A stretch of DNA of 64,000 nucleotides from a virus. The stretch is from the IMG/VR virus record IMGVR_UViG_3300047550_006186; one strand, 5' to 3'. Numbering within the stretch: position 1 is the stretch's first letter; every line of letters begins with the position of its first letter. Below are positions 1 through 64,000 of this stretch, piece after piece. The notes under the pieces are model-generated. The model saw only the letters and a program-made list of their open reading frames with translations, had not been told where the DNA came from and ran no database searches. The translations under genes and the position numbers were made by a program.

Positions 1-225
1 AGTTCTTGGATCACAGTTAGTTTCTCACGCAATCTCAGAAGATCATTATCCATCATACGTATACGATCAATCAACGCAATCAGCACAGTGTTGGCCTCAC
101 TCAACACTGGTTTGACTTCTTGAGTGACCCAATTCCAAACGTAATGGATCATCCAACCCATACCTCCAGCAGCCACAATGGGAAATCCATATTTGCTAAC
201 CAGTTCAGCTATTTGATCCATATTC
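1..225 (-). CDS. Small single-pass membrane protein, partial (continues past window start); paralog of 827..1108
   Basis: ATG at 223-225 on minus strand; translation MDQIAELVSKYGFPIVAAGGMGWMIHYVWNW...LIALIDRIRMMDNDLLRLREKL parallels the 827..1108 product (FPIAAAGGAGYFVF...IMALDNRVKTMNHDIIRLDVL). Confidence 0.4.
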
Positions 226-242
226 CCATCCTTGCTTGTTTA

Positions 243-806
243 TCAAAACCACAAAAACAAACCATTCAAACTCAACAACAATCCCAATGCAGCTACACCA
301 AAGCTACCATAAAACAAAGGCATGCTCACAGCCAAAATACTGGCGCTTAATAACACAATTGCCAATTGGTAGGCAGTGCTGGCATATCCAATCCAAGGAC
401 TGCGCAATTTGGCCTCATCTCGTTCATGTTCCAAATGAGCTGCTTTTTGCCCAATCTCTTGTTTTTCCTGGTGCATACGTTGGCTTTCGGCCTGTAGCCT
501 TTGCTGATGTTCACCAGTTGCTTGCAGGGCCGCAGTTTCATAAATCACACCACGCACATTCTTGGCCTGATACCAACTCCATTGATTGTTGGCACTGATT
601 GTATTATTGAGAATAGTGCTGCTCAATTTGCCACCATACCAAGCATTGAGCGCCAGCAACAAAGCAAACAAATTGATAACCAATCCAGCTTTGTCTTTGA
701 TGCGGGCTTCTCTTTCACTGCGACTGCCTGGTAGAGGAGCGGGTGCATGGGGATCACGGGTTTGTTTGGTAAACATTTTGAGAACGGTGTCTACTACATT
801 GGCCAT
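243..806 (-). CDS. Hypothetical membrane protein (C-terminal hydrophobic segments)
   Basis: 187-aa ORF with N-terminal charged/coiled region and two C-terminal TM-like stretches; flanked by the two paralogous small membrane proteins. Confidence 0.4.
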   Translation of the reverse strand: MANVVDTVLKMFTKQTRDPHAPAPLPGSRSEREARIKDKAGLVINLFALLLALNAWYGGKLSSTILNNTISANNQWSWYQAKNVRGVIYETAALQATGEHQQRLQAESQRMHQEKQEIGQKAAHLEHERDEAKLRSPWIGYASTAYQLAIVLLSASILAVSMPLFYGSFGVAALGLLLSLNGLFLWF

Positions 807-826
807 ATTATTACTACTCTTGTTGA

Positions 827-1108
827 TCAGTCTCTACGTGCGTCATCTTTGCCGTTGGCACGTGCAACGCGATTGATGTCTGGCTTGACACCCAGACTGT
901 GGCTCATGAGCACATCCAATCTGATTATGTCATGGTTCATGGTTTTGACTCTGTTGTCCAAGGCCATGATAATACCACTCAACCCTTTTATGCTACTGGT
1001 TACTCCAGCCAAAATAAATTTGAGAGTGAGAAATACAAAATAGCCTGCTCCACCTGCTGCTGCAATGGGAAAGCCCACATCACCCACAAATTTGAAAAAT
1101 TCCATCAT
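827..1108 (-). CDS. Small single-pass membrane protein (holin-like/DUF2730-like architecture)
   Basis: 93 aa; N-terminal TM (GFPIAAAGGAGYFVFLTLKFILAGV) followed by an amphipathic helix; paralog of the ORF at 1..225. Confidence 0.4.
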   Translation of the reverse strand: MMEFFKFVGDVGFPIAAAGGAGYFVFLTLKFILAGVTSSIKGLSGIIMALDNRVKTMNHDIIRLDVLMSHSLGVKPDINRVARANGKDDARRD

Positions 1109-1145
1109 GCAAATATTTAAAAAGTATCGCTATACCTAATCTGAT

Positions 1146-1198
1146 GTGATTATTGACAAAAATAAGGATTGACACACCTGCAGAAAATGTTAGGATGC
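1146..1198 (+). promoter_or_regulatory. Sigma70-like promoter(s) upstream of the RlpA-like gene
   Basis: Two TTGACA hexamers (1146, 1170); the second is followed after 16 nt by TAGGAT; AAGGAG SD 8 nt before ATG 1219. Confidence 0.4.
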
Positions 1199-1218
1199 AA
1201 AAATTAAGGAGTCAGATA

Positions 1219-1569
1219 ATGAATAAATTGTTCACTTTAACCATGGCTGCCTTGTTGTGTCACACGAGTGCTACCGCAGCTTCCACAGTCACCACCAGCT
1301 GGTATGGCAAGAAATGGAATGGTAGGATCACTGCCAGTGGAGAAATTTTCAACCACCGCAAGATGACTGCTGCCCACAAAACTTTGCCTTTGGGCACACA
1401 ACTTTTGGTAGGGCATGGCAACCGCAAGGTGTTGGTGCGGGTGAATGATCGCGGCCCCTATGTGAAAGGAAGAAATTTGGACGTGAGTGAGGCAGTAGCA
1501 GTGCGCCTGGGCATCAAGAAAAAAGGTGTGTGCCGAGTGCATGTACAGGTGATCAACAAGCCACATTGA
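1219..1569 (+). CDS. rlpA: RlpA-like double-psi beta-barrel (DPBB) lipoprotein
   Basis: Signal peptide MNKLFTLTMAALLCHTSA; DPBB hallmarks SWYG...TASGE.F...TAAHKTLPLGT...VRVNDRGPY...LDVS.A.A..LG; AAGGAG SD. Confidence 0.75.
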   Translation: MNKLFTLTMAALLCHTSATAASTVTTSWYGKKWNGRITASGEIFNHRKMTAAHKTLPLGTQLLVGHGNRKVLVRVNDRGPYVKGRNLDVSEAVAVRLGIKKKGVCRVHVQVINKPH

Positions 1570-1717
1570 CATAATGTGCCCTGTTTCCTTGATCAAGGCA
1601 ATCTAAATCAATCCAAGCACGTCGCGTCTTCAGACCCATAGTAGTTCACATTCCAGGCAATGTGGGGTGTTTGACATTCAAGGAACAGTGTGTTATTGTT
1701 CATGTACAAAATATTTG

Positions 1718-2062
1718 ATGAAAAATGTAATGACATACAAGATGTTTTTGGATGACGTGCGTGAACCTTCTTGGGTACACAATGGCAATCCTGACGATTG
1801 GACCGTTTGCCGCAGCATGGAACAAGCTGTCAACGTGTTTGAGGACTTGGGTTGGCCACAGCTGATCAGCTTTGACCATGATCTGGGAAAAGATGTTCCC
1901 ACAGGCATGGATTTTGCACATTGGTTGGTCAACCAGGATCTGGACACCGGGACTATGCCTCTTGATTTTGAGTTCTGTGTTCACAGTGCAAACCCAGTGG
2001 GTGCTGCCAATATTCAAGGTCTGCTTGACAATTATCTGTGCAACAAAAAAGGTCAAAAATAA
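1718..2062 (+). CDS. Hypothetical protein (start uncertain; 1718/1730/1742)
   Basis: ORF 1667..2062; conserved-looking FLDDVREP...ISFDHDLG...DFAHWLV segments; no clear SD. Confidence 0.35.
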   Translation: MKNVMTYKMFLDDVREPSWVHNGNPDDWTVCRSMEQAVNVFEDLGWPQLISFDHDLGKDVPTGMDFAHWLVNQDLDTGTMPLDFEFCVHSANPVGAANIQGLLDNYLCNKKGQK

Positions 2063-3052
2063 ATGCACATGCCTTTTCAACTTCCACGTACTTTTTGTGG
2101 AGTAGCCAACTATACAAATCAACCATATGTGGTGGTGGGGGCACCCACAGACAGTGCCACCACTTTCCGCAGCGGCAGCAGGATGGGACCTGGCGCCATT
2201 CGTGATGCCAGTCTCATGCTGTGTGATGGCGAGCATGAATGGTTTCCTGTCAGTTTTGACCAAATGGTGGGTGACGCTGGTGACATGGGAATTGTCAGTG
2301 GCAACGTGCAACAAGCATTGGCCACTATCCAGGATATGCACTCCACCTTTGTGCAGAACAACAAACATGTGGTAACACTGGGTGGAGATCACAGCATAAC
2401 ACTGGCTTGTTTGCGCAGTCTATACAAAAAGCAGGGCACTATGGCAATGGTGCATTTTGATGCACATTGCGATACTTGGAGTGATCATTTTGGTGAAAAA
2501 TATGGCCATGGCACCTGGTTGCGCAATGCCATTGAAGAAGGCTTGGTTGACCCCAGGAAATGCGTGAGTGTGGGTGTCCGCAGTCCTGCAGAAAAATCTG
2601 TGAGAAAATGGTTGAGCGACCAAGGTGGCACAACCATCACTGCAAGACAGGCTGCGGGCTATACTGCAATTACACTAAGTGACATTATTGCATATGCGTG
2701 TACACATAATACACCCACTTACCTTAGTTTGGACATTGATTGTTTGGATCCAGCTTTTGCTCCAGGCACTGGCACACCTGAAATTGGTGGCTTGAGCTCC
2801 TTGTTTGTAAGTGCTATTATAGACCATTTAACACAAGTCAAATGGTGCGGTATGGATTTGGTTGAAGTAGCACCTGCATATGATCATAGCCAAATAACTG
2901 CATTGGCTGGAGCTACCTTTGTCTGGCAATATATTAGTATGCAAATTTTTCAAAATCAGAAAAAAATCAATTCAACAGTCAACTCGAAACAGATCAATCA
3001 AGAGCGTATTCAATTGTTGCCTGATTGGGTGAAAAATATGATCACATTGTGA
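2063..3052 (+). CDS. speB: Agmatinase (ureohydrolase/arginase family)
   Basis: Mn-binding ureohydrolase motifs GGDHSIT, DAHCDTW, SLDIDCLDPAFAPGTGTPEIGGLS; 329 aa. Confidence 0.8.
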   Translation: MHMPFQLPRTFCGVANYTNQPYVVVGAPTDSATTFRSGSRMGPGAIRDASLMLCDGEHEWFPVSFDQMVGDAGDMGIVSGNVQQALATIQDMHSTFVQNNKHVVTLGGDHSITLACLRSLYKKQGTMAMVHFDAHCDTWSDHFGEKYGHGTWLRNAIEEGLVDPRKCVSVGVRSPAEKSVRKWLSDQGGTTITARQAAGYTAITLSDIIAYACTHNTPTYLSLDIDCLDPAFAPGTGTPEIGGLSSLFVSAIIDHLTQVKWCGMDLVEVAPAYDHSQITALAGATFVWQYISMQIFQNQKKINSTVNSKQINQERIQLLPDWVKNMITL

Positions 3053-3074
3053 CTAGGCATAAGGATGAAACCAA

Positions 3075-3308
3075 GTGTTAACATATGAATTTGTGACTCT
3101 TTCACTATTATTTTTGACCTGTGTGATGTTGGTAGGATCAGTTGTTGGCGTCATATTGTGGCTGGCTTATCGTTTATTTTTTGCTGATCAAAGTCAGCGT
3201 TTGACAATTGTTGATAATGTTTTTATTTTCCTCACAATTGGTGTGATGGTCACTGCACTATCTTTTGGTGTGATGGTCACTGCACTATCTTTTGTGTTGG
3301 CCCATTGA
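3075..3308 (+). CDS. Small hydrophobic protein containing a 27-bp tandem duplication
   Basis: 77 aa, two TM-like segments; 3' end carries direct repeat ggtgtgatggtcactgcactatctttt x2 (VMVTALSFGVMVTALSF). Confidence 0.3.
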   Translation: MLTYEFVTLSLLFLTCVMLVGSVVGVILWLAYRLFFADQSQRLTIVDNVFIFLTIGVMVTALSFGVMVTALSFVLAH

Positions 3309-3329
3309 GCTAATATGTCAAAAAAATGG

Positions 3330-3357
3330 TTGACAATCTCAGCAACCATGCTATATT
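3330..3357 (+). promoter_or_regulatory. Sigma70-like promoter TTGACA-N16-TGcTATATT
   Basis: TTGACA 3330-3335, extended -10 TGCTATATT 3349-3357; followed by repeated GTGACATA / TTGACATGA half-sites and an 8-bp inverted repeat ttatgtca...tgacataa (3474-3498) ahead of rIIA. Confidence 0.5.
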
Positions 3358-3549
3358 GGTGACATAGAGCAAGGAATAGTTGACATGAGACTGGGTGACA
3401 AGCTCAAGCAGAGCATTGCAGATGCAGAACGAGACGCCCTGGGCGTGTGAACAATTGAAAAAAAATATTGTGTTATGTCATTTAATGAGTGACATAAGAC
3501 AATTTTATCATATTATGCATCTGTATAATACAGAGGAACTCTAGTAGTC

Positions 3550-5652
3550 ATGAAGATCAATCAAGTTGTGGAAGACGTTGAGCGCGGCAGTGTCACACAG
3601 GAACGGGGCTTTAGTATTCAGGCCAATGCTAGGGCTTTCCAGATTCTCAGCAGCAACCTGTATTCTGACAAGATCACAGCAGTGATCCGTGAGCTCAGCT
3701 GTAATGCACTGGACAGTCATGTGGCTGCCGGCAAGACAGGTACACCTTTTGATGTTCATCTGCCCAATGCCCTGGAACCCTATTTCAGTGTGCAGGATTA
3801 TGGACTGGGACTCAGCCATGATCAGGTCATGAGCATCTATACAACCTACTTTGAAAGCACCAAGACCAACACCAACGAACTGATTGGTGGCCTGGGCCTG
3901 GGCAGCAAGAGCCCATTCAGTTACACCAGCAGCTTTGATGTTGTGAGTGTTCACAATGGTGTTTCTCGTAGCTATGCCATGTTCATCAACGAGGCTGGCA
4001 AGCCCAGTGTGGCATTCATGGGCGAGACACCCACTGATGCCCCCAATGGGGTCAAGGTCAGCATGCCTGTCAAGAGCACTGATTTTCAGGGCTTTCAGGA
4101 AAAGGCTGCACGAGTGTTCAAGTGGTTCAGCCACCGCCCAGTTGTGAGTGGCAGCAGCAGCTTTGTGATTCCTGAACTCAAGATCAATTGTGATATCCAG
4201 GGCCAGGGTTGGCGCCTGCAGGACGTGAGTTTTGATCGCTACTCAAGGCACCAGGCAATGGCCCTCATGGGCAATGTGGCCTATCCGCTCAATGCTGCTG
4301 TGATCAACACCAAGTTCCAGCAACTGCTTGCGTGGCCAATTATTATTGACTTTGCTATTGGCGAACTTGATATCAGCGCCAGCCGCGAAGACCTCAGCTA
4401 TGATCCAGTGACTGTGCAGGTTATTGAAACCAAGCTTGGTCAGATCATCAAGGAATTGGAGAAGCGCATCCAGGACAAGTTCAAGAATGCTGCTACACTG
4501 TGGGAAGCACGTCTGCTGTTGAAAAAGATGACCTCTGATCGAACCCTGAACGATATCCTGTATGTGATGGAGAGAGGTGGCTTCAGGGTCATGTGGAAGG
4601 GCGAGGAGGTCAGCCACCATCACATCAATTGGCACAAAATGTTTCTGGATGTTGATACTGATCCTCATCCGCCAGTTTATGACGTGAGTACTTTCAGCCG
4701 TGCTCGCTATTGTAGAGCTATTGAACCCACAGACAAAGTTGTGTTCATCCTCAAGGATGTGAGTGATACAAGCGCTCGATGCAAGCTGGCCTATTACAAT
4801 ACCCAGAAGCGAGCTTTTATGATTGAAGCTGCCATTGGCAATGACGCCACCAAGTGTCCTCAGGTTGCTCGTCTTCTCAAGCACATTGGTGATCCGCCCA
4901 CCATCCTGGGGAGCAGCCTCTCCAAGGCTCCTCGCAAGAGCATGAAGTTCAAGGGAATTGTTTGGACTGGCAACAGCAGGACATGGCAGCCTCGCAAGAG
5001 CGATAACTGGACTGGAGAGAAGGAGCTCCTCAGTAGCCAGGGTGGTTATTATGTGACCATCAGTGGTTTGGATCCAGTTTACATTGTGAGTGCCAAGGAG
5101 GAAAAGCAGCTGAACCTCAATGATATTGTCCACAGTGCCCAGGCATTGGGCATCCTTGCCAAGACAGATCAGGTTTGGGGCATCAACAAGACCAACAGCC
5201 GTCTGATCAAGGATGAACCCAAGTGGATCAATGTGTATGAGTTCGTGCAGAAGAAAGTGCTTGAGCTGATCAGCAATGGCAACACTGCTGACCTGGTTCA
5301 TGCTCGTGAACAGTATGAATTGATCAACACCAAGTTCTACACCAATCATGATGTGTGGACTCGTATGTTTGGCAATCATGACAACAGCTTGGGCAAGTTT
5401 GTGCGGGCTTGGAAGAATGCTGCGGTGGCAGGCAGCAAGATGGACCTGCGGGCATTGCGCACACTTGTCACAGTTTATGGAGTCGACCTGGAGGGGCGCA
5501 AGACTGTCAAAACAGAGAGCTTGATTGATATGTGGAGTCAGGCCGTCAAGGACTATCCCATGCTGGTCAAGTTTGAGCGTGATAGTAGCGGAGATATCTT
5601 TTGGCCACTGCTGGTTGATTACGTGAATTTTGTTGACATTACCAAGAAGTAA
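3550..5652 (+). CDS. rIIA: rIIA-like protein with N-terminal GHKL (HATPase_c) ATPase domain
   Basis: 700 aa; GHKL N-box ELSCNALDSH and G-rich loop GGLGLGSKSPF; size and position immediately upstream of an unmistakable rIIB homolog. Confidence 0.8.
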   Translation: MKINQVVEDVERGSVTQERGFSIQANARAFQILSSNLYSDKITAVIRELSCNALDSHVAAGKTGTPFDVHLPNALEPYFSVQDYGLGLSHDQVMSIYTTYFESTKTNTNELIGGLGLGSKSPFSYTSSFDVVSVHNGVSRSYAMFINEAGKPSVAFMGETPTDAPNGVKVSMPVKSTDFQGFQEKAARVFKWFSHRPVVSGSSSFVIPELKINCDIQGQGWRLQDVSFDRYSRHQAMALMGNVAYPLNAAVINTKFQQLLAWPIIIDFAIGELDISASREDLSYDPVTVQVIETKLGQIIKELEKRIQDKFKNAATLWEARLLLKKMTSDRTLNDILYVMERGGFRVMWKGEEVSHHHINWHKMFLDVDTDPHPPVYDVSTFSRARYCRAIEPTDKVVFILKDVSDTSARCKLAYYNTQKRAFMIEAAIGNDATKCPQVARLLKHIGDPPTILGSSLSKAPRKSMKFKGIVWTGNSRTWQPRKSDNWTGEKELLSSQGGYYVTISGLDPVYIVSAKEEKQLNLNDIVHSAQALGILAKTDQVWGINKTNSRLIKDEPKWINVYEFVQKKVLELISNGNTADLVHAREQYELINTKFYTNHDVWTRMFGNHDNSLGKFVRAWKNAAVAGSKMDLRALRTLVTVYGVDLEGRKTVKTESLIDMWSQAVKDYPMLVKFERDSSGDIFWPLLVDYVNFVDITKK

Positions 5653-5693
5653 GTTATATTATTATCAGCCAAAAACACAGGAGAAATTGGCAA

Positions 5694-7082
5694 ATGACTA
5701 TTCCGTATATTGTTACCAAGGATAGCGTGACCGTCATGTATAACGGTGTGACCACCACCGTCCGAGACGGTATGATCAACTACGCCAGCCTACGCGAAGC
5801 AATTCGCAACAAGGATTGGGATAGCATTCCCAATCTACTCAACCCTGCCCGTGCAGTTGAATCTTTTGGCAATGGTGCCATTGAGGTTCGTGACGGAGAG
5901 GTCTACTACCAGGGCGAAATCATGCGCAACGGGCTAACCCGTCGCATCCTGGAAATGGTGGGAGAGGGCTTTGACGCTGATCCGCTAACCAAGTTTCTAG
6001 GCAAGCTCATGGACAATCCCAGCAAAACTGCTGTGGATGAATTGTATTCTTGGCTTGAAGGCACCAACCTGCCCATCACAGAAGATGGTTGCTTTATGGC
6101 CTACAAGAAGGTGGGTGAAGATTATCTGGATTTCTATACTGGCAAGGTTCTCAACAAGCCTGCAGGGTTCATGACGGATGCGGATCTGGAATACATCAAG
6201 AACACACAGGGTGTGGTGAGTGTGGAAGTCACGGATGGTGTGACCACAGTCAGCATGCCACGCAACAAGGTTGATGACAACCGTGACCGCACCTGCAGCC
6301 AGGGCCTGCATTTCTGCAGCCTCAGTTACCTGCCCCACTATCATGGTGGACGTGGTCGCGTGCTGCTGGTCAAGGTTGATCCTGCAGATGTGGTGAGCAT
6401 TCCCAGCGATTACGACAATGCCAAGGGCCGTGCATGGCGATACCAGATTGTGGGCGAGCACACAGATGGTGAAACTCGTGAAGCCTACGCTACTCCTGTT
6501 GCCACACCTGATGGCAAGCCCACCTATGGACGCCAGTTTCTCACAGAGGATGTCAACACCCTGGTGCTGGGTGTGAACTTTGGCACCGAAGATCGCGCAA
6601 CCCTGGTGCGTGATATGATCGCAGATTGCAGTCACCAAGTAGGCACCAGCCGCACTGGAGAACAGGGTCGGGATGATGGTTTTGATGATGCCTGGAACAA
6701 GGCAGATGCAAACCTCAGCCGGTTTACTGGCAGCAACATGCGTGAGGCTGTGGAATATGCACAGGCATATTTTGAAGGCTACGACAAGTGCAATGGTTTT
6801 GCACCCCAGGTGCAGGTAAACAACACAGAGGCTCAAGATCAGGCCAATGTGTATTCATATGAAACCGTTGAGCAGCGTGATGAGATTGTCCGAGTGCTGA
6901 GCATGCCCATCAACAAGAATGGTGCTCGTCATGGATATGACAATGGCTATGACGATGGCCAGCAAGATGCTGAAAGTGACAAGCGAAATGGCCGATCCTT
7001 CAACCTAGAAGCTGCCATTCCAGGTGGCAAGAACTACCGAGACGGTTATATCAAAGCATATGTACTCCACTACTGCTGGTGA
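5694..7082 (+). CDS. rIIB: rIIB-like protein
   Basis: Strong similarity to T4 rIIB C-terminal core: ITEDGCFMAYKKV..., RTCSQGLHFCSLSYLPHY, RVLLVKVDPADVVSIPSDYDNAKGRAWRYQIV (T4: TQTCSRGLHVCSKSYIRHF...VKVHPRDVVSIPIDYNDAKMRTCQYEVV). Confidence 0.85.
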   Translation: MTIPYIVTKDSVTVMYNGVTTTVRDGMINYASLREAIRNKDWDSIPNLLNPARAVESFGNGAIEVRDGEVYYQGEIMRNGLTRRILEMVGEGFDADPLTKFLGKLMDNPSKTAVDELYSWLEGTNLPITEDGCFMAYKKVGEDYLDFYTGKVLNKPAGFMTDADLEYIKNTQGVVSVEVTDGVTTVSMPRNKVDDNRDRTCSQGLHFCSLSYLPHYHGGRGRVLLVKVDPADVVSIPSDYDNAKGRAWRYQIVGEHTDGETREAYATPVATPDGKPTYGRQFLTEDVNTLVLGVNFGTEDRATLVRDMIADCSHQVGTSRTGEQGRDDGFDDAWNKADANLSRFTGSNMREAVEYAQAYFEGYDKCNGFAPQVQVNNTEAQDQANVYSYETVEQRDEIVRVLSMPINKNGARHGYDNGYDDGQQDAESDKRNGRSFNLEAAIPGGKNYRDGYIKAYVLHYCW

Positions 7083-7138
7083 CCCAACTCCAATAACTGG
7101 GCGGGCCTAAAAACCTGCCCTTTTTCATATAAAAGGAG

Positions 7139-7696
7139 ATGAAACTGTTTGTATTAGAATTTCTGGCCTTTGGTGCCTGGGGATTTTGGTTGTTGACTCT
7201 AGGCGGTGCGGTGCTCATGAGTGAGCTTTTGGACAAGGATGCACCAGGTTGGGCCATTATCCTGGCTATTGTGACAGTGGTTATCCTGGCTGTGTTTGGT
7301 GGTATCAATCCCATCCAGTGGATTCTACACAATCCTTGGGAAACTGTGCTGGCCCTAGTTGGTTATTTTGCAGTAGGTGCAATATGGAGCCTGATCAAAT
7401 GGTATTTTTTCCTGCTGGGCGTTCGCCGCCACATACAAGATATGCGCAGAGAGCATCCAGACTGGGTCGACAAGGATGTTGTCAACCTACTCAGATGTGC
7501 TGGTGTGTGGGGTGAATTTCCTCCGCAGGTCAGAGACAACAAAAGCCGAGTGATCGGATGGATGGCACTGTGGCCAGCCAGCATGGTGTGGACTGTGATC
7601 AACGATCCTGTTCGCCGAGCTTGTGAGGAGATCTACAACCGACTGGGCGGGGTTTATCAGGCCATCAGCAACCGAGTTTTTCGCGATTTCAAATAA
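7139..7696 (+). CDS. Multi-pass membrane protein, unknown function
   Basis: 185 aa with 3-4 hydrophobic helices; GGAG-like SD (aaaaggagatg). Confidence 0.5.
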   Translation: MKLFVLEFLAFGAWGFWLLTLGGAVLMSELLDKDAPGWAIILAIVTVVILAVFGGINPIQWILHNPWETVLALVGYFAVGAIWSLIKWYFFLLGVRRHIQDMRREHPDWVDKDVVNLLRCAGVWGEFPPQVRDNKSRVIGWMALWPASMVWTVINDPVRRACEEIYNRLGGVYQAISNRVFRDFK

Positions 7697-7721
7697 CCAA
7701 AATCAGCAAGATGTCAACAAC

Positions 7722-7755
7722 AGGTGGTGAATCAAGTTCACCACCTTTTTTCATG
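7722..7755 (+). terminator. Rho-independent terminator
   Basis: aggtggtgaa-tcaag-ttcaccacct stem followed by TTTTTTC. Confidence 0.5.
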
Positions 7756-8079
7756 GCCAGTCCACACCCAAAATCTCTATGCTCAAAATAGTGTAGTCAT
7801 CGCCAATTTTGGCAACCACTTGTTCCATGAGATTTTGATGACTGTTCAAAATAAACACTCTTGTTGATTGTTGCTGTTGGGGAGTGACTATTCTAATCAC
7901 ATAATAGAGCATGTACAATCTCCCTATGACATGCAATGTTGACTATTTATCAAAAACAATTATCAGCATGGATAACTATATGTGTCCAGAGGATTTGACA
8001 TGTATCGTCCATGTCAAAATTAGGAGGAGATTGTATTGAATAATTTCATTCATTTCACAAATAATCTACTGAGATTAAA

Positions 8080-8117
8080 TATCTCAAGTGCAGCAATGCA
8101 CTTGAGATATTTTTTTT
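8080..8117 (+). terminator. Strong hairpin + T8 run immediately upstream of the DnaE-like start codon
   Basis: atctcaagtgca-gcaa-tgcacttgagat (12-bp perfect stem) + TTTTTTTT, ending 8 nt before ATG 8126. Confidence 0.5.
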
Positions 8118-8125
8118 GAGGCACC

Positions 8126-9925
8126 ATGATTGAACTGAATGACCCCACTGTAATTGCACATACTGACTCACAAGCATTGAACGTTTTGTTGGCAAAAATC
8201 CAAAGACCCATTCCTGATGAATCCAAATATTTGGAACGACTGGAGCAAGAGCTCAAAATAATAGATGAACAAAACTTCAGTCCACATTTTTTGAGAGTGT
8301 TGGAAGTTTTGGACCTTACCAAAGACATACCACACATCACTAGAGGCAGTGCAGGCAGTTCACTTGTTTGTTATCTACTAGGCATAACAGATGTTGATCC
8401 AGTCAAATATGACATTCCATTGGCTAGATTTTTGAACCCCCTGCGTGATGATTTGCCCGACATTGACATAGATTTTGGTCAAAAATTTCACAAAGAAGTA
8501 TTGGAACGTATCTATCGCCACTGGCCAGGTAGAGCTGCCCGCCTCAGCAACTACGTGAAATATCGTGAAAAAAGTGCCCAAAAAGAAGCATTGAAGAGAG
8601 TGTGTGGCATCAAGGGCAAAGCTGCCAACCAACACAAGCCAGAACACCTAGTGCCCAAACACAAACACAAGGAATGGAAAAATTTATCAGAAAGGTTGTT
8701 GGGCAAAAAGAAATGTATCAGCAAGCATCCTGGCGGTGTGATTGTTTTTGACCAACCGCCTGCCAAAAGTTTGTTGTTACAAAAAGACACCCAAATCTTG
8801 CTGGACAAATATGAGTGTGAAGATCTTGCGCATTTGAAAATCGACGTGCTCAGCAACAGAGGATTGAGTGTGCTGTGGGATTGTAGTGGTCAAGGTCCGT
8901 TTGAATACAACCATGAATGCGATCAGACCCTTGCCATGCTGGCAGCAGGCAACAGTTTTGGGATCATCCAAGGAGAATCTCCCGTGATGCGGCGAACACT
9001 TCGCGCTCTCAAACCTCAAACGGTGGATGATCTCACACTTGCCACAGCATTGATTCGTCCTGCTGCCTTGACTGGTAGACAAAAGGGTGTGTTTTTTAGA
9101 GAATGGATTGGACACAATAAACAGCCTGGTGCCCTCAAACACAAGGATGGATTGGTATTTGATGAAGATGCAATTGATTTGATCTGCAAGGTATTGGATG
9201 TGGATGAGTTTGAGGCTGACATGTATCGCCGCGGATTCGTCAAGAAAAATGAAGAGATGATGTTTCAATTTTTGGAGAAGATTGGCAACCATCCACGTAG
9301 AGAAGAGATAATGTATCTGCTCAAAAACATGGATGGTTTTGGACTATGCAAAGCCCACAGTGTGAATCTGGGTAGGTTGGTATATGCTCAAGCTTGGGAA
9401 AAACAGCACAATCCTCAAAAGTTTTGGTTGGCTGCTCTACAAAACGCATGCAGCATGTATAGACCCTGGGTGCATATTGAACACGCAAAATCAGCTGGCT
9501 GGCAAATACAGGGCAAGAAACGACCCTGGCTGGTCAAAAACAACATATTATACAATGAAAATTGGCAAGTTCCTTTGTTTGACAGCCATTGGGATCAATT
9601 GGCACACATGGGATTTTGGACACACAAGTCTTGGATACCAGGCACCTATTATCAACAAATGGGCACCACAGCAGCATTTTGTGGAATAATTGCTGCACAC
9701 AGAATTTATCATTGTGGCCAAGGAGAGTTTGTTACTTTTGCCACATTGGGCACAGGTGCTGGTGAATTTTTGGAAGTTGTTTTGCCAGGTATGATCAATG
9801 TCAAAAATACAGCTTTTGTGGAAGGCATGGGAGAAGTGGAAGTCAAAAACAACAACACTGTTATATATACTAGAACATTTGAAACATTGTCCACAAGAGA
9901 ACATGCTAAGCACCACGACAAGTGA
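8126..9925 (+). CDS. dnaE: Minimal DnaE-like (C-family) DNA polymerase catalytic core, lacking PHP and C-terminal accessory domains
   Basis: Matches Pol III alpha palm/fingers motifs: RGSAGSSLVCYLLGITDVDP (DnaE [20 protein letters not shown]), ARFLNPLRDDLPDIDIDF (ERFLNPERVSMPDFDVDF), KHPGGVIV, LKIDVLSNRGLSVL, DGFGLCKAHSVNLG; only 599 aa. Confidence 0.7.
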   Translation: MIELNDPTVIAHTDSQALNVLLAKIQRPIPDESKYLERLEQELKIIDEQNFSPHFLRVLEVLDLTKDIPHITRGSAGSSLVCYLLGITDVDPVKYDIPLARFLNPLRDDLPDIDIDFGQKFHKEVLERIYRHWPGRAARLSNYVKYREKSAQKEALKRVCGIKGKAANQHKPEHLVPKHKHKEWKNLSERLLGKKKCISKHPGGVIVFDQPPAKSLLLQKDTQILLDKYECEDLAHLKIDVLSNRGLSVLWDCSGQGPFEYNHECDQTLAMLAAGNSFGIIQGESPVMRRTLRALKPQTVDDLTLATALIRPAALTGRQKGVFFREWIGHNKQPGALKHKDGLVFDEDAIDLICKVLDVDEFEADMYRRGFVKKNEEMMFQFLEKIGNHPRREEIMYLLKNMDGFGLCKAHSVNLGRLVYAQAWEKQHNPQKFWLAALQNACSMYRPWVHIEHAKSAGWQIQGKKRPWLVKNNILYNENWQVPLFDSHWDQLAHMGFWTHKSWIPGTYYQQMGTTAAFCGIIAAHRIYHCGQGEFVTFATLGTGAGEFLEVVLPGMINVKNTAFVEGMGEVEVKNNNTVIYTRTFETLSTREHAKHHDK

Positions 9926-10020
9926 ACTACTGTTGGTTTTTAGGGCGTGGTAGTTCACTATGCGTTTCGCAGCAGCATATTTGAAAATTGGCTGAATTCG
10001 TATTTTGACATCAAAAAGAG

Positions 10021-10048
10021 TTGACTTGATTTAAATTTGCCATATTAT
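10021..10048 (+). promoter_or_regulatory. Sigma70-like promoter TTGACT-N16-TATTAT
   Basis: Upstream of ORF 10074; AAGGA SD. Confidence 0.4.
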
Positions 10049-10073
10049 GATCCTTGAAAGCAAGGACATATAG

Positions 10074-10277
10074 ATGTTATTCCGAGTTGATTATACCAGC
10101 TTTGCACGAGATCGCAATGGTGATTGGGACAGGCAGGAAGGCTGGTTCCTCACTGAGGGCAAGGACGAATCCAACGTCCTGAACTTTTATGCCAAGAACG
10201 GCAAGTTTCAAGGTCTCAGGGTCACACCCGCAAGTGATCAGGACAAGATCAATTACGGCGTACTTCCAACTGATTAA
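10074..10277 (+). CDS. Hypothetical small protein (67 aa)
   Basis: ORF with own promoter and SD. Confidence 0.45.
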   Translation: MLFRVDYTSFARDRNGDWDRQEGWFLTEGKDESNVLNFYAKNGKFQGLRVTPASDQDKINYGVLPTD

Positions 10278-10305
10278 GTCTTGATCCAATCCAAGGAGAA
10301 CAAGT

Positions 10306-10554
10306 ATGACATCAATTTTTTATGGGACGGTGGTGCCTGATAGGCTGCCTTCTGGCCAATTTCGTCGTTTGATGGAACATGAAGTTCCTTGCCATCAGGA
10401 AGATGGTGGGCAGGCCATGATTATAGAGCTGGGGTCTGGTGCTGAAGCAGAGATGTTTGTCAGGCTACAAAGCTGGGACACGCTGCGTGAACATCCGCAG
10501 ATGCAGATGTGGATTGGCAAGCGGATTAGCGTGACTGTGGAAGTATTGGATTAA
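10306..10554 (+). CDS. Hypothetical small protein (82 aa)
   Basis: AAGGAG SD 7 nt upstream of ATG. Confidence 0.45.
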   Translation: MTSIFYGTVVPDRLPSGQFRRLMEHEVPCHQEDGGQAMIIELGSGAEAEMFVRLQSWDTLREHPQMQMWIGKRISVTVEVLD

Positions 10555-10561
10555 ATTTTGG

Positions 10562-10589
10562 TTGACATTGTCTCAACATGTGTTATGTT
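10562..10589 (+). promoter_or_regulatory. Sigma70-like promoter TTGACA-N16-TGtTATGTT
   Basis: Same TTTTGGTTGACA context as the 12.5-14.5 kb promoter array. Confidence 0.5.
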
Positions 10590-10599
10590 GTGAGATAAA

Positions 10600-10824
10600 A
10601 TGAAAGAAATGCAAATGCCAAAAGATGCATTTAATGTTGGCGACCGAGTCAATGTGGTTCGAACCCGTCACGGATGGTATGACGGAAGCTTGCAGGCAAC
10701 CGTGGTTTCCAGGCATCAACGAGACACAGGCACTTTTAGCTATATGGTTAGGGATCTGGATGGTGCCGTGCATGAGGTCAATCATACACGCGACATGTAT
10801 AAGTCTTTGGGCAACAACAGATGA
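10600..10824 (+). CDS. Hypothetical small protein (74 aa)
   Basis: ATG 11 nt downstream of promoter-proximal leader. Confidence 0.4.
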   Translation: MKEMQMPKDAFNVGDRVNVVRTRHGWYDGSLQATVVSRHQRDTGTFSYMVRDLDGAVHEVNHTRDMYKSLGNNR

Positions 10825-10889
10825 GCTTTTTGTGGTTGACATCACCAACGTCTGTGCTATAGAGCGCTTACAAAGCAAGGAATATTAAA

Positions 10890-11603
10890 ATGGAATTTGA
10901 TGGTGCAATGCCAGGATTGCCAAAGTGGCCCCAGATGCGTGTTTGGGGGCCCAGCATCACTCCCAAGCAGGCACAGGAGATCATCATCCGCACCGATCAT
11001 TTCTGGCAGGGCGGTGGCGGCAACGATCATGATTTCCAGCGGCGGCTGTGTGCTGCTGTTGACTTCCCCTACATGGAATATGGCGATCCAGACACAGACT
11101 GGAATGCCTACTACGAGGGTACGGAGCGGTTCCGTACCAGCATTGGATACGTCAACACAGAATACGTCCGCAATGGTTGGATCAGCAACTCATTCATCTT
11201 TGGCCCTAGTGGCTGGTGTTGGCCTGATGGAACAATTCGCTTTGTCCACAATGTGGGTAAGTGGCCTTCTGTGGAGGAAATCCTGGAAGATTGGCAGGCG
11301 ATTGCCAAAGCATGGCCCTTCCTAGACCTTGATGCCTGTTTGATGAGCGGCGAAGGCAGTGAGGACAATATCAAGCCCGTTGCGATTATCCAGGTCAAGG
11401 ATGGCATTGCCACCGCACATGATCCTGACACGTATGAATTTCTGTCAAGGTTTGGTCAAGTAAGTGACAATTTTGAGCTGCCAGACCTAGGTACAGCGGT
11501 GCGCAGTATCCTGATGAGTTCTACAAATCGTGAACAGCGTTGGACCATAAATGAGGTCAAGGAAATGGTCACCCAGGTTCGCAACAACCTGTCACAGTCT
11601 TAA
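10890..11603 (+). CDS. Hypothetical protein (237 aa)
   Basis: Long ORF, SD-like aaggaatatt upstream. Confidence 0.5.
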   Translation: MEFDGAMPGLPKWPQMRVWGPSITPKQAQEIIIRTDHFWQGGGGNDHDFQRRLCAAVDFPYMEYGDPDTDWNAYYEGTERFRTSIGYVNTEYVRNGWISNSFIFGPSGWCWPDGTIRFVHNVGKWPSVEEILEDWQAIAKAWPFLDLDACLMSGEGSEDNIKPVAIIQVKDGIATAHDPDTYEFLSRFGQVSDNFELPDLGTAVRSILMSSTNREQRWTINEVKEMVTQVRNNLSQS

Positions 11604-11883
11604 TATAACACCACACCCAAAAATTCAGATGTCAAGCAAGGAAGTATAACATGACAACGTGGGCTCTAGTGCTGATCCTCTACACAGGATTTAACTATCA
11701 AATGACCAACGTGCCAGGCTTTGCCACAGAAGCAGTTTGCGTGAGTGAGGGCAAAAAGTGGCAAGAACGTAGGCGTTCCACACATACCTATCACTGCGTG
11801 GAAGTCCAAGGCAATAGCAAGAACTGATTGAGATTTTTGGCGTTATCCCAACGTCAATTTTACACAACATTCTGACAAGGAAT

Positions 11884-12282
11884 ATGCAAATGAAGTTTCG
11901 CAACAAGATGCTGGCTCTTCCCATCCTGGCCCTTCTGGGTCTGGCAGGGTGCGATCGCACGGACGCTGACGTGGCCAGCTACAACATCAGCAAGGCGGCT
12001 GACAACTTCGAGATCAACCGCCGCATCGTGTTCATCAATACCTTCACCAACGACTACGTGCTGGTGATCGAGGGTCTGTGCAGCCTGGGCAACAGTGACA
12101 CCAACCTGCGCATGAGCGTGACCTGCAAGACCGGCCCCAGCACCTTCAAGAAGCATCACCTGGGCCTGGGTGCCAACGTGACCTTCGTGAGCGAGCAGTT
12201 GGATGCGGCCAAGGCCAGCACCTACCACTACCGCGTGGTGTTCAAGCCCAGCACGCTCATGCCCAACATCGAGATCCGATAA
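11884..12282 (+). CDS. Lipoprotein (high-GC, probable xenolog)
   Basis: Signal peptide + lipobox LLGLAGC; about 60% GC versus about 43% flanks. Confidence 0.55.
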   Translation: MQMKFRNKMLALPILALLGLAGCDRTDADVASYNISKAADNFEINRRIVFINTFTNDYVLVIEGLCSLGNSDTNLRMSVTCKTGPSTFKKHHLGLGANVTFVSEQLDAAKASTYHYRVVFKPSTLMPNIEIR

Positions 12283-12304
12283 GGTCAGACAGGAGACACA
12301 TCAC

Positions 12305-12541
12305 ATGCAACTAGGTAATATCCTCACAGGTATCCAAATCCTGCAGAAATATTATGACAATCCTAACAGATACCATATGTGTGCTGAACATGATGAAATC
12401 TATCTCACTGCAACCAACAAGCCTCTGGCCCAAAGCGATCTCCAACTCATGTTGGAATTGGGTTGGTTTCAGGAAGATGGTACTCAAGAAGATGATCCTG
12501 AAAACTACTGTGTAGACGAGCCTTGGAAGGCATTCGTCTAA
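12305..12541 (+). CDS. Hypothetical small protein (78 aa)
   Basis: AGGAG SD then ATG 12305; 3' end overlaps a terminator-like hairpin. Confidence 0.45.
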   Translation: MQLGNILTGIQILQKYYDNPNRYHMCAEHDEIYLTATNKPLAQSDLQLMLELGWFQEDGTQEDDPENYCVDEPWKAFV

Positions 12542-12548
12542 ATTTTTG
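12521..12548 (+). terminator. Stem-loop + T-run immediately upstream of a promoter (PeSL-like arrangement)
   Basis: gacgagcc-ttggaa-ggcattcgtc then taaattttt. Confidence 0.4.
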
Positions 12549-12549
12549 G

Positions 12550-12585
12550 TTGACATTACGGGAACAACCTGCTATGTTGTTCCCG
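12550..12585 (+). promoter_or_regulatory. Sigma70-like promoter TTGACA-N17-TGcTATGTT with 10-bp perfect inverted repeat flanking the -10
   Basis: TTGACA 12550-12555; cgggaacaac (12559-12568) / gttgttcccg (12576-12585) palindrome encloses ctgctat. Confidence 0.55.
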
Positions 12586-12604
12586 AACGCAAAGGGATAG
12601 GTTG

Positions 12605-12805
12605 ATGTTTCTAGTTATGCGAACGCACTCTCCTAGCACAGATAAGCGAGGTGGGCTTTGGCAAGTTGTTAGCAGGCCTTTTGGATCTCGTCAGGCGGCC
12701 CAAAATTGGTGTGAATTCATGCAGAAAGAATACCAGGAAGATCATCCACGAGGGTCGCATAAGTTTTTTGTGATTGAAACTCTTGGGCCCAATAATGGAG
12801 AATGA
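12605..12805 (+). CDS. Hypothetical small protein (66 aa)
   Basis: AAGGGA SD; 3' end carries the repeat agttttttgtgattgaaactcttgg also found at 13783. Confidence 0.45.
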   Translation: MFLVMRTHSPSTDKRGGLWQVVSRPFGSRQAAQNWCEFMQKEYQEDHPRGSHKFFVIETLGPNNGE

Positions 12806-12814
12806 TTTTTTTGG

Positions 12815-12842
12815 TTGACAGCCATACTAAACCTGCTATAAT
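12815..12842 (+). promoter_or_regulatory. Sigma70-like promoter TTGACA-N16-TGcTATAAT
   Basis: Perfect consensus hexamers plus extended -10; promoter + 5'UTR (about 50 bp) duplicated at 13303. Confidence 0.6.
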
Positions 12843-12869
12843 GGGCACACCAAGCAAGGAACACTGAAC

Positions 12870-13289
12870 ATGAGCAACAAGCTGACGGTTGGCGACGTAT
12901 TTGAAGCCTGCAATGGCATGCGGGTGTATGGTATGATCCCCAAGCATTTTGCCTACGCCAACAGGGCTAACGATCCCACGCCCGCTCATTGTGAGCTGAC
13001 GGTGGGAGAAATCAAGAGTCGCGACAGCCATACCTTGGACCTTGGTTACCTCAAGGGCCTGTATGTGGTGGAGCATGCTGCCTCAAAGGGCGGTGGCACT
13101 GGCCATGGGCCTCATGACATCTACCCGGATGGTTGGCACATTCGTGCCCGCAAGCTCAAGGCTGATAGCAGCTACGACCCTCATGGTGTTGAGATTGATT
13201 TCTACCAGAGCGGTTCCTTCACGGTGGTGAACCCGACTGTGCCTGTAGTGGGCAAGCTTCACCGCAAGGTGGATTTTGTGGCTGAGTAG
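12870..13289 (+). CDS. Hypothetical protein (139 aa)
   Basis: ATG 28 nt after -10; ORF track 12870..13289. Confidence 0.5.
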   Translation: MSNKLTVGDVFEACNGMRVYGMIPKHFAYANRANDPTPAHCELTVGEIKSRDSHTLDLGYLKGLYVVEHAASKGGGTGHGPHDIYPDGWHIRARKLKADSSYDPHGVEIDFYQSGSFTVVNPTVPVVGKLHRKVDFVAE

Positions 13290-13302
13290 CCAAAAATTCT
13301 GG

Positions 13303-13330
13303 TTGACATTCCCTCCAAACCTGCTATAAT
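13303..13330 (+). promoter_or_regulatory. Sigma70-like promoter TTGACA-N16-TGcTATAAT (duplicate of 12815 promoter/UTR)
   Basis: aacctgctataatgggcacaccaagcaaggaa(c/t)actgaacatgagcaa shared with 12828-12877. Confidence 0.6.
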
Positions 13331-13357
13331 GGGCACACCAAGCAAGGAATACTGAAC

Positions 13358-13798
13358 ATGAGCAAACCCAACCCCACCAAGCGGATTGCCACCAAGCATA
13401 TTGATAAGGTGGTGATGATCAGGGACGAGAGCGATGAGCGGGAGCTGCTGGCGTTTGAGAACGCCGATGCAGCCAGCCTCTTTGAGGGCTGCCTCAACGA
13501 CAGCGGCTATGGTAGTGCCTATGGTGGCTATGAGGTAGAGTGGCCCAGCATGGATGATGTGCGCAAGACAAGGGGCTATGAGGACTGGCTCAAGAACGGA
13601 CAGCGTGTGATCAGCCTCGCTTACATGAACTACGTGAGCGAGCGCATGGACGCTGACGAAGAGTGCGATGCCAGCTACCTGCTCAACATGGAAATGGTCA
13701 AGGACGGCTATGCGCCAATGAGCCTCGCGGACTGGGAAACGCTGTATCCAGAGGAGTGCGAGGACACTGACGAAGCTGAAGAAGTTTTTTGTGATTGA
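13358..13798 (+). CDS. Hypothetical acidic protein (146 aa)
   Basis: ORF track; D/E-rich C-terminus. Confidence 0.5.
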   Translation: MSKPNPTKRIATKHIDKVVMIRDESDERELLAFENADAASLFEGCLNDSGYGSAYGGYEVEWPSMDDVRKTRGYEDWLKNGQRVISLAYMNYVSERMDADEECDASYLLNMEMVKDGYAPMSLADWETLYPEECEDTDEAEEVFCD

Positions 13799-13834
13799 AA
13801 CTCTTGGCAACAAGAATTAGTCATAAATTATTGG

Positions 13835-13862
13835 TTGACACTATGGCCTATCATGCTATACT
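13835..13862 (+). promoter_or_regulatory. Sigma70-like promoter TTGACA-N16-TGcTATACT
   Basis: Consensus hexamers, TTATTGGTTGACA context. Confidence 0.55.
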
Positions 13863-13888
13863 GTCCTTGTTGAATAAGGAGCAGGACA

Positions 13889-14164
13889 ATGGCTCGCAAA
13901 ACGATTGATGTGTCAATGATGGTGGACAGGGTGAACAAGGCCTTGGCTACTTCAACCTGCCCGCCCGACTCGAGGATGGGTATGATCACAGTGTTGGAAA
14001 TCATGCTGCAAGAAGCAAGTTGCTACAAGGGATATCGGCCCTTGCATGAAGATGAAGTGCCTCAGGGACATCTGCCAGCTATCAGGATGGCTGAAGATGG
14101 TAGCATGTTGCCCTATCCAGAGAGGTTCGTCAACTGCGACGATACTCGTCGCAGGTATTTTTGA
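13889..14164 (+). CDS. Hypothetical small protein (91 aa)
   Basis: AGGAG SD (aaggagcaggacaatg). Confidence 0.45.
   Translation: MARKTIDVSMMVDRVNKALATSTCPPDSRMGMITVLEIMLQEASCYKGYRPLHEDEVPQGHLPAIRMAEDGSMLPYPERFVNCDDTRRRYF
14128..14160 (+). terminator. Stem-loop + T-run upstream of next promoter
   Basis: gcgacga-tac-tcgtcgc then aggtattttt. Confidence 0.4.
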
Positions 14165-14175
14165 GGCAAAACTGG

Positions 14176-14203
14176 TTGACATTTGATCAGCATGTGCTAT
14201 ATT
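14176..14203 (+). promoter_or_regulatory. Sigma70-like promoter TTGACA-N16-TGtgcTATATT
   Basis: Consensus hexamers. Confidence 0.55.
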
Positions 14204-14229
14204 GGCCTTGTTGACCCAGGAGGCTAGCA

Positions 14230-14457
14230 ATGGCTGTGTTACCACATCACGTAGAGCTGAGAAATACTAGTTCAGTATTAGATCAGGCCCAGGAGTGGTG
14301 CCACAAGCAATGGCCCAACACGCACCAAGCAACTTGGTATAGTGGCCCAATCAAGGAACCTTTAACCAGACGCCTACAGCCTTCCAGGACCTGGTCCTTC
14401 CAATTCAAGGAGGATGCAGCAATGTTTGAATTGGCATGGATTACCTCCACCAATTAG
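14230..14457 (+). CDS. Hypothetical small protein (75 aa)
   Basis: GGAGG SD (caggaggctagcaatg). Confidence 0.4.
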   Translation: MAVLPHHVELRNTSSVLDQAQEWCHKQWPNTHQATWYSGPIKEPLTRRLQPSRTWSFQFKEDAAMFELAWITSTN

Positions 14458-14474
14458 ACTGGTTGATTTTTTGG

Positions 14475-14502
14475 TTGACATTTCTTCAGCCTGTGCTATA
14501 AG
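14475..14502 (+). promoter_or_regulatory. Sigma70-like promoter TTGACA-N16-TGtgcTATAAG
   Basis: Consensus -35, near-consensus -10. Confidence 0.55.
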
Positions 14503-14529
14503 TAGCATATGAAAAACAGGAGCGGTGTG

Positions 14530-14688
14530 ATGAGCAAGGGTGATAAGATCGTTGGTGTTGCGCCTCGTATCAGCCGTCGTGCGATCGAGCTGTTCCAGGA
14601 CAACCGTTTCAAGCCGCGTATTATCAAGAACAAGCGTGCCTACACTCGCAAGGGGCGCGGAGCTGAACGAGCTGGCAATGGAGACTGA
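14530..14688 (+). CDS. Small basic protein (52 aa, R/K-rich), GC-rich codons
   Basis: AGGAGCGG SD then ATG 14530; MSKGDKIVGVAPRISRRAIELFQDNRFKPRIIKNKRAYTRKGRGAERAGNGD; below ORF-track size cutoff. Confidence 0.35.
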   Translation: MSKGDKIVGVAPRISRRAIELFQDNRFKPRIIKNKRAYTRKGRGAERAGNGD

Positions 14689-14857
14689 TGACGACATTCG
14701 CGCACCATTTTCGTGGTGCGATCAGCAAAAGCTAGCTCATGCTGAGGCAATGGCAGAAAAGCTGTTGGATAGATACCCGCAGTTGGCAGAGATGTGGCTT
14801 GACAGTGCTGACCTAATTCTCAATCGTATCAACCCAACGGGATCCTCAATCGATTAA
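14678..14857 (+). CDS. Small acidic protein (59 aa), overlapping previous gene end
   Basis: METDDDIRAPFSWCDQQKLAHAEAMAEKLLDRYPQLAEMWLDSADLILNRINPTGSSID in frame of ORF 14540..14857. Confidence 0.3.
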   Translation: METDDDIRAPFSWCDQQKLAHAEAMAEKLLDRYPQLAEMWLDSADLILNRINPTGSSID

Positions 14858-15033
14858 GACCAACAATGGAGTTCGATTGTGCGGAGTTCAACTGCCTGTG
14901 GATTCACTATCCCACAGTGGTAGCGCGATGCAAAATCAGCGGAGGCTGCACTACCGTCGCTGATGACGCATTTTAAATAATGCTGTAACTGCGTCCAACG
15001 CATAGATATATGGAGACTAGATTGAGGTCTGAT

Positions 15034-15801
15034 ATGAGCAAGGTCATCGTTGAGCGTCCCCGGATCGGGGGCAAGCTGGTCCGCAAGGGGCGGCGCATCG
15101 ACGACGACCTCCAGGTTAGCCACGAGGGCATGCGTGCCCCCTACGTTCGCCACTACAACAACAAGGAGCTCAACGAGAACCTGGCACCACTGCTGCGCTT
15201 CCTGGACTCCCGGGTTGGCCGGCGGTGGGACGACGTTTACAGCGAGATCTGCAAGAACATCCGCCCCGACAGCACCGTGCAGCAGCACGTCCTGGTCCAC
15301 GTCAAACAATTCGTGAATACCCACGTCCGCCGCAACGGGGACGGAGAGCTCTGGGACTACGATGGCCGTCCCGGACCGCTCAGTAGTTGGTCCCGGTTCT
15401 ACGTCGATCCGGATAGCGGCATCCTCACGCGCAATCCCAATCGGCAGGGCTGGTCCGCCCAGCGACGCGAGTACCGCCGGGAAAAAGAAGCCGAGCGTTT
15501 GGCCATCGAGCGTCGGCTGCCGGACGGCACCGACGTGCGGAAGCACGGTGGCATTTGGTACGCTGGTGTGCGCAAGGAGGTCCCTGCCCCTGTGAAGCGC
15601 ACCAGGATCGCCGTCGACGGCAGCACCAGGGAATACCTCGAGGGTGGCGAGGTGTACGACTACTTCCTCGAGGTCCTCGTTCGCCACCCCCAGCTTCCCC
15701 GCAAGAGCTGGGGCAACGCGGTCACCGCCTCCCACTATTACGCTAGCAAGCGCCAGCTCAACAGCGCTGAGCTCCGGAGGCACGGCCTGGAGAACGATTG
15801 A
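15034..15801 (+). CDS. Hypothetical protein on a high-GC island (255 aa)
   Basis: About 62% GC; MSKVIVERPRIGGKLVRKGRR...; antisense ORFs here are GC artefacts. Confidence 0.5.
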   Translation: MSKVIVERPRIGGKLVRKGRRIDDDLQVSHEGMRAPYVRHYNNKELNENLAPLLRFLDSRVGRRWDDVYSEICKNIRPDSTVQQHVLVHVKQFVNTHVRRNGDGELWDYDGRPGPLSSWSRFYVDPDSGILTRNPNRQGWSAQRREYRREKEAERLAIERRLPDGTDVRKHGGIWYAGVRKEVPAPVKRTRIAVDGSTREYLEGGEVYDYFLEVLVRHPQLPRKSWGNAVTASHYYASKRQLNSAELRRHGLEND

Positions 15802-15814
15802 CATGCTGTGATGT

Positions 15815-15995
15815 GAACTATCACCCCCCCTCTAGGGCTGTAGCTGGCTGCTTGATCGTAGTGGCTGACAGCAGACCCCAATGAGTGAGAATACCTGTGA
15901 CCACATCCACAGGCGCAAGAGCCAGTTCCTTCCCCACATGATCTATATTCCACGGTTGATGTCCCCAGTTCTTGATGTTGATGGCTGCATATGAC
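15815..15995 (-). mobile_element. Solo right-end + 3' tnpB remnant of IS200/IS605-family element A
   Basis: gtgaactatcacc...ctagggctgtagctggctgcttgatcgtagtggctgaca...ccacaggcgc...tgatgtccccagtt matches RE/3' region of copies at 39711, 50165, 25004. Confidence 0.5.
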
Positions 15996-16063
15996 TGTTA
16001 TTCTTGTGTTTTTATTTTGTGATTTCTCAGGAACGATCTCTATAATGTTCCAGATAGTTCATT

Positions 16064-16654
16064 ATGAGGAACCAAACACGCATGGAAAACAAGGCCTGCA
16101 CTAATCAAAATCTACCCAGCTTGGAATCCAACAATAGTTATTTCTTTTGTGAAGATTTCAGCAACAAAACAGTCAAGCCTGTGATTGAATGGATTCTGGG
16201 CAACAATTTTCTACCCAACAGTCAGCGTCCGCCCCATCTCACATTGATCATCAACAGTCCGGGAGGAGAAATGCCCGCAGCATTTGCCCTGATAGATGTT
16301 ATCAAAGGCAGTGCCATCCCCATTCACACATTGGGACTAGGGCAAATCAGCAGTTGCGGTATCCTGACTTTCATGAGCGGAGAAAAAGGGCATCGCACAC
16401 TCACACCCAACACAAGCATCCTCAGTCATCAATGGGCTTGGGGTAGCTATGGCAAGGAGCATGAATTGATGGCTCGTGTGAGAGAATTTGAACTCACCAG
16501 CCAGCGTATGATCAATTTATACAAACACTGCACTGGTTTGAGTGAGACAAAAATACGTGAAGTGTTGCTGCCTGCCAAGGATGTATGGTTGAGTGCCGAA
16601 GAAGCAGTTGAATTGGGCATTGCTGACTCTATCCAGTCCACATATGCAAAGTGA
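16064..16654 (+). CDS. clpP: ClpP-like serine protease (S14 family)
   Basis: LIINSPGGEM, GQISSCGILTFMSG (Ser), ILSHQW (His), C-terminal EAVELGIADSI typical of ClpP. Confidence 0.7.
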   Translation: MRNQTRMENKACTNQNLPSLESNNSYFFCEDFSNKTVKPVIEWILGNNFLPNSQRPPHLTLIINSPGGEMPAAFALIDVIKGSAIPIHTLGLGQISSCGILTFMSGEKGHRTLTPNTSILSHQWAWGSYGKEHELMARVREFELTSQRMINLYKHCTGLSETKIREVLLPAKDVWLSAEEAVELGIADSIQSTYAK

Positions 16655-16675
16655 ACCTGCTCATAGCAGGTTCAC
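16633..16675. terminator. Bidirectional rho-independent terminator between convergent genes
   Basis: gtgaacctgct-cata-agcaggttcac then ttttctgtt; A-run on the other side. Confidence 0.6.
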
Positions 16676-16682
16676 TTTTCTG

Positions 16683-17009
16683 TTATTGTTCCACAGGCTC
16701 TAATTTGGCCAATCCGTAAAGTTGATTGGCCATCCGTTTGAGATTCAGTCTATTCAACTGCTGTAAAAGAGCAAGAGTGCGTCGATCTTGGGTATCTTTT
16801 TGTACAAGAGGCAAAGCTTTGTCAATTTCCATCTGTAGAACCATGATCAGATCAGCCACAGTTGTCACGTTGCTGTAGCTGTCTCTTCTATTAAACGTAT
16901 CCTCTTCTTTCTCCAGGCCAGGAGCGCCTCTTGATAGAGTTTGATTTAATGCTGTTTGTCCTTTGGTGATTTCAACAATCAAATCACGCCATTTTTGTAA
17001 ATCGTTCAT
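16683..17009 (-). CDS. Hypothetical protein (108 aa)
   Basis: ORF track; downstream of lysis cassette on minus strand. Confidence 0.45.
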   Translation of the reverse strand: MNDLQKWRDLIVEITKGQTALNQTLSRGAPGLEKEEDTFNRRDSYSNVTTVADLIMVLQMEIDKALPLVQKDTQDRRTLALLQQLNRLNLKRMANQLYGLAKLEPVEQ

Positions 17010-17017
17010 AGCTCTAT

Positions 17018-17596
17018 TTAAGAATGATTGACCTTGGCAACCTTTTCATTACCCCTGGTCCAGGCAGCCACACCCAAGATTGCTGCAAAGGAAAGATGAA
17101 TAAATCCTCCATTCTGCAAACTGAGACTGGTCCAAGGAGTATAGCTGATGTTCATGCCCATACCATGCAACAGAGCAGGCAACACCATGGTCAAAGCAGG
17201 AAATACCACAAAATCTACAAAACAGATCAGCATATACAACCAAGCAGCAGCTGGTCTCCAATAGCTTTTGACCCAATGTTCTTCCTTTTGGGGATTGGCA
17301 GCTTGATTGGCCATCATCTGTCCAAAAAACTGAGTAGCTTGGCTATTATTGTTGGTATTCATGTTGTTCATGTTGTTCATGGAACTGTTCATGGTATTCA
17401 TGCCGCCCATACCACTGTTCATGGAATTCATAGAATTAGGAACACTGGTGTTGACAGTACTGTTTACTGGTGGACTGCTCACAGGTGGTTTGGGTGGTGG
17501 TAGCTTGGGTGGTGCAGTAACAGGAGGGGTGTCCTCCATGTTTGCTCGGGGTCTCATTGGTGGATCGTCATCATCATCCATGGGATTGGCAGGCAT
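17018..17596 (-). CDS. Membrane protein with N-terminal Pro/Asn/Met-rich low-complexity region and C-terminal 2-3 TM segments (possible holin)
   Basis: C-terminal WLYMLICFVDFVVFPALTMVLPALL + GGFIHLSFAAILGVAAW; located directly after endolysin and spanin genes. Confidence 0.35.
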   Translation of the reverse strand: MPANPMDDDDDPPMRPRANMEDTPPVTAPPKLPPPKPPVSSPPVNSTVNTSVPNSMNSMNSGMGGMNTMNSSMNNMNNMNTNNNSQATQFFGQMMANQAANPQKEEHWVKSYWRPAAAWLYMLICFVDFVVFPALTMVLPALLHGMGMNISYTPWTSLSLQNGGFIHLSFAAILGVAAWTRGNEKVAKVNHS

Positions 17597-17650
17597 AGTG
17601 TGCTTCCTTGATTAATAATCCTATTTAAAAACTATCTAGTAGATAGTTAA

Positions 17651-18034
17651 CTACTCAGATTTTTTGGGGGCAGATGATTGAGCTTGTTCATTGTATTTGC
17701 TGGTGAGTGTACGATAATAGACAATTATACTTTGTTGTTGTTCAATGTATCTACGCAGATCTGCCACATTGAGTGCCATGTTCTCATAGTCTCTGGTTGA
17801 TATAGCAAAGAATACGGGATTGTTTCCACCCTGGTTGGTTCGTAATTCCGATAAAAAGCTTTCCAAATTGTCCTTGTTGACTACTTTGAATTGTACAGGC
17901 AACATGGTAACTCCGTTGGGATCTGCAGTCTTGGCAAGATCTATCTCCAAAGGGTGAGTTGTCACAGTTATGCCTTGCCCTCCTCCACATGCAACAAGCA
18001 AAAGACAAATCGAGATTACAGATAATATTTTCAT
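17651..18034 (-). CDS. Outer-membrane lipoprotein, probable o-spanin
   Basis: Signal + lipobox LLLVAC; start codon overlaps i-spanin stop (ATGA); 127 aa is large for an o-spanin. Confidence 0.5.
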   Translation of the reverse strand: MKILSVISICLLLVACGGGQGITVTTHPLEIDLAKTADPNGVTMLPVQFKVVNKDNLESFLSELRTNQGGNNPVFFAISTRDYENMALNVADLRRYIEQQQSIIVYYRTLTSKYNEQAQSSAPKKSE

Positions 18035-18621
18035 TAAGATCCTCCTGATCGTTGTGGGGGTCTAGGCGGAGGCTGAGGACTGCTTTTGGTGCTAGTGTTA
18101 GTAGCGGCCGGCTTTGTTGCTGGCGTAGAGTTGGTGCTAGTGCTAGACACATCAGGTTTATTACCACCCAATGGCTGTTTGACATCACTGGTATCCACTG
18201 TTGTAGCAGGCGGTGTTGGTGGCGCGGGGCGATCTTTGGGAGATGTGACAGTTTCAATATCTCTAAATGCTTGAGTGGTGGCTCTGTTGACCTTGGCTTC
18301 CAGGTCACTTGCATTGTTTCTTGCCATGGCTTGTAAATCTGCTTTGCGTAGTTTTGTTTCCAATTCTCTACGAGTGGTTTCTGCATTGGCAAGACTTTGT
18401 TGCAGTTCAAACATAGCAGCATTTTGTCTCTCTGCTGCCTGTTTTTGAGCCGCAATTGTTTGTTCTTGTAGTTGGACGGCAGTTTCTAACTTGGCTTTGT
18501 CTTTGTTGAGTTGCATGATAGTATCCTGACTACTGGTGTAATACCAATAGCCAAGACCCACCATACATGCCATCACAGCAAATTGAATCAACACGACTTT
18601 GCCCATGATGCCACTCAACAT
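18034..18621 (-). CDS. i-spanin-like protein (Rz-like)
   Basis: N-terminal TM, long coiled coil, Pro-rich C-terminus; directly downstream of endolysin. Confidence 0.6.
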   Translation of the reverse strand: MLSGIMGKVVLIQFAVMACMVGLGYWYYTSSQDTIMQLNKDKAKLETAVQLQEQTIAAQKQAAERQNAAMFELQQSLANAETTRRELETKLRKADLQAMARNNASDLEAKVNRATTQAFRDIETVTSPKDRPAPPTPPATTVDTSDVKQPLGGNKPDVSSTSTNSTPATKPAATNTSTKSSPQPPPRPPQRSGGS

Positions 18622-18626
18622 GATAA

Positions 18627-19319
18627 TTATCCTTGTAAGGCTGCTAGGCAGCGTTGTAGTCGAGCATCTCGGTCAGATAATCCGTGAGTTCCACCGTTAA
18701 TCTTCTTGGTGATGGTCAAGTTATCCAAATGATCAGCATAATCATTCAAATGACGGCTGTTCCAGAACCAGCATGCACTGCGCACCGCACCATCCATTTC
18801 ACAAAGGATATCTGGTGTTTCCAAAAGAACATTGCTGTCACCATAAAGGGTTTCGCTGCAAGTTGTATAGTTGGTCTTGCCAGTGATTTGAATAATTCCA
18901 CGGCCTCTAAACTTCCAACCATCACCGCTGTGCTCATCGCCATTGCCCATGCGGTTGGCATAAACTCTGTTGGCAATTTTTTCTGGCTGACGTTGATATT
19001 GCATAGCTAGATCATCAGTGGGGAAATATTTGCCAAAAACTCCACGCAGTCCTTTGGCACTGTAGTTGAGATTTTCACTTACAAACTTGAAGTCACCGCT
19101 TTCGTGCCCCATTTGTGCCAACCAACAGGCCACCCTATTGACAGTGTTGATCTCATAATCTGGCAGAACGCTCACAATGTGTTCGTACCATTCATTTATA
19201 TGGCCATTATTGATACAATGCGCCAATTTTTCAGGTGTAAAATCAAAATCAAAACTCATATGAGCACCTTTTGGTTTATATTGACTGTATTTATGGACGG
19301 GTGAGATAGCTGCTGGCAA
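18627..19319 (-). CDS. Endolysin, glycoside hydrolase family 19 (chitinase-like lysozyme)
   Basis: GH19 signature LAQMGHESGDFKFVSENLNYSA...YANRMGNGDE...GDGWKFRGRGIIQITGKTNY; start may be the internal ATG (MSFDFDF, 19259). Confidence 0.75.
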   Translation of the reverse strand: MPAAISPVHKYSQYKPKGAHMSFDFDFTPEKLAHCINNGHINEWYEHIVSVLPDYEINTVNRVACWLAQMGHESGDFKFVSENLNYSAKGLRGVFGKYFPTDDLAMQYQRQPEKIANRVYANRMGNGDEHSGDGWKFRGRGIIQITGKTNYTTCSETLYGDSNVLLETPDILCEMDGAVRSACWFWNSRHLNDYADHLDNLTITKKINGGTHGLSDRDARLQRCLAALQG

Positions 19320-19347
19320 TTACACTGGTTATATCAAAGATCTACAC

Positions 19348-20718
19348 GTGATCAAAGGCTATGCCAAATATACCGCAGACTTCACTCCACCCACATTACC
19401 TATTGTGCCACAAACAGGCAGTGTGTTCCTCTTGCCGGTGATGACTGCTGGAGGAGCATTTGATGATGTTATTGGCTACAAATCGGCAATAGTTTCCAAC
19501 ACTCCCACCTACAGTGAGGATAACCCTTTTAGTTGGCCCACACAAACATTTACAGTGTTTGCATATGGTGGTGGCAACATTGCCTTGAATAGCCCATATG
19601 TGACTGATCCTCGACTGGGGTTGAAAGTGAGCGACACACAGGGATGGAACGACTATGTCTACAGCCTGGATATTCCTCAACATTTGACTTTCTACAGCAC
19701 TGTTCCACCACGAGACCCAGGTGAATTGTATACCATTCAAGAAGAAACCAACCCCTTGACTATAAGCATCAACTATGGAGGTAGCGGAGGTGGTGTTTCA
19801 CTCATTGAAGGCAGGCTCAGTCAATATCCTGCAACCATAGCACTCTTGGCAGTGAGAGCAGGCTGGACCTATCAAGATCCCAATGGGGGCACAGGCACCA
19901 TCACCAACAACGCCTATGTGAGTGACGGCAGCATTTTCCTTGTGGTGCCCGATGCCATACTGGGCACATGGACATTCACTCCTCCAGCCTATGGTGGTAG
20001 CCTGTTCTTTGATGCTGGTGACCACATCAGCTATGGCAACAGCATTGACTGGGCCATGGATGTGGATGCCATTGAAACCAACAACCTCAGCTTGAACTTG
20101 GACGCCAACAACAGCAACAGCTATCCTGGCACAGGCAGCACCTGGTATGATCTGAGTGTGGGTAACTTCTCCTTCAACTTGGTGGGATCGCCCTACTATT
20201 CAGCTGGAGCACACGCTAGCCTAGACTTCAATGGTACATCCCAGTATGCAACAGGACCAGCAGTAAACATGTTGCCAGGCAGTGCCTACAGCAAGATGAT
20301 TTGGTTCAAATTGGATGACATATTGGCAGATAACAATTTAGTCAGTAGCGACGCTGGTGGGCACTATATGTATTTTGCAGGTGGCAATAGGCTGTGGGCT
20401 GGACATTCAAATGTCCAGCCCTATTCAGGTCCAGGTGCATTTGGTTCTGTGGCTACATTTAGTCCCAACACCTGGTATTGCGTGACAGTCACCTATAGTG
20501 AAGCCAATGGCATCACTCTCTATATTAACGGTATCTTAGATAACAATGCACCCATGATTGCACACACCGGCAATGGCAGCACCAACTTGGCCTGCTTTGC
20601 AAGCGGCGGTAATTTGTTGAATGGCAAGATTGGGCGAGTTTTGTGTTATACTGCAGAACTTACTGCTCAACAAGTGCAACAGAACTTCAATGCTACTAGA
20701 AATCGTTATGGCATATGA
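19348..20718 (+). CDS. Concanavalin A-like lectin / LamG-domain protein (possible virion or fibre protein)
   Basis: LamG-like C-terminal pattern TWYCVTVTY...ITLYINGILDN...GKIGRVLCY; N- and G-rich. Confidence 0.5.
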   Translation: MIKGYAKYTADFTPPTLPIVPQTGSVFLLPVMTAGGAFDDVIGYKSAIVSNTPTYSEDNPFSWPTQTFTVFAYGGGNIALNSPYVTDPRLGLKVSDTQGWNDYVYSLDIPQHLTFYSTVPPRDPGELYTIQEETNPLTISINYGGSGGGVSLIEGRLSQYPATIALLAVRAGWTYQDPNGGTGTITNNAYVSDGSIFLVVPDAILGTWTFTPPAYGGSLFFDAGDHISYGNSIDWAMDVDAIETNNLSLNLDANNSNSYPGTGSTWYDLSVGNFSFNLVGSPYYSAGAHASLDFNGTSQYATGPAVNMLPGSAYSKMIWFKLDDILADNNLVSSDAGGHYMYFAGGNRLWAGHSNVQPYSGPGAFGSVATFSPNTWYCVTVTYSEANGITLYINGILDNNAPMIAHTGNGSTNLACFASGGNLLNGKIGRVLCYTAELTAQQVQQNFNATRNRYGI

Positions 20719-20751
20719 TTGGGGGAACAACATTAATAGTGTTCAAAAAAT

Positions 20752-21510
20752 ATGAGAGAGATCAACAAACACAATACAACCTTGTTTTTGATGCAAGTGC
20801 TTGCACATGGTGTGCTGCTGAGCATGCTAGTTTGGGCCAGTTGGCCACTTTGGTTTTTCACCTGCATAGGTTACTTCCTTCTGAGTTGTGTGGGTACTAG
20901 TATTGGTTATCACAGGCTATTTGCCCATGGAAGCTTCCAATCACCCAAATGGTTTGAACAATCCTGCTTGCATCTGGGCAACATGGCATTAGTGGGCAGC
21001 AGCATCAGCTGGACGGCCAGCCACAGAGCGCATCATCACCACTCGGATCAAAGCCCAGCAGACACCCACAGTCCACACCACCATCCCTGGTATCGCATAA
21101 TCCTGTTGGCCATGTTTCAACCCGTAAGCATGCGATATGTGAAAGATCTAGCACGCAACCATGATCATGTTTGGTGGCACAAAAATTATTTTCTAGTTCA
21201 TGGTGCGGTGTGGGGTCTAGGATTGCTTCTGGCACCACAATTCACGGCAGCATTTGTCATTGCACCACAAGCACTAACCTGGATTACGGGTGCCAGCTTG
21301 AACTGGGTGAACCACAAATGGGGCTATAGCAATCACAACACATGCGATCACAGTACCAACAATTGGTTCTACGCATTGGTATTTTGGGGAGAAGGCTGGC
21401 ACAACAACCATCACCACAATCCCAAACGATCCTATTTTGGTGAGCGTTGGTGGGAGATTGACGTTTCTGGCATGATTATCCGAATGATTGAAAAAAAGAA
21501 GTTGACTTAA
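20752..21510 (+). CDS. Delta-9 acyl-lipid/fatty-acid desaturase
   Basis: Three His boxes HRLFAH, HRAHHHHSD, EGWHNNHHHNP; 4 TM architecture. Confidence 0.7.
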   Translation: MREINKHNTTLFLMQVLAHGVLLSMLVWASWPLWFFTCIGYFLLSCVGTSIGYHRLFAHGSFQSPKWFEQSCLHLGNMALVGSSISWTASHRAHHHHSDQSPADTHSPHHHPWYRIILLAMFQPVSMRYVKDLARNHDHVWWHKNYFLVHGAVWGLGLLLAPQFTAAFVIAPQALTWITGASLNWVNHKWGYSNHNTCDHSTNNWFYALVFWGEGWHNNHHHNPKRSYFGERWWEIDVSGMIIRMIEKKKLT

Positions 21511-21587
21511 CAGCAACTGATCTTATATATAGGCATATGCAACAGGGATAGACCCTACCGCAGCCCAACAAGCAAAGGATTTTTGCT

Positions 21588-22652
21588 ATGAACAAAGAAT
21601 ACGATTTTCTGGTCTTCATTGGGCGGATGCAGCCACCCACTGTGGCACACTGCTCCATTATCGAGCAAGCTCTCCTAAAATCAAACAAAGTGATAGTGGT
21701 GCTGGGAAGCTGCAATAGTGCTCGCACCCTTCGCAACCCTTTCACATATGATGAGCGAGTTCTCATGCTGCGACGGTGCATGACCAACTCACAAAACGAA
21801 CAGATTATCACAGTGCCCATGGACGACTACACCTACAACGATGAAATGTGGGTGGTCAAGTTGCATGAGACTGTGAACCGTGCAATTTTGGAAAACATTC
21901 CTGGCAATTCACAATATTGCTATAACAACGGTATGATCAACCAGCGTGTGGGCCTGATTGGCCACGCCAAGGACAACACCAGCTACTACCTCAACCTGTT
22001 TCCTGAATGGGGCAGCGAGAACGTGCGCAATATTCCAGGAGTTGATGCCACCAGCCTGCGTGATGCATTTTTTGCACAAGGCATGCAGAGTGTGAACGAC
22101 ACGCTGGTGCGGCCTGGTGTGCGTGAATTTCTGGAGGATTTCATCCAGACCCTTGCTTACATCAACCTGCGCGAAGAGCGTGAATTTGTGGCCAAGTACA
22201 AGAAAGCCTGGGAAGCTGCGCCCTACCCGCCCACGTTCGTCACGGTTGATGCTGTGGTGGTGCAGAGCGGCCACGTGCTGTTGGTCAAGCGGGGAGCCAA
22301 TCCTGGCAAGGGGATGTGGGCCATGCCTGGTGGGTTCCTGGATCCCCTGGAGACCCTGGAACAGGGTGCCATGCGAGAGCTGCGGGAAGAGACCAAGCTC
22401 AAGGTGCCCGAACCTGTGCTGCGTGGCAGCATTGTGGCGCGGGAAACATATGATCATCCGCACCGCAGCAGCCGTGGCCGCACCATCACCACAGCATTTT
22501 TGATCCACCTCAAGCCTGCTGCCAAGTTGCCCAAGGTCAAGGGCAGTGATGATGCAGCAGAGGCTGATTGGGTCAGAATTGCTGACCTGGACCCGCACAC
22601 CTTGTTTGAAGACCACTACCATGTGATCATGAATTTGGTACGCAGGATCTAA
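21588..22652 (+). CDS. natV: Bifunctional NMN adenylyltransferase / Nudix ADP-ribose pyrophosphatase (NatV/NadM-Nudix)
   Basis: N-terminal nucleotidyltransferase (VFIGRMQPPTVAHCSII) + Nudix box GGFLDPLETLEQGAMRELREETKL. Confidence 0.8.
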   Translation: MNKEYDFLVFIGRMQPPTVAHCSIIEQALLKSNKVIVVLGSCNSARTLRNPFTYDERVLMLRRCMTNSQNEQIITVPMDDYTYNDEMWVVKLHETVNRAILENIPGNSQYCYNNGMINQRVGLIGHAKDNTSYYLNLFPEWGSENVRNIPGVDATSLRDAFFAQGMQSVNDTLVRPGVREFLEDFIQTLAYINLREEREFVAKYKKAWEAAPYPPTFVTVDAVVVQSGHVLLVKRGANPGKGMWAMPGGFLDPLETLEQGAMRELREETKLKVPEPVLRGSIVARETYDHPHRSSRGRTITTAFLIHLKPAAKLPKVKGSDDAAEADWVRIADLDPHTLFEDHYHVIMNLVRRI

Positions 22653-22790
22653 AAAATATCCCCTGTGCTGGGGATAAAAAACCACTTTACAAGCAATTTT
22701 TTTGGTGTTATTGTGGTAACATAAAGCACATGGACTAACAGCCTAGGATAGACCAGGGCTGAAACAACAACTGCAAAGGAGTTTTGCACC

Positions 22791-24206
22791 GTGGATAATG
22801 CTAACATTCTACTAACTGCCATGTCACTCAGGGCAGACAGTTACAAGTATTCTCACCATAATCAGTTACCTCCTGGTACAACCACCATCAACAGTTACAT
22901 TGAAAGCCGCGGTGGCAAGTTTGCCAACAGTGTGTTTTTTGGCCTGCAGGCCTGGATCAAGAGCTACCTGCTGCGACCGCTCACCAAGGCAGACATTGAT
23001 CTCACAGAAGAGATTGTGCTGGCTCATGGCGAGCCCTTCAACCGCGAAGGTTTTGATCGCATCATCAACGTGCATGGTGGCCATTGGCCAGTTGTGATCG
23101 AAGCTGTGCCTGAGGGCACTGTTCTGCCAGTTCGCAATGTGCTGGTGCAGATCCGCAACACGGATCCCACGATGCCCTGGGTAACCAGTTTCCTGGAAAC
23201 TGCTCTGCTGCGTGGTATTTGGTATCCCACCACAGTGGCCAGTCTCAGCTGGCATTGCAAGCAGATGATCCTGGATGCTTTGCGCAAGAGCAGCGAGGAT
23301 GCTCTAGGTCAGATCAACTTCAAGCTGCATGATTTTGGTGCACGAGGAGTCAGCAGCGGTGAAAGTGCTGCCCTGGGTGGCATGGCCCACCTGGTGAATT
23401 TCATGGGCACAGACACTGTGGAAGCTCTGGTGGCTGCCCGCATGCTGTATGGCGCTCAGATGGCAGGGTTTAGTATTCCTGCTATGGAACACAGTACTGT
23501 TACCAGCTGGGGTAGAGAGAACGAGGCATCAGCCTATGAAAACATGGTACGCAATTATGCTCGTCCAGGCAGTTTGGTGGCATGTGTGAGTGACAGCTAT
23601 GACATCTGGAACGCTGTCAGTAATATTTGGGGTGGAAATCTCAAGAGTCTGGTAGAAAACAGTGGTGCTACAATTGTTATTCGTCCCGACAGTGGTGACC
23701 CTCTCACTGTGCCTGTTCGTGTAGTTGAGAAGCTGGGTGAAAAGTTTGGCTTTACTATCAACAACAAGGGGTTTAAGGTTCTACCCAATTGTGTAAGGGT
23801 GATCCAGGGAGACGGTATTACAATTGACAGCATTCCAGTCATTCTCAAGAATCTACTGGATGCAGGATGGAGTGCTGATAACCTTGCCATGGGTATGGGT
23901 GGTGGACTTCTGCAAATGGTCAATCGAGACACAATGAAGTGGGCTATGAAGGCCAATGCCATGGAAATCAATGGAACTTGGAAGGATGTGTTCAAGGATC
24001 CAATTGATGACCCGGGAAAGACTAGCAAGAAGGGGGTGCTCAGTCTGGTCCGAAGCAATGGTATTGGCAGCAGCACATGGATTACCAAGCGGCGTGATGA
24101 GATGGCTATGGGTGAACAGGATCTTCTTGTGCCAGTGTTCAAAAATGGTGAGCTGCTGGTAGACGTAACCTTTGATCAGGTACGTGCCAACAGTCACCGA
24201 GGGTGA
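22791..24206 (+). CDS. nadV: Nicotinamide phosphoribosyltransferase (NAMPT/NadV)
   Basis: GTG start after AAGGAG SD; DSYKYSH motif and NAPRTase-family length (471 aa). Confidence 0.85.
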   Translation: MDNANILLTAMSLRADSYKYSHHNQLPPGTTTINSYIESRGGKFANSVFFGLQAWIKSYLLRPLTKADIDLTEEIVLAHGEPFNREGFDRIINVHGGHWPVVIEAVPEGTVLPVRNVLVQIRNTDPTMPWVTSFLETALLRGIWYPTTVASLSWHCKQMILDALRKSSEDALGQINFKLHDFGARGVSSGESAALGGMAHLVNFMGTDTVEALVAARMLYGAQMAGFSIPAMEHSTVTSWGRENEASAYENMVRNYARPGSLVACVSDSYDIWNAVSNIWGGNLKSLVENSGATIVIRPDSGDPLTVPVRVVEKLGEKFGFTINNKGFKVLPNCVRVIQGDGITIDSIPVILKNLLDAGWSADNLAMGMGGGLLQMVNRDTMKWAMKANAMEINGTWKDVFKDPIDDPGKTSKKGVLSLVRSNGIGSSTWITKRRDEMAMGEQDLLVPVFKNGELLVDVTFDQVRANSHRG

Positions 24207-24218
24207 TTTTTGATCAGG

Positions 24219-24250
24219 TCAAACCGCAGTCTACTGTAGACTGCGGTTTT
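24219..24250 (+). terminator. Rho-independent terminator after nadV
   Basis: aaccgcagtcta-ctg-tagactgcggtt then ttctgtg. Confidence 0.6.
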
Positions 24251-24395
24251 CTGTGACAATTATTGAGTGCATTAAACCTTTTCTTTTAGAATATCAAGTG
24301 TTTTTTGTTTGACACAAGCATGAGTTATATGCATTCTAAGAGTGCTACATTTGAGAGATAAATTATCTCTCAAATGTAGTTCGAAGGACATACTC

Positions 24396-24953
24396 ATGCA
24401 ATCACGATTTCAATCTTGGCACGAGCTAAGAGATTTAATTGCTCAGCGTAGTCTGATCAAAAATCAGAATTTCAAGCTCAGTAGTGGTTTAGATAGCAAT
24501 TATTTCTTTAACATGAAAATGACCATGTTAAATCCACAAGGTATTAATTGGATCACTGATGCTATCTTGGATATATTAGAAGGTTTACAATTCTCAAGCG
24601 TGGGTGGCATGGCAGTAGGTAGTGTGCCAATCACATCTAGTATTACTACCAAAAGTTTGTTTCGAGACAAATATTATCCATCTTTTTTTGTTAGAAAAGA
24701 AATTAAAGATCATGGGTTTCAAACCAAGATTGATGGTTACTGTGATCCAAATACAAAAGTGGTATTGATAGAAGATGTCACCACAACTGGTAAAAGCATT
24801 CTTCATGCAGTCAACGCTGTTGAACAAATTGGATGCACAGTTGATACGGTGATCACAGTTGTAGACAGGTTGGAAGGGGCAAGCTTAAATCTTTCCTCTA
24901 GAGGTATTAATTTGATTCCATTGTATATAAAAACAGATTTTGAACATGCATGA
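24396..24953 (+). CDS. Type I phosphoribosyltransferase (orotate PRTase-like)
   Basis: OPRT-like FKLSSGLDSNYFFN and PRPP-binding VVLIEDVTTTGKSI; AAGGA SD. Confidence 0.6.
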   Translation: MQSRFQSWHELRDLIAQRSLIKNQNFKLSSGLDSNYFFNMKMTMLNPQGINWITDAILDILEGLQFSSVGGMAVGSVPITSSITTKSLFRDKYYPSFFVRKEIKDHGFQTKIDGYCDPNTKVVLIEDVTTTGKSILHAVNAVEQIGCTVDTVITVVDRLEGASLNLSSRGINLIPLYIKTDFEHA

Positions 24954-25003
24954 TTATTTTGATCATTATGCATGATCTACATAGATTATGATTAATCGGG
25001 CAG

Positions 25004-25581
25004 GTGAACTACCACGCCCTAAAGGTCTGTGGCTTCCTGCTTAATCGTAGTGGCTGACATCTCACCCCAATGAGTGAGAATATCTGTCATCACATCCACA
25101 GGCGCTTGGGGCAGTTCCTGCCCTGCATGATCTATTGTCCATTGTTGATGTCCCCAGTTGCGGATGTTCACTGCTGCATTCGTGTCCCTGTGCTGAGTGA
25201 TTCCACATTCATCGCAATGATATTCTCTTTGCTTGAGATCCATGTGACTTTTGCGGGTGCCACATGCACTACAGGTCTTGCTACTGGGTAGCCACTGATT
25301 GATCTTGACAAGATAGTGGCCTTGCATTTGGCATTTGTAGGCCAATGCACCAATCAACATAGCCCAACTGGCATCAGCTATGCACTTGGCTGCGGGCTTG
25401 CTTTTTCTTTTCATCTCATCAATTTTCAGTGTTTCAACTGACACCAGGTCATGTGATTTGGCTATTCTCGCACTTGTCTGATCCTATAGCGATATCGCTG
25501 TTTTATAAATCTATTTGTATAATCTATTCAAAAAGCCGCTATCCATCCAGGGGCTAAAGCACCCTGGCTTTCCGCGGCGGG
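25004..25581 (-). mobile_element. Internally deleted (about 580 bp) copy of IS200/IS605-family element A
   Basis: RE (gtgaactaccacgccctaaagg...), 3' 430 bp of tnpB and LE (ccgctatccatccagg...ttccgcggcggg) with junction tctgat|cctatagcgatatcgctg. Confidence 0.6.
25019..25444 (-). pseudogene. tnpB: TnpB C-terminal fragment (141 aa)
   Basis: About 90% identical to C-terminus of TnpB copies at 39727 and 50182 (zinc-finger CSACGTRKSH...CDECG). Confidence 0.6.
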
Positions 25582-25595
25582 AGATAAGTAATTGT

Positions 25596-26114
25596 ATGAC
25601 CACACTGAAAGAGTTGACTTGGGAGAGTCATCAAAAAGCTGAGCAAACTGAGATCATGCAACAGTTGTTGAGCAACCAAATTACCAACAGGATGTATTGC
25701 AATTTGGTGTATACAAAATATCTTGTGTTTGCACAATTGGAAAACAGGATAGATTTTGTTACACCATGCTTGCATAGAGCACAAGCTGCCTTGAATGATT
25801 GGCAACAAATGCAATGCAGTTTGCCCAAATGTGTTCCCAGCTTGGAAACATATTTGGAATTGTTGCGAAAATTGGACAGTCATTTTGTATGGGCACATGT
25901 GTACGTGCATTATCTAGCCCCTTTGTATGGAGGACAGATCATCAAAAAGGTTATTCAACACAGATTTCCCACCAGCATGTATGAGTTTGATGACCCTATG
26001 AATGCAATAGCAGAAGTAAGATCAAAGGTGAATTTGGAGATGGCTGAGCAAGCCAATCTGGCATTTGATTATACTACAACATTTTTAAATGAACTTTATC
26101 TTGAGGAAAACTGA
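25596..26114 (+). CDS. ho1: Heme oxygenase
   Basis: LKELTWESHQKAEQTEIMQQL (proximal His helix) and HVYVHYLAPLYGGQIIKKVIQ ([21 protein letters not shown] in HO-1). Confidence 0.75.
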   Translation: MTTLKELTWESHQKAEQTEIMQQLLSNQITNRMYCNLVYTKYLVFAQLENRIDFVTPCLHRAQAALNDWQQMQCSLPKCVPSLETYLELLRKLDSHFVWAHVYVHYLAPLYGGQIIKKVIQHRFPTSMYEFDDPMNAIAEVRSKVNLEMAEQANLAFDYTTTFLNELYLEEN

Positions 26115-26743
26115 TGACTAATTTTATCCAGCTTGTAGACAAAACTGGTCACGCCTTTGAGCAAGTGATCCGCCAACACACCACCTATTTGCAATGCATT
26201 CCCACAGAGGATTTTGGTTGGACAAACTATAGATGGAGCAGCAGACAGTTTAGATTGGCACATGTGGAAAAATTCCAACAACCCAAGTTCAGTGTGTTGC
26301 ACATGGTGATATTTCCGCACGTTTACGATCCCAATCCTATTTTTGGATTTGATATTATTGCCAGCGACACAAAAGCCACAGGTGTATTTTTTGATCTTAG
26401 TCCCACTGTGGGACCAAGCTGCCAATTGTCTACTCAAACATGGCAAGATCCTAGAAATCGACCAGAATGGGGAGATATTTTCAGTGATTATTGGATAGCA
26501 TGTAGACCCTCCTTGGATGAAGCCCAACAAATCTGTAATTTGGCTGTGGACACATTACACCAATATCTGATTGATCTGAGTACAACTGCCAGCAGTTCCA
26601 AGATCAGAGATATAATTCAAGCACAAAATAGATACAGTCTACAACAGCGCAAAAATGAACACACTACCCGTGTGATCCTAAAACTTTTGGGAGAACAAAA
26701 AGGCCAACATTTTATTGAAAACATCCTGTTTCCCACCATTTGA
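26114..26743 (+). CDS. Ferredoxin-dependent bilin reductase (PebS/PcyA/PcyX family)
   Basis: FDBR family segment KFSVLHMVIFPHVYDPNPIFGFDIIASDTKATGVFFDLSP; ATGA overlap with ho1. Confidence 0.7.
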   Translation: MTNFIQLVDKTGHAFEQVIRQHTTYLQCIPTEDFGWTNYRWSSRQFRLAHVEKFQQPKFSVLHMVIFPHVYDPNPIFGFDIIASDTKATGVFFDLSPTVGPSCQLSTQTWQDPRNRPEWGDIFSDYWIACRPSLDEAQQICNLAVDTLHQYLIDLSTTASSSKIRDIIQAQNRYSLQQRKNEHTTRVILKLLGEQKGQHFIENILFPTI

Positions 26744-26986
26744 CACACTTGTCAACTATTGGCACAGGGCGGGGCTGGGATTTGGATACAGATGACCTTT
26801 TGTCTATTTGTGAGAGGTATTGGTGACATGCATTGCACATGCCCCATTCTTCCCCAGGGAACATATTAAAATTCCTGAGATGCAACAAGTGTGGGACAGC
26901 AGTTAAATGTTGCTGCCAGAAATCTGGCCTACTGCAGAGTGACATAATGCTTGTAATATGACAAAAACAGTTTATATTAGCCCTAC

Positions 26987-28411
26987 ATGCACGGAGTACC
27001 AGAAATGAAAAATGTCAACAAAACACATACTAAATCAGTGGACAGGGACGTTGCAAAGATCTACTTGCAGGAAGTGAGTCAAAACAAACTGCTCACTCAT
27101 GCACAAGAAATTGAACTCAGTCAGCAAATTGAAAATGCCAAACAGAATTTGATAGGTGTATTGTTTGCTATTCCCATGTGTGTGAAATATTTTAATCAAC
27201 AGATCATGTTGATTCTCAATGGCACAAGTGATGATTGTGTGGCATTTGATTGGGAAACAGTCAACAGTCAAAGCTTGATGCAAGAGATCACACATTTACA
27301 TGACATAATTGAATTGTATATGCAAAACAATTGTGTGGATTTGAATGCCAGGTTGCAAATTGGTGAAAAAATCAGCCAACTGCCTCTCAAGCTGGCATTT
27401 TTTGATATTGCCAGCAAGCCATTGCTGGACAAAGGCAGCAAATTGAGCCAAGTGCAGGGAGAATTCATGCGATTTGCTGCCAAACATAATATTAGCCGAC
27501 AGGTGTTTTTGGACAATCATTTGGAGCGTGTGCCTTGTTCCACATGGCAATCTTTTGTTGCCACACATGAATGTGTGGTGAAAAACTATCAACAACAAAT
27601 TACAGCCATTTGTGAACCCACTGGTTTGACTGTCAGTGAATTGACCACTGCGCTGGAAAAAATCAGGCAGTGGCAGAAAATCAAAGACAATAGTGTGGAA
27701 ACCATGCTCAAAAGCAACCTACGTTTGGTGGTAAGTGTGGCCAAAAAATATATCAGTGTGAGCAACACTCCCATGTTGGATCTTGTGCAAGAAGGCAATA
27801 TGGGACTGCTCAAGGCTATTGAAAAATACAATTGGAGACTGGGTTATAGATTCAGCACATATGCAACTTGGTGGATCAAGCAATGTGTACTCAAAGCCCT
27901 AAATGAACAACATCGTATCATTCGTGTGCCCAGTCACATGACACAACTGGTCAAAAGAGTGGGCAGAGCACAGGAAGAATTTTTAGCTTCGCATGGTTAT
28001 GAAGCTGGTATAGACGATCTAGCACAAATATTGGAAGTGGACTGTGAACAAATCCGCAAAGTATACACAGTTGCCCAGGGCACCATCAGCTTGGAAACAC
28101 CTATTGGTCAGGAAGAAGATCAGAACCTAGGCAGTGTGTTGGAAGATGTGGATCATGTTAACGCTTTTGACCTATTGGCACATGTGGATGCTCAAGAAAA
28201 CATGAGCAAAATATTGGCTCTACTCACTCCCAAAGAAGAGCGTGTGATTCGCATGCGATTTGGTATTGGCCTGGATAAAGAAAGCACTTTGGAAGACATC
28301 GGCACTGTGATGGGTGTCACACGAGAACGTATTAGGCAAATTGAACTCAAAGCTTTGCAAAAGCTCAAAAGCCCTGAATTTGCCGATAAAATTCAACAGG
28401 CCTGGCAGTGA
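26987..28411 (+). CDS. Sigma-70 family (group 1/2-like) RNA polymerase sigma factor
   Basis: Region 1.2 (AKIYLQEVSQNKLLTHAQEIEL), region 2 (NLRLVVSVAKKYISVSNTPMLDLVQEGNMGLLKAIEKYNWRLGYRFSTYATWWIKQ), region 3 (IRVPSHMTQLVKRV), region 4.2 (LEDIGTVMGVTRERIRQIELKALQKL); likely start ATG 27005 after GGAG. Confidence 0.85.
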   Translation: MHGVPEMKNVNKTHTKSVDRDVAKIYLQEVSQNKLLTHAQEIELSQQIENAKQNLIGVLFAIPMCVKYFNQQIMLILNGTSDDCVAFDWETVNSQSLMQEITHLHDIIELYMQNNCVDLNARLQIGEKISQLPLKLAFFDIASKPLLDKGSKLSQVQGEFMRFAAKHNISRQVFLDNHLERVPCSTWQSFVATHECVVKNYQQQITAICEPTGLTVSELTTALEKIRQWQKIKDNSVETMLKSNLRLVVSVAKKYISVSNTPMLDLVQEGNMGLLKAIEKYNWRLGYRFSTYATWWIKQCVLKALNEQHRIIRVPSHMTQLVKRVGRAQEEFLASHGYEAGIDDLAQILEVDCEQIRKVYTVAQGTISLETPIGQEEDQNLGSVLEDVDHVNAFDLLAHVDAQENMSKILALLTPKEERVIRMRFGIGLDKESTLEDIGTVMGVTRERIRQIELKALQKLKSPEFADKIQQAWQ

Positions 28412-28418
28412 ACCACTG

Positions 28419-28441
28419 TGGGCCCCTTGGGCCCACAGCCT
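28419..28441 (+). terminator. Hairpin after sigma-factor gene (no U-tract)
   Basis: ctgtgggcc-cctt-ggcccacag. Confidence 0.3.
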
Positions 28442-28496
28442 CATGTTCCAACTGTTAATTTTGACAGTGTGCAATATTATATTGCACACTCTTCAC

Positions 28497-28742
28497 ATGC
28501 GTAAACGTATTATGGGGTCTACCTCTGCTCAAGCCAAAAAACCTGCCAATAAAACTCTAGTGTATTGTACTCTCAATGATAGCAAATGCAAGGGACTGAT
28601 TGTTCTCAAAACTGAATATCAGCTCACAGTACAAATGCCCACTGGGTGTGTTTTGCACATGGTTCGCCCACAAGGACGCAAACTGTATGTGTGTTATGCA
28701 GGTCAACTGGAATTTGTCAGTGATGGATGGGCTACAACCTAG
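28497..28742 (+). CDS. Hypothetical small basic protein (81 aa)
   Basis: ATG in frame of ORF 28314..28742; preceded by perfect palindrome gtgcaatat-tat-atattgcac (28468-28488). Confidence 0.35.
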   Translation: MRKRIMGSTSAQAKKPANKTLVYCTLNDSKCKGLIVLKTEYQLTVQMPTGCVLHMVRPQGRKLYVCYAGQLEFVSDGWATT

Positions 28743-28783
28743 TGAACTACCACACCCTAATGGTGTGGTAGTTCACTCAGTGT
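28741..28783. repeat. GTGAACTACCAC palindromic repeat (15-bp perfect hairpin)
   Basis: gtgaactaccacacc-ctaat-ggtgtggtagttcac; family shared with IS element A right end. Confidence 0.6.
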
Positions 28784-28877
28784 TTGATTGCTTTAACCCA
28801 ACCGCCGCAGGATGGCAAGCCGAACAACTAAATAATGGCATGATAGCCACCTTTATAGTTGATTCGCACTGTTTGTC

Positions 28878-29285
28878 ATGACACAACAGTTGATAGAAAA
28901 CACCACAGGATATTACAGCATAGATGCAAGTATGAAATATGTACTGCCTTTTGAATGTGTATTGGGTGAGAAACTTGTGTTTACCGCAGCTCATAGTAAT
29001 TTTTTCAAAAATCAAAATTGGAGTATGCGGTTTTGGATAAGCAAGATCAAAGATGGTGTGAGTATCACTCAAGAGCCTCAGGCCAATTTGGCTTATGTGA
29101 ATCCTCTCAAATTACCAGTGAATTTTGGTGTTTATGATGTGACTTGGTATACTCAACCCACGCGCGATCAGGAAGTATGGCTGGCACCAGTAGCGCCAGC
29201 CATTACGTATTACCTCAACATTCAGAATTTGGAAAATAGACCCAATGGATTTTACCTAGTTTGGTCTAGTATACCCATTGATTGA
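28878..29285 (+). CDS. Hypothetical protein (135 aa)
   Basis: ORF track. Confidence 0.45.
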   Translation: MTQQLIENTTGYYSIDASMKYVLPFECVLGEKLVFTAAHSNFFKNQNWSMRFWISKIKDGVSITQEPQANLAYVNPLKLPVNFGVYDVTWYTQPTRDQEVWLAPVAPAITYYLNIQNLENRPNGFYLVWSSIPID

Positions 29286-29295
29286 ATGTACGGTC

Positions 29296-30030
29296 TCAGC
29301 TGTTAATTTTGTGGGGGTCCACTCCCAATTTGGCCAATACTTCAATAGCAGTATTCATATCTTCCAAGCTGGGCAACTGTGTGCGTGGATGGGATTTTTT
29401 AAGTCCAGTCTCCAGTTGCTTGAGAGCTCTAGTCAACGCTCCTCTGCGTGCACTTTCGCTATCCACAGGGCTGGTTGGTTTGTATGCTTCTGCCATTTTG
29501 TGTGGCCATTTGCTGGGATCACTCCAATTGATATCATCTGACTTTTTGGGTTGGACCAGACTGAGCACGAGTTTTTTGTCATCATCATTCAAGGGTTCTG
29601 CAAATGTTCCACCCAGGTGTACCAACTTGTCTGCCAGTGCGCTCAGCTTGTTGGCAGTTGCATCATGTGTGATACTGGGCAATCGGACAAATATCTTTTG
29701 GCCCAATTTCACCAATTGAGCAGTTGTATAAGGAAAATCCACGTTTTCTTGAACAGGTTCATGAGTGCCTTCGTTGAGTGTGGCACTGACCACATCATAC
29801 TCTAGATTGCTGGCCACGCATTCTAGATATTCAGCTGCTAGTGTGATTTTGGCTTGCATCCAACTTTCTAAATTGTCTACCATTTTGAGCAATTTGTGAA
29901 TTTCCATGGCATTTTTGGCTGCTTTGTAGCATTGCGCCTGTGACATTGATATTTCGTGGTCATCATGGATGATCACTTTGGGTTCAACTTGTACGTCTGT
30001 TACTTGCATTTGTGGATTCATGACATCCAT
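29296..30030 (-). CDS. Hypothetical protein (244 aa)
   Basis: ORF track; GGAGA SD on minus strand. Confidence 0.5.
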   Translation of the reverse strand: MDVMNPQMQVTDVQVEPKVIIHDDHEISMSQAQCYKAAKNAMEIHKLLKMVDNLESWMQAKITLAAEYLECVASNLEYDVVSATLNEGTHEPVQENVDFPYTTAQLVKLGQKIFVRLPSITHDATANKLSALADKLVHLGGTFAEPLNDDDKKLVLSLVQPKKSDDINWSDPSKWPHKMAEAYKPTSPVDSESARRGALTRALKQLETGLKKSHPRTQLPSLEDMNTAIEVLAKLGVDPHKINS

Positions 30031-30078
30031 GGTTGTCTCCGGAGAATTTGTAGGTTTTGTGAAGTTATTTATTTATTT

Positions 30079-30379
30079 CTGCGAGCGGAAGACCACTGGC
30101 TTGTCAAGCCAGTGGATGGATAGCGAGTGGATAAATTATTTTTGATATATTGCATTTCTTTCAATTTCACAGCATAAATAAGCTGTCACTTTAACAAGTG
30201 GACTAGGGCAGGAAGTGCCCAGTACGCCTGTGGAGTCCGATCAGACCTGTGGGGCTGGTGGTTGTGCTAGGACGCACATAAAACCCCAGAAATGGGGCAC
30301 GCGATAACCAAGCACACAAACCCCACGGGCAAGGACTACGACGCAGGAAGCTACAGTCCTTTAGGGCGTAGTACTTCAC
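30079..30379 (+). mobile_element. About 300-bp MITE related to IS element A (diverged LE + shared interior + RE)
   Basis: gcgagcggaagaccactgg...gccagtggatggatagcgag (LE-like), interior ggactagggcaggaagtgcc, RE cgcaggaagctacagtcctttagggcgtagtacttcac. Confidence 0.45.
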
Positions 30380-30438
30380 ATCGCTCAATTGACTGTGTTC
30401 GATTCACAGCAGACCCACCATTTTTTCATAAGTAGCTG

Positions 30439-31044
30439 ATGAACATTTGTGCATTGGCATTGGTGTTACTGCTGGATGTAAGCAGCAGTGTGACTCCCGA
30501 ACGTTATGCTTTACAAAAACAGGGGTTGTTGACAAGCTTTCAAGATCCCAGCATACAAAGATTGATGCTCAGTCAAAATCCTGGAGGCATGGCTGTGACA
30601 GTTTTTGAATGGAGCACAGGAGCACAACAGGTAATCCCCTGGCATCACATTCAAACTCCAACTGATGTGGAGAAATTTGTTGAGCAGATCAACAATTTAG
30701 ATAGAGCCCAAGTTGATGGAGTCACAGCCATAGGCGTGGCACTGGAAGCAGGTATTGCCAGCTTGGAACAAGCACCATGTGTGCCTGAAAGAAAAATACT
30801 GGATGTGAGTGGAGATGGTGCCAACAACAGCGGCATTGATCCATCGCACTTGCGAGACCAGGCCCAAACTCAAGGCATAACGATAAATGGTTTGCCAATT
30901 TTGAATCCAAATGAACCTGACCTTGAAATTCATTATAGGAAACAGGTTGTCACCATGGATGGTTTTGTGATAGCCAGCGAAGGGTTTGAAGATTTTGCTA
31001 GAGCATTGCGACGCAAACTCATACTGGAAATAGCTGGGCAATAA
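30439..31044 (+). CDS. DUF1194 / vWA-like domain protein
   Basis: LALVLLLDVSSSV (MIDAS-like DxSxS) and DVSGDGANNSG. Confidence 0.55.
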   Translation: MNICALALVLLLDVSSSVTPERYALQKQGLLTSFQDPSIQRLMLSQNPGGMAVTVFEWSTGAQQVIPWHHIQTPTDVEKFVEQINNLDRAQVDGVTAIGVALEAGIASLEQAPCVPERKILDVSGDGANNSGIDPSHLRDQAQTQGITINGLPILNPNEPDLEIHYRKQVVTMDGFVIASEGFEDFARALRRKLILEIAGQ

Positions 31045-31201
31045 ATAAGCAAATGGCAATGACTTTTGCACAAGTTAAAGAAAACAAACTGGTCAGACGT
31101 TTGACACTGATTGGGTCAGTGTGTGGAGCCCTCATGGCAATCTACAACTTTGGCGATGTATGGGACAAACTGGGTCTTCCCAGACCAATTTTTGTTCAAG
31201 A

Positions 31202-31644
31202 GTATTACATATTTTCATTCATTTCGCAAGTGTTTGTATGCAATTATTAAAAACCAATAAAAGATACATATGATTACCTATTTGGCTGATTCCTTGAATT
31301 CAAGGAAATCAATTTAGACTACTTGATTCAGTTATAAATCATTGGGGTAGACGAAATCAATTCTGGCGAGTGGGCTTGGCCCAGCAACGGATAGAACATG
31401 CATGCGAAGAAAACGGCGTCCGGTTAACTCGCGTACATGCAGCATACACATCGCAAACTTGCAGTGCATGCGGGGTCAAACACAAGCAATCGCGCCAAGG
31501 CGAACGATTCTCGTGTTTGAGTTGTGGATATGAAGTAGATGCCGACTTGAATGGCGCTATCAATATCCGCAACAGAGGAGCATATAGTCCCTCTGTTAAA
31601 AAAATATAAGATCATTTATAGAAATATATGATCTCAATAACTAT
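31202..31644 (+). mobile_element. Internally deleted copy of IS200/IS605-family element B
   Basis: LE (gtattacatattttcattcatttcgcaag...) and RE (...aacagagggactatatgctcctctgtt...ctcaataactat) identical to element at 48641-50029 in inverse orientation; retains only last 79 codons of tnpB. Confidence 0.6.
31370..31609 (+). pseudogene. tnpB: TnpB C-terminal fragment (79 aa)
   Basis: 77/79 identical to C-terminus of ORF 48676..49794. Confidence 0.6.
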
Positions 31645-31711
31645 ATACTTTTAAAGATTTAGTCTTTGAAATGTGTGAAGTGGGAATGCAAAGATTGATT
31701 GGAGATAAAAA

Positions 31712-32941
31712 ATGAGCAAGCTCTTATTAGAAATGGGTGATCACTATGTAAGTGATTTCATTAAGAATGATAGTGAAGGTGAAGGTCGCAAGAAATATAG
31801 TCTAGACTTGTACCAAGACGAAAAATATGGCGCAGTGCGTCTTCATTGTATCGCACCAGCAGATACTATGTGGGGACAGTATTGGTATCGCAGTGGTATC
31901 AATGAAAGCATGATAAAAGAATTGCAAGGCATTGTTGCAGAAGTAACATCAAGAGTTAAGACTAAAGATGGTGATATCTGGCTTGACATTGCATGTAACG
32001 ACGGCACACTATTAAAGAACGTTCCAGACAACATGATCAAGCTTGGTATTGATCCGTGTGATGACAGCTATCATGTAGAGAGTTCTAAAGTTGCAAATAA
32101 GGTTGTTCAGGACTATTTCAGCTATGATGCATGGATTAAAACTGGTTACGGTGATGCTAAAGCTAAAATCATTACTTGCATTGCGATGTTCTACGACTTA
32201 GATGATCCAGTTCCATTCGTACAAGACTTGTATAAAGTCCTTGATGACAATGGTACACTAGTTTTACAAATGAGCTATACACCATTGATGGTGAAGCAGC
32301 TTGCGTTTGACAATATCTGCCATGAACACGTTTTCTATTACGACTTGAAGAGTATAACTAGACTCTTTGCTGAGAATGGATTTATAGTTGTTGACTGTAG
32401 CCTTAACGATACCAACGGCGGAAGCTTTAGAGTGTATCTCCAAAAGGATGTTGCAGAAGTTTCTAGCTTTGCTACAGCACCTTTGCGTGACGTATGCAAT
32501 TTCAGAGTGAACAGTATTCTAGCATATGAAAGAATGGAGAACGATATCTCTGATCCAGAGACATGGAAACACTTTGGCGAAAGACTTGCTGCACTGAAGA
32601 CTCAAGTTGTTTCGTTTGTACATCAAGCCGTCAAAGAAGGCAAAACGGTCTATGGGTATGGCGCAAGCACTAAGGGCAATACATTGCTCCAGTACTTTGG
32701 CCTAGATCACAACTACATTACTGCTATTGCAGAACGTAGCCCATATAAATTCGGCATGAAGACTATTGGCACTAACATTCCAATTATCAGTGAAGAAGTA
32801 ATGCGCCTGGCAAAGCCAGACTACATGCTAGTATTGCCTTGGCACTTCATTGACGAATTCGAAAAGCGTGAACAAGAATACTTGAAGGGCGGCGGTACAT
32901 TCATTGTTCCTTGTCCTGAATTTAAATTGATCGTAGGTTAA
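31712..32941 (+). CDS. SAM-dependent C-methyltransferase (NDP-hexose C-methyltransferase-like)
   Basis: SAM motif LDIACNDGTLL plus C-methyltransferase C-terminal domain (HEHVFYY, LPWHF); low-GC island. Confidence 0.6.
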   Translation: MSKLLLEMGDHYVSDFIKNDSEGEGRKKYSLDLYQDEKYGAVRLHCIAPADTMWGQYWYRSGINESMIKELQGIVAEVTSRVKTKDGDIWLDIACNDGTLLKNVPDNMIKLGIDPCDDSYHVESSKVANKVVQDYFSYDAWIKTGYGDAKAKIITCIAMFYDLDDPVPFVQDLYKVLDDNGTLVLQMSYTPLMVKQLAFDNICHEHVFYYDLKSITRLFAENGFIVVDCSLNDTNGGSFRVYLQKDVAEVSSFATAPLRDVCNFRVNSILAYERMENDISDPETWKHFGERLAALKTQVVSFVHQAVKEGKTVYGYGASTKGNTLLQYFGLDHNYITAIAERSPYKFGMKTIGTNIPIISEEVMRLAKPDYMLVLPWHFIDEFEKREQEYLKGGGTFIVPCPEFKLIVG

Positions 32942-32942
32942 C

Positions 32943-33581
32943 ATGTATAACGTTATCACTTCTGTAGGAAGACTACAGAATATTTCACTGATCAAGAATC
33001 ACATTCAGCCTCAGAATATTCTTTGGCATGTGATTACTGATGAAGACATTGGATTTAGTTTAAAATTCGCTGAGCCATGGATAACAAGTTACGTATGTCC
33101 AAACGATCATGTAGAATTTTGGGCTAGATGCCATGGGGCATTGAATTGGTTTATTGAAACTCAAGAAATCAATGATGATGAAATGTATTGCTTTCTGAAT
33201 GACGATGATGGCTATGAGTCAGAATTCTTTAAAAAAGTGGATGCTGCTATTTTAGAAGTAAAGGCGAATTACAACGTGGATCCTGATGTGATTATCGTCA
33301 GTATGCAAAGAGGTGACACAACACCAAGCGATGCAGGTGCAGAAAGACAACATGGAACGGATACTTTATTTGCACATCCTGATAATATGAGACCTGGTCG
33401 TGTTGGACTTGAGCAACTTATAATTCGTGGTAAGTTATTGAAAAAATATAGACTTGCTATGGATATTAATGGTGATGGTATATTCATCAGTCAAGTTACA
33501 CAAGACAATCCTTTTACATGTGCACCAAACATCAATGTGCTATTTAATTACTTTGAGCCAGGACGTTGGAATAAGAAATGA
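32943..33581 (+). CDS. Hypothetical protein, possibly nucleotide-sugar transferase-like
   Basis: DDD-containing segment CFLNDDDGYESEF; same low-GC operon; weak. Confidence 0.35.
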   Translation: MYNVITSVGRLQNISLIKNHIQPQNILWHVITDEDIGFSLKFAEPWITSYVCPNDHVEFWARCHGALNWFIETQEINDDEMYCFLNDDDGYESEFFKKVDAAILEVKANYNVDPDVIIVSMQRGDTTPSDAGAERQHGTDTLFAHPDNMRPGRVGLEQLIIRGKLLKKYRLAMDINGDGIFISQVTQDNPFTCAPNINVLFNYFEPGRWNKK

Positions 33582-34516
33582 AAAAGGTTGCGCTAGTTAG
33601 TGGACCAGTTCAGAATTGTGGCATATACTATTGGGGAACCAATGTGTATGCTATCCTCAAGAACAGCAAAAAATATTCATTCCATTTTATAACCGCATTT
33701 AGCCATTCCGAATTCTTAGAGAAGACTGAGAGTATGGACGTTATCATCTATAATTGGCATTCTAGTACTATGCCTTGGTGTACGTCAGAAATATTTACGG
33801 CAACATCAAAGCCACAATTCCTAATTCATGGACACACAGCAAATTCGGAACTGATTAATTTTGATGGCATTGACGAATTCATTACAGTAGCCCCAACACC
33901 AAATTACGGCACAAAAAACTTTCATTCTGGCCATAGACCCATAACATATTATGACGATATAGTGTATAATGAACCCAAGGGTGTAATAAAAATAGGCACT
34001 AGTGGCATAGGTCATAATGGTAAAAACATAGAGACAATGATGAACCTCATCAACAGTCAATTTGATGAACCCGTTATATTTAATGTTCACTGGAGTGTTG
34101 GCGCCTTTACTGGTTCTAATCGTGATACTCTAGAATCAAAACTGAAGCGTCTACATGCATTAGCAAAGCCAAATGTTACTTTAAATTTTACTCTAGAGCA
34201 GCTATCTGAATACGATAACATAAAGTGGCTAAACTCTAATGACATTAATTTGTATATCTACCCAAGCTATGACTGCGATGGTGTAAGTGCTAGTATAGAT
34301 AAAGCATTAGCAGCTAAGAAGCCTATTGGAGTAAACGACAGTAACTTCTTTAAGCACATCATCTCTGATGAAATTAATATAGGAAAGACACCAATAAAAT
34401 CTATAATTAGCAATGGCATAACTCCACTAATGAAATATTATGATATGTGGAATCCTAAAACATTCTTGGAACAATACGAAGGTATATTGGATGAATTTTA
34501 TAAGAAGACACTATAA
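33578..34516 (+). CDS. Hypothetical protein (312 aa) in sugar-modification-like cluster
   Basis: ATGA overlap with upstream gene; low GC. Confidence 0.4.
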   Translation: MKKVALVSGPVQNCGIYYWGTNVYAILKNSKKYSFHFITAFSHSEFLEKTESMDVIIYNWHSSTMPWCTSEIFTATSKPQFLIHGHTANSELINFDGIDEFITVAPTPNYGTKNFHSGHRPITYYDDIVYNEPKGVIKIGTSGIGHNGKNIETMMNLINSQFDEPVIFNVHWSVGAFTGSNRDTLESKLKRLHALAKPNVTLNFTLEQLSEYDNIKWLNSNDINLYIYPSYDCDGVSASIDKALAAKKPIGVNDSNFFKHIISDEINIGKTPIKSIISNGITPLMKYYDMWNPKTFLEQYEGILDEFYKKTL

Positions 34517-35177
34517 CAATTGGCCAGGCACTTGTTGTTACTCTTTCAATAAGAGCAATGTAATTAACGAAACTTTCAGTCAAGCATATCAAGACATATT
34601 TGTGCTTTCTGTATTAGATGGTAAGACTGACGGCAGATATCTAGAGATTGGCTGCAATGTTCCAGACTACACCAACAACACATATTTACTATCAAAAGAA
34701 TATAACTGGACAGGGGTTAGTGTTGACTGTATACAATCTCTGATTGATTCATGGTCAGTACAAAGAAGCAAAGATATCTTCAAAGTATGCGACGCACTTA
34801 CAGTAGATTTTGGCCAAATGATGGCTGAGAATTATGATGGTAGAAAAGTTTTAGACTATCTACAGTGCGACATTGAACCACCAGATAATACTCTGAGAGT
34901 TCTTAAGAGACTTCCTCATGATGAATACCGATTCAAAGTCATCACATTAGAAACGGATGCTTATACTGGTGCAGATGGTATGAGAGTTAGAAGAGAGAGT
35001 AGAGATTTTCTATCCAATCTAGGATACGAAATAATTGTCGGTGACGTATTAGTCGATGGCTGCAATCCATTTGAGGACTGGTGGGTAGCACCAGAACTAG
35101 TCAACATGGAAGTTGCGAACAATATCAAAGCACAAGCTTTAATCACACAGCATCCAGCACAGTTACTTTTCAAGTGA
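34491..35177 (+). CDS. FkbM-family-like methyltransferase
   Basis: QDIFVLSVLDGKTDGRYLEIGCNVP resembles FkbM N-terminal SAM-binding segment. Confidence 0.45.
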   Translation: MNFIRRHYNNWPGTCCYSFNKSNVINETFSQAYQDIFVLSVLDGKTDGRYLEIGCNVPDYTNNTYLLSKEYNWTGVSVDCIQSLIDSWSVQRSKDIFKVCDALTVDFGQMMAENYDGRKVLDYLQCDIEPPDNTLRVLKRLPHDEYRFKVITLETDAYTGADGMRVRRESRDFLSNLGYEIIVGDVLVDGCNPFEDWWVAPELVNMEVANNIKAQALITQHPAQLLFK

Positions 35178-35190
35178 ATTACACTAGGTG

Positions 35191-35232
35191 TACTACTGTT
35201 GGTCTAAAGACCAACAGTAGTACACCGAAAAA
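35191..35232. repeat. Perfect 19-bp-stem palindrome (variant of GTGAACTAC repeat family)
   Basis: ggtgtactactgttggtct-aa-agaccaacagtagtacacc. Confidence 0.55.
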
Positions 35233-35377
35233 TAAACTAGCTCAACAGATGGGTGGATTTCCAACTTATAATAAAATAAGTGATGGATAATTTATTAATC
35301 AATTTGTTGCAACATACCATTCTGCAACCATTGTTAATATAAACAAAATCTTATACGTTCACAATTAAAGTAACTTT

Positions 35378-36694
35378 CTAGTACAAACAAGCAGCGATAG
35401 CATAAATCAGTATCCCGCTCTTTGTAGATGAAAATCTAGAAACAGCACTCGTTACCGAACTCAGCTGAACACGATACTTCAATTTCGCGTTTTTGATCGA
35501 GTTGTGAAAATCAACCCATGAAGTGATTTTGGTGATATCAAGCCCGTCTTTCTTCCATTGATTCAGTGGTTTGATGTCATCCAACTTCAGTGGCGGATAC
35601 ATACACAGTGATTTTTGATATTTGTAGTTGACCCTACGGGCGATTTCCCAGGCCGCGGCACAGGGGTCAGGTAGTTCCGAATGCAAGAGGTTACCAATTG
35701 TGCTCGAGTAAGCGCAGTTGACCTCGGTTACTTCAATGCCCAGTTGATCCGATAGTTTTGTGATAGTCCATTGAAATAGCTCCCTATTCCATTGGTTGTT
35801 GACCAACCTGTTGAAGTTGCGACCTTTTTTGGCATCTCTGGCACCCATTGTTAGCTGTTCGATGCCAATTTCGCTAACTCGATAATGCCTAGCCAATCGA
35901 ATGATTGCGTGAGCTATTTCCTTGGTCTCGTGATCTCGCTTGTTGTCATCAACTCTTGATTCTTTGCTCCAAGCGTAAACCTTTGATTTGACTAGATGTT
36001 CTCGTCCATCTTTGAAATCAATTATTGTGATACCAATATAATTTGGGTTTTGGTCAATGCCCATTATGCGATAGTTCAAATGGTTAAGGATTATTGGTTG
36101 TTTTTCTTGTTCGAAACTCAAATAAATTTGACCTCTCTTGAGTTGGACTTGAATTGGGATTGATCCAATATTGTTAATCAGATGCTGGATTTGTTTGCGT
36201 TGATTGCGACCAACTTGAAATGGGATTTCGACTCTTGTGTGTTTATTTGGCTTGTAGATCAAAATATCGTCAGCTAACTTACTGAAATCAAACAATCTAT
36301 TTGACTTTTGAACAGCTTCGCCTTGTAGCATCATTGGTCTGAGTCGCAGTTGGTGCCATTCGGATGTGGTGATTTTCCCACTAGATCGCTTGAAAAAATT
36401 GGCTCTGCTGCCCCACACAATTTTGGCAGATTTGCGTTGACCTGATTTGATCTGTGATTGGTGCGCTGCATATTGGGTTTGTGCATCTAGGATCGCACAT
36501 TGAGCTATCCAGGAATTCACCGAGTCTTCGTTGTTGGATTTAGGATTTGACCATCTCTCTTTGACCAGAGATCTGATTTCTTTTTGCTTCAACCCTTGGC
36601 TAGTTCGCTCGTAAGCATACCGAAATATTGCAGAGTACTGCAATTGATAGGGCAAAAGCACAATCGGCGTTGAAAGTTTGAGTGTGGTAATCAT
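35378..36694 (-). CDS. tnpB: IS607-family TnpB (OrfB)
   Basis: 438 aa; RuvC-like/zinc-finger C-terminus, IS607-type accessory protein adjacent to serine recombinase. Confidence 0.65.
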   Translation of the reverse strand: MITTLKLSTPIVLLPYQLQYSAIFRYAYERTSQGLKQKEIRSLVKERWSNPKSNNEDSVNSWIAQCAILDAQTQYAAHQSQIKSGQRKSAKIVWGSRANFFKRSSGKITTSEWHQLRLRPMMLQGEAVQKSNRLFDFSKLADDILIYKPNKHTRVEIPFQVGRNQRKQIQHLINNIGSIPIQVQLKRGQIYLSFEQEKQPIILNHLNYRIMGIDQNPNYIGITIIDFKDGREHLVKSKVYAWSKESRVDDNKRDHETKEIAHAIIRLARHYRVSEIGIEQLTMGARDAKKGRNFNRLVNNQWNRELFQWTITKLSDQLGIEVTEVNCAYSSTIGNLLHSELPDPCAAAWEIARRVNYKYQKSLCMYPPLKLDDIKPLNQWKKDGLDITKITSWVDFHNSIKNAKLKYRVQLSSVTSAVSRFSSTKSGILIYAIAACLY

Positions 36695-36707
36695 TATTGC
36701 TACTTAT

Positions 36708-37310
36708 TTATGCTTGTTCTGTAGAAACCGCATCAATTAGGCATTTTTTTGCGCTTTTTAGTACTTTGCGTCTATTGCTGTACATCTTCATTGAGAAATG
36801 ATGAATGATTGAAATTAGATCTTGTGTCAATTCAGTTTCAAACGGAGTTATCTCGGCGTCATTTATGACAACAATTTTTGTGTTATATCGATCGAATAGT
36901 CTGGTGAAATAATCAAAACCAAATCGAGTAAGTCGATCTCGATATGTCACATAGACTGTGTCTACATTACCGGACATAACTAGATCCAATAACTCATTGA
37001 ATCCTTTACGATTTTCGTTCATGCCGCTGGCTATATCACTGATCGTCTGAACTGGATATCCTTGTTTAATAACAAAGTCTTGCACCAATTGCTGTTGACT
37101 AATAAGATCAGACTCCTGTTTCTTGTCACTGACTCGAGTGTAAGCTACGTGTATCCTCGGTCCTGATGTTGATTTGATTTCTGGGTAATAGAGATAACTG
37201 CTCTTCCCGACCCTAATGAAGTCAACTGTGTTGTTAATTCGCCAGTTCCGCAAAGTCTGTTTGCTAATGGCATATTTTTTCATAAATTGGCGTGCTGTGA
37301 TATATTTCAT
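36708..37310 (-). CDS. tnpA: IS607-family serine recombinase (TnpA) with N-terminal MerR-like HTH
   Basis: MerR-like HTH (ISKQTLRNWRINN) + resolvase catalytic domain (AYTRVSDKKQ...VYVTYRDRLTRFG). Confidence 0.75.
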   Translation of the reverse strand: MKYITARQFMKKYAISKQTLRNWRINNTVDFIRVGKSSYLYYPEIKSTSGPRIHVAYTRVSDKKQESDLISQQQLVQDFVIKQGYPVQTISDIASGMNENRKGFNELLDLVMSGNVDTVYVTYRDRLTRFGFDYFTRLFDRYNTKIVVINDAEITPFETELTQDLISIIHHFSMKMYSNRRKVLKSAKKCLIDAVSTEQA

Positions 37311-37359
37311 ACTTGTATTTATAACTTTTTTGCGCTATAAATGCAAATAACAATATAAT

Positions 37360-38286
37360 ATGGAACAAGAAGGTGAATCACAAGTGGATGGAAAAAAAGA
37401 TAGAGCACTGGGAGCCTTTGTGGGCTTGGCAGTTGGTGATGCACTAGGCGCACCCGTGGAATTTAAAGAACCTGGAGAATTTTCTCCAGTCAAGGATTAT
37501 GCCTACAGCTATGTGTGGCAAATACCACCCGGCTATTGGACAGATGACACCAGCATGGCTGTGTGTTTGGCCGAAAGCATCCTACACAAGAATGATGTGC
37601 TGCCAGACGACATTTTGCAGAGGTTTGTACGCTGGTATGTTCATGGTGAGAACAGCCCTACCGGTAGATGTTTTGATATCGGCAGCACAACCAGAAGCAA
37701 TATCAAGCGTTACATTGACCAAGGAGTATATACACCTGCTCCCAACATTGCGTGGCAGAGTGGCAACGGTGGTATAATGAGATTGAGCCCCGTTGCAGTT
37801 AGATACTGGCAGGATCCAGAACTGGCTGCTGAGTTGAGCATTGTGCAAAGCCAAACAACTCATGGAAGTGATGAATGTGTCAAATGCGCCGCAGATTTGG
37901 GAAAGCTTTTGGCAAGAGCTATTCAAGGACAGCTAATTTGGCAAGAACTAGTTGATCAGCTAGGACAAATTTCTACCAACCAGATCAGCAACAGCGGGCA
38001 AGCCAGCACAACCTTGTTGGCAGCCAAATGGTGTGTGGCTACCACAAGCAATTTTGAAGATGCTGTGTGCAAAGCTGTGAATTTGGGTGGCGATGCTGAC
38101 ACAATTGGGGCTGTGACTGGCCAGATAGCTGGTGGCATTTATGGCTTGAATAGTATTCCAGAACGATGGAAACAAGGACTATATGATTATGCAAGGTTGT
38201 TGGATCTTGCTCAGAGGTTGTTTGATAAAGAATACCACAGGGGCGGGTGTTGGCTGGCTTTCCGCGGCAGCCCCCAAGACCCATGA
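37360..38286 (+). CDS. ADP-ribosylglycohydrolase (ARH/DraG family)
   Basis: GAFVGLAVGDALG, TDDTSM, GGDADTIGAVTGQIAGGIYG. Confidence 0.8.
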   Translation: MEQEGESQVDGKKDRALGAFVGLAVGDALGAPVEFKEPGEFSPVKDYAYSYVWQIPPGYWTDDTSMAVCLAESILHKNDVLPDDILQRFVRWYVHGENSPTGRCFDIGSTTRSNIKRYIDQGVYTPAPNIAWQSGNGGIMRLSPVAVRYWQDPELAAELSIVQSQTTHGSDECVKCAADLGKLLARAIQGQLIWQELVDQLGQISTNQISNSGQASTTLLAAKWCVATTSNFEDAVCKAVNLGGDADTIGAVTGQIAGGIYGLNSIPERWKQGLYDYARLLDLAQRLFDKEYHRGGCWLAFRGSPQDP

Positions 38287-38400
38287 TTTGCCCAGGTGGT
38301 GAAATTGATAACCACCCTGCTTGCGTCTGTAGGCCCACTAGTAGAGTCAGTGGTTTGAGGGGCCATCCAGTGGAGGTTCAAATCCTCTCGGATGCACCAA

Positions 38401-39204
38401 TTATTTTTTGCACACAAGAGCTCTTGCTTGTGCAAGAGCTCTTGTGTTCACAGGCCAAATGGCTCGGCGAATATTTTTTGCATCAGGTGTGGGAAATTGG
38501 ATGCCAGTATAGCCTTCAATAGTTTCCACAGTGGTTTGAACAGCAGCTATTTCACCACCCAGGTCAGTTTGATGCGGAAACAAAAATGCCAACGTTTCAC
38601 CAGTTTGGTTGTTGATGACAATTTTGTAAAATGCTTGTGGAACAATCACATGGTTTTGCAGACGTGGACCGGCATAATCATATATGCTGCCAGTATAAAT
38701 GGTGAGACTGCCCATGTTGTAGGCCCAGCTACGGATAATAGCCTCCAACTCTCGCCACAATCCACGATTTAGGCCAGGCAATTGAGGTGCCATGTTGCTG
38801 AGTAAAAAACTTTCCTTTTGCACTTGAGGATGCCAGCTGAGATCAGCGTTGGGAGCCAAGTGCCCCATGTCATAGCCACTCTTTCTATAGTCATTCAATT
38901 CTGCTCTTTGACCTCTGGGCAAACTTTGGTCAGCCTCAAAGGCATCTTGCCGGGGCAAGCAAGCAAGTGTTTGGTCTTTGTTCAAGGTATACACCACCCA
39001 GGCAGCCACCAGAGCACGATTGTCGTGCATGAGAGCATAACCATGCCTGCATATGGGTTGACCTGTGGGGAGATTGATCTGTGGAAACCCAAAAGGTGCC
39101 AAACTTGCACAAGTTTGCCAGGGCCTGGGAGGCAGTTGGTCGGCTGCAATACTGCTGCTGGAAATGCCTACTATGAGTAGGGTGGCAAAAATAATTCTAA
39201 TCAT
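38401..39204 (-). CDS. nucA: Secreted non-specific DNA/RNA endonuclease (Serratia NucA / Endonuclease_NS family)
   Basis: Signal peptide; His-Me finger region SGYDMGHLAPNAD...N (DRGH-like). Confidence 0.65.
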   Translation of the reverse strand: MIRIIFATLLIVGISSSSIAADQLPPRPWQTCASLAPFGFPQINLPTGQPICRHGYALMHDNRALVAAWVVYTLNKDQTLACLPRQDAFEADQSLPRGQRAELNDYRKSGYDMGHLAPNADLSWHPQVQKESFLLSNMAPQLPGLNRGLWRELEAIIRSWAYNMGSLTIYTGSIYDYAGPRLQNHVIVPQAFYKIVINNQTGETLAFLFPHQTDLGGEIAAVQTTVETIEGYTGIQFPTPDAKNIRRAIWPVNTRALAQARALVCKK

Positions 39205-39331
39205 GGATCTTCCTTGAGGGTTGACTTGAGTGAACTACCACGCCCTAAAAGGATATGTCTTCAACAAAAAGTCTACCATAAATATTTAGGAGATACACTC
39301 CCACATCAATGTTATCAATAGGTTAGCGCAA

Positions 39332-39706
39332 ATGCCTCTCACACACAAGGACCAACAGTTATGGAACGCTGTGATCAAAGATGTGCAACCTCTGGATAGT
39401 GTGCAAATAGCACGTCAAGACAATGCCCCGTCCAGAAAAATTGTACCTAGAAAACCTCCCAATCACCCTACTGTGGATTTGCATGGTCTGACTTTGGCGG
39501 ATGCGCATGCTCGTATCCAAGATCATTTGCATGAGACCAAACAATCCTACAAATTTGTCACAATCATCACCGGCAAAAGTGGACAGTTAAGACAAGATGT
39601 GCCCAGATGGATTGAACATATGCCAGGAGTGCGCAAGATTGATCCAGCTGAAGACCTGGGCAGTGTGAAAGTTTGGTTCAAGAACACTCGGCAAAAGAAC
39701 AAATAG
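39332..39706 (+). CDS. Smr-domain protein
   Basis: VDLHGLTLADAHARIQDHL...VTIITGKSG. Confidence 0.7.
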   Translation: MPLTHKDQQLWNAVIKDVQPLDSVQIARQDNAPSRKIVPRKPPNHPTVDLHGLTLADAHARIQDHLHETKQSYKFVTIITGKSGQLRQDVPRWIEHMPGVRKIDPAEDLGSVKVWFKNTRQKNK

Positions 39707-39710
39707 GTGA

Positions 39711-40996
39711 TGTGAACTACCACGCCCTAAAGGGCTGTGGCTTCCTGCTTCATCGTAGTGGCTGATATCTCACCCCAATGGGTGAGAATATCTGCCATCA
39801 CATCCACAGGCGCTTGGGGCAGTTCCTGCCCTGCATGATCTATTGTCCATTGTTGATGTCCCCAGTTGCGAATATTGATGGCTGCATTCGTGTCTCTGTG
39901 CTGTGTTGTGCCGCAGGCGTCGCAATGGTATTCTCGCTGAGCGAGGTCCATGTGACTTTTGCGGGTGCCACATGCACTACAGGTCTTGCTGCTGGGTAGC
40001 CACTGATTGATCTTGACAAGATGATGACCTTGCCTTTGGCACTTGTAGGCCAATGCACCAATCAACATAGCCCAATCCGCATCTGCTATGGCCTTGGCTG
40101 TGGCCTTGCTCTTGCGTCTCATCTCATCAATTTTCAGTGTTTCAACACACACCAGGTCATGTGATTTGGCTATTCTCGCACTTGTCTGATGTATATGGTT
40201 AGTTCTTTGGCAGCGAACCAGATCATGGGTTCGGGCCAGTTTTTGTTTTGCTTTTGTTCTATTCCTACTTGCTTTTTGTTTTCTGGATAGCTTGCGTTGT
40301 AACTGTTTGATACGTGCTTGTTTCTTCCCCAATGGCTTGGGATTTGCAACTAGCTCACCAGTTGATAGTGCTGTGAATTTGCTGTTGACATCCACACCCA
40401 CTGGGTTGGTTATGTTTTGAACCAATGGCAATTCAGTCACATCAACCACAAATGAGGCATACCAACCACCTGGTGTTTGAATCACAGTCACACCCTTAAA
40501 CTTGGGAAGATCTCGATGGAGTACAATCTTGATATCACCAATCTTGGGTAGATATAGCTTGTTGTTGTCAACTCTCACGTTTTGTTGATATCTAAAACTT
40601 ATAGGAGTTGTGTATTTGCTTTTGAACCGTGGGAATCCAGCACCTGTCTTTTTCATATTTTTCAGTGCTGTATCCAAGTCACTTATGCTCTGTTGTAGTA
40701 CTTGACTGTAGGTATCTGATAACCATTTGTTGTGTTTCTTCAATTCAGTCAGTTGTTTGCACATATCAAACTGCCAAACAAACTTTTTAGTATTGGCATA
40801 TTCATCAATGTTGATCTTGAGGAAATGATTGTATAGATATCGCACTGCTCCGCCCACAGAACGCATGTGTTGTTCCTGTTGTGGGGTTGGATAAATTCTA
40901 TAGCGATATCGCTGTTTCATAAATCAATTGATATAATCTATTCAAAAAGCCGCTATCCATCCAGGGCCTAAAGGCGCCTGGCTTTCCGCGGCGGGA
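39711..40996 (-). mobile_element. IS200/IS605-family element A, copy 1 (tnpB only, no tnpA)
   Basis: RE gtgaactaccacgccctaaagggctgtggcttcctgcttcatcgtagtggctgatatctcacc; LE ...ccgctatccatccagggcctaaaggcgcctggctttccgcggcggg; near-identical to copies at 50165 and 63009. Confidence 0.75.
39727..40920 (-). CDS. tnpB: TnpB (IS605 OrfB family, RuvC-like + Zn finger)
   Basis: 397 aa; MKQRYRYRIYPT N-terminus, C-terminal CSACG...CDACG zinc finger; 3 near-identical copies. Confidence 0.85.
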   Translation of the reverse strand: MKQRYRYRIYPTPQQEQHMRSVGGAVRYLYNHFLKINIDEYANTKKFVWQFDMCKQLTELKKHNKWLSDTYSQVLQQSISDLDTALKNMKKTGAGFPRFKSKYTTPISFRYQQNVRVDNNKLYLPKIGDIKIVLHRDLPKFKGVTVIQTPGGWYASFVVDVTELPLVQNITNPVGVDVNSKFTALSTGELVANPKPLGKKQARIKQLQRKLSRKQKASRNRTKAKQKLARTHDLVRCQRTNHIHQTSARIAKSHDLVCVETLKIDEMRRKSKATAKAIADADWAMLIGALAYKCQRQGHHLVKINQWLPSSKTCSACGTRKSHMDLAQREYHCDACGTTQHRDTNAAINIRNWGHQQWTIDHAGQELPQAPVDVMADILTHWGEISATTMKQEATAL

Positions 40997-41301
40997 GATA
41001 ATTATCAATAACTATGCAGGTGCAGCATAGCGGCTATTGCGCCACGTCACCAACGTGACTTTCATGGGTTGGAGACCCATCGTCTGCTCCACTCTTTTCT
41101 ATCTTAAATAGTTGCATGAAAATCCATGAACTGCTCAAAGCCCCAACTATTAGAAGCGTGACCACTCGCAGTGGGCAGATTGATCGTCGCCGCGCAGAAA
41201 GGGTGGAAGATCCCAGGGGATATTTTGCCAAGGCCAGCAGTCCTCTTATGCCCAAACGCAAAAAATAGATATTTCTCTCAAGGTTTCCTGTGTCTTACCT
41301 C

Positions 41302-41610
41302 CTGCCGCGGAAAGCCAGGCGCCTATAGCCCCTGGAGGGATAGCGGCTTGTGACACAACTATTTTTTTTTGAATCTGGTTGCATTTGTGTTAACCTCTAT
41401 GTATAAACAATATTAGTGATGTAGCAAGAGTCCCAACGGGCTTGGGATATCCGGACAGCAATACCGCAGGGACTAGGGCAGGAAGTGCCACGAGTCCGTA
41501 AAAAATATCGCCAGTGGACCAGAACACACACCAATGAATAAGTCCATTGGCTAAAGGTGAATTGGAATCTAGCAGGAAGCCACAGCCCTTTAGGGCGTGT
41601 GGTACTTCAC
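41302..41610 (+). mobile_element. About 310-bp MITE derived from IS element A (LE + short interior + RE)
   Basis: cctgccgcggaaagccaggcgcc...ggatagcgg (LE) ... ggactagggcaggaagtgcc ... agcaggaagccacagccctttagggcgtgtggtacttcac (RE). Confidence 0.5.
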
Positions 41611-41688
41611 AGTAGAGACACTTGACTTGGTCTACCAACAACTGTTGTTGAATACAGTTCAATTTTTTTAAAATGAAAGGAAACTACA

Positions 41689-42189
41689 ATGAATTTTCGT
41701 GAACTAGCACTAGCTGCTATTGCAACTCTTGCCCTGACTATGACCCATGCAGTTGCTGAGCCGTTGAAGGGTGTCTATGTGGGCGCTAATTTGGGCACAA
41801 CCATGCAGGATGCCAATCGTGGCATGATGGGTGCCACGATTGGTTATCAATTCTGCAACAATTTTGCAGTGGAGGCTACCTATGACTACAATCAGGTCAC
41901 TGGTAGTCCCAACAATGCACAGATGCTGATGGTTAACGCAGTGACTGGCTATCCCAACAGCAGCCCGTTCACACCCTATGTGTTGGTGGGAACTGGTGTG
42001 GGTTGGAATGCAGCAGGAAACACAACCAGCAACTCAGCACTGGGTGTGTGGGATGTGGGCGCAGGCTTCAAGGTAGCTATCTCTGACCGGCTGATCCTGG
42101 ACAATCGTTATCGTTATGTGGCTCCATATAATGCTGCCAGCGGACGTGATGCTCAGGTGATCACCACAGGTATCAACTACAAGTTCTGA
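41689..42189 (+). CDS. Outer-membrane beta-barrel protein (OmpA-like/OmpW-like 8-strand barrel)
   Basis: Signal peptide, alternating amphipathic beta-strands, aromatic girdle, C-terminal ...GINYKF. Confidence 0.6.
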   Translation: MNFRELALAAIATLALTMTHAVAEPLKGVYVGANLGTTMQDANRGMMGATIGYQFCNNFAVEATYDYNQVTGSPNNAQMLMVNAVTGYPNSSPFTPYVLVGTGVGWNAAGNTTSNSALGVWDVGAGFKVAISDRLILDNRYRYVAPYNAASGRDAQVITTGINYKF

Positions 42190-42229
42190 TTAGATCCCTT
42201 GTTTGTGATCAAGGAGTAGTTGAAAACAA

Positions 42230-43657
42230 CTACTCCTTTTCTTGGCCTGCACCAAGGGCACGCAACTGCTGTTTCAAGGCATTTTTATCAATCATGCCAC
42301 TGCTGAATCTGCTGAACAGATTGATCACAGTGGCTTGTTTGTTAGCCCCAGTGGGATTTAACAGTTTGTATAACTTGGTGGCATATTCCTGTTTTTCAGT
42401 ATTGGGATCAGCAGCAATGGCAATTGCCCTCACATACCTCAACATGGTCAGCTTGATCTGTTGTTGGTTTTCCAAATAGTTGCCACCAGCACTGCGGAAT
42501 TCCACATATTTTGTTTTGACGTTCACACTTGTGTATTTGTTTTCTGATGGTCTCGACACAATCTGGCTGGCCAAATTCATCAAGCCATTGCGCATGGCGT
42601 CCAATGCTTGCTGTACTGGAAAATTTGGATGTTGATCCATATAGGATTGCATACGATCAATAGCACTCACAGTGTAACTATTGGCTTGCCTACCATATTG
42701 TTCCAACACATATTTGTCGCCCAGGAACAATACCAATTTGATCCAATCAATATTGCGTGTAGTTTGCTCAGGAAGACTCACACTAATATGAAATCCTGTG
42801 CTTGCGTTTGTTAGGCATCCATAATTTCTTGCCCAGTCAAAAACTTTATCTATCCACTCTAGGCTTTGTCCAAGGGGAAAAGGAGGACTGGGAGTGATCA
42901 ATTCCAACCCCGCATATTCACTGTCATCAGGGGTTCTAATGCTGCTGTCTGGTTCCAAAACCCATCGGCCAGGCTCCCTAGATGCACCATGGTAGTCTTT
43001 ACTGGCATTCACAGGAACACCCAGATCACGCTTTATGTCTCTAGCAACATCATAGATTGCATCAGGATTGCCATCAGGGCTAGTTATATGTGGCCAGGAT
43101 AAATTATAGGCTGTTTCAATATCCGTCATGTTGCGGTAGCCTTGGGCTCGCAACCAGTCACTCTCTGTGTAGTCCCTATAGATTTCGTCTCTCAATTCAT
43201 CCTGAGCTTGCCACTCATATTGTTGGTATTGTCTGCCCCCAGGGTTGTCCATGATTTCTTGTATTTCTGGTTCAGTTAGCCCGTCTTGGTTGGCCAATTC
43301 TCTAATATTGTCATCACGTATGTCCAAGAACTTTTCATAGACAATTTCATTCAGCCATTCCATGAAATCGTCACCTAGTTCATCATGTAATTCAGCAGCT
43401 TCTCGTGGGCTCAAAGGATTGTCACCTTGTTGGAAAAAATTCACAATCTGCTCAATATCATAGCATCGTTCATCCTGATCATAATCAGGACCAATATCGA
43501 GCTCATCACCCATTCCACCTTCTATGGGTACCACCAATTCGGCCTCAAAGCCCACCAGGATACCTTGTGCTTGGGCACTGTTGGCAAACGCCTGCAAACT
43601 GCTGGGGCTCATGCTGATTTCTTGTAGAGATTGTTCAAAAAGTTCTACTAATTTCAT
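42230..43657 (-). CDS. Putative amidoligase (glutamine-synthetase-like fold)
   Basis: ELITPSPPFPLGQSLEWIDKVFDWARNYGCLTNASTGFHISVSL resembles the phage GS-like amidoligase family core. Confidence 0.45.
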   Translation of the reverse strand: MKLVELFEQSLQEISMSPSSLQAFANSAQAQGILVGFEAELVVPIEGGMGDELDIGPDYDQDERCYDIEQIVNFFQQGDNPLSPREAAELHDELGDDFMEWLNEIVYEKFLDIRDDNIRELANQDGLTEPEIQEIMDNPGGRQYQQYEWQAQDELRDEIYRDYTESDWLRAQGYRNMTDIETAYNLSWPHITSPDGNPDAIYDVARDIKRDLGVPVNASKDYHGASREPGRWVLEPDSSIRTPDDSEYAGLELITPSPPFPLGQSLEWIDKVFDWARNYGCLTNASTGFHISVSLPEQTTRNIDWIKLVLFLGDKYVLEQYGRQANSYTVSAIDRMQSYMDQHPNFPVQQALDAMRNGLMNLASQIVSRPSENKYTSVNVKTKYVEFRSAGGNYLENQQQIKLTMLRYVRAIAIAADPNTEKQEYATKLYKLLNPTGANKQATVINLFSRFSSGMIDKNALKQQLRALGAGQEKE

Positions 43658-43986
43658 AGTTTTGTCTGTTCCTATAGTTCCTGACTATTTAAGAGAATTC
43701 AGCCAAATTTGGATGATGATTTTTATATTGACCCTGAGGAGATATCAGCTATAATAACAACACACAGGATAATGTAAATATCACTGTGTCCTGGTCAACT
43801 GATTATGATCAGGAATGGGTCAAACCGGTTGTTGTGGTTTGGTCCTGCGAGATTCGACCCGAATCTCCAAATCCCAAATCAAAACAGGAACACCTTGTTC
43901 CAGTTTTGTTTGTGACGTGGAAATAGGTTCACAGTCACGCAGGCGCAGAGAATAGGCTCTGGGTCCGCAACAAAGAGGAGATACTC

Positions 43987-44556
43987 ATGTCTATCCGCAC
44001 GTGGGCGGTAGGGGCCCTTCTTGCCCTGATCACTACTGTAAACCCTGCACCTGCTGCTGGGGTTACGTCTACTACCAAGTATAACTTTAGTACCCTGAAT
44101 GCACAAGTGACTATTCCCCAAGGATCCTTGCTGTCTACAGCAGAGAAAAAAGAGCTTGTTTGCGCCAGCTTGAATATCTATCACGAGGCTCGTGGAACCA
44201 CCCACAACAACAAATTGGGCGTTGTATGGGTAGTCAAGAACCGTATGAAGATCAAAAATCAATCTGCATGTGAAATTATATACGCACGAAACGGCAACAA
44301 AGGTCAGCCACAGTTCAGTTGGACTGCCCATAGGCACAGATCTTTGCTGGATAAACAAAGTTGGGATGATGCTCAACAAATTGCGTATGCAGTGTTGTTT
44401 GATGAATCTCACAGTGATATCACAAGAGGCAGCACACATTTTCACGAAAAACATGTGTCGCCTGCATGGAGTTTGAAATCCAGAAACAAGGTGATTTTGG
44501 GATCACACGTTTTTGTTAGGGTGGAAAGCTATCTACAAGCAGTGCAGGTTCCTTAG
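43987..44556 (+). CDS. SleB-like cell-wall hydrolase (Hydrolase_2 family), secreted
   Basis: Signal peptide; CASLNIYHEARGTTHNNKLGVVWVVKNR. Confidence 0.65.
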   Translation: MSIRTWAVGALLALITTVNPAPAAGVTSTTKYNFSTLNAQVTIPQGSLLSTAEKKELVCASLNIYHEARGTTHNNKLGVVWVVKNRMKIKNQSACEIIYARNGNKGQPQFSWTAHRHRSLLDKQSWDDAQQIAYAVLFDESHSDITRGSTHFHEKHVSPAWSLKSRNKVILGSHVFVRVESYLQAVQVP

Positions 44557-44718
44557 GGAACCTGCACCATCCAGGAACTGGGTCCTATGAGAACTCTAGT
44601 TGTAGGAAATAATTCGTCCACAGATTGTCTAGGACCAGGCCACGTATAATCATGTCCAGCTAGCCCACCTCCACTCTTGATCTTGGGCAACCACGCCAAA
44701 ATATCAGCTTTCACATGT

Positions 44719-44757
44719 TCGTGAACTACCACGCAGAGCGTGGTAGTTCACTCAGCT
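44719..44757. repeat. GTGAACTACCAC palindromic repeat (14-bp stem) between convergent genes
   Basis: gtgaactaccacgc-agag-gcgtggtagttcac. Confidence 0.55.
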
Positions 44758-45605
44758 GCTTTTTGCTGAATCCAGGATTTTAGATCCAAACCACCTGTTA
44801 GCCAATTGTCGGGCAGTTCAGCAGTGTTGATAAACCAACAGGGAGCACTCAACCATATTTCTTTCTCCTGATCATCAGACGTGAATTCGCTCAGGCTAGT
44901 CAATTCAAATCCGTTGGCTTGTGGATCCAACAAATATTCCAACTTTTGTTCCATGGTTGTGCCTGGATGAAAACTCAACAATTTTTTTGCCCATACAAGA
45001 TCCAGAGGCTTTTGTACAGGAATGGGGAAACTAAAATGGTTTATCTTGTCAATGCTTGCCAAATCTTTTTTGAGTTCAGGCCAGCTTCGGGGCCTCCACA
45101 AACTGCGATGAAACCATTTTCTGATGGTATAGCTGATGGCCCCATTCAAGTCAGGCAGTTTCCAATAATCCCCTGCATCAAGTTCCCGCAGTCTGGGAAA
45201 ACTTATCCAAAAATCTGCTCTGCTGGCAACACCAATTGCTGGATTGCCTTCTGGCAACACAAGATATGTATTCCCAAAACCTTCTGCCACACTCAGATCA
45301 TTGCTGGCAATTATGCTGGCGCTGCGGGGTGGATAGTTGGACCACTTTTGATTGTTGTCTATGAACAAGGTATAAGTGTTGTCTGTGTGGGCGCTTGCTC
45401 TTGTGCCAGGGGGCATTTGTGGCTTGAACAAAACAGGTTCATCATTATGGCCCAATCCTCTATAAATTCTGTTGCCTTTGTTGGCTTGTTGGATGGCCAG
45501 TTGTATTCGGGGCAGGGCCTGTGCTAGATCTTTCCAAGTCATGGCTCTGCTCCGGAGTTGCAGGGACTGTTGGGTTGCTTCAACAATGATTTCATGTGCT
45601 CTCAT
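44748..45605 (-). CDS. Hypothetical protein (285 aa)
   Basis: ORF track. Confidence 0.5.
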   Translation of the reverse strand: MRAHEIIVEATQQSLQLRSRAMTWKDLAQALPRIQLAIQQANKGNRIYRGLGHNDEPVLFKPQMPPGTRASAHTDNTYTLFIDNNQKWSNYPPRSASIIASNDLSVAEGFGNTYLVLPEGNPAIGVASRADFWISFPRLRELDAGDYWKLPDLNGAISYTIRKWFHRSLWRPRSWPELKKDLASIDKINHFSFPIPVQKPLDLVWAKKLLSFHPGTTMEQKLEYLLDPQANGFELTSLSEFTSDDQEKEIWLSAPCWFINTAELPDNWLTGGLDLKSWIQQKAAE

Positions 45606-45627
45606 GGTAGAGGTATTTAAGGGGTTG

Positions 45628-45656
45628 ACAATTGTTCAGGAGAGCAGTATATTATG
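45628..45656 (+). promoter_or_regulatory. Sigma70-like promoter TTGACA-N17-TATATT upstream of tRNA genes
   Basis: ggttgacaattgttcaggagagcagtatatt. Confidence 0.45.
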
Positions 45657-45709
45657 TTTATCAAAAGCATACAGCTTGGTGTTGACGCATTGGGTTGTAG
45701 GTTCTGGAT

Positions 45710-45786
45710 GCCCGTGTAGCCCAACCGGCAGAGGCGAAGGTCTCAAAAACCTTCAAGTGTCAGTTCGAATCTGACCACGGGTACCA
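45710..45786 (+). tRNA. tRNA, anticodon CAA (Leu by anticodon) with atypical short variable loop; CCA encoded
   Basis: Acceptor gcccgtg/cacgggt, D-loop with GG, anticodon loop ctCAAaa, T-arm gtcag-ttcgaat-ctgac, discriminator A + CCA. Confidence 0.55.
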
Positions 45787-45817
45787 AATTATTTGATTGA
45801 CTTCAATCATTTATTGA

Positions 45818-45893
45818 GGGGGTGTGGTGTAATTGGTTAGCACGAAAGATTTTGAATCTTTTAGTTCTCGTTCAAGTCGAGGCACCCCTTCCA
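45818..45893 (+). tRNA. tRNA-Gln (UUG); CCA encoded
   Basis: Acceptor gggggtg/cacccct, D-stem gtgt/gcac, anticodon stem aaaga/tcttt with loop ttTTGaa, T-arm tctcg-ttcaagt-cgagg. Confidence 0.65.
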
Positions 45894-46420
45894 ATTTCCT
45901 TTCGTGTCACACTGCGCATTTGCACAGAACAGGGATGACTGCAAAATTTTTGACTTTTGTATTTCGCTACAAATAGGTTTTTACAATAATCACATGGCTT
46001 TTTGCGATCCATAATCTTGGATAATTTTCTGTTGAGTTCTGTCCTATATTGAATTCCGCATGGATTACAACAAAATTTTTGTGTCTTGTATCCGGGTGTG
46101 TAGAGTTTGTGACACTGCAAGCATTCTTTTTGATGACCTTTTATGTCATATAAATCTCGAAGATCCTTTACCTTGTAACAGGTTTTCACATATTTGATAT
46201 ACCCTTGTATCATTACTTTGTCTATAACAAAGACATGAGGATTTTGATCAATCTTTGCTTGGGCTCGTTGACTCATGAATCCTTTGATCTCTATTTCAAT
46301 ATTCTGAACTACAAAATCAGGTTTGTAGTTATGAACTTTATTTTTGTAGGTATACGTATATACCGACTGGCATCTTTCAATCGTGATATTATGATCCAAA
46401 TGCCAGATTAGGAATGCCAA
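45872..46420 (-). CDS. PD-(D/E)xK-like nuclease with C-terminal Zn-ribbons (homing-endonuclease-like)
   Basis: YKPDFVV...IEIEIKG (PD...ExK) and four CxxC pairs; lies in tRNA block. Confidence 0.4.
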   Translation of the reverse strand: MAFLIWHLDHNITIERCQSVYTYTYKNKVHNYKPDFVVQNIEIEIKGFMSQRAQAKIDQNPHVFVIDKVMIQGYIKYVKTCYKVKDLRDLYDIKGHQKECLQCHKLYTPGYKTQKFCCNPCGIQYRTELNRKLSKIMDRKKPCDYCKNLFVAKYKSQKFCSHPCSVQMRSVTRKEIGRGAST

Positions 46421-46543
46421 TTCATATGTGCTGTCACAATTTATCCCTTTGTAACTCCCTTTGTGGCCACCTCCATGCTTATCCTGTTTGAGTGCATTAC
46501 GAGATGCATTGATAGCAAAACAAGTTCTTGAACAAGTAACTCT

Positions 46544-46840
46544 TTATGAATTGAAAGCGGTATTGCAGATAGGGCAAGATTTGGTCCTGTCCTTTTTCTT
46601 CCTGGTCTGTAAACCTTTTATTTGAGGAGGTCTAGGTGTAACAGGTTTGCCTTTTAGTGCTTGCCGTATTTTTTCTTTAGTTGAATCTTTCCTGGGACCT
46701 CTTGATAAATTTCCACATCTTTTGCTGCAAAATTTATTGAGTGATTTGCGATTCCATTTGGAATAAGCATTAAATGTTATGCCACAATGCTGACAGGGCA
46801 TGTAAATATGAGTATTGCTGGACATTGTTAAACCTTTCAT
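46544..46840 (-). CDS. Small zinc-ribbon protein
   Basis: CQHCG...CSKRCG...CPICN. Confidence 0.35.
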   Translation of the reverse strand: MKGLTMSSNTHIYMPCQHCGITFNAYSKWNRKSLNKFCSKRCGNLSRGPRKDSTKEKIRQALKGKPVTPRPPQIKGLQTRKKKDRTKSCPICNTAFNS

Positions 46841-46949
46841 AGTCTAGAGCGGATGGATGTTGGCGCATCGTGATCCGCAATCTTATTTATATCCTTGACA
46901 TCACACCATCGATTGTCTATTATATTTGAGAAATAGATTTGTTGATAGT

Positions 46950-47771
46950 TTATTTGCCCGCGTAGCCCAATAATAAACAGCTTGATTTATTTTTTATTCG
47001 TGTGAGGCCCTGCCGATATCCAACAGGTGGTATCTCGTTTTGTGCGACCCTAATATTCTCTTCTCCATTAGTGAAGATACGTACACCAAGATTTGCCTTG
47101 GATATGTTGGATCGATGTTCATCGGTCATTTCTTTCCTTTTGGGGCAAAGTACAATGCTCTGGTGACCATTATCATGGTCCCATTTTTCGATTCTCTCTA
47201 ATAGTTGGTCATATGTTATAGATGATCCAGCATTCTTTTTGAAGTTGTCTGTAGCTAACAATAAATGGCAATTAGCTGGATGTGATATAATTTCCGCTGG
47301 TATATTGTTTCGCCACCCATCACAGATTGACAGCATATGATCTCTTGTGATGCCATTTTTGTTTGTTACAGGATGATACCATTTGTGAGACTTTGTCAAT
47401 TCAAAGTTGAGTATGCGTGGTTCACTATAAGGATTAAATCGAAATTGACATTCTTTGTGATACAATTTTTTCCCATCTGTAATGGTTTTGCCCATTTGTA
47501 ATTTGGTATTCCTAACAGCAGTTCTTACATCCTTGAGTTGAATCTTGAGGCAATTTTTAATGAACATAGCAAAATTTGTATGTTGAATTGAGAATTTATG
47601 AGCTATTTGATTTGGGGATAGATTGCTATTGTTTATTTCATGAGAAATAACTTCTTTGAATTTTTCTACGTCTTGATAGGTGATATGAGCTTGTGGTTTA
47701 TTCAAAACCAATGCCGTATATTTGATAATAGCATGCTTGGTTTTTGGGTATAGATCTTCTGGATTTGACAT
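46950..47771 (-). CDS. HNH-like endonuclease (homing-endonuclease-like)
   Basis: ITRDHMLSICDGW...ANCHLLLATDNFKKN (HNH core). Confidence 0.45.
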   Translation of the reverse strand: MSNPEDLYPKTKHAIIKYTALVLNKPQAHITYQDVEKFKEVISHEINNSNLSPNQIAHKFSIQHTNFAMFIKNCLKIQLKDVRTAVRNTKLQMGKTITDGKKLYHKECQFRFNPYSEPRILNFELTKSHKWYHPVTNKNGITRDHMLSICDGWRNNIPAEIISHPANCHLLLATDNFKKNAGSSITYDQLLERIEKWDHDNGHQSIVLCPKRKEMTDEHRSNISKANLGVRIFTNGEENIRVAQNEIPPVGYRQGLTRIKNKSSCLLLGYAGK

Positions 47772-47868
47772 TGGTTGCGACTCCTGTTATATATTGGTGG
47801 TGGGACAGCCTGGAGAACTCCGTGCCGGGTTTTTTGAAGTTCCTACCTTCAAAATTACCACAAGTATT

Positions 47869-47897
47869 TATGCTTGACTTTGAAGCAAGATTACGAT
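47869..47897 (+). promoter_or_regulatory. Sigma70-like promoter TTGACT-N17-TATAGT upstream of tRNA-Leu
   Basis: cttgactttgaagcaagattacgatatagt. Confidence 0.4.
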
Positions 47898-47943
47898 ATA
47901 GTATAAACGTTGCAGAAGAGGATCCGCCACCCCTTCCAAAATT

Positions 47944-48085
47944 GCCCCTGTGTCGGAATAGGTAGACGACGCGGACTTCGGAGAAAAGGGTACCAAGCCC
48001 TGATATGGTGCGAATCCAGAATCTCCGCTCTAAAATCCGCTGATCTTAACAGGTCGTGCCCGTTCGAGTCGGGCCAGGGGCACCA
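47944..48085 (+). tRNA. tRNA-Leu(UAA)-like gene interrupted by a 53-nt insertion between anticodon positions 34 and 35; CCA encoded
   Basis: Exon-like halves GCCCCTGTGTCGGAATAGGTAGACGACGCGGACTT | AAAATCCGCTGATCTTAACAGGTCGTGCCCGTTCGAGTCGGGCCAGGGGCACCA match class-II tRNA-Leu(UAA); insertion 47979-48031. Confidence 0.5.
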
Positions 48086-48114
48086 AACCCTCCAAGATCG
48101 AGGCACCACACAAA

Positions 48115-48372
48115 ATGGCACGTTCAACAGACAAAACAGCAATTGTAATGAGAAGCCTACATCTTTTTGAAGAGGATGACAGACACATACGGGGGCTGGC
48201 AGCCAACCTGGGTTACAGTAAAGGTGATCTATACAGAGGTATTATCAACCAAGCATTAGAGGGCCTTGAGCAATTTTCCCCAGAAGATCAGGTGAGAATT
48301 TTGATCAGTTGGTATAATCGGGGAGTTTTGTCTCAGCCCAATCAAGGTTTAACACATTTTTGGATAGATTAG
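48115..48372 (+). CDS. Hypothetical small protein (85 aa)
   Basis: ORF track; between tRNA genes. Confidence 0.4.
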   Translation: MARSTDKTAIVMRSLHLFEEDDRHIRGLAANLGYSKGDLYRGIINQALEGLEQFSPEDQVRILISWYNRGVLSQPNQGLTHFWID

Positions 48373-48375
48373 TCC

Positions 48376-48404
48376 TTGACATTTTGCCTAGAATAGATTA
48401 TATT
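48376..48404 (+). promoter_or_regulatory. Sigma70-like promoter TTGACA-N17-TATATT upstream of tRNA-Gly
   Basis: ccttgacattttgcctagaatagattatatt. Confidence 0.45.
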
Positions 48405-48441
48405 CTGGCATAAGATTTAGATGCAGGTGATACTGCAATTA

Positions 48442-48516
48442 GCATCCGTCGTATAGTGGTTATTATATTGCGCTTCCACCGCAATGATGTGGTTTCGATT
48501 ACCACCGGATGCTCCA
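48442..48516 (+). tRNA. tRNA-Gly (UCC); CCA encoded
   Basis: Acceptor gcatccg/cggatgc (7/7), D-loop AGTGGTTA, anticodon stem ttgcg/cgcaa with loop ctTCCac, T-arm gtggt-ttcgatt-accac, discriminator T + CCA. Confidence 0.8.
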
Positions 48517-48640
48517 AATCATTTATATTCTGCTACAAATTCATCACGATCAGTAATACGTATACGCCCTGTATTGATAATTTCGATACATTTGTCTTGA
48601 TGTTTGAATTCCTGCGCGAATTCCATAATTTTTGTAATCA

Positions 48641-50029
48641 ATAGTTATTGAGATCATATATTTCTATAACTGATCTTATATTTTTTTAACAGAGGGACTA
48701 TATGCTCCTCTGTTGCGGATATTGATAGCGCCATTCAAGTGGGCATCTACTTCATATCCACAACTCAAACACGAGAATCTTTCGCCTTGGCGTGATTGCT
48801 TGTGTTTGACCCCGCATGCACTGCAAGTTTGCGATGTGTATGCTGCATGTACGCGAGTTAACCGGACGCCGTTCTCTTCGCATGCATGTTCTATCCTTTG
48901 CTGGGCCAAGCCCACTCGCCAGAATTGATTTCGTCTACCCCATTTGTTACCTTGCTTGATTTCACTCAAATCTTCCATGACCAAATGGCTGAGTTGATCC
49001 CAAGGTATATCGTTTTTGATGGAGTAGTTTATTTGGTTTTTGAGTTCAGTTCTTGCCCTTGCATGAGATTTGCTGCGTTGCTTGCGACGGGCAATAACTT
49101 CCAATATGTCTTTAATTGGTCTACCAGTTGTATGGGTAGTTTCTATGTTGCCGTTGGAACAAGTGACCAACTTGTTTCTGCCCATGTCCACACCCATGAT
49201 GGCCTGGTTGCATCGCAAGGCTACATCTTTCACAAAATAAATTCCTAGACTACCATCTGAATTAACACGCAAACAATTGGTTTTCATGACAAAACCACGT
49301 CGCATTAGGTCTTGCATGTGACGTGTGGGTGTGAATGGGATGAAATAACTACCACGAGGAAATGATGTGATCTTGATCCAGTGACTGGCAATCTTGCTTG
49401 TTTTGTTGGGTTGTATGTCAATAAATCTTGAATCTAGCTCAATGTTCACTGAGTTAATGTCAATGGACAAGCTTTTGTTGTTCCATTTGTCTAATATTTC
49501 TTGTTGGTATTTTTGTAGGTTGCTGGCTTTTTGAGCCAATTTAACTTTCTCTTGAATTGATCTGACCACTGCACTGGCTTGTTTGGCACACACCTGGCTC
49601 AACCGAGATGGCAATTGTATCTGATCAGTAACGTCTTTGTTCGCAAATTTGGTTATTTTATCTTGATATAACTGGTGATCAACTAGTTTTTGTAGTTCTT
49701 GTCTATAGATATCAAACGGCTGCATCAACATCAAGTGTTTGATGTGATTGGCTAGTTTGGGTCTGTAGGTTGATATCCTAGTAATCTTTGGCATTTGTTG
49801 TATTATTTATGTTTTATCATCAATCAATTGATGATTATTAGTAATGTCACACATATGATAATATATTTTAATTTAAGGCCCATTTAATGGTTTATAACTG
49901 AATCAAGTAGTCTAAATTGATTTCCCTGAATTCAAGGAGTCAGCCAAATAGGTAATCATATGTGTAATTTATTGGTTTTTAATAATTGCATACAAACACT
50001 TGCGAAATGAATGAAAATATGTAATACTT
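48641..50029 (-). mobile_element. IS200/IS605-family element B (tnpB only), full copy
   Basis: Ends defined by comparison with deleted copy at 31202-31644. Confidence 0.7.
48676..49794 (-). CDS. tnpB: TnpB (IS605 OrfB family), second subfamily
   Basis: 372 aa; C-terminal TSQTCSACG...CLSCG zinc finger + RuvC-like motifs. Confidence 0.8.
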   Translation of the reverse strand: MPKITRISTYRPKLANHIKHLMLMQPFDIYRQELQKLVDHQLYQDKITKFANKDVTDQIQLPSRLSQVCAKQASAVVRSIQEKVKLAQKASNLQKYQQEILDKWNNKSLSIDINSVNIELDSRFIDIQPNKTSKIASHWIKITSFPRGSYFIPFTPTRHMQDLMRRGFVMKTNCLRVNSDGSLGIYFVKDVALRCNQAIMGVDMGRNKLVTCSNGNIETTHTTGRPIKDILEVIARRKQRSKSHARARTELKNQINYSIKNDIPWDQLSHLVMEDLSEIKQGNKWGRRNQFWRVGLAQQRIEHACEENGVRLTRVHAAYTSQTCSACGVKHKQSRQGERFSCLSCGYEVDAHLNGAINIRNRGAYSPSVKKI

Positions 50030-50164
50030 CCAACGTTAACGAGCTTTGGAAATTCTTTTTGCTATTTTCACTAGCCAACATCAACCGGCAATTCACAGGA
50101 TGGCCCAATAACAATGGATGAATATTCAAATTCATTCCATTCCTTACACTTAAGATATGATCTC

Positions 50165-51451
50165 TAGTGAACTACCACGCCCTAAAGGGCTGTGGCTTCC
50201 TGCTTCATCGTGCTGGCTGATATCTCACCCCAATTGGCGAGAATATCTGCCATCACATCCACAGGCGCTTGGGGCAGTTCCTGCCCTGCATGATCTATTG
50301 TCCATTGTTGATGTCCCCAGTTGCGGATGTTCACTGCTGCATTCGTGTCCCTGTGCTGAGTGGTTCCGCAATGATCACAATGATATTCTCTTTGCTTGAG
50401 ATCCATGTGACTTTTGCGTGCACCACATGAGGAGCAGGTCTTGCTACTGGGTAGCCACTGATTGATCTTGACAAGATGATGGCCTTGCCTTTGACATTTG
50501 TAGGCCAATGCACCAATCAACATAGCCCAGCCAGCATCAGCTATACACTTGGCTGCGGGCTTGCTTTTTCTTTTCATCTCATCAATTTTCAGTGTTTCAA
50601 CACACACCAGGTCATGTGATTTGGCTATTCTCGCACTTGTCTGATGTATATGGTCGAGTCTTTGGCAGCGAACCAGATCATAGGTTCTTGCCAGTCGTGT
50701 TTTTGCTTTCAGTCTATTCCTACTTGCTTTTTGTTTTCTGGATAGCTTGCGTTGTAACTGTTTGATACGTGCTTGTTTCTTCACCAATGGCTTGGGATTT
50801 GCAACTAGCTCACCAGTTGATAGTGCTGTGAATTTGCTGTTGACATCCACCCCTACCGGGTTGGTTATGTTTTGAACCAATGGCAGTTCCAAGACATCAA
50901 CCACAAATGAGGCATACCAACCACGTGGTGTTTGAATCACAGTCACACCCTTGAATGTGGGTAGATCTCGATGGAGCACAATCTTGATATCACCAATCTT
51001 GGGTAGATATAGCTTGTTGTTGTCAACTCGAACATTTTGTTGATATCTAAAGCTAACAGGAGTTGTGTATTTGCTTTTGAATTTGGGGAATCCAGCACCT
51101 GTTTTCTTGATATTTTTCAGTGCTGTATCCAAGTCACTTATGCTTTGTTGTAGCACTTGACTGTAGGTATCTGATAACCACGGGTTGTGTTTCTTCAATT
51201 CAGTCAGTTGTTTGCACATGTCAAACTGCCAAACAAATTTTTTGTTCAATTGATATTCATCAATGTTTACACGTAGGAAATGGTTGTATAGATATCGCAC
51301 TGCTCCGCCCACAGAACGCATCTGTTGTTCTTGAGCAGGGGTTGGATAAATCCTATAGCGATATCGCTGTTTCATAAATCTATTTATATAATCTATTCAA
51401 ACAGCCGCTATCCATCCAGGGCCTAAAGGCGCCTGGCTTTCCGCGGCGGGA
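50165..51451 (-). mobile_element. IS200/IS605-family element A, copy 2
   Basis: Same RE/LE as copy at 39711-40996. Confidence 0.75.
50182..51375 (-). CDS. tnpB: TnpB (element A copy 2)
   Basis: About 93% identical to ORF 39727..40920. Confidence 0.85.
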   Translation of the reverse strand: MKQRYRYRIYPTPAQEQQMRSVGGAVRYLYNHFLRVNIDEYQLNKKFVWQFDMCKQLTELKKHNPWLSDTYSQVLQQSISDLDTALKNIKKTGAGFPKFKSKYTTPVSFRYQQNVRVDNNKLYLPKIGDIKIVLHRDLPTFKGVTVIQTPRGWYASFVVDVLELPLVQNITNPVGVDVNSKFTALSTGELVANPKPLVKKQARIKQLQRKLSRKQKASRNRLKAKTRLARTYDLVRCQRLDHIHQTSARIAKSHDLVCVETLKIDEMKRKSKPAAKCIADAGWAMLIGALAYKCQRQGHHLVKINQWLPSSKTCSSCGARKSHMDLKQREYHCDHCGTTQHRDTNAAVNIRNWGHQQWTIDHAGQELPQAPVDVMADILANWGEISASTMKQEATAL

Positions 51452-51994
51452 GGTAACTCCATTTGTATTGAGTGGCAAAGTTGATCTACCACCACATGAA
51501 TACCATCCATAAACTTTAAGTAGGTTCAAATCCATTATGCTAGGGTAGCACTGGACATCAAATTTGAATGCAGCAAGCGAGTAATAAATCTCCTTGAAGG
51601 TTCTTGTAGGTATTTCATTATTATTGTTGAATCTAGATAGTATAGTCTTTCTTTGTTTATTCCTACTTTGTTGCGATCGATGAATATTGGTAATCCGTGA
51701 GGCGCATGAATTACTGCAATATTTCGCTTTCGACTTGTGAAAGGATTCCCAAGTGATACTGTCTCCGCAAGCAATGCATTTGTTAGGATCCATATCATAG
51801 ATTAGTTTTTGTTGAGCATAAGATGCTTGTGATCTGATTTTCTGATTGCGAGCATTCTCTCTATTGCAGCAGGTCAAATTACAATATTTCTTTGATCCCT
51901 TGGGCAAAGGTTTACCACATTCTCTATAATGGCAAAATAAGATATCTTGAGTTGTTGACTGATCAAAAAATTGTGAGTAAATATTATCAGACAT
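51380..51994 (-). CDS. Zinc-ribbon-rich protein whose 3' end runs into the IS left end (C-terminal tail encoded by LE)
   Basis: Multiple CxxC pairs; C-terminal RRGKPGAFRPWMDSGCLNRLYK is the translation of the IS LE. Confidence 0.4.
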   Translation of the reverse strand: MSDNIYSQFFDQSTTQDILFCHYRECGKPLPKGSKKYCNLTCCNRENARNQKIRSQASYAQQKLIYDMDPNKCIACGDSITWESFHKSKAKYCSNSCASRITNIHRSQQSRNKQRKTILSRFNNNNEIPTRTFKEIYYSLAAFKFDVQCYPSIMDLNLLKVYGWYSCGGRSTLPLNTNGVTSRRGKPGAFRPWMDSGCLNRLYK

Positions 51995-52241
51995 TGATTG
52001 TTCCTTTTCAACAATGATTGTTTAGAGGCCCTTGATGTTCGCAGCATCCGGGGCTTCGATATTATTTATAGTTGACATTAGGATTGAATAGCTATATTAT
52101 AGGCAAATAAGATAAAGCCCTTGTACCAGCCCTGGTTTCTACCCAGCAGAAGCTGTAATTGGAGGCGATAGCATCAATGTGGGTTCGAATCCTGCCAAGG
52201 GCGCCAAACTATCCCCCCCAAATATTTCTCTAAATATCCAT

Positions 52242-52685
52242 ATGAAAATCCAAGATTTGACACCAACCTTTTATCATGGTAGCTCAACCTATCTTGAACC
52301 TGGAACAATTCTCACTCCCAGAAATCAAGACTATGAGCAAGATTGGCAACACACAGATTTTTACAATGTGTTGGAAAAATATCGACCCACCAACAAACCA
52401 GCACACAAAAACAGTGTGTTCATGGTAGCTGATCCTGATGACATAGATTTGGCAGGTGGAGGAACAGATTGGATTTTCACGGTCAAACCCAAGGGCCCTG
52501 TGAGCAAGCATGATCTCAACTGGAGCAGTGAAATTAGCATGCTCAAAAGTGACGGATACAGTGATGATTCACCCCAAATACAACAAGCTGCAAAAAATTA
52601 TTGGACGGGTGTGCCACACTACAACGAAAGCGTATGGGAATATCTCACACCCCAGGCTGAGATTTTGGCTGTTCAAGAGTATTAA
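52242..52685 (+). CDS. Hypothetical protein, MKIQDL N-terminus family
   Basis: Internal ATG of ORF 52179..52685; N-terminus MKIQDLTPTFY. Confidence 0.4.
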   Translation: MKIQDLTPTFYHGSSTYLEPGTILTPRNQDYEQDWQHTDFYNVLEKYRPTNKPAHKNSVFMVADPDDIDLAGGGTDWIFTVKPKGPVSKHDLNWSSEISMLKSDGYSDDSPQIQQAAKNYWTGVPHYNESVWEYLTPQAEILAVQEY

Positions 52686-53119
52686 ACTCTAGACAATCCA
52701 TCCTGCAATTGACGCAAGGATATGCCATGTTGTTGGTAACCCCTGCCTACATCTCTCACATAACCAGCATCTGGCTGGACACCAGGCATATAACTGGGTT
52801 CCATGATATAAGCCATGGCCTCTATTACTCTGTGATCCTGCATGTGAACCTCCACAGGAATTCTGGCATAATGTTCATGCAATCCTTCATCATGATCCAG
52901 AATATTCAAATCCCGCCGGGTTATTCTCCACACTACTCCCTGCACTTGACTCCCATCATGATTTTGAATATTGGCATATTTGTGAAAGGACAATTGGAAA
53001 TTGTGTAATACTCCCACACCCACAAATTCAGCACTGGGCGCCCTGTCAGTCATTGTGTCAGTATATGTGTTGTGCCCATAGGCAAAATAGTACACAGTGT
53101 CTAGATCTTGAATCTTCAT
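52682..53119 (-). CDS. Gamma-glutamyl cyclotransferase-like (AIG2/GGCT family), MKIQDL N-terminus
   Basis: VYYFAYGHNTYTDTMTDRAP..FVGVGVLHNFQLSF..GVVWRITRRDLNILDHDEG..YARIPVEV. Confidence 0.55.
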   Translation of the reverse strand: MKIQDLDTVYYFAYGHNTYTDTMTDRAPSAEFVGVGVLHNFQLSFHKYANIQNHDGSQVQGVVWRITRRDLNILDHDEGLHEHYARIPVEVHMQDHRVIEAMAYIMEPSYMPGVQPDAGYVRDVGRGYQQHGISLRQLQDGLSRV

Positions 53120-53154
53120 GCAAGTATTTAAACTTGGCGCAATGTAAATATTGG

Positions 53155-64000: not shown

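Follow-up and report, generated by a model that had tools for sequence, protein, structure and literature searches.

The block at 31644-35185 of the window (the 64-kb stretch of viral DNA analyzed here) appears to be a phage glycan cassette that was gained horizontally and then trimmed and partly broken by insertion sequences (IS); we assign this reading a probability of roughly 0.7. The source unit would have been a five-gene phage cassette encoding GDP-mannose 4,6-dehydratase (Gmd), a 3-C-methyltransferase, a GT-A and a GT-B glycosyltransferase and an FkbM-like methyltransferase, of which the block would represent the 3' four-fifths, as foreign DNA. The recipient would be an unrelated, large and IS-rich cyanophage encoding rIIA/rIIB and DnaE. 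The window phage carries rIIA/rIIB and a DnaE-type polymerase, with best phage matches just 32-44% identical, and searches of IMG/VR, JGI metagenomes and GTDB genomes turned up no relative of it.

The four ORFs between the bracketing IS are all full length and intact, and no transmembrane segments were found in their products (Table 1). The first gene had been described as being of the NDP-hexose C-methyltransferase type, and this assignment holds: its product matches PF08484 (Methyltransf_14, C-terminal; 3e-43), PF13489 (3e-13) and 4rv9 (E 5e-39), and the alignment with TcaB9 covers residues 5-404 (residues 25-413 of TcaB9). The protein is homologous over its full length to TylC3, TcaB9 and KijD1, and the C-terminal Methyltransf_14 domain is common to all. 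Unlike these enzymes, it has no detected Pfam zinc-binding N-terminal domain, with one Cys in residues 1-70. A fold check on the next two products, previously listed as unknowns, returned GT-A for the first and GT-B for the second; the DDD motif already noticed in one of them is the invariant triad of the GT-A protein. No Pfam model was found for either family. The FkbM-like methyltransferase is retained as a distant member, being 36% identical (E 3e-33) to the 'FkbM family methyltransferase' of Synechococcus phage DSL-LC02, which itself falls just short of the cut-off (22.6 versus 22.7 bits). PF05050 gave no match in the window protein and weak matches in 8 of 40 members of its family (best 2.5e-4). 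Note that the mechanical ORF starts at 34440 and that homologues are ~225 aa long, aligning from residue ~18. The four genes are thus predicted to encode sugar-nucleotide- and glycan-modifying enzymes, as the preliminary description had proposed.

Table 1. Features of the cassette block and its surroundings (window coordinates).
Feature	Position	Strand	Evidence or remark
DUF1194 gene	30439-31044		left flank
Terminator-like hairpin + T-run, 3' of DUF1194 gene	31170..31192	+	CTGGGTCTTCCCAG + ACCAATTTTT
Element B internal-deletion derivative (IS200/IS605-type, TnpB-only)	31201..31644	+	identity to both ends of 48641-50028
gmd (GDP-mannose 4,6-dehydratase) 3' remnant, last 23 codons + stop	31644..31715	+	YTFKDLVFEMCEVGMQRLIGDKK, then stop
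NDP-4-keto-6-deoxyhexose 3-C-methyltransferase homologue (TylC3/TcaB9/KijD1 type), 409 aa	31712..32941	+	PF08484, PF13489, 4rv9
GT-A fold glycosyltransferase, 212 aa	32943..33581	+	D87-D88-D89 invariant
GT-B fold (GT4-like) glycosyltransferase, 312 aa	33578..34516	+	
Distant FkbM-like SAM methyltransferase, 228 aa	34491..35177	+	
Perfect palindrome, 19-nt arms	35187..35226	.	folding + repeat matches
AT-rich spacer between palindrome and IS607	35227..35354	.	
IS607-family element, ends approximate	35355..37335	-	tnpA profile match + L096 relative
tnpB-like gene, 438 aa, divergent	35378-36694	-	TIGR01766, 27 bits vs cut-off 32
tnpA, serine recombinase	36708-37310	-	NF033518 IS607 transposase equivalog (NCBIfam), 158.5 bits, cut-off 110

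The methyltransferase of the cassette is encoded in 192 viral stretches, and more than 80 viral contigs carry the cassette without IS, several of them with T4-like marker genes. Element A, element B and IS607 are absent from the ~90 cassette-bearing contigs. gmd lies directly upstream in 70 of the 80 loci fetched; the complete five-gene order occurs in L009, L038, L039 and L051, and an expanded version in DSL-LC02. The closest T4-like copy resides on L089, a 159-kb contig encoding PhoH, gp59, gp32 and a T4 baseplate. Compared with L089, 31644-33588 is 91.4% and 33570-35185 is 83% identical at the DNA level, with no L089 match outside 31644-35185. The 3-C-methyltransferase shares 96% of its amino acids with the L089 protein (dN/dS 0.06). 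For three of the four genes dS is 0.14-0.47, and dN/dS across the four (0.06-0.30) mostly reflects evolution from before the truncation. The genes flanking the cassette in other contigs are absent from the window, except for two small membrane proteins encoded elsewhere in it. The IS-free copies sit in phages unrelated to the window phage. In its intact form the cassette circulates among low-GC viral contigs from fresh water, several being T4-like.

Among known systems, the sugar/cell-envelope clusters of T4-like cyanophages (Kyanoviridae) have the gene order and families of the window cassette. The DSL-LC02 cluster comprises Gmd, methyltransferase, GDP-fucose synthase, GT, GT4, FkbM and further GTs, and S-SCSM1 and P-SSM2 have gmd and fucose-synthase genes in the same kind of cluster. 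Besides the FkbM-like protein, the window methyltransferase (33% identity, E 8e-62) and GT-B (27% identity) can be aligned with DSL-LC02 counterparts. The most similar copies (91% DNA identity) come from uncultured T4-like contigs, and none is from a named phage. In contrast to the cyanophage clusters, the window copy lacks gmd and a reductase, resides in a non-T4-like phage and has IS ends as its bounds. Published work reads the clusters as modifying the cell surface or glycans, an interpretation that is not experimentally proven (PMC10611076, PMC9602691). Chlorovirus PBCV-1 likewise combines a GT-A, another GT and a sugar methyltransferase with a GDP-mannose-dehydratase pathway that feeds them: it encodes its own GMD, and its A064R, which acts on capsid N-glycans, unites a GT-A rhamnosyltransferase, a second GT and a methyltransferase domain (PMC9614988). 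However, these functions are domains of one protein of a eukaryotic virus and a sequence relationship is undetectable, making this a functional analogy only.

The terminator-like hairpin 3' of the DUF1194 gene is the final recognizable feature of the left flank. It is followed by the deletion derivative of element B that the preliminary description had placed here: its left-end (31201-31343) and right-end (31343-31644) parts are 96% and 98% identical to the respective ends of the full copy (minus strand), 943 bp are missing internally, and the two copies fix the element boundaries to the nucleotide. A 79-aa C-terminal fragment of TnpB is retained at 31370-31609 (PF07282, Cas12f1-like_TNB, E 1.2e-21). 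The right end of the derivative adjoins the gmd remnant, which is 78% identical to residues 321-343 of L015 Gmd (tblastn). Intact gmd homologues match PF16363; in L003, L004 and L015 the gene product reads KILNWKPE followed by YTFKDLVFEMCDVEMKSLIGDK. Because the left IS truncates gmd, the cassette's own first gene, the IS damaged the cassette, and delivery by IS is unsupported.

With gmd lost, the four remaining genes could be a dead relic that yields no product and awaits decay. Consistent with this, gmd is down to 23 codons and tblastn detected no other gmd in the 64-kb window, the block has no 4-ketoreductase at the place where DSL-LC02 has a GDP-fucose-synthase-like gene, and an upstream promoter search gave none that was convincing. 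We nevertheless regard a relic as unlikely: none of the four ORFs is broken and they hardly vary in the population (identity of at least 99.7% in six contigs, obtained in four other sequencing runs), and a separate reductase is likewise missing from the minimal five-gene cassettes in L009 and L039. Moreover, gmd is common in cyanobacterial hosts, which could provide the substrate.

At the right edge, homology to L089 ends at 35185, about 2 nt before the start of an IS right-end terminus (35187/8). The perfect 19-bp hairpin reported at 35191 exists, with 19-nt arms (35187-35205 and 35208-35226) that are 100% complementary, but lies ~4 nt from that position. This palindrome is the longest short-range inverted repeat of the window and folds into 18 bp with a 4-nt loop (z -7.2 for the containing fold, 35170-35345). 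Its first part reproduces the terminal 9 nt and subterminal hairpin of an element-A-like (A') IS200/IS605 right end; the complement of that terminus makes up the rest. Its matches at window positions 62206-62237 (30/32 nt) and at L096 271-300 (29/30) both run on into element-A-like right-end sequence, and the motif family has 14 occurrences in the window. Contrary to the earlier suggestion, the hairpin is not what closes the island, and a role as island-specific terminator was rejected; it is a palindromic copy of an IS terminus belonging to a repeated family. The 35187 hairpin and its relatives resemble PATE/MITE-like and REP-like IS200/IS605 derivatives in that they reuse the subterminal hairpin and terminal 9 nt of a right end, but they differ in their palindromic form (terminus, hairpin, terminus complement; 31-40 nt), for which we know of no described type. 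The adjoining spacer has no other match within the window.

IS607 was correctly recognized through tnpA, which passes its equivalog cut-off; its second gene encodes a divergent TnpB-like protein, scoring below threshold. The latter protein has no Pfam match and no CxxC (zinc-finger) motif; it gave a profile-versus-PDB match to a TnpB/Cas12f-type RuvC region (E 0.028), and D214 and E279 are invariant and D343 nearly so (≥90%) across 869 relatives. L096 carries a 67%-identical IS607 element, with similarity dwindling ~20 nt beyond the tnpB stop. IS do lie on both sides of the four genes, which is unsurprising given the IS density of the window (~16 IS-derived segments in 64 kb, including 7 large ones between 25 and 51 kb). 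Short IS200/IS605 derivatives joining left and right ends occur at 25004-25587 and 41295-41610; the window contains no Y1 transposase or RAYT gene.

We infer that transfer came first and IS trimming second. After entry, IS200/IS605-type elements would have inserted into the cassette, and recombination between IS copies probably deleted all DNA outward of their right ends. The left deletion would have taken gmd except for its final 23 codons, and the right one all DNA more than 8 nt after the final stop codon. IS607 would be an independent insertion ~130 nt beyond the right edge. IS200/IS605 elements are not known for deleting adjacent DNA, and the trimming requires recombination between paired IS copies that are now gone. 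Alternatively, IS shared by donor and recipient (element B at the left edge, an A'-type element at the right) could have allowed a double recombination that copied the cassette from a co-infecting phage or from the host; the IS would then have delivered the cargo, but without transposing. At either edge of the shared DNA an inward-pointing IS right-end terminus lies within 0-2 nt, the same IS types occur in the unrelated phage-like contig L096/L099, and element A is visibly mobile within the population. However, none of the ~90 cassette-bearing contigs has any of the three elements, and the 31-40 nt of IS sequence kept on the right are too short to prove a former full element. We consider this route quite improbable.

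The claim of a low-GC, compositionally foreign island is borne out: GC is 0.38 in the block versus 0.457 in the remaining window, no other 3.5-kb stretch of the window has a GC as low, and the closest cassette copies (IMG/VR contigs) have GC 0.35-0.42, mostly 0.35-0.40. GC3 of the four genes (0.28-0.39) overlaps the low tail of the background (0.47 ± 0.10). This overlap, further low-GC stretches at 46-52 kb and IS so dense that any block ends up bracketed would fit genes long resident in the phage lineage, with low GC and IS neighbors being incidental. Such ancestry is very unlikely in view of the 91% DNA identity to a T4-like contig sharing nothing else, the dS values, the termination of homology exactly at IS termini and the extreme GC.

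The four-gene block is not a transposon. Despite IS sequence on each side, movement as a unit by the B derivative and IS607 (a composite or compound transposon) is effectively refuted: a TnpB-only IS200/IS605-type derivative and a serine-recombinase IS607 differ in family and have incompatible mechanisms, the derivative has a TnpB fragment but no transposase, the left element cuts gmd, flanking direct repeats (target duplications) are absent, and neither the window nor any collection yielded another copy of the unit. The block resembles composite transposons and IS-flanked genomic islands in having IS on both sides of a cargo with atypical GC, but the IS on its two sides are different elements. 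Of the "IS-delimited cargo island" in the preliminary description, the coincidence of edges with IS ends survives, more exactly than was then known; the IS neither delimit nor move a cargo unit, and the IS-free cassettes in other viruses further speak against delivery as such a unit.

For the phage, retention of the cassette would mean that Gmd of the host must now supply GDP-4-keto-6-deoxymannose, to be C-methylated at C3; the conserved gmd partner points, by synteny, to a GDP-sugar rather than a dTDP-sugar substrate. The methylated sugar would be reduced by an enzyme encoded outside the block, and the two soluble glycosyltransferases would build a short glycan that the FkbM-like enzyme would O-methylate. 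The pathway may not operate at all, given that the block encodes neither Gmd nor a 4-ketoreductase. As acceptor, DNA is improbable; our tentative first choice is a phage-intrinsic target, a virion protein, only slightly ahead of a host envelope polysaccharide.

The protein encoded at 31712-32941, the first of the four low-GC genes, carries a class I SAM-methyltransferase domain (PF13489, residues 73-227, E 2.9e-13) followed by the Pfam domain PF08484 (residues 234-402, E 3.2e-43). It showed full-length homology to the D-mycarose 3-C-methyltransferase 4rv9 (E 5.3e-39), and also matched TcaB9 (residues 5-404, E 2e-29) and the KijD1-type enzyme 5t64 (E 1.7e-27). Judged by this domain order and the full-length homology, which it shares with characterised members of the TylC3/TcaB9 type, the protein is a homologue of NDP-hexose 3-C-methyltransferases. 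Unlike TylC3/TcaB9-type enzymes, it is missing the N-terminal four-Cys zinc-binding domain: no Pfam zinc domain was detected at E <= 0.01, and residues 1-70 contain one Cys.

The other three proteins, of unassigned family, gave no match in sequence-profile searches against the PDB, and fold comparison alone succeeded. It returned both glycosyltransferase folds for which the preliminary description had wanted the genes at 32943..33581 and 33578..34516 checked. The first product, a GT-A (GT2-like) candidate, has a single Rossmann-like GT-A fold, in which D87-D88-D89, the DxD metal/nucleotide-sugar motif, is invariant across 39 sequences; no Pfam (including curated GT2 families such as Glycos_transf_2), NCBIfam or PHROG model matched it. 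The second, a GT-B (GT4-like) candidate, has the two-Rossmann-domain GT-B fold. Here the region of the E-x7-E motif reads D-x6-D (D234...D241), with only D241 nearly invariant. None of the 41 members of this family matches Pfam, and a homologue named GT4 by NCBI is 27% identical to the window protein. Both families are unseen by Pfam, NCBIfam and PHROGs. The protein encoded at 34491-35177 appears to be a distant FkbM-like methyltransferase. The FkbM model PF05050 did not match it at E <= 1 and matched 8 of 40 homologues weakly (best 2.5e-4); the homologue in Synechococcus phage DSL-LC02 (Kyanoviridae), an "FkbM family methyltransferase" according to NCBI, is 36% identical and scores 22.6 bits (cut-off 22.7). 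Hydrophobic segments were found in none of the four proteins.

IMG/VR contains 192 relatives of the 3-C-methyltransferase (65-92% identity). In 70 of 80 fetched loci a gene for GDP-mannose 4,6-dehydratase (gmd; PF16363, E 4e-142) lies directly upstream of it, and four loci (L009, L038, L039 and L051) have the complete order gmd / C-methyltransferase / GT-A / GT-B / FkbM-like. The nearest copy is on L089, a 159-kb contig with PhoH, gp59, gp32 and a T4 baseplate gene. In DSL-LC02 the cassette is expanded by a GDP-fucose-synthase-like reductase and extra glycosyltransferases. Among deposited phages, the sole match by megablast or blastn was the methyltransferase (65%) in a 735-kb uncultured phage. 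Amino-acid identities between L089 and the window differ from gene to gene (methyltransferase 96%, GT-B 75%); by these unequal values the cassette is itself mosaic. Some T4-like contigs carry an extra protein of ~323 aa, without known family, between GT-A and GT-B (L015, 11867-12838), which in L089 is fused to GT-A to give 535 aa (7471-9078).

The low GC content noted in the preliminary description was borne out: the four genes have GC fractions of 0.35-0.40, compared to 0.457 in the rest of the window, and form its lowest-GC 3.5-kb stretch. The overall GC of cassette-bearing loci is 0.35-0.42. Relative to L089, DNA identity (91% and 83%) is limited to the cassette, with dS of 0.14-0.47 in three of the four genes, and no flanking genes are shared between cassette contigs and the window. 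Identity, dS, GC and unshared flanks point to a T4-like origin of the cassette, foreign to the window phage. Separately, two small predicted membrane proteins are common to the window (9-212, 845-1117) and L039 (1473-1760, 2124-2408; 54-60%, tblastx); L039 carries an intact cassette, and the window copies lie 30 kb from the cassette.

At the left edge, the reported deletion derivative of element B, a TnpB-only IS200/IS605-type element, consists of both ends of the element with 943 bp deleted between them (31201-31644). A full copy encoding a 372-aa TnpB is present at 48641-50028 on the minus strand; the points where the two copies diverge, one at each end, fix the boundaries exactly. Homology of the window to five cassette contigs (L089, L090, L003, L004 and L015) starts exactly at 31644, the final base of the element B right end. 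In these contigs the homologous stretch is the gmd 3' end (...KILNWKPE/YTFKDLVFEMC...). The 72-nt stretch that leads from element B to the start codon of the methyltransferase still encodes YTFKDLVFEMCEVGMQRLIGDKK followed by a stop, with 78% identity to Gmd residues 321-343, and the 64-kb window contains no second gmd. DNA to the left of element B is unrelated; there, a terminator-like hairpin follows the DUF1194 gene (30439-31044). Thus, ~960 bp of gmd and anything upstream were lost in an event that ended at the IS.

By analogy to TylC3/TcaB9 and from the conserved synteny with gmd, the methyltransferase should act on GDP-4-keto-6-deoxymannose. Sugar transfer by GT-A and GT-B would follow, and the FkbM-like enzyme would add an O-methyl group to the product. 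Since gmd has been lost, the host would have to supply the substrate. That the cassette is a dead relic whose genes no longer work is a reading we consider unlikely: all four ORFs are intact, their dN/dS values of 0.06-0.30 indicate past purifying selection, and they are invariant across the contigs of the population. The block may therefore still be functional.

At the right edge, homology to L089 stops at 35185, 8 nt past the last stop codon, and a hairpin starts at 35187/8. The hairpin is present as reported, with perfectly complementary 19-nt arms (35187-35205 and 35208-35226), and is the longest short-range inverted repeat of the window. Its first 31 nt, GGTGTACTAC-TGTTGGTC-TAAA-GACCAACAG, match window positions 62207-62237 and positions 271-300 of L096, an unrelated phage-like contig, with one or two mismatches each. 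Both matching stretches run on into homology with the right end of element A (IS200/IS605 type). The 9-mer GTG(A/T)ACTAC, found 14 times in the window (0.37 expected), forms the terminus of all three element A copies that bear a right end (25004, 39712 and 50167) and also flanks palindromes at 9922, 28741 and 44721. These three palindromes and the one at 35187 reuse the terminal 9 nt and the subterminal hairpin of the element A right end. Given these matches and the 9-mer family, the hairpin is an IS right-end-derived palindrome, and not a terminator specific to the island that it had been thought to close. An intrinsic terminator was rejected, as a U-tract is present on neither strand and the hairpin belongs to the IS right-end family; an IS607 right end or omega-RNA end was not supported, the matches being to element-A-type right ends. 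The four palindromes may be REP/PATE-like elements or recombination scars.

Element A family members and related palindromes in the window
Feature	Position	Description
Palindrome at gene end	9922-9958	imperfect; GTGAACTAC / short stem-loop / GTAGTTCAC
Palindrome at gene end	28741-28777	perfect; GTGAACTAC / short stem-loop / GTAGTTCAC
Palindrome at gene end	44721-44751	perfect; GTGAACTAC / short stem-loop / GTAGTTCAC
Full element A copies	39712-41001 and 50167-51456	
Inverted element A copy	63003-64000	cut off by window end
Element A derivative	25004-25587	586-bp deletion derivative
Element A derivative	41295-41610	roughly 316 bp, only left and right ends, MITE-like
Element A solo right-end fragments	among 15813-15990, 30340-30379, 39230-39262	
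A' (element-A-like variant) right end	62207-62270	subterminal stem with compensatory changes relative to element A

The IS607 element, present as one copy in the window, begins about 130 nt to the right of the hairpin. Its description as a tnpA+tnpB pair held in full for tnpA and in part for tnpB. The ORF at 36708-37310 (minus strand), a serine-recombinase transposase of the IS607 family, scored 158.5 bits with NF033518, above the NCBIfam cut-off of 110, and matched PF00239 (E 4e-21). The adjacent 438-aa ORF (35378-36694, minus strand), which has the same orientation and begins 13 nt after tnpA, is a distant TnpB relative with weak similarity, also to TnpB/Cas12f RuvC regions (TIGR01766, 27 bits vs 32; PDB 8j1j, E 0.028). 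It has 869 relatives (E <= 1e-3), in which D214 and E279 never vary and D343 hardly does, a RuvC-like triad; this TnpB-like clade has VNPAYSSxIGN where the zinc-finger CxxC is expected, and no Pfam model. An element in L096 that is 67% identical to IS607 can be aligned no further than ~20 nt outside the ORFs, and this places the end of the element ~20 nt past the tnpB stop. GTDB scans of bacterial genomes revealed no second copies of IS607 or element A, an IMG/VR scan with the tnpB-like gene gave no match, and a near-identical IS607 copy was not found.

Contigs from SRR23086384 and SRR23086399 (L086 and L087) are 99.7% identical to the window up to 35455 (…CTCGTTAC), and their last 25 nt continue into the element A left end (GTCCCGCCGCGGAAAGCCAGGCGCC). 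In part of the population, therefore, a copy of element A is inserted 3' of TTAC (35452-35455) in the IS607 tnpB-like gene; TTAC is also the target of IS608. The phage population is polymorphic in its IS content, and its IS are active.

The preliminary description had proposed an IS-delimited cargo island. Foreign DNA with IS at its edges was indeed found, but the IS did not mobilise it; they eroded it instead. In the simplest history, the cassette would have been transferred into the window phage, IS200/IS605-type elements would then have inserted, and DNA outward of their right ends would have been lost. Hybrid flanks of exactly this kind would result if directly repeated copies of an IS recombined. 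Note that the IS-bracketing itself weighs little, because about 16 IS-derived segments lie in the window and the neighbouring block (37360-39706; ADP-ribosylglycohydrolase (ARH), tRNA-Leu(GAG), non-specific endonuclease and Smr protein) is equally bracketed, by IS607 on the left and element A on the right. Alternatively, IS copies common to donor and recipient could have captured the cassette by recombination; this is improbable, since elements A, B and IS607 are absent from about 90 cassette-bearing contigs and from the DSL-LC02 locus. We give still less credence to a capture footprint. Both cassette edges lie at inward-pointing IS200/IS605 right ends, and the element B derivative keeps a 302-nt right-end part whose flank, the gmd 3' end, is identical at 18/20 nt to gmd of T4-like phage contigs. 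Omega-RNA-bearing remnants using such a flank as TnpB guide could direct breaks or recombination between co-infecting phages, moving or eroding cassettes, with the palindromes at 9922, 28741, 35187 and 44721 as scars or landing pads. The element B left-end flanks (TTCAAG, GTTGGA) and gmd upstream of the breakpoint (CCAGAG) have no common target motif, and nothing found speaks in favour of the TnpB-guide idea. A composite transposon was rejected: the elements on the two sides come from different families and move by different mechanisms, one is a remnant that has no transposase and one cuts the cargo gene gmd. No IS is paired with itself (the element B derivative on the left; an A'-type right-end remnant, then IS607, on the right), the flanks TTCAAG/.../ATACTT show no target-site duplication, and the unit of element B derivative, cassette and IS607 is confined to contigs of the same phage population.

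The window encodes rIIA and rIIB (PHROG E 1e-131 and 2e-69), a DnaE-type polymerase, a sigma-70 factor, NAMPT, NMNAT-Nudix, heme oxygenase with a ferredoxin-dependent bilin reductase, and a fatty-acid desaturase. Four scattered tRNAs are present, and Rfam yielded nothing else. The window belongs to a large phage genome, and the gene set points to a cyanophage. Megablast found no close relative among deposited phages, the best rIIA matches being 32-44% identical. Contigs identical to the window come from JGI sample 3300042987 and from several SRA runs; in every case they break at IS repeats. Searches of IMG/VR with ARH, DUF1194 and a 244-aa neighbour revealed no relatives of the phage; in JGI metagenomes DUF1194 gave only a 35% match, on a contig of 1.8 kb, and looking up the exact DUF1194 and ARH proteins led back to the same population only. 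The desaturase, NMNAT-Nudix, NAMPT, heme oxygenase, bilin reductase and 474-aa sigma-70 genes form an auxiliary metabolic and regulatory run (20752-28411), broken by the 25004 derivative of element A. An 843-aa protein (58961-61492, plus strand) matches the shoulder and repeat domains of the Major Vault Protein (PF11978, E 3.8e-20; PF17795) and, weakly, SPFH/Band 7; its gene lies in a strikingly GC-rich patch (0.63, 59000-61000). Repeated promoter-like units (TGGTTGACA … 17 nt … TATAAT) occur in a short-ORF region at 10547-10586, 12809-12877, 13288-13365, 14161-14200 and 14460-14499, and are possibly early phage promoters; some precede a conserved leader that ends in ATGAG.

Surface glycans of virion or host and phage DNA sugars had been named as possible targets of the cassette. 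We lean slightly towards a phage-intrinsic acceptor, such as virion proteins, over host LPS, with DNA glycosylation least likely, because the enzymes are soluble, no export genes lie alongside the cassette, and the glycosyltransferase families are nearly restricted to viral and metagenomic sequences. Chlorovirus A064R provides a precedent for a virion-protein target (PMC9614988), and for gmd clusters of cyanophages the usual proposal is host LPS (PMC9602691, PMC10611076).

For annotation, the lesson is that IS on both sides do not make a mobile island in an IS-saturated genome; what informs is the gene cut short at the junction. IS are generally rare in lytic-type phage genomes. Here, the erosion of an auxiliary gene cassette by IS is resolved to the nucleotide inside such a genome. 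The five-gene cassette (gmd, 3-C-methyltransferase, GT-A, GT-B and FkbM-like methyltransferase) is compact and widespread in freshwater T4-like phages. If it puts a C- and O-methylated deoxyhexose on virions or host surfaces, this would bear on phage adsorption, superinfection exclusion or immune evasion during blooms of cyanobacteria.

Follow-up and report, generated by a model that had tools for sequence, protein, structure and literature searches.

Introduction

A tnpB gene enclosed by transposon ends and deprived of an adjacent transposase gene raises the question of how such an element moves and what keeps its nuclease in repair, the more so when several copies are gathered in one viral genome. 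In the 64,000-nt stretch of viral DNA analysed here (the window), three such copies had been assigned in a preliminary description to the IS200/IS605 family and proposed to act as RNA-guided nucleases, that is, as something more than passengers. Here, we addressed to which group these elements belong, whether TnpB and its putative guide RNA are preserved, what the sites of insertion tell about their mode of maintenance, and how far they resemble systems already described.

Results and discussion

Copies, boundaries and derivatives

A BLAST search of the window with its own segment 39401-41300 returned two extended matches, 39712-41001 against 50167-51456 (90.5% over 1292 nt) and 40004-40995 against 64000-63009 on the opposite strand (90.7% over 994 nt), accompanied by partial matches at 25004-25590 and 15808-15990 (183 nt, 81%) and by short end fragments at 41295-41349, 41571-41611 and 30340-30382. 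Boundaries were derived from the alignment of the window copies with their flanks, later extended to about 20 relatives, and the ends were taken as the points where homology stops in at least 17 independent copies. In this alignment the left end begins with CTCCCGCCGCGG... immediately 3′ of TTAT or TTAC, while the right end terminates with ...GGGCGTGGTAGTTCAC, 15 nt past the tnpB stop codon, which itself lies inside the hairpin loop. Right ends of the elements terminate with ...TAGTTCAC, (T/C)AGTTCAC being found at the terminus in every case and the sequence beyond it being unrelated; the end motifs did not occur in any of 100 shuffled sequences. The existence of three tnpB-only copies of about 90% identity together with deletion derivatives was thereby confirmed, four derivatives or remnants being recognized; the copies initially proposed are real, but their boundaries were misplaced by one base (Table 1).

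Derivative D consists of the left end (~103 nt) fused to the last 479 nt with internal deletion of 704 nt, so that tnpB is destroyed and its start codon ATG is changed to ATA, while the omega-RNA region stays whole and 94% identical. The miniature derivative combines 51 nt of the left end, ~220 nt of intervening sequence and ~40 nt of the right end, and is located in inverted orientation 300 nt away from copy A. The left end of remnant E was sought upstream of it by local alignment, which scored no better than for shuffled sequences. Palindromised right-end hairpins were also noticed at gene ends (9922-9958, 28742-28776, 35188-35225 and 44721-44751). A 14-nt perfect palindrome earlier ascribed to the first codons of tnpB is actually 12 nt long (AGCGATATCGCT) and missing from copy C; being an unconserved by-product of R-Y-R-Y codons, it was rejected as a feature.

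Table 1. Elements, their parts and other mobile elements located in the 64,000-nt window
Feature	Position	Strand	Remarks
Copy A, full tnpB-only IS605-group element	39712-40997	-	1286 nt; alignment
tnpB of copy A	39727-40920	-	397 aa; Pfam, ISDra2 alignment, NCBIfam
Left end of copy A	40921-40997	-	subterminal hairpin CCAGGCGCC-TTTA-GGCCCTGG
TTAT target / predicted TAM adjoining left end of copy A	40998-41001	-	
Right-end subterminal hairpin of copy A	39720-39741	-	
Predicted omega-RNA scaffold of copy A	39712-39864	-	~153 nt, TGGGGAC... to ...TAGTTCAC
Guide-position flank of copy A	39692-39711	-	ATCACCTATTTGTTCTTTTG, just 3′ of right end
Copy B, full element	50167-51452	-	TTAC at 51453-51456
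tnpB of copy B	50182-51375	-	397 aa
Guide-position flank of copy B	50147-50166	-	
Copy C	63007-64000	+	truncated by window end at TnpB residue 305; TTAC at 63003-63006; tnpB start 63084
Derivative D	25004-25583	-	TTAT at 25584-25587
Miniature (PATE-like) derivative, end hairpins only	41299-41610	+	TTAC at 41295-41298
Remnant E, omega-RNA region and right end	15813-15990	-	last ~178 nt, 81% identical
Right-end hairpin remnant	30343-30379	+	37 nt; BLAST
Second, unrelated TnpB IS	48641-50028	-	tnpB 48676-49794, 372 aa, catalytic residues present
Deletion derivative of second TnpB IS	31201-31644	+	445 nt, 96-98% identical
IS607-family serine-recombinase tnpA	36708-37310	-	NCBIfam 158 bits, cutoff 110

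Assignment to the IS605 group and the missing transposase

Screening of the 64-kb window with two TnpA seeds (phmmer --max) gave no Y1 TnpA. The initial statement that the window holds no cognate tnpA is therefore correct for this type of transposase, but it overlooked the serine-recombinase gene of the IS607 type listed in Table 1. The latter precedes a 438-aa ORF that shows a weak TnpB-related signal only and lacks the zinc finger. Membership of the tnpB-only elements in the IS607 family was rejected, because the serine TnpA belongs to a separate unit, relatives of the elements carry Y1 and NCBIfam favours IS200_TnpB (301 bits) over IS607_TnpB (183 bits).

The most informative relative is located on IMG/VR contig 3300047550_005931 (locus L002), encoding TnpB of 89% identity and sharing 86% of nucleotides across tnpB and the right end. 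Its layout comprises TTAC, the left end, Y1 tnpA, tnpB overlapping the tnpA stop and a right end of identical type; HVHLL, with the HVH motif, and YIENQ are present in its TnpA (143 aa), for which TnpA of phage YS40 is a match (E = 3e-20). Removal of positions 2461-4209 of L002 in silico fuses the flanks into one ORF of 2430 nt with zero duplicated bases, showing precise insertion of the IS605 type. Pfam Y1_Tnp was also found directly upstream of tnpB in more distant homologues P0060 (64%), P0042 (68%) and P0082 (57%), one of such homologues residing on a 459-kb contig and another beside a phage-lysozyme protein. An intact adjacent tnpA, the discovery of which in the full genome had been named as refuting the initial interpretation, does exist in relatives L002, L195, L197 and P0082, which comes near to that condition, but not within the 64 kb of the window; it is absent from all window copies, from loci L001-L029 except L002 and, according to the gene table, from L196. 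Since Y1 tnpA is present in relatives and lacking in the window, the window copies represent non-autonomous members of the family.

Other hallmarks agree with this assignment. Subterminal imperfect palindromes of both left and right ends are conserved with compensatory changes in the absence of terminal inverted repeats, TTAC or TTAT precedes the left end at 16 of the 17 independent insertions (CTAC at the remaining one), and insertion occurs 3′ of this fixed TTAY without target-site duplication, as expected for the IS605 group. The ends, the target and the Y1-bearing relatives consequently bear out the proposed IS200/IS605 affiliation, and the elements belong, as non-autonomous tnpB-only representatives, to an ordinary IS605-group family whose target is of the IS608 type.

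TnpB retains its RuvC residues and an intact ORF

TnpB is the sole protein encoded by each full copy and contains Pfam domains HTH_OrfB_IS605, OrfB_IS605 and Cas12f1-like_TNB. TnpB of copy A aligns with ISDra2 TnpB (8BF8/8EXA/8H1J) over residues 5-352 (E = 1e-50), including the RuvC residues D (GVDVN), E (VCVETL) and D (HRDTNAA) and both CxxC pairs of the zinc finger, and reaches 294 bits with NCBIfam guided_TnpB (cutoff 100). The full RuvC D-E-D triad and the zinc finger are retained by copy B as well, and copy C ends after RuvC-II. Inactivation of RuvC in all copies, which had been put forward as an observation capable of overturning the initial interpretation, is thus not the case for A and B, and judging from these residues TnpB appears to be catalytically intact.

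The tnpB ORFs of all full copies are uninterrupted, and pairwise comparison of A, B and C gave dN/dS of 0.12-0.19 at dS of 0.27-0.39, which substantiates the impression of active-looking loci; TnpB is under purifying selection.

Predicted omega-RNA

The suggestion that omega-RNA is encoded across the 3′ end of tnpB and the right end gained support at the level of prediction from synonymous suppression and covariation, while the conserved hairpin initially regarded as the scaffold makes up only the last stem of a structure of about 150 nt. The predicted scaffold of copy A covers the last ~46 codons of tnpB and the right-end subterminal hairpin. Over the last 47 codons dS between the window copies falls to 0.03, and the final 146 nt contain 4 differences between A and B, as compared to ~10.5% elsewhere. 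For ten full-length relatives (the wider set spanning 57-92% protein identity), the synonymous difference at invariant residues averages ~0.34 over the whole protein and drops to 0.14-0.17 within residues 361-397. In two relatives (L007 and L008) the reading frame is closed by TAG 15 codons ahead of the regular stop, and the nucleotides downstream are still conserved, indicating that the constraint there is not imposed on the protein.

The RNAalifold consensus built on 16 representatives is a structure of ~150 nt and 41 pairs, bounded by TGGGGAC and TAGTTCAC. Its covarying helices include a GGGCAG/CUGCCC stem, a CCUGU/GCAGG stem and the terminal hairpin. Paired cells constitute 92.8% versus 82.8% in shuffles, compensatory changes affect 21 of the 41 pairs (13.1 +/- 1.7 in shuffled alignments, 0/500 of which reach 21), and the covariation score of 0.334 exceeds that of shuffles (0.168; 0/500) and of slid partners (no more than 0.08). 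The terminal hairpin exists in three wholly swapped versions, CCACAGCCC/GGGCGTGG, CUGUUGGUC/GACCAACAG and AUUUUGAG/CUCAAAAU, and several invariant G-U pairs imply that the fold is specific to the tnpB-sense strand. Covariation of the terminal hairpin could equally stem from recognition of single-stranded DNA by TnpA, which is expected to bind this very hairpin as DNA.

The Rfam scan of the window at gathering thresholds yielded four tRNAs and nothing else. RAGATH-18 (RF03064), known as the guide-RNA core for a set of IS607 TnpBs (PMC11061315), matched copy A at 39742-39810, and in three members it occupies the same position with 19.7, 20.3 and 20.0 bits, below the gathering threshold of 44.9. 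The closing sequences CCUGUGGA...GAUGAAGCAGGAA are common to RAGATH-18 and the predicted scaffold core; the match is a resemblance, not membership. Altogether, the last ~150 nt fit an omega-RNA scaffold much bigger than the terminal hairpin, and a structured scaffold is predicted in silico to overlap the 3′ end of tnpB and to end at the right-end boundary. Consensus scan of the left end revealed no promoter there.

Insertion sites and guide-position flanks

Copy A is located 5 nt beyond the stop codon of a gene for an Smr-domain protein, and its guide-position flank corresponds to the 3′ end of this gene on the opposite strand. Copy B resides in the 3′ part of ORF 51380-51994, replacing its last ~69 codons, and the L002 element splits a helicase-like gene. 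The variable sequences expected just beyond the right ends were indeed found: they are different at every copy and within the window match their own flanks only, no guide match adjoining TTAY being detected elsewhere in the window. At occupied sites the guide-position sequence is preceded by TCAC, not TTAY. The flank of remnant E coincides in 14 of 16 positions with the opening codons of the tnpA of IS607 type, and this match was dismissed as probably occurring by chance, since TTAY is missing there.

Searching IMG/VR with the proteins neighbouring copies A and B gave no pair of occupied and empty alleles; the Smr gene retrieved nothing and the 204-aa ORF just another left-end copy. Loci L009-L012, flanking a derivative, were considered as an empty site and discarded as not clean, the site differing from that of the window by ~3 kb. 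The idea of a role beyond that of passenger IS is not favoured by retention of full ends and the TTAY target, by guides matching their own flanks and by interruption of genes. These insertion habits are those of a selfish element, with no sign of domestication.

Distribution among phage-like genomes

The phage character of the window is evident from its rIIA and rIIB genes (PHROG, E = 1e-131 and 2e-69), found together with a Pol III alpha fragment, a virion structural protein, NAMPT and a sigma-70-type factor. The best relatives of its rIIA are 32-35% identical. INPHARED was searched at the DNA level with the element (distant mode), returning zero matches, and with the first 24 kb of the window (near mode), returning one chance-like match of 90 nt. 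The source phage is absent from this collection, and the window belongs to a novel phage genome, probably a large one.

Close relatives of the elements and those of 69-75% identity come from IMG/VR and metagenome contigs, assemblies of which frequently break within them. Homologues of 57-75% identity were found on contigs of 340, 409, 459 and 493 kb, at one locus as two copies ~1 kb apart; by sampled gene content alone, these 340-490-kb contigs are phage-like and ORFan-rich. TnpBs of the members on viral or phage-like contigs are 10-45% diverged. Peptide patterns that recovered the 69-73% relatives on viral contigs revealed none among bacteria and archaea, for which 185,579 reference genomes were scanned, and homologues of TnpA are at most 68% identical and scattered across taxa. 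One copy is fixed at a single locus, with the same genes on either side, in at least 17 contigs from many samples. Within the window, A is nearest to L001 (92.7%) and B to L004 (94.0%), so that the window copies are not mutual closest relatives, and copy C is a mosaic of A-like and B-like segments. The copies look like an old recombining pool rather than a recent burst, and the family has dispersed through a clade of phage-like genomes that are uncultivated and in part huge.

Abundance of TnpB loci had been called unusual for a phage. This holds in part: phages often encode TnpB (PMC12607003), and a homologue is present in 404 of 50,697 phage records, the nearest ones, Helicobacter prophages among them, being only ~35% identical, while the presence of three OMEGA-type families within 64 kb does represent a high density, albeit one also seen in related contigs.

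Proposed mechanism and alternative explanations

Relying on the established TnpB mechanism (Karvelis 2021, PMC8612924; PMC10690162; PMC10278001), we consider it likely that the non-autonomous IS605-group elements of the window combine mobilization by Y1 TnpA in trans with cleavage of empty TTAY sites by TnpB and omega-RNA. The tnpB transcript would be processed by TnpB into omega-RNA composed of the ~150-nt scaffold and a guide of 16-20 nt taken from beyond the right end. TnpB carrying this RNA would cut the element-free locus, where TTAY is directly followed by the flank, and would spare the occupied locus because the guide match there is preceded by TCAC instead of TTAY. Repair of the break from an occupied copy would restore the element after excision or copy it into the empty allele, which for a phage would naturally be offered by a relative infecting the same cell or by a sister copy made in replication, and TnpB would thereby resemble a free-standing homing endonuclease. 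New sites would require Y1 TnpA supplied in trans by an autonomous copy outside the window or by another co-resident genome. TnpB could also be borrowed in trans by derivative D, and perhaps by remnant E, which have the omega-RNA module only. Since tnpA is mostly lacking, TnpB is nevertheless conserved and phages recombine freely during co-infection, homing into empty alleles independently of TnpA is a plausible additional driver; a category of "non-restorative homing" is distinguished in a review as theoretical for phages (PMC13565253).

Alternatively, one may regard the elements as purely TnpA-dependent passengers and recent hitch-hikers, with TnpB restoring them after excision only and having no phage-to-phage role. 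Autonomous tnpA-bearing relatives exist, trans-mobilization is implied by MITE-like derivatives that have kept both ends, and restoration is the established role of bacterial TnpB (PMC10690162); however, most copies persist without tnpA and keep TnpB under purifying selection all the same, the recent arrival disagrees with the age of the copies (dS ~0.3) and with fixation of one of them at one locus across many samples, and the reference bacterial genomes searched gave no close relative. We find this explanation possible, though doubtful. The opposite extreme, a phage-restricted RNA-guided homing drive acting mostly without TnpA, with D and E parasitising TnpB in trans and the palindromised hairpins emerging as a by-product or REP-like offshoot, may be offered only tentatively and seems rather unlikely in this complete form.

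Two further explanations were considered. Domestication of TnpB for the benefit of the phage, for instance as a weapon guided by RNA and aimed at the host or rival phages, or as a TldR-like RNA-guided regulator, might account for purifying selection on TnpB without adjacent tnpA and for the seemingly phage-restricted lineage, and exapted TnpBs are known (PMC10705468). The nuclease-dead TldR-like variant was rejected, as the RuvC catalytic residues are present and both transposon ends are kept, and the whole idea is hard to reconcile with the preserved TTAY target, with guides that vary from copy to copy and match nothing but their own flank in the window, with gene interruption and with decayed derivatives scattered about as for a selfish element; it is therefore judged very improbable. 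That the copies are decaying inactive relics, in which the conserved 3′ region reflects only DNA signals for TnpA binding, might be suspected from the absence in the window of both IS605-group tnpA and a recognisable promoter, as well as from several truncated copies. Yet dN/dS of 0.12-0.19 persists over 397 codons, ORFs are intact in all full copies and covariation spans ~150 nt, well past the TnpA hairpin of ~30 nt, and includes G-U pairs of the sense strand, making this the case we can scarcely believe in.

For the favoured combination of trans-mobilization and RNA-guided cleavage, many diverged intact copies, an autonomous parent and RNA-only derivatives form a natural data set, suitable for asking what selects TnpB once the transposase has been lost and whether homing guided by RNA, so far a theoretical category for phages, operates from one phage genome to another.

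Comparison with known systems

The known working of such elements is unchanged by these findings, and both similarities and deviations are recognized for each related system. With the IS608/IS605 group of Helicobacter pylori, the elements share the absence of target duplication and subterminal imperfect hairpins at both ends, and their autonomous relatives have the same tnpA(Y1)-tnpB gene order. IS608 inserts 3′ of TTAC and its right end finishes with TCAA. In contrast to IS608, the window copies lack tnpA, are phage-borne and finish with TCAC. With IS1341-type tnpB-only elements and their PATE/MITE derivatives, they have in common tnpB standing alone between IS605-type ends and hairpin-only miniatures (here the one at 41299-41610), the difference being that a direct autonomous counterpart, L002, is identifiable for the window family.

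The closing-helix sequences CCUGUGGA...GAUGAAGCAGGAA are shared with IS607 TnpB using the RAGATH-18-derived reRNA (ISFba1; PMC11061315), whereas the RNA predicted here overlaps the ORF and the reRNA of IS607 TnpB does not (PMC11061315), the partner transposase is Y1 instead of serine, and the 3′ flank is ~30 nt versus ~60 nt. The cyanophage A-1(L) also carries a tnpB-only element, identical to host chromosomal copies and hence considered a recent capture (bioRxiv 10.64898/2026.02.14.705889), while the window family is without close bacterial relatives among the 185,579 reference genomes. The outcome proposed here, when the allele without the element is cut and repair copies the element in, is the same as for free-standing homing endonucleases of T-even phages (SegF, Mob), though recognition is predicted to be guided by RNA rather than protein-based.

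The system of ISDra2 TnpB-omegaRNA (PDB 8BF8/8EXA/8H1J) is alike in domain order, RuvC D-E-D and zinc finger, and also in the guide RNA, which here is predicted to lie over the 3′ end of tnpB and to end at the right-end boundary. It differs in TAM (TTGAT in ISDra2, PMC8612924, versus the predicted TTAY), in scaffold sequence, which is unrelated at the level tested, and in the C-terminal tail of 45 aa encoded here over the RNA. The compact size of TnpB (397 aa), a well-defined predicted scaffold of ~150 nt and the short TTAY as predicted TAM make this protein a candidate editor.

Remnants and Terminal Sequences of Family 1

Remnant E, the 3′ remnant of family 1 (tnpB-only IS605-group elements) comprising the predicted omega-RNA region and the right end, begins at precisely the same nucleotide (ATGCAGC; window position 15990) as L005b, a deletion derivative located in another contig (L005:1168); the distance from this shared start to the terminus of the right end is about 176 nt. 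The boundary may be where the RNA module ends on its 5′ side, or it may be a hotspot for deletions. Natural separation of protein constraint from RNA constraint is provided by the TnpB genes of L007 and L008 (IMG/VR contigs 3300034121_001426 and 3300042319_001418), where an in-frame TAG lies 15 codons upstream of the stop usual for the family, while the nucleotides 3′ of this early TAG are still conserved. In the guide position of remnant E, the flank immediately beyond the right end (15797-15812) and the initial codons of IS607 tnpA (37286-37301) agree in 14 of 16 bases. For one guide, about 0.03 matches of this quality are expected; no TTAY precedes the matching segment, and the resemblance is probably due to chance.

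Terminal sequences of family 1 are also encountered apart from the elements. Four near-perfect palindromic hairpins, listed in the table along with one half-site, have arms composed of the terminal 14-16 nt of the right end and their reverse complement (GTGAACTACCACGC...GCGTGGTAGTTCAC); in one of the four, the stem is that of the right-end variant of L007 type (CTGTTGGTC...GACCAACAG), and another one is a hybrid between both types. Three of the hairpins adjoin gene 3′ ends, and none of this type was found in ~137 kb of related loci. Candidate origins are a REP-like offshoot, terminators, and collapsed inverted pairs of right ends. The left-end core (GCCGCGGAAAGCCAG) gives isolated 15-16-nt matches outside any element at 38254-38268 of the window, 55 nt away from tRNA-Leu, and at L029:6149-6164 in another contig, both of which may be left-end remnants.

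Features related to insertion sequences in the window
Feature	Position	Strand	Remark
Second TnpB insertion sequence	48641-50028	-	unrelated to family 1
tnpB of the second insertion sequence	48676-49794	-	372 aa, RuvC residues present
Internally deleted copy of the second insertion sequence	31201-31644	+	445 nt, 96-98% identical
IS607-type unit	35378-37310	-	tnpA + 438-aa ORF
IS607-family serine-recombinase tnpA	36708-37310	-	NCBIfam equivalog, score above cutoff
Near-perfect palindromic hairpins (n = 4)	9922-9958, 28742-28776, 35188-35225, 44721-44751		
Half-site of the palindromic hairpin type	39230-39249		

Other Elements and Genes of the Window

The second TnpB insertion sequence, situated 139 nt from copy B (a full family 1 element), has ends unlike those of family 1, its right end terminating in ...AATAACTAT. 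The 438-aa ORF of the IS607-type unit starts 14 nt after tnpA and may be a highly divergent TnpB: its TnpB-related match is weak (TIGR01766, 27 bits, below cutoff), the zinc finger is absent, and no PDB or PHROG matches were obtained.

Of the domains of Pol III alpha, the 599-aa ORF (8126-9925, +), whose stop codon is contained in the 9922-9958 hairpin, has just the NTPase and finger ones; this points to a replicase that is either split or truncated. A repeat unit of ~69 nt (3324-3392, 12809-12877, and 13297-13365) holds consensus TTGACA-N17-TATAAT promoters, probably phage early ones. In the 843-aa ORF (58961-61492, +), Pfam recognises the shoulder and repeat domains of major vault protein (E 4e-20), a protein unusual for a phage.

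Follow-up and report, generated by a model that had tools for sequence, protein, structure and literature searches.

The window, that is, the whole 64-kb stretch of viral DNA analysed here, comes from a cyanophage and carries on its plus strand a class-II tRNA-Leu(UAA) gene (47944-48085), intact and with CCA encoded, into which 53 nt (47979-48031) are inserted between U34 and A35. The interruption goes far beyond chance, with a perfect cloverleaf on both sides and about 60 independent genes interrupted alike. The gene and its candidate promoter are arranged as follows.

47874..47902, plus strand: sigma-70-like promoter candidate, TTGACT-17 nt-TATAGT, agreeing with the consensus at 10 of 12 positions and lying 42 nt ahead of the tRNA; a consensus match only.
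47944..47978, plus strand: 5' exon, GCCCCTG-TG-TCG-GAATAGGTAGA-CGA-C-GCGGA-CTT, comprising the acceptor 5' strand, the D arm, the anticodon-stem 5' strand and C32, U33 and U34.
48032..48085, plus strand: 3' exon, AAAA-TCCGC, the variable arm TGATCTTAACAGGTCG, the T arm GCCCG-TTCGAGT-CGGGC and then CAGGGGC-A-CCA, comprising A35-A38, the anticodon-stem 3' strand, the long variable arm, the T arm, the acceptor 3' strand, A73 and CCA.

The exons contain the 7-bp acceptor, 3-bp D stem, GG D-loop, long variable arm, T arm and A73 of a class-II tRNA-Leu(UAA), and removal of the insert joins GCGGACUU to AAAAUCCGC and leaves the 7-nt loop CUUAAAA. With the 53 nt between CUU and AAAA removed, ARAGORN identified a tRNA-Leu(taa) of 89 nt including CCA, rather than the 87 nt given in an earlier note on this DNA, and the spliced sequence was 95% identical over 40 nt, spanning the junction, to uninterrupted phage tRNA-Leu(UAA) genes. 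The unspliced gene was not detected by ARAGORN without its intron mode; with this mode, an 89-nt class-II tRNA was reported with the 53-nt intron at 37/38 and called Arg(UCG), a call that we rejected on the grounds of the long variable arm (class-II body), A73, the GGTAGA D-loop and the family evidence. The Rfam tRNA model likewise left the unspliced gene unscored (47800-48250, E<=10), and scored the homologous interrupted gene of contig L133 at 42.8 bits. Since T is the last letter of both the 5' exon and the insert, the window sequence by itself allows a junction at 34/35 or at 33/34; it is fixed at 34/35 by family members whose tail ends in A. The earlier note had thus read the gene correctly, both as a tRNA-Leu(UAA) split by 53 nt and in placing the split at U34/A35.

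Comparison with homologues resolved the insert into the following elements.

47979..48031, plus strand: 53-nt intron of family 1, predicted acceptor/T-arm minihelix mimic (intron-derived covariance model R1: 25.8 bits, E=8.5e-4).
47979..47985, plus strand: acceptor-like stem, 5' strand CGGAGAA, beginning right at the 5' splice site; 6 of 7 positions pair with 48021-48027.
47987..48001, plus strand: hairpin H1, AGGGT-ACCAA-GCCCT, a variable module recognised by comparison with homologues.
48004..48020, plus strand: T-arm mimic assigned from the family geometry, with a 5-bp stem TATGG/CCAGA containing one A.G mismatch and the loop TGCGAAT at 48009-48015.
48021..48027, plus strand: acceptor-like stem, 3' strand ATCTCCG, abutting the T-arm mimic without a gap.
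48028..48031, plus strand: single-stranded 3' tail CTCT of 4 nt, ending at the 3' splice site and equivalent to tRNA positions 73-76.

The window insert therefore parses as 7 / middle / 5-7-5 / 7 / 4, with standard pairs in 10 of 12 layers and non-Watson-Crick A.A and A.G at the acceptor/T junction, and its comparative structure (-12.7 kcal/mol) lies 2.4 kcal/mol above the minimum free energy (MFE) structure (-15.1 kcal/mol). The stems drawn in the earlier note (CGGAGA/TCTCCG, AGGGTACCAAGCCCT and TGGTGCGAATCCA) are all present in the letters, but the MFE fold lacks the two small hairpins. The H1 stem changes from GGGU/GCCC to GAGU/GCUC in L198, and H1 is different or missing in other families. 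We took a minihelix substrate of RNase P to consist of about 12 bp of coaxial acceptor and T stems, a T-loop cap, a single-stranded 3' tail and a scissile bond 5' of +1; the insert has 7 + 5 layers, a 7-nt loop, equivalents of U54, C56, A58 and G53-C61, a 4-nt tail and U at -1. It is single-copy in the window at up to 3 mismatches, and model R1 found no second copy within the 64 kb. Three TnpB genes lie in the window, for which reason an IS200/IS605-derived origin was considered; a repeat, a MITE and an IS200/IS605-derived element were all rejected, the insert being single-copy with no flanking target duplication.

Exon-only pattern scans of IMG/VR, metagenomes and genomes, in which the pattern demanded CUU and AAAA flanks, yielded about 60 distinct inserts of 29-53 nt, each separating CUU from AAAA in an intact class-II tRNA-Leu(UAA) gene of an uncultured phage, so the comparison with related phage tRNA-Leu genes that the earlier note had proposed shows the same interruption recurring; the flanks of these genes, being imposed by the search pattern, carry no weight for splicing. 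Clear homologues of the window insert (family 1: L127, L159, L175, L181, L198 and L182) occur in strongly divergent exons (acceptor GCGCTCT versus GCCCCTG, anticodon stem AGAGA versus GCGGA), the intron sequence of this family being better conserved than the exons. The related contig L199 has the same exons as the window, with a 100% identical 5' exon, and an intron that has diverged yet keeps the same build, with a stem of 4-5 bp only. In class B, which comprises the shorter hairpin inserts of 29-39 nt, 3-5 nt flank the hairpin on either side; the insert of L126 has no flanks. The 27 matches in genome contigs were nearly all artefacts, in which a 5' tRNA-Leu fragment precedes a complete tRNA-Leu (integration-site duplications), and the real inserts among them came from a few short MAG contigs (L260, L262 and L264) that are probably phage DNA; ARAGORN 'introns' of 58-119 nt in other isotypes at the first loci were discarded as chimeras of adjacent tRNAs. 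No copy of the window intron, family 1 or family 2 was found by blastn against cultured and deposited phages, and neither an exact-word search of IMG/VR with an intron 21-mer nor a search with a neighbouring 273-aa protein returned a match.

For geometry, we compared 27 distinct inserts of 47-61 nt, the window insert included, from at least four unrelated sequence families and three isotypes (Leu, Pro and Lys/Thr). The opening 7 nt of the insert form a stem with a 7-nt strand that stops 4 nt short of the 3' splice site, and a hairpin with a 5-bp stem and a 7-nt loop directly abuts that strand. In an alignment-free registration test, a 4-nt tail gave 91.5% pairing of the acceptor-like stem compared with 22-51% for the other tail lengths from 0 to 8. 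Across the whole structure 90.7% of cells were paired versus 57% in shuffles and 31-47% with the 3' partner slid, and none of 500 shuffles reached the observed value. Compensatory changes were present in 11 of the 12 pairs, and the G.U pairs among the covarying positions indicate a strand-specific structure at the RNA level. The G-C pair closing the T arm (the G53-C61 equivalent, 48008/48016 in the window) is invariant in 27/27 inserts, as is the C56 equivalent; U[U/G]C[A/G]A.. is the loop sequence of the family-1-type inserts that have this T-loop, and a covariance model built from introns only also matches the T-arm/acceptor/CCA ends of genuine tRNAs. Tails read NCCA in family 2 and in L134, and tails across the family end in U or A. 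From these comparisons, the 27 inserts are predicted to fold as a tRNA acceptor/T-arm minihelix with a 4-nt 3' tail, the splice sites coinciding with the tRNA ends of the mimic.

The Pro and Lys/Thr genes, which were found without the exon pattern, carry similar minihelix inserts, and removal of the insert restores a canonical 7-nt loop. This bears on whether the unspliced transcript could itself be the functional product, as a chargeable but non-decoding tRNA-Leu chimera that donates leucine or serves as a decoy against defences directed at tRNAs. Such a chimera is conceivable because LeuRS does not read the anticodon; its identity elements (A73, D-loop and class-II body) are intact, and anticodon nucleases commonly attack the anticodon loop. 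The synthetases for Pro and Lys/Thr tRNAs do read the anticodon, however, and the clean restoration of the 7-nt loop in the window as in the Pro and Lys/Thr genes suggests removal, which leaves the chimera highly improbable.

Regarding known introns, the interrupted gene, the U34/A35 site and the host world (cyanobacteria and their phages) are those of the cyanobacterial and plastid tRNA-Leu(UAA) group I intron, and phage group I introns are typically associated with homing endonucleases, as is the window intron family. That intron splices itself, measures about 200-300 nt and has a P1-P9 core, with U.G pairing at its 5' splice site and G as its last nucleotide; the window insert shows none of these features. 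The group I core P3-P9 (Rfam RF00028, Intron_gpI) was absent at the gathering score over the whole window and at E<=10 over 47800-48250, which answers the covariance-model check that the earlier note had suggested, and it could not fit in the insert because 53 nt are too short. The insert ends in U (CTCT), and U34 has no G partner in the inspected folds. A degenerate relic of a cyanobacterial-type group I intron might be argued from the shared site in a cyanophage and from longer inserts at this site in other viral contigs of the scan (L014, L061 and L088), of which L014 gives a weak, sub-threshold match to Intron_gpI (16.1 bits versus a gathering score of 50, E=0.14). The missing Intron_gpI signal, terminal G and U.G pair of the window insert, a covarying fold that is a tRNA minihelix and not P1-P9, and the same build in Pro and Lys tRNAs effectively refute this option, which was one of three that the earlier note had offered.

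A new class of small ribozyme that cleaves or splices itself would accord with the size of the insert, which is similar to that of small ribozymes, and with unpaired nucleotides conserved within families (T-loop and junction purines in family 1; CCAGUG and GGCAGCA in family 2). Rfam models of known self-cleaving ribozymes (hammerhead, hairpin, twister, pistol, hatchet and HDV-like) gave no match at E<=10 over 47800-48250, and a hammerhead (CUGAUA ... GAA in a three-way junction) was rejected, the CUGAUA box not being conserved in the homologues. The families have only helical geometry in common and no catalytic core, and we know of no precedent for two precise cuts and a ligation by 50 nt of RNA, so that a new ribozyme appears very unlikely.

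Introns of archaeal and eukaryal tRNAs are, like the window insert, short and located in the anticodon loop, and are removed by protein enzymes together with an RNA ligase (EndA/TSEN with RtcB or Trl1). Their canonical site is 37/38, and they are recognised through two 3-nt bulges 4 bp apart (BHB motif) or by a ruler on the tRNA body, whereas the window pre-tRNA forms no BHB: the motif was rejected at both 34/35 and 37/38, with the 4-bp helices absent (CUUC versus CUCU and GGAC versus CGCU unpaired). To our knowledge, EndA does not occur in bacteria.

Acceptor/T-arm minihelices with a 3' tail are substrates of RNase P, and bacterial RNase P favours U(-1). Cleavage by RNase P and RNase Z at embedded tRNA-like elements (minihelix substrates, the MALAT1 mascRNA and mitochondrial tRNA punctuation) offers a likeness, in that an acceptor/T-arm mimic with a tail serves as the cis-acting cut signal; there the flanks are released and never rejoined, whereas those of the window insert are tRNA halves that require ligation. 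Our main reading, to which we assign a probability of roughly 40%, is that the insert is a genuine intron of a functional tRNA-Leu(UAA), which would be removed by host tRNA end-processing enzymes, followed by ligation of the exons, and which would spread with homing endonucleases. The intron RNA is predicted to fold as the top half of a tRNA, with a 7-layer acceptor-like stem from its first nucleotide, a stacked 5-bp T-stem and a 4-nt tail to its last nucleotide; as the mimic spans the whole intron, the splice sites would correspond to the 5' and 3' ends of a mature tRNA. Host RNase P may then cut between U34 (47978) and C47979, with U at -1, and the cut after 48031 would fall to a 3'-end endonuclease such as RNase Z/BN or to some other enzyme. 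This would leave a nicked anticodon loop that, with 3'-OH/5'-P ends, could be sealed by an Rnl1-type RNA ligase; were the ends a cyclic phosphate and 5'-OH instead, Pnkp plus Rnl1, or host RtcB, would be needed.

The 3' cut is the harder one to assign. The canonical RNase Z site follows N73 rather than N76, and CCA is not the tail sequence of family 1 (CUCU in the window); T. maritima RNase Z and E. coli RNase BN are able to cut after CCA. We rejected a canonical cut by RNase Z, which would retain the 3 nt after the discriminator in the mature loop and would give non-canonical loops in most family members. The class-B hairpins (29-39 nt) also misfit RNase P geometry, and one mechanism for all classes would need the tRNA body to be read. 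Further points count against the main reading, namely the non-Watson-Crick junction layers of the window insert, the higher energy of its comparative fold relative to the MFE, the 4-5-bp stem of L199 and the failure to find Rnl1, Pnkp or RtcB in the window, by Pfam on about 50 ORFs and by tblastn, or in the 10 kb beyond it (L271).

Such enzymes are present in relatives. In phages of the L127 group, which carry the family-1 intron, a ligase gene of the T4 Rnl1 family that includes the tRNA-specific C-domain (PF09511 at 2e-25, PF20819; L127:10888-12066) lies within 7 kb, and the same 7-kb neighbourhood contains a PNKP phosphatase (PF25109) and an AAA_33 kinase. T4 Rnl1 seals nicks in the anticodon loop. 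The T4 restriction-repair system (PrrC cut, Pnkp healing, Rnl1 sealing) resembles the proposed pathway in its anticodon-loop break and in an Rnl1 with a tRNA-specific C-domain, with Rnl1 and both Pnkp-domain homologues lying near the family-1 intron in L127-group phages and none found in the window; in T4 it is the host that breaks tRNA-Lys, at 33/34, and no intron is removed.

These enzymes also bear on whether the intron is spliced by a dedicated phage or host protein endonuclease instead, anticodon-nuclease-like or measuring the tRNA body, which would cut at 34/35 and leave cyclic-phosphate/5'-OH ends for Pnkp plus Rnl1 or for RtcB, the tRNA-like fold then having another purpose, for example stability, folding on its own, or some role of the RNA once excised. 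Differently shaped inserts (class B, the flankless L126 and the class-A minihelices) share one site, suggesting that the exons define the splice sites; the relatives encode a kinase and a phosphatase (Pnkp) besides Rnl1, required only for cyclic-phosphate/5'-OH ends; and known anticodon nucleases such as colicin E5 and RloC cleave at 34/35. The exact start of the stem and the 4-nt tail at the splice sites of the 27 class-A inserts would remain unexplained, the only candidates near the tRNA are DNA-type homing nucleases, and Pnkp and Rnl1 may merely counter host anticodon nucleases, as in T4. Considering both sides, we regard a dedicated endonuclease as rather unlikely.

At the DNA level, one further gene of the window is of interest.

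45872..46474, minus strand: PD-(D/E)XK-type nuclease-like ORF with the motif YKPDF...EIEIKG, 1.5 kb from the tRNA; tblastn E=6e-17 to cluster 15 (L133:7533+), with PHROG endonuclease matches.

This ORF is cut off by an in-frame stop from an upstream Zn-finger-like part, and its homologues elsewhere adjoin intron-bearing tRNA-Leu genes. Of 60 distinct introns, 12 have an HNH, GIY-YIG or PD-(D/E)XK ORF no more than 300 nt from their tRNA, versus 0 of 73 intronless tRNA-Leu genes; since intron-bearing loci supplied the query families, this enrichment is biased. Neighbouring nucleases include an HNH of L127 (4139-4762). In collaborative homing (F-CphI with the psbA group I intron in cyanophage S-PM2; SegB in the T4 tRNA cluster), a free-standing endonuclease similarly lies beside a conserved gene that is split by an intron, with its target site disrupted; the intron in these cases is a self-splicing group I ribozyme, unlike the window mini-intron, and the nucleases neighbouring the latter are only candidate homing enzymes. 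The insert, which interrupts the conserved anticodon-loop sequence, probably persists and spreads with flanking free-standing homing endonucleases.

The same neighbourhood could be explained without splicing, if the insert were selfish or protective DNA that spoils the target site of a neighbouring homing endonuclease and has killed a dispensable phage tRNA gene; an inactivating insertion had been among the options of the earlier note. Many copies are flanked by homing-type nucleases, phage tRNA genes are often dispensable, splicing enzymes were not found in the window, and the L199 insert appears partly degraded. Perfect cloverleaf exons in about 60 distinct genes speak against a dead gene, as do the promoter-like site of the window gene, the better conservation of intron than exons in family 1, and the strong RNA-level covariation and conserved T-loop positions, which indicate structural selection on the RNA and would be needless in a DNA spacer. 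A dead gene is thus distinctly unlikely, and the option that fits best among those of the earlier note is a small intron that needs trans factors.

Conserved short introns in phage tRNAs are already known from Lak megaphages, in which they were noticed in 2019 and left unexplained, being described as 'enigmatic', without an Rfam match and in one case as possibly encoding a tRNA (Devoto et al. 2019, Nat Microbiol, PMC6784885; Table S6); that paper gives no mechanism, geometry rule or nuclease/ligase context (PMC6784885), and our literature search on short phage tRNA introns found nothing beyond the Lak papers. Like the window intron, the Lak introns are short non-group-I inserts in the anticodon loop with highly conserved sequence. 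We re-parsed those of Table S6 as 5' module / 7 / middle / 5-7-5 / 7 / 2-4, in which a 5-7-5 T-arm (TTCGAAT) abuts a 7-nt strand that is perfectly complementary to one upstream and leads into a short 3' tail. They differ in length (79-114 nt), in position (at or near 36/37-37/38), in isotype (Tyr, Phe, Thr and Gly), in having tails of 2-4 nt and in a 27-nt 5' module (a hairpin and a AAAUUAAA spacer) before the tRNA mimic. Because of this module, RNase P cannot define the Lak 5' splice site, a point against the main reading and in favour of a dedicated endonuclease. The window intron too is a conserved non-group-I insert with an acceptor/T-arm element near its 3' end, a likeness that is architectural, with no sequence homology shown; it represents the minimal form, located at 34/35 of tRNA-Leu in a cyanophage, in which the mimic is the whole intron. 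The 53-nt insert is a minimal member of a conserved and unexplained group of short phage tRNA introns. The earlier note had missed this precedent, together with the tRNA-mimic fold, the multi-isotype family and the homing-endonuclease context.

Generalising the main reading, these inserts may form a distinct class of enzymatically spliced phage introns that would be cut by RNase P at the 5' side and RNase Z/BN at the 3' side, rejoined by an Rnl1-type ligase or RtcB, and spread with homing endonucleases that target anticodon-loop DNA, a proposal that we put forward tentatively and hold to be possible though doubtful. In the prevailing view, the tRNA introns of bacteria and their viruses are all self-splicing (group I/II), and short enzyme-dependent tRNA introns are archaeal and eukaryotic. 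The window provides the smallest and cleanest example of the conserved short phage tRNA introns, and the comparative set yields a rule that places the splice sites at the ends of the minihelix, names RNase P and the pair Rnl1 and Pnkp as candidate enzymes, and offers a plausible selfish rationale (neighbouring homing endonucleases). Standard bacterial tRNA finders miss such genes, so that phage tRNA repertoires, and inferences on codon usage and recoding, are biased. The 50-nt module could become a portable, enzyme-removable RNA insert. If the proposed class exists, the bacterial world would gain its first tRNA splicing pathway that depends on a protein or RNP, and the 'enigmatic' Lak introns would be explained; its confirmation would give bacterial RNA biology a new splicing pathway and a new use of RNase P.

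The interruption of the tRNA-Leu(UAA) gene at window positions 47944-48085 (+) was confirmed, and its description in the earlier note matched the sequence exactly. The gene and the elements of its insert are as follows:

47944-47978 (+): 5' exon, with acceptor strand GCCCCTG, a 3-bp D stem with loop GAATAGGTAGA, anticodon-stem strand GCGGA, and C32 U33 U34
47979-48031 (+): 53-nt insert separating the two exons, coordinates verified
47979-47985 with 48021-48027 (+): acceptor-like stem of the insert, 6/7 pairs
47987-48001 (+): H1, the variable-module hairpin
48004-48020 (+): T-arm mimic, 4/5 pairs, with one A.G
48028-48031 (+): 3' tail of the insert, CTCT
48032-48085 (+): 3' exon, with AAAA, TCCGC, a long variable arm, a perfect T arm, CAGGGGC, A73 and an encoded CCA

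Neither ARAGORN in default mode nor the Rfam tRNA model detected the gene, which has a promoter-like TTGACT-17-TATAGT 42 nt upstream. With introns allowed, ARAGORN reported a class-II tRNA of 89 nt whose 53-nt intron was set at 37/38, and called it Arg(UCG), an identity that we rejected, the class-II body, A73 and D-loop being Leu-like and not Arg-like. Taking out the 53 nt between CUU and AAAA yields tRNA-Leu(UAA), and the CUU/AAAA junction without the insert shows 95% identity to uninterrupted phage tRNA-Leu(UAA) genes.

Rfam gave no match over the window tRNA locus even at E≤10, so the insert is neither a group I intron nor any known ribozyme. Since its terminal base is U and the 5' site has no U.G pair, the group I relic considered in the earlier note is effectively excluded as well. 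In the predicted folds of the window pre-tRNA, a bulge-helix-bulge cannot be drawn at either candidate junction. A repeat-type origin was also rejected, the insert being single-copy in the window and without target duplication. That the insertion inactivated the gene is unlikely, as the exons are intact and the RNA structure covaries, and the same two observations count against a purely selfish insertion that is never spliced, likewise an unlikely explanation. The supported option is the third one raised earlier, a novel small intron needing trans factors, for which splicing, enzymes and homing are predictions from sequence.

Similar inserts recur in other phages. An IMG/VR pattern scan using exon bases only (D-loop, GAYTT, a gap of 28-58 nt, AAAATC, T-loop) returned 25 loci; applied elsewhere, it matched 96 stretches of metagenome sequence and 27 of genome sequence. 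About 35 unique "inserts", including nearly all genome matches, proved to be artefacts in which a 5' tRNA-Leu fragment is followed by a full tRNA-Leu; after these were discarded, ~60 distinct inserts of 29-53 nt were obtained, all in otherwise intact class-II tRNA-Leu(UAA) genes. Those plainly homologous to the window insert (family 1) include the contig loci L127, L136, L138, L159, L175, L220, L181, L198 and L182. The L127 insert reads CGGAGAAAGGGTAAACGCCCACTATGGTTCAAATCCAGAATCTCCGCCGT and the window insert CGGAGAAAAGGGTACCAAGCCCTGATATGGTGCGAATCCAGAATCTCCGCTCT; the exons flanking the two are widely different. At L199, the exons are nearly those of the window (5' exon 100%, 3' exon 89%), one neighbouring gene is common to both, and the 51-nt intron is diverged and of the same build. 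ARAGORN also detected a similar insert in tRNA-Pro(UGG) of L142 and L172 and in tRNA-Lys(UUU)/Thr of L172.

All inserts of 47-61 nt were parsed from their ends, free of alignment, giving 27 distinct sequences from at least four unrelated families and three isotypes. They share one layout (7 nt, a variable middle, a 5-7-5 hairpin, 7 nt and a 4-nt tail) in which the outer 7-mers pair with each other. With the 4-nt tail, 91.5% of the acceptor-like cells were paired, compared with 22-51% at every other tail length from 0 to 8 and 35-40% at every other 5' offset. In the fixed-column alignment of the 27 inserts, 90.7% of cells were paired, against a shuffle mean of 57% (0/500 reached the observed value) and 31-47% for slid partners, and 11 of the 12 pairs carried compensatory changes. 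In 27/27 inserts a G-C pair closes the 7-nt loop, whose third base is C throughout; these correspond to G53-C61 and C56 in the T arm of a tRNA. In family 1 the loop is a T-loop, U[U/G]C[A/G]A.., with TGCGAAT as its window version. NCCA tails occur in family 2 (a separate sequence family) and L134; the Pro and Lys cases have ACAA, and family 1 has CNNN. A covariance model built from the introns only also matched the T-arm/acceptor/CCA ends of real tRNAs. Together, the end-parsed geometry, the covariation, the T-arm positions and these model matches indicate that the insert imitates the acceptor/T-arm half of a tRNA. The splice sites, set independently from the exons, coincide with mimic position +1 and the point after position 76. 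For the window insert, the minimum free energy fold (-15.1 kcal/mol) pairs the interior differently from the comparative fold (-12.7 kcal/mol).

Several further observations accompany these families. The inserts in the Pro and Lys/Thr tRNAs (L142:1976-2110(-), L172:8759-8893(-) and L172:2378-2514(-)) are 59-61-nt minihelix introns on contigs that also hold a family-2 intron in tRNA-Leu; ARAGORN called the Lys/Thr tRNA Thr(UGU), and placing the junction by the minihelix rule gives Lys(UUU). Family 2 (e.g. L133:7418-7467, L128, L142, L262) has an invariant 7-nt loop, GGCAGCA, that departs from the canonical T-loop, and CCAGUG is conserved in its middle segment; a UGC could form a pseudoknot with the loop GCA. 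Its contigs carry CUA-anticodon tRNAs, so these phages may be amber-recoding. The intron-only model also matched L113:5655-5713(-) (E=0.28) outside any predicted tRNA, where a family-2-like GTGGG-GGCAGTA-CCCAC is followed by CGCCTCC-ACCA; this is a copy standing on its own or else a match by chance. Further ARAGORN candidates, inserts of 38-75 nt, lie around the anticodon in phage tRNAs resembling those for Cys/Ala, Gly, Thr, Ser and Asn (L158:2197-2314(-), L165:4576-4690(-), L183:177-326(-), L130:9493-9805(-), L223:4036-4306(-)). In many bacterial MAGs (Bdellovibrionota, Alphaproteobacteria, Mongoliibacter; genome contigs L244-L259, L261, L266-L270), a tRNA-Leu(UAA) 5' fragment ending in GACTTAAAA precedes a complete tRNA-Leu(UAA) by 30-40 nt, which looks like att-site duplication by elements integrated at the anticodon loop. 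Class B comprises 29-39-nt inserts at the same tRNA-Leu site (e.g. L129:6634-6718, L157, L158, L124, L132, L162, L178), plain 8-13-bp hairpins with 3-5 unpaired nt per flank, often CUA...CUA or UUACA...GAU, which do not follow the minihelix rule.

RNase P classically accepts minihelices of acceptor and T arm that carry a 3' tail, and it prefers U at -1. Because the insert offers such a minihelix and U34 lies at -1, RNase P would be the obvious enzyme to cleave between U34 and the intron's first base. The 3' cut would fall four nt beyond the stem, as at a mature tRNA 3' end, with an RNase Z/BN-type enzyme as a candidate; in some bacteria such enzymes cleave just past CCA, the canonical RNase Z site follows N73, and the family-1 tails differ from CCA, at odds with a post-CCA cut of this type. 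RNase P and RNase Z/BN both yield 3'-OH/5'-P ends, the substrate of Rnl1, which could then seal the exons; if the ends were instead cyclic-phosphate/5'-OH, Pnkp with Rnl1, or host RtcB, would be required. The main rival holds that the sites are defined by an enzyme reading the tRNA body, and it draws on class B, whose flanks of 3-5 nt misfit RNase P geometry and suggest either several mechanisms or such an enzyme.

ORFs of the intron-bearing loci were clustered and representatives searched against Pfam. The interrupted tRNA is often directly adjoined by free-standing HNH, GIY-YIG/SegE-like or PD-(D/E)XK-like nucleases; two such neighbours and the more distant window ORF are listed here:

L127:4139-4762: nuclease, 80 nt downstream of the tRNA
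L133:7533+: nuclease
window 45872-46474 (-): PD-(D/E)XK-like ORF 1.5 kb from the tRNA, homologous to the neighbour nucleases, with an in-frame stop upstream

A nuclease ORF lay within 300 nt of 12/60 distinct introns versus 0/73 intronless tRNA-Leu genes, a comparison biased by query families taken from intron-bearing loci. L127-group phages have several genes in common with the window phage. No more than 7 kb from the family-1 intron they encode an AAA_33 kinase, a PNKP phosphatase domain and an RNA ligase of the T4 Rnl1 family whose C-terminal domain is the tRNA-specific one; none of the three was found in the window or the 10 kb beyond its start.

The window derives from an uncultured cyanophage with no similar relative among deposited phages; identical pieces are present in JGI metagenome 3300042987 and Logan SRR35181308. 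It encodes rIIA, rIIB, NAMPT, a NMNAT/Nudix protein, sigma-70, a DNA polymerase III alpha fragment, heme oxygenase, ferredoxin-dependent bilin reductase, a fatty-acid desaturase, three TnpB proteins and four tRNAs besides tRNA-Leu(UAA). The TnpB (IS605 OrfB/Cas12f-like) genes lie within 12 kb (39727-40920(-), 48676-49794(-), 50182-51375(-)), and a 242-bp segment adjoining one of them (48641-48882) has an inverted repeat copy at 31403-31644 (97.9% identity), probably a transposon end or omega-RNA region. Two of the other tRNAs are odd: that at 45710-45786, called Leu by ARAGORN, is class-I-shaped without a long variable arm (anticodon CAA, A73), and that at 38323-38399 (anticodon GAG) is weak, scoring 34.7 bits with Rfam, and its D arm is aberrant. 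A PP-loop ATPase (TilS-like, PF01171) at 57716-58420(+) has a homologue at L124:1595-2188(-), and in both L124 and L189 the TilS-like gene is 600 nt away from the split tRNA-Leu. An 843-aa ORF (58961-61492(+)) matches major vault protein shoulder and repeat and SPFH/Band 7 domains, a rarity in phages, and the DNA polymerase III alpha ORF (8126-9925(+)) has just 599 aa with NTPase and finger domains and may be a split or fragmented dnaE. L271:10949-17240, on the same phage contig 10 kb beyond the window start, encodes an unusual auxiliary set (CHASE2-guanylate cyclase, PA14 protein, FecR, CsgG, CsgF, dUTPase, ClpS, HSP20).

A full-text literature search for short introns in phage tRNAs returned nothing apart from the Lak reports. 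Devoto et al. 2019 (PMC6784885; preprint 10.1101/356790) described "enigmatic", highly conserved Lak megaphage tRNA introns with no Rfam match and proposed no mechanism. When re-parsed, every Lak intron of Table S6 ends in a canonical T-arm that sits directly against a 7-nt strand; the Tyr, Phe and Gly introns have the perfect complement of this strand at intron position 28 and a tail of 2-4 nt, and the Lak introns differ in carrying a 27-nt 5' module ahead of the tRNA mimic. As they parse to a similar T-arm/7-nt-strand mimic, the window intron is a minimal form of something already observed though unexplained. What is new is the strict geometry rule, which covariation supports, the presence of such an intron in a cyanophage tRNA-Leu at the classical group I site, and the setting of the introns among nuclease and ligase genes.
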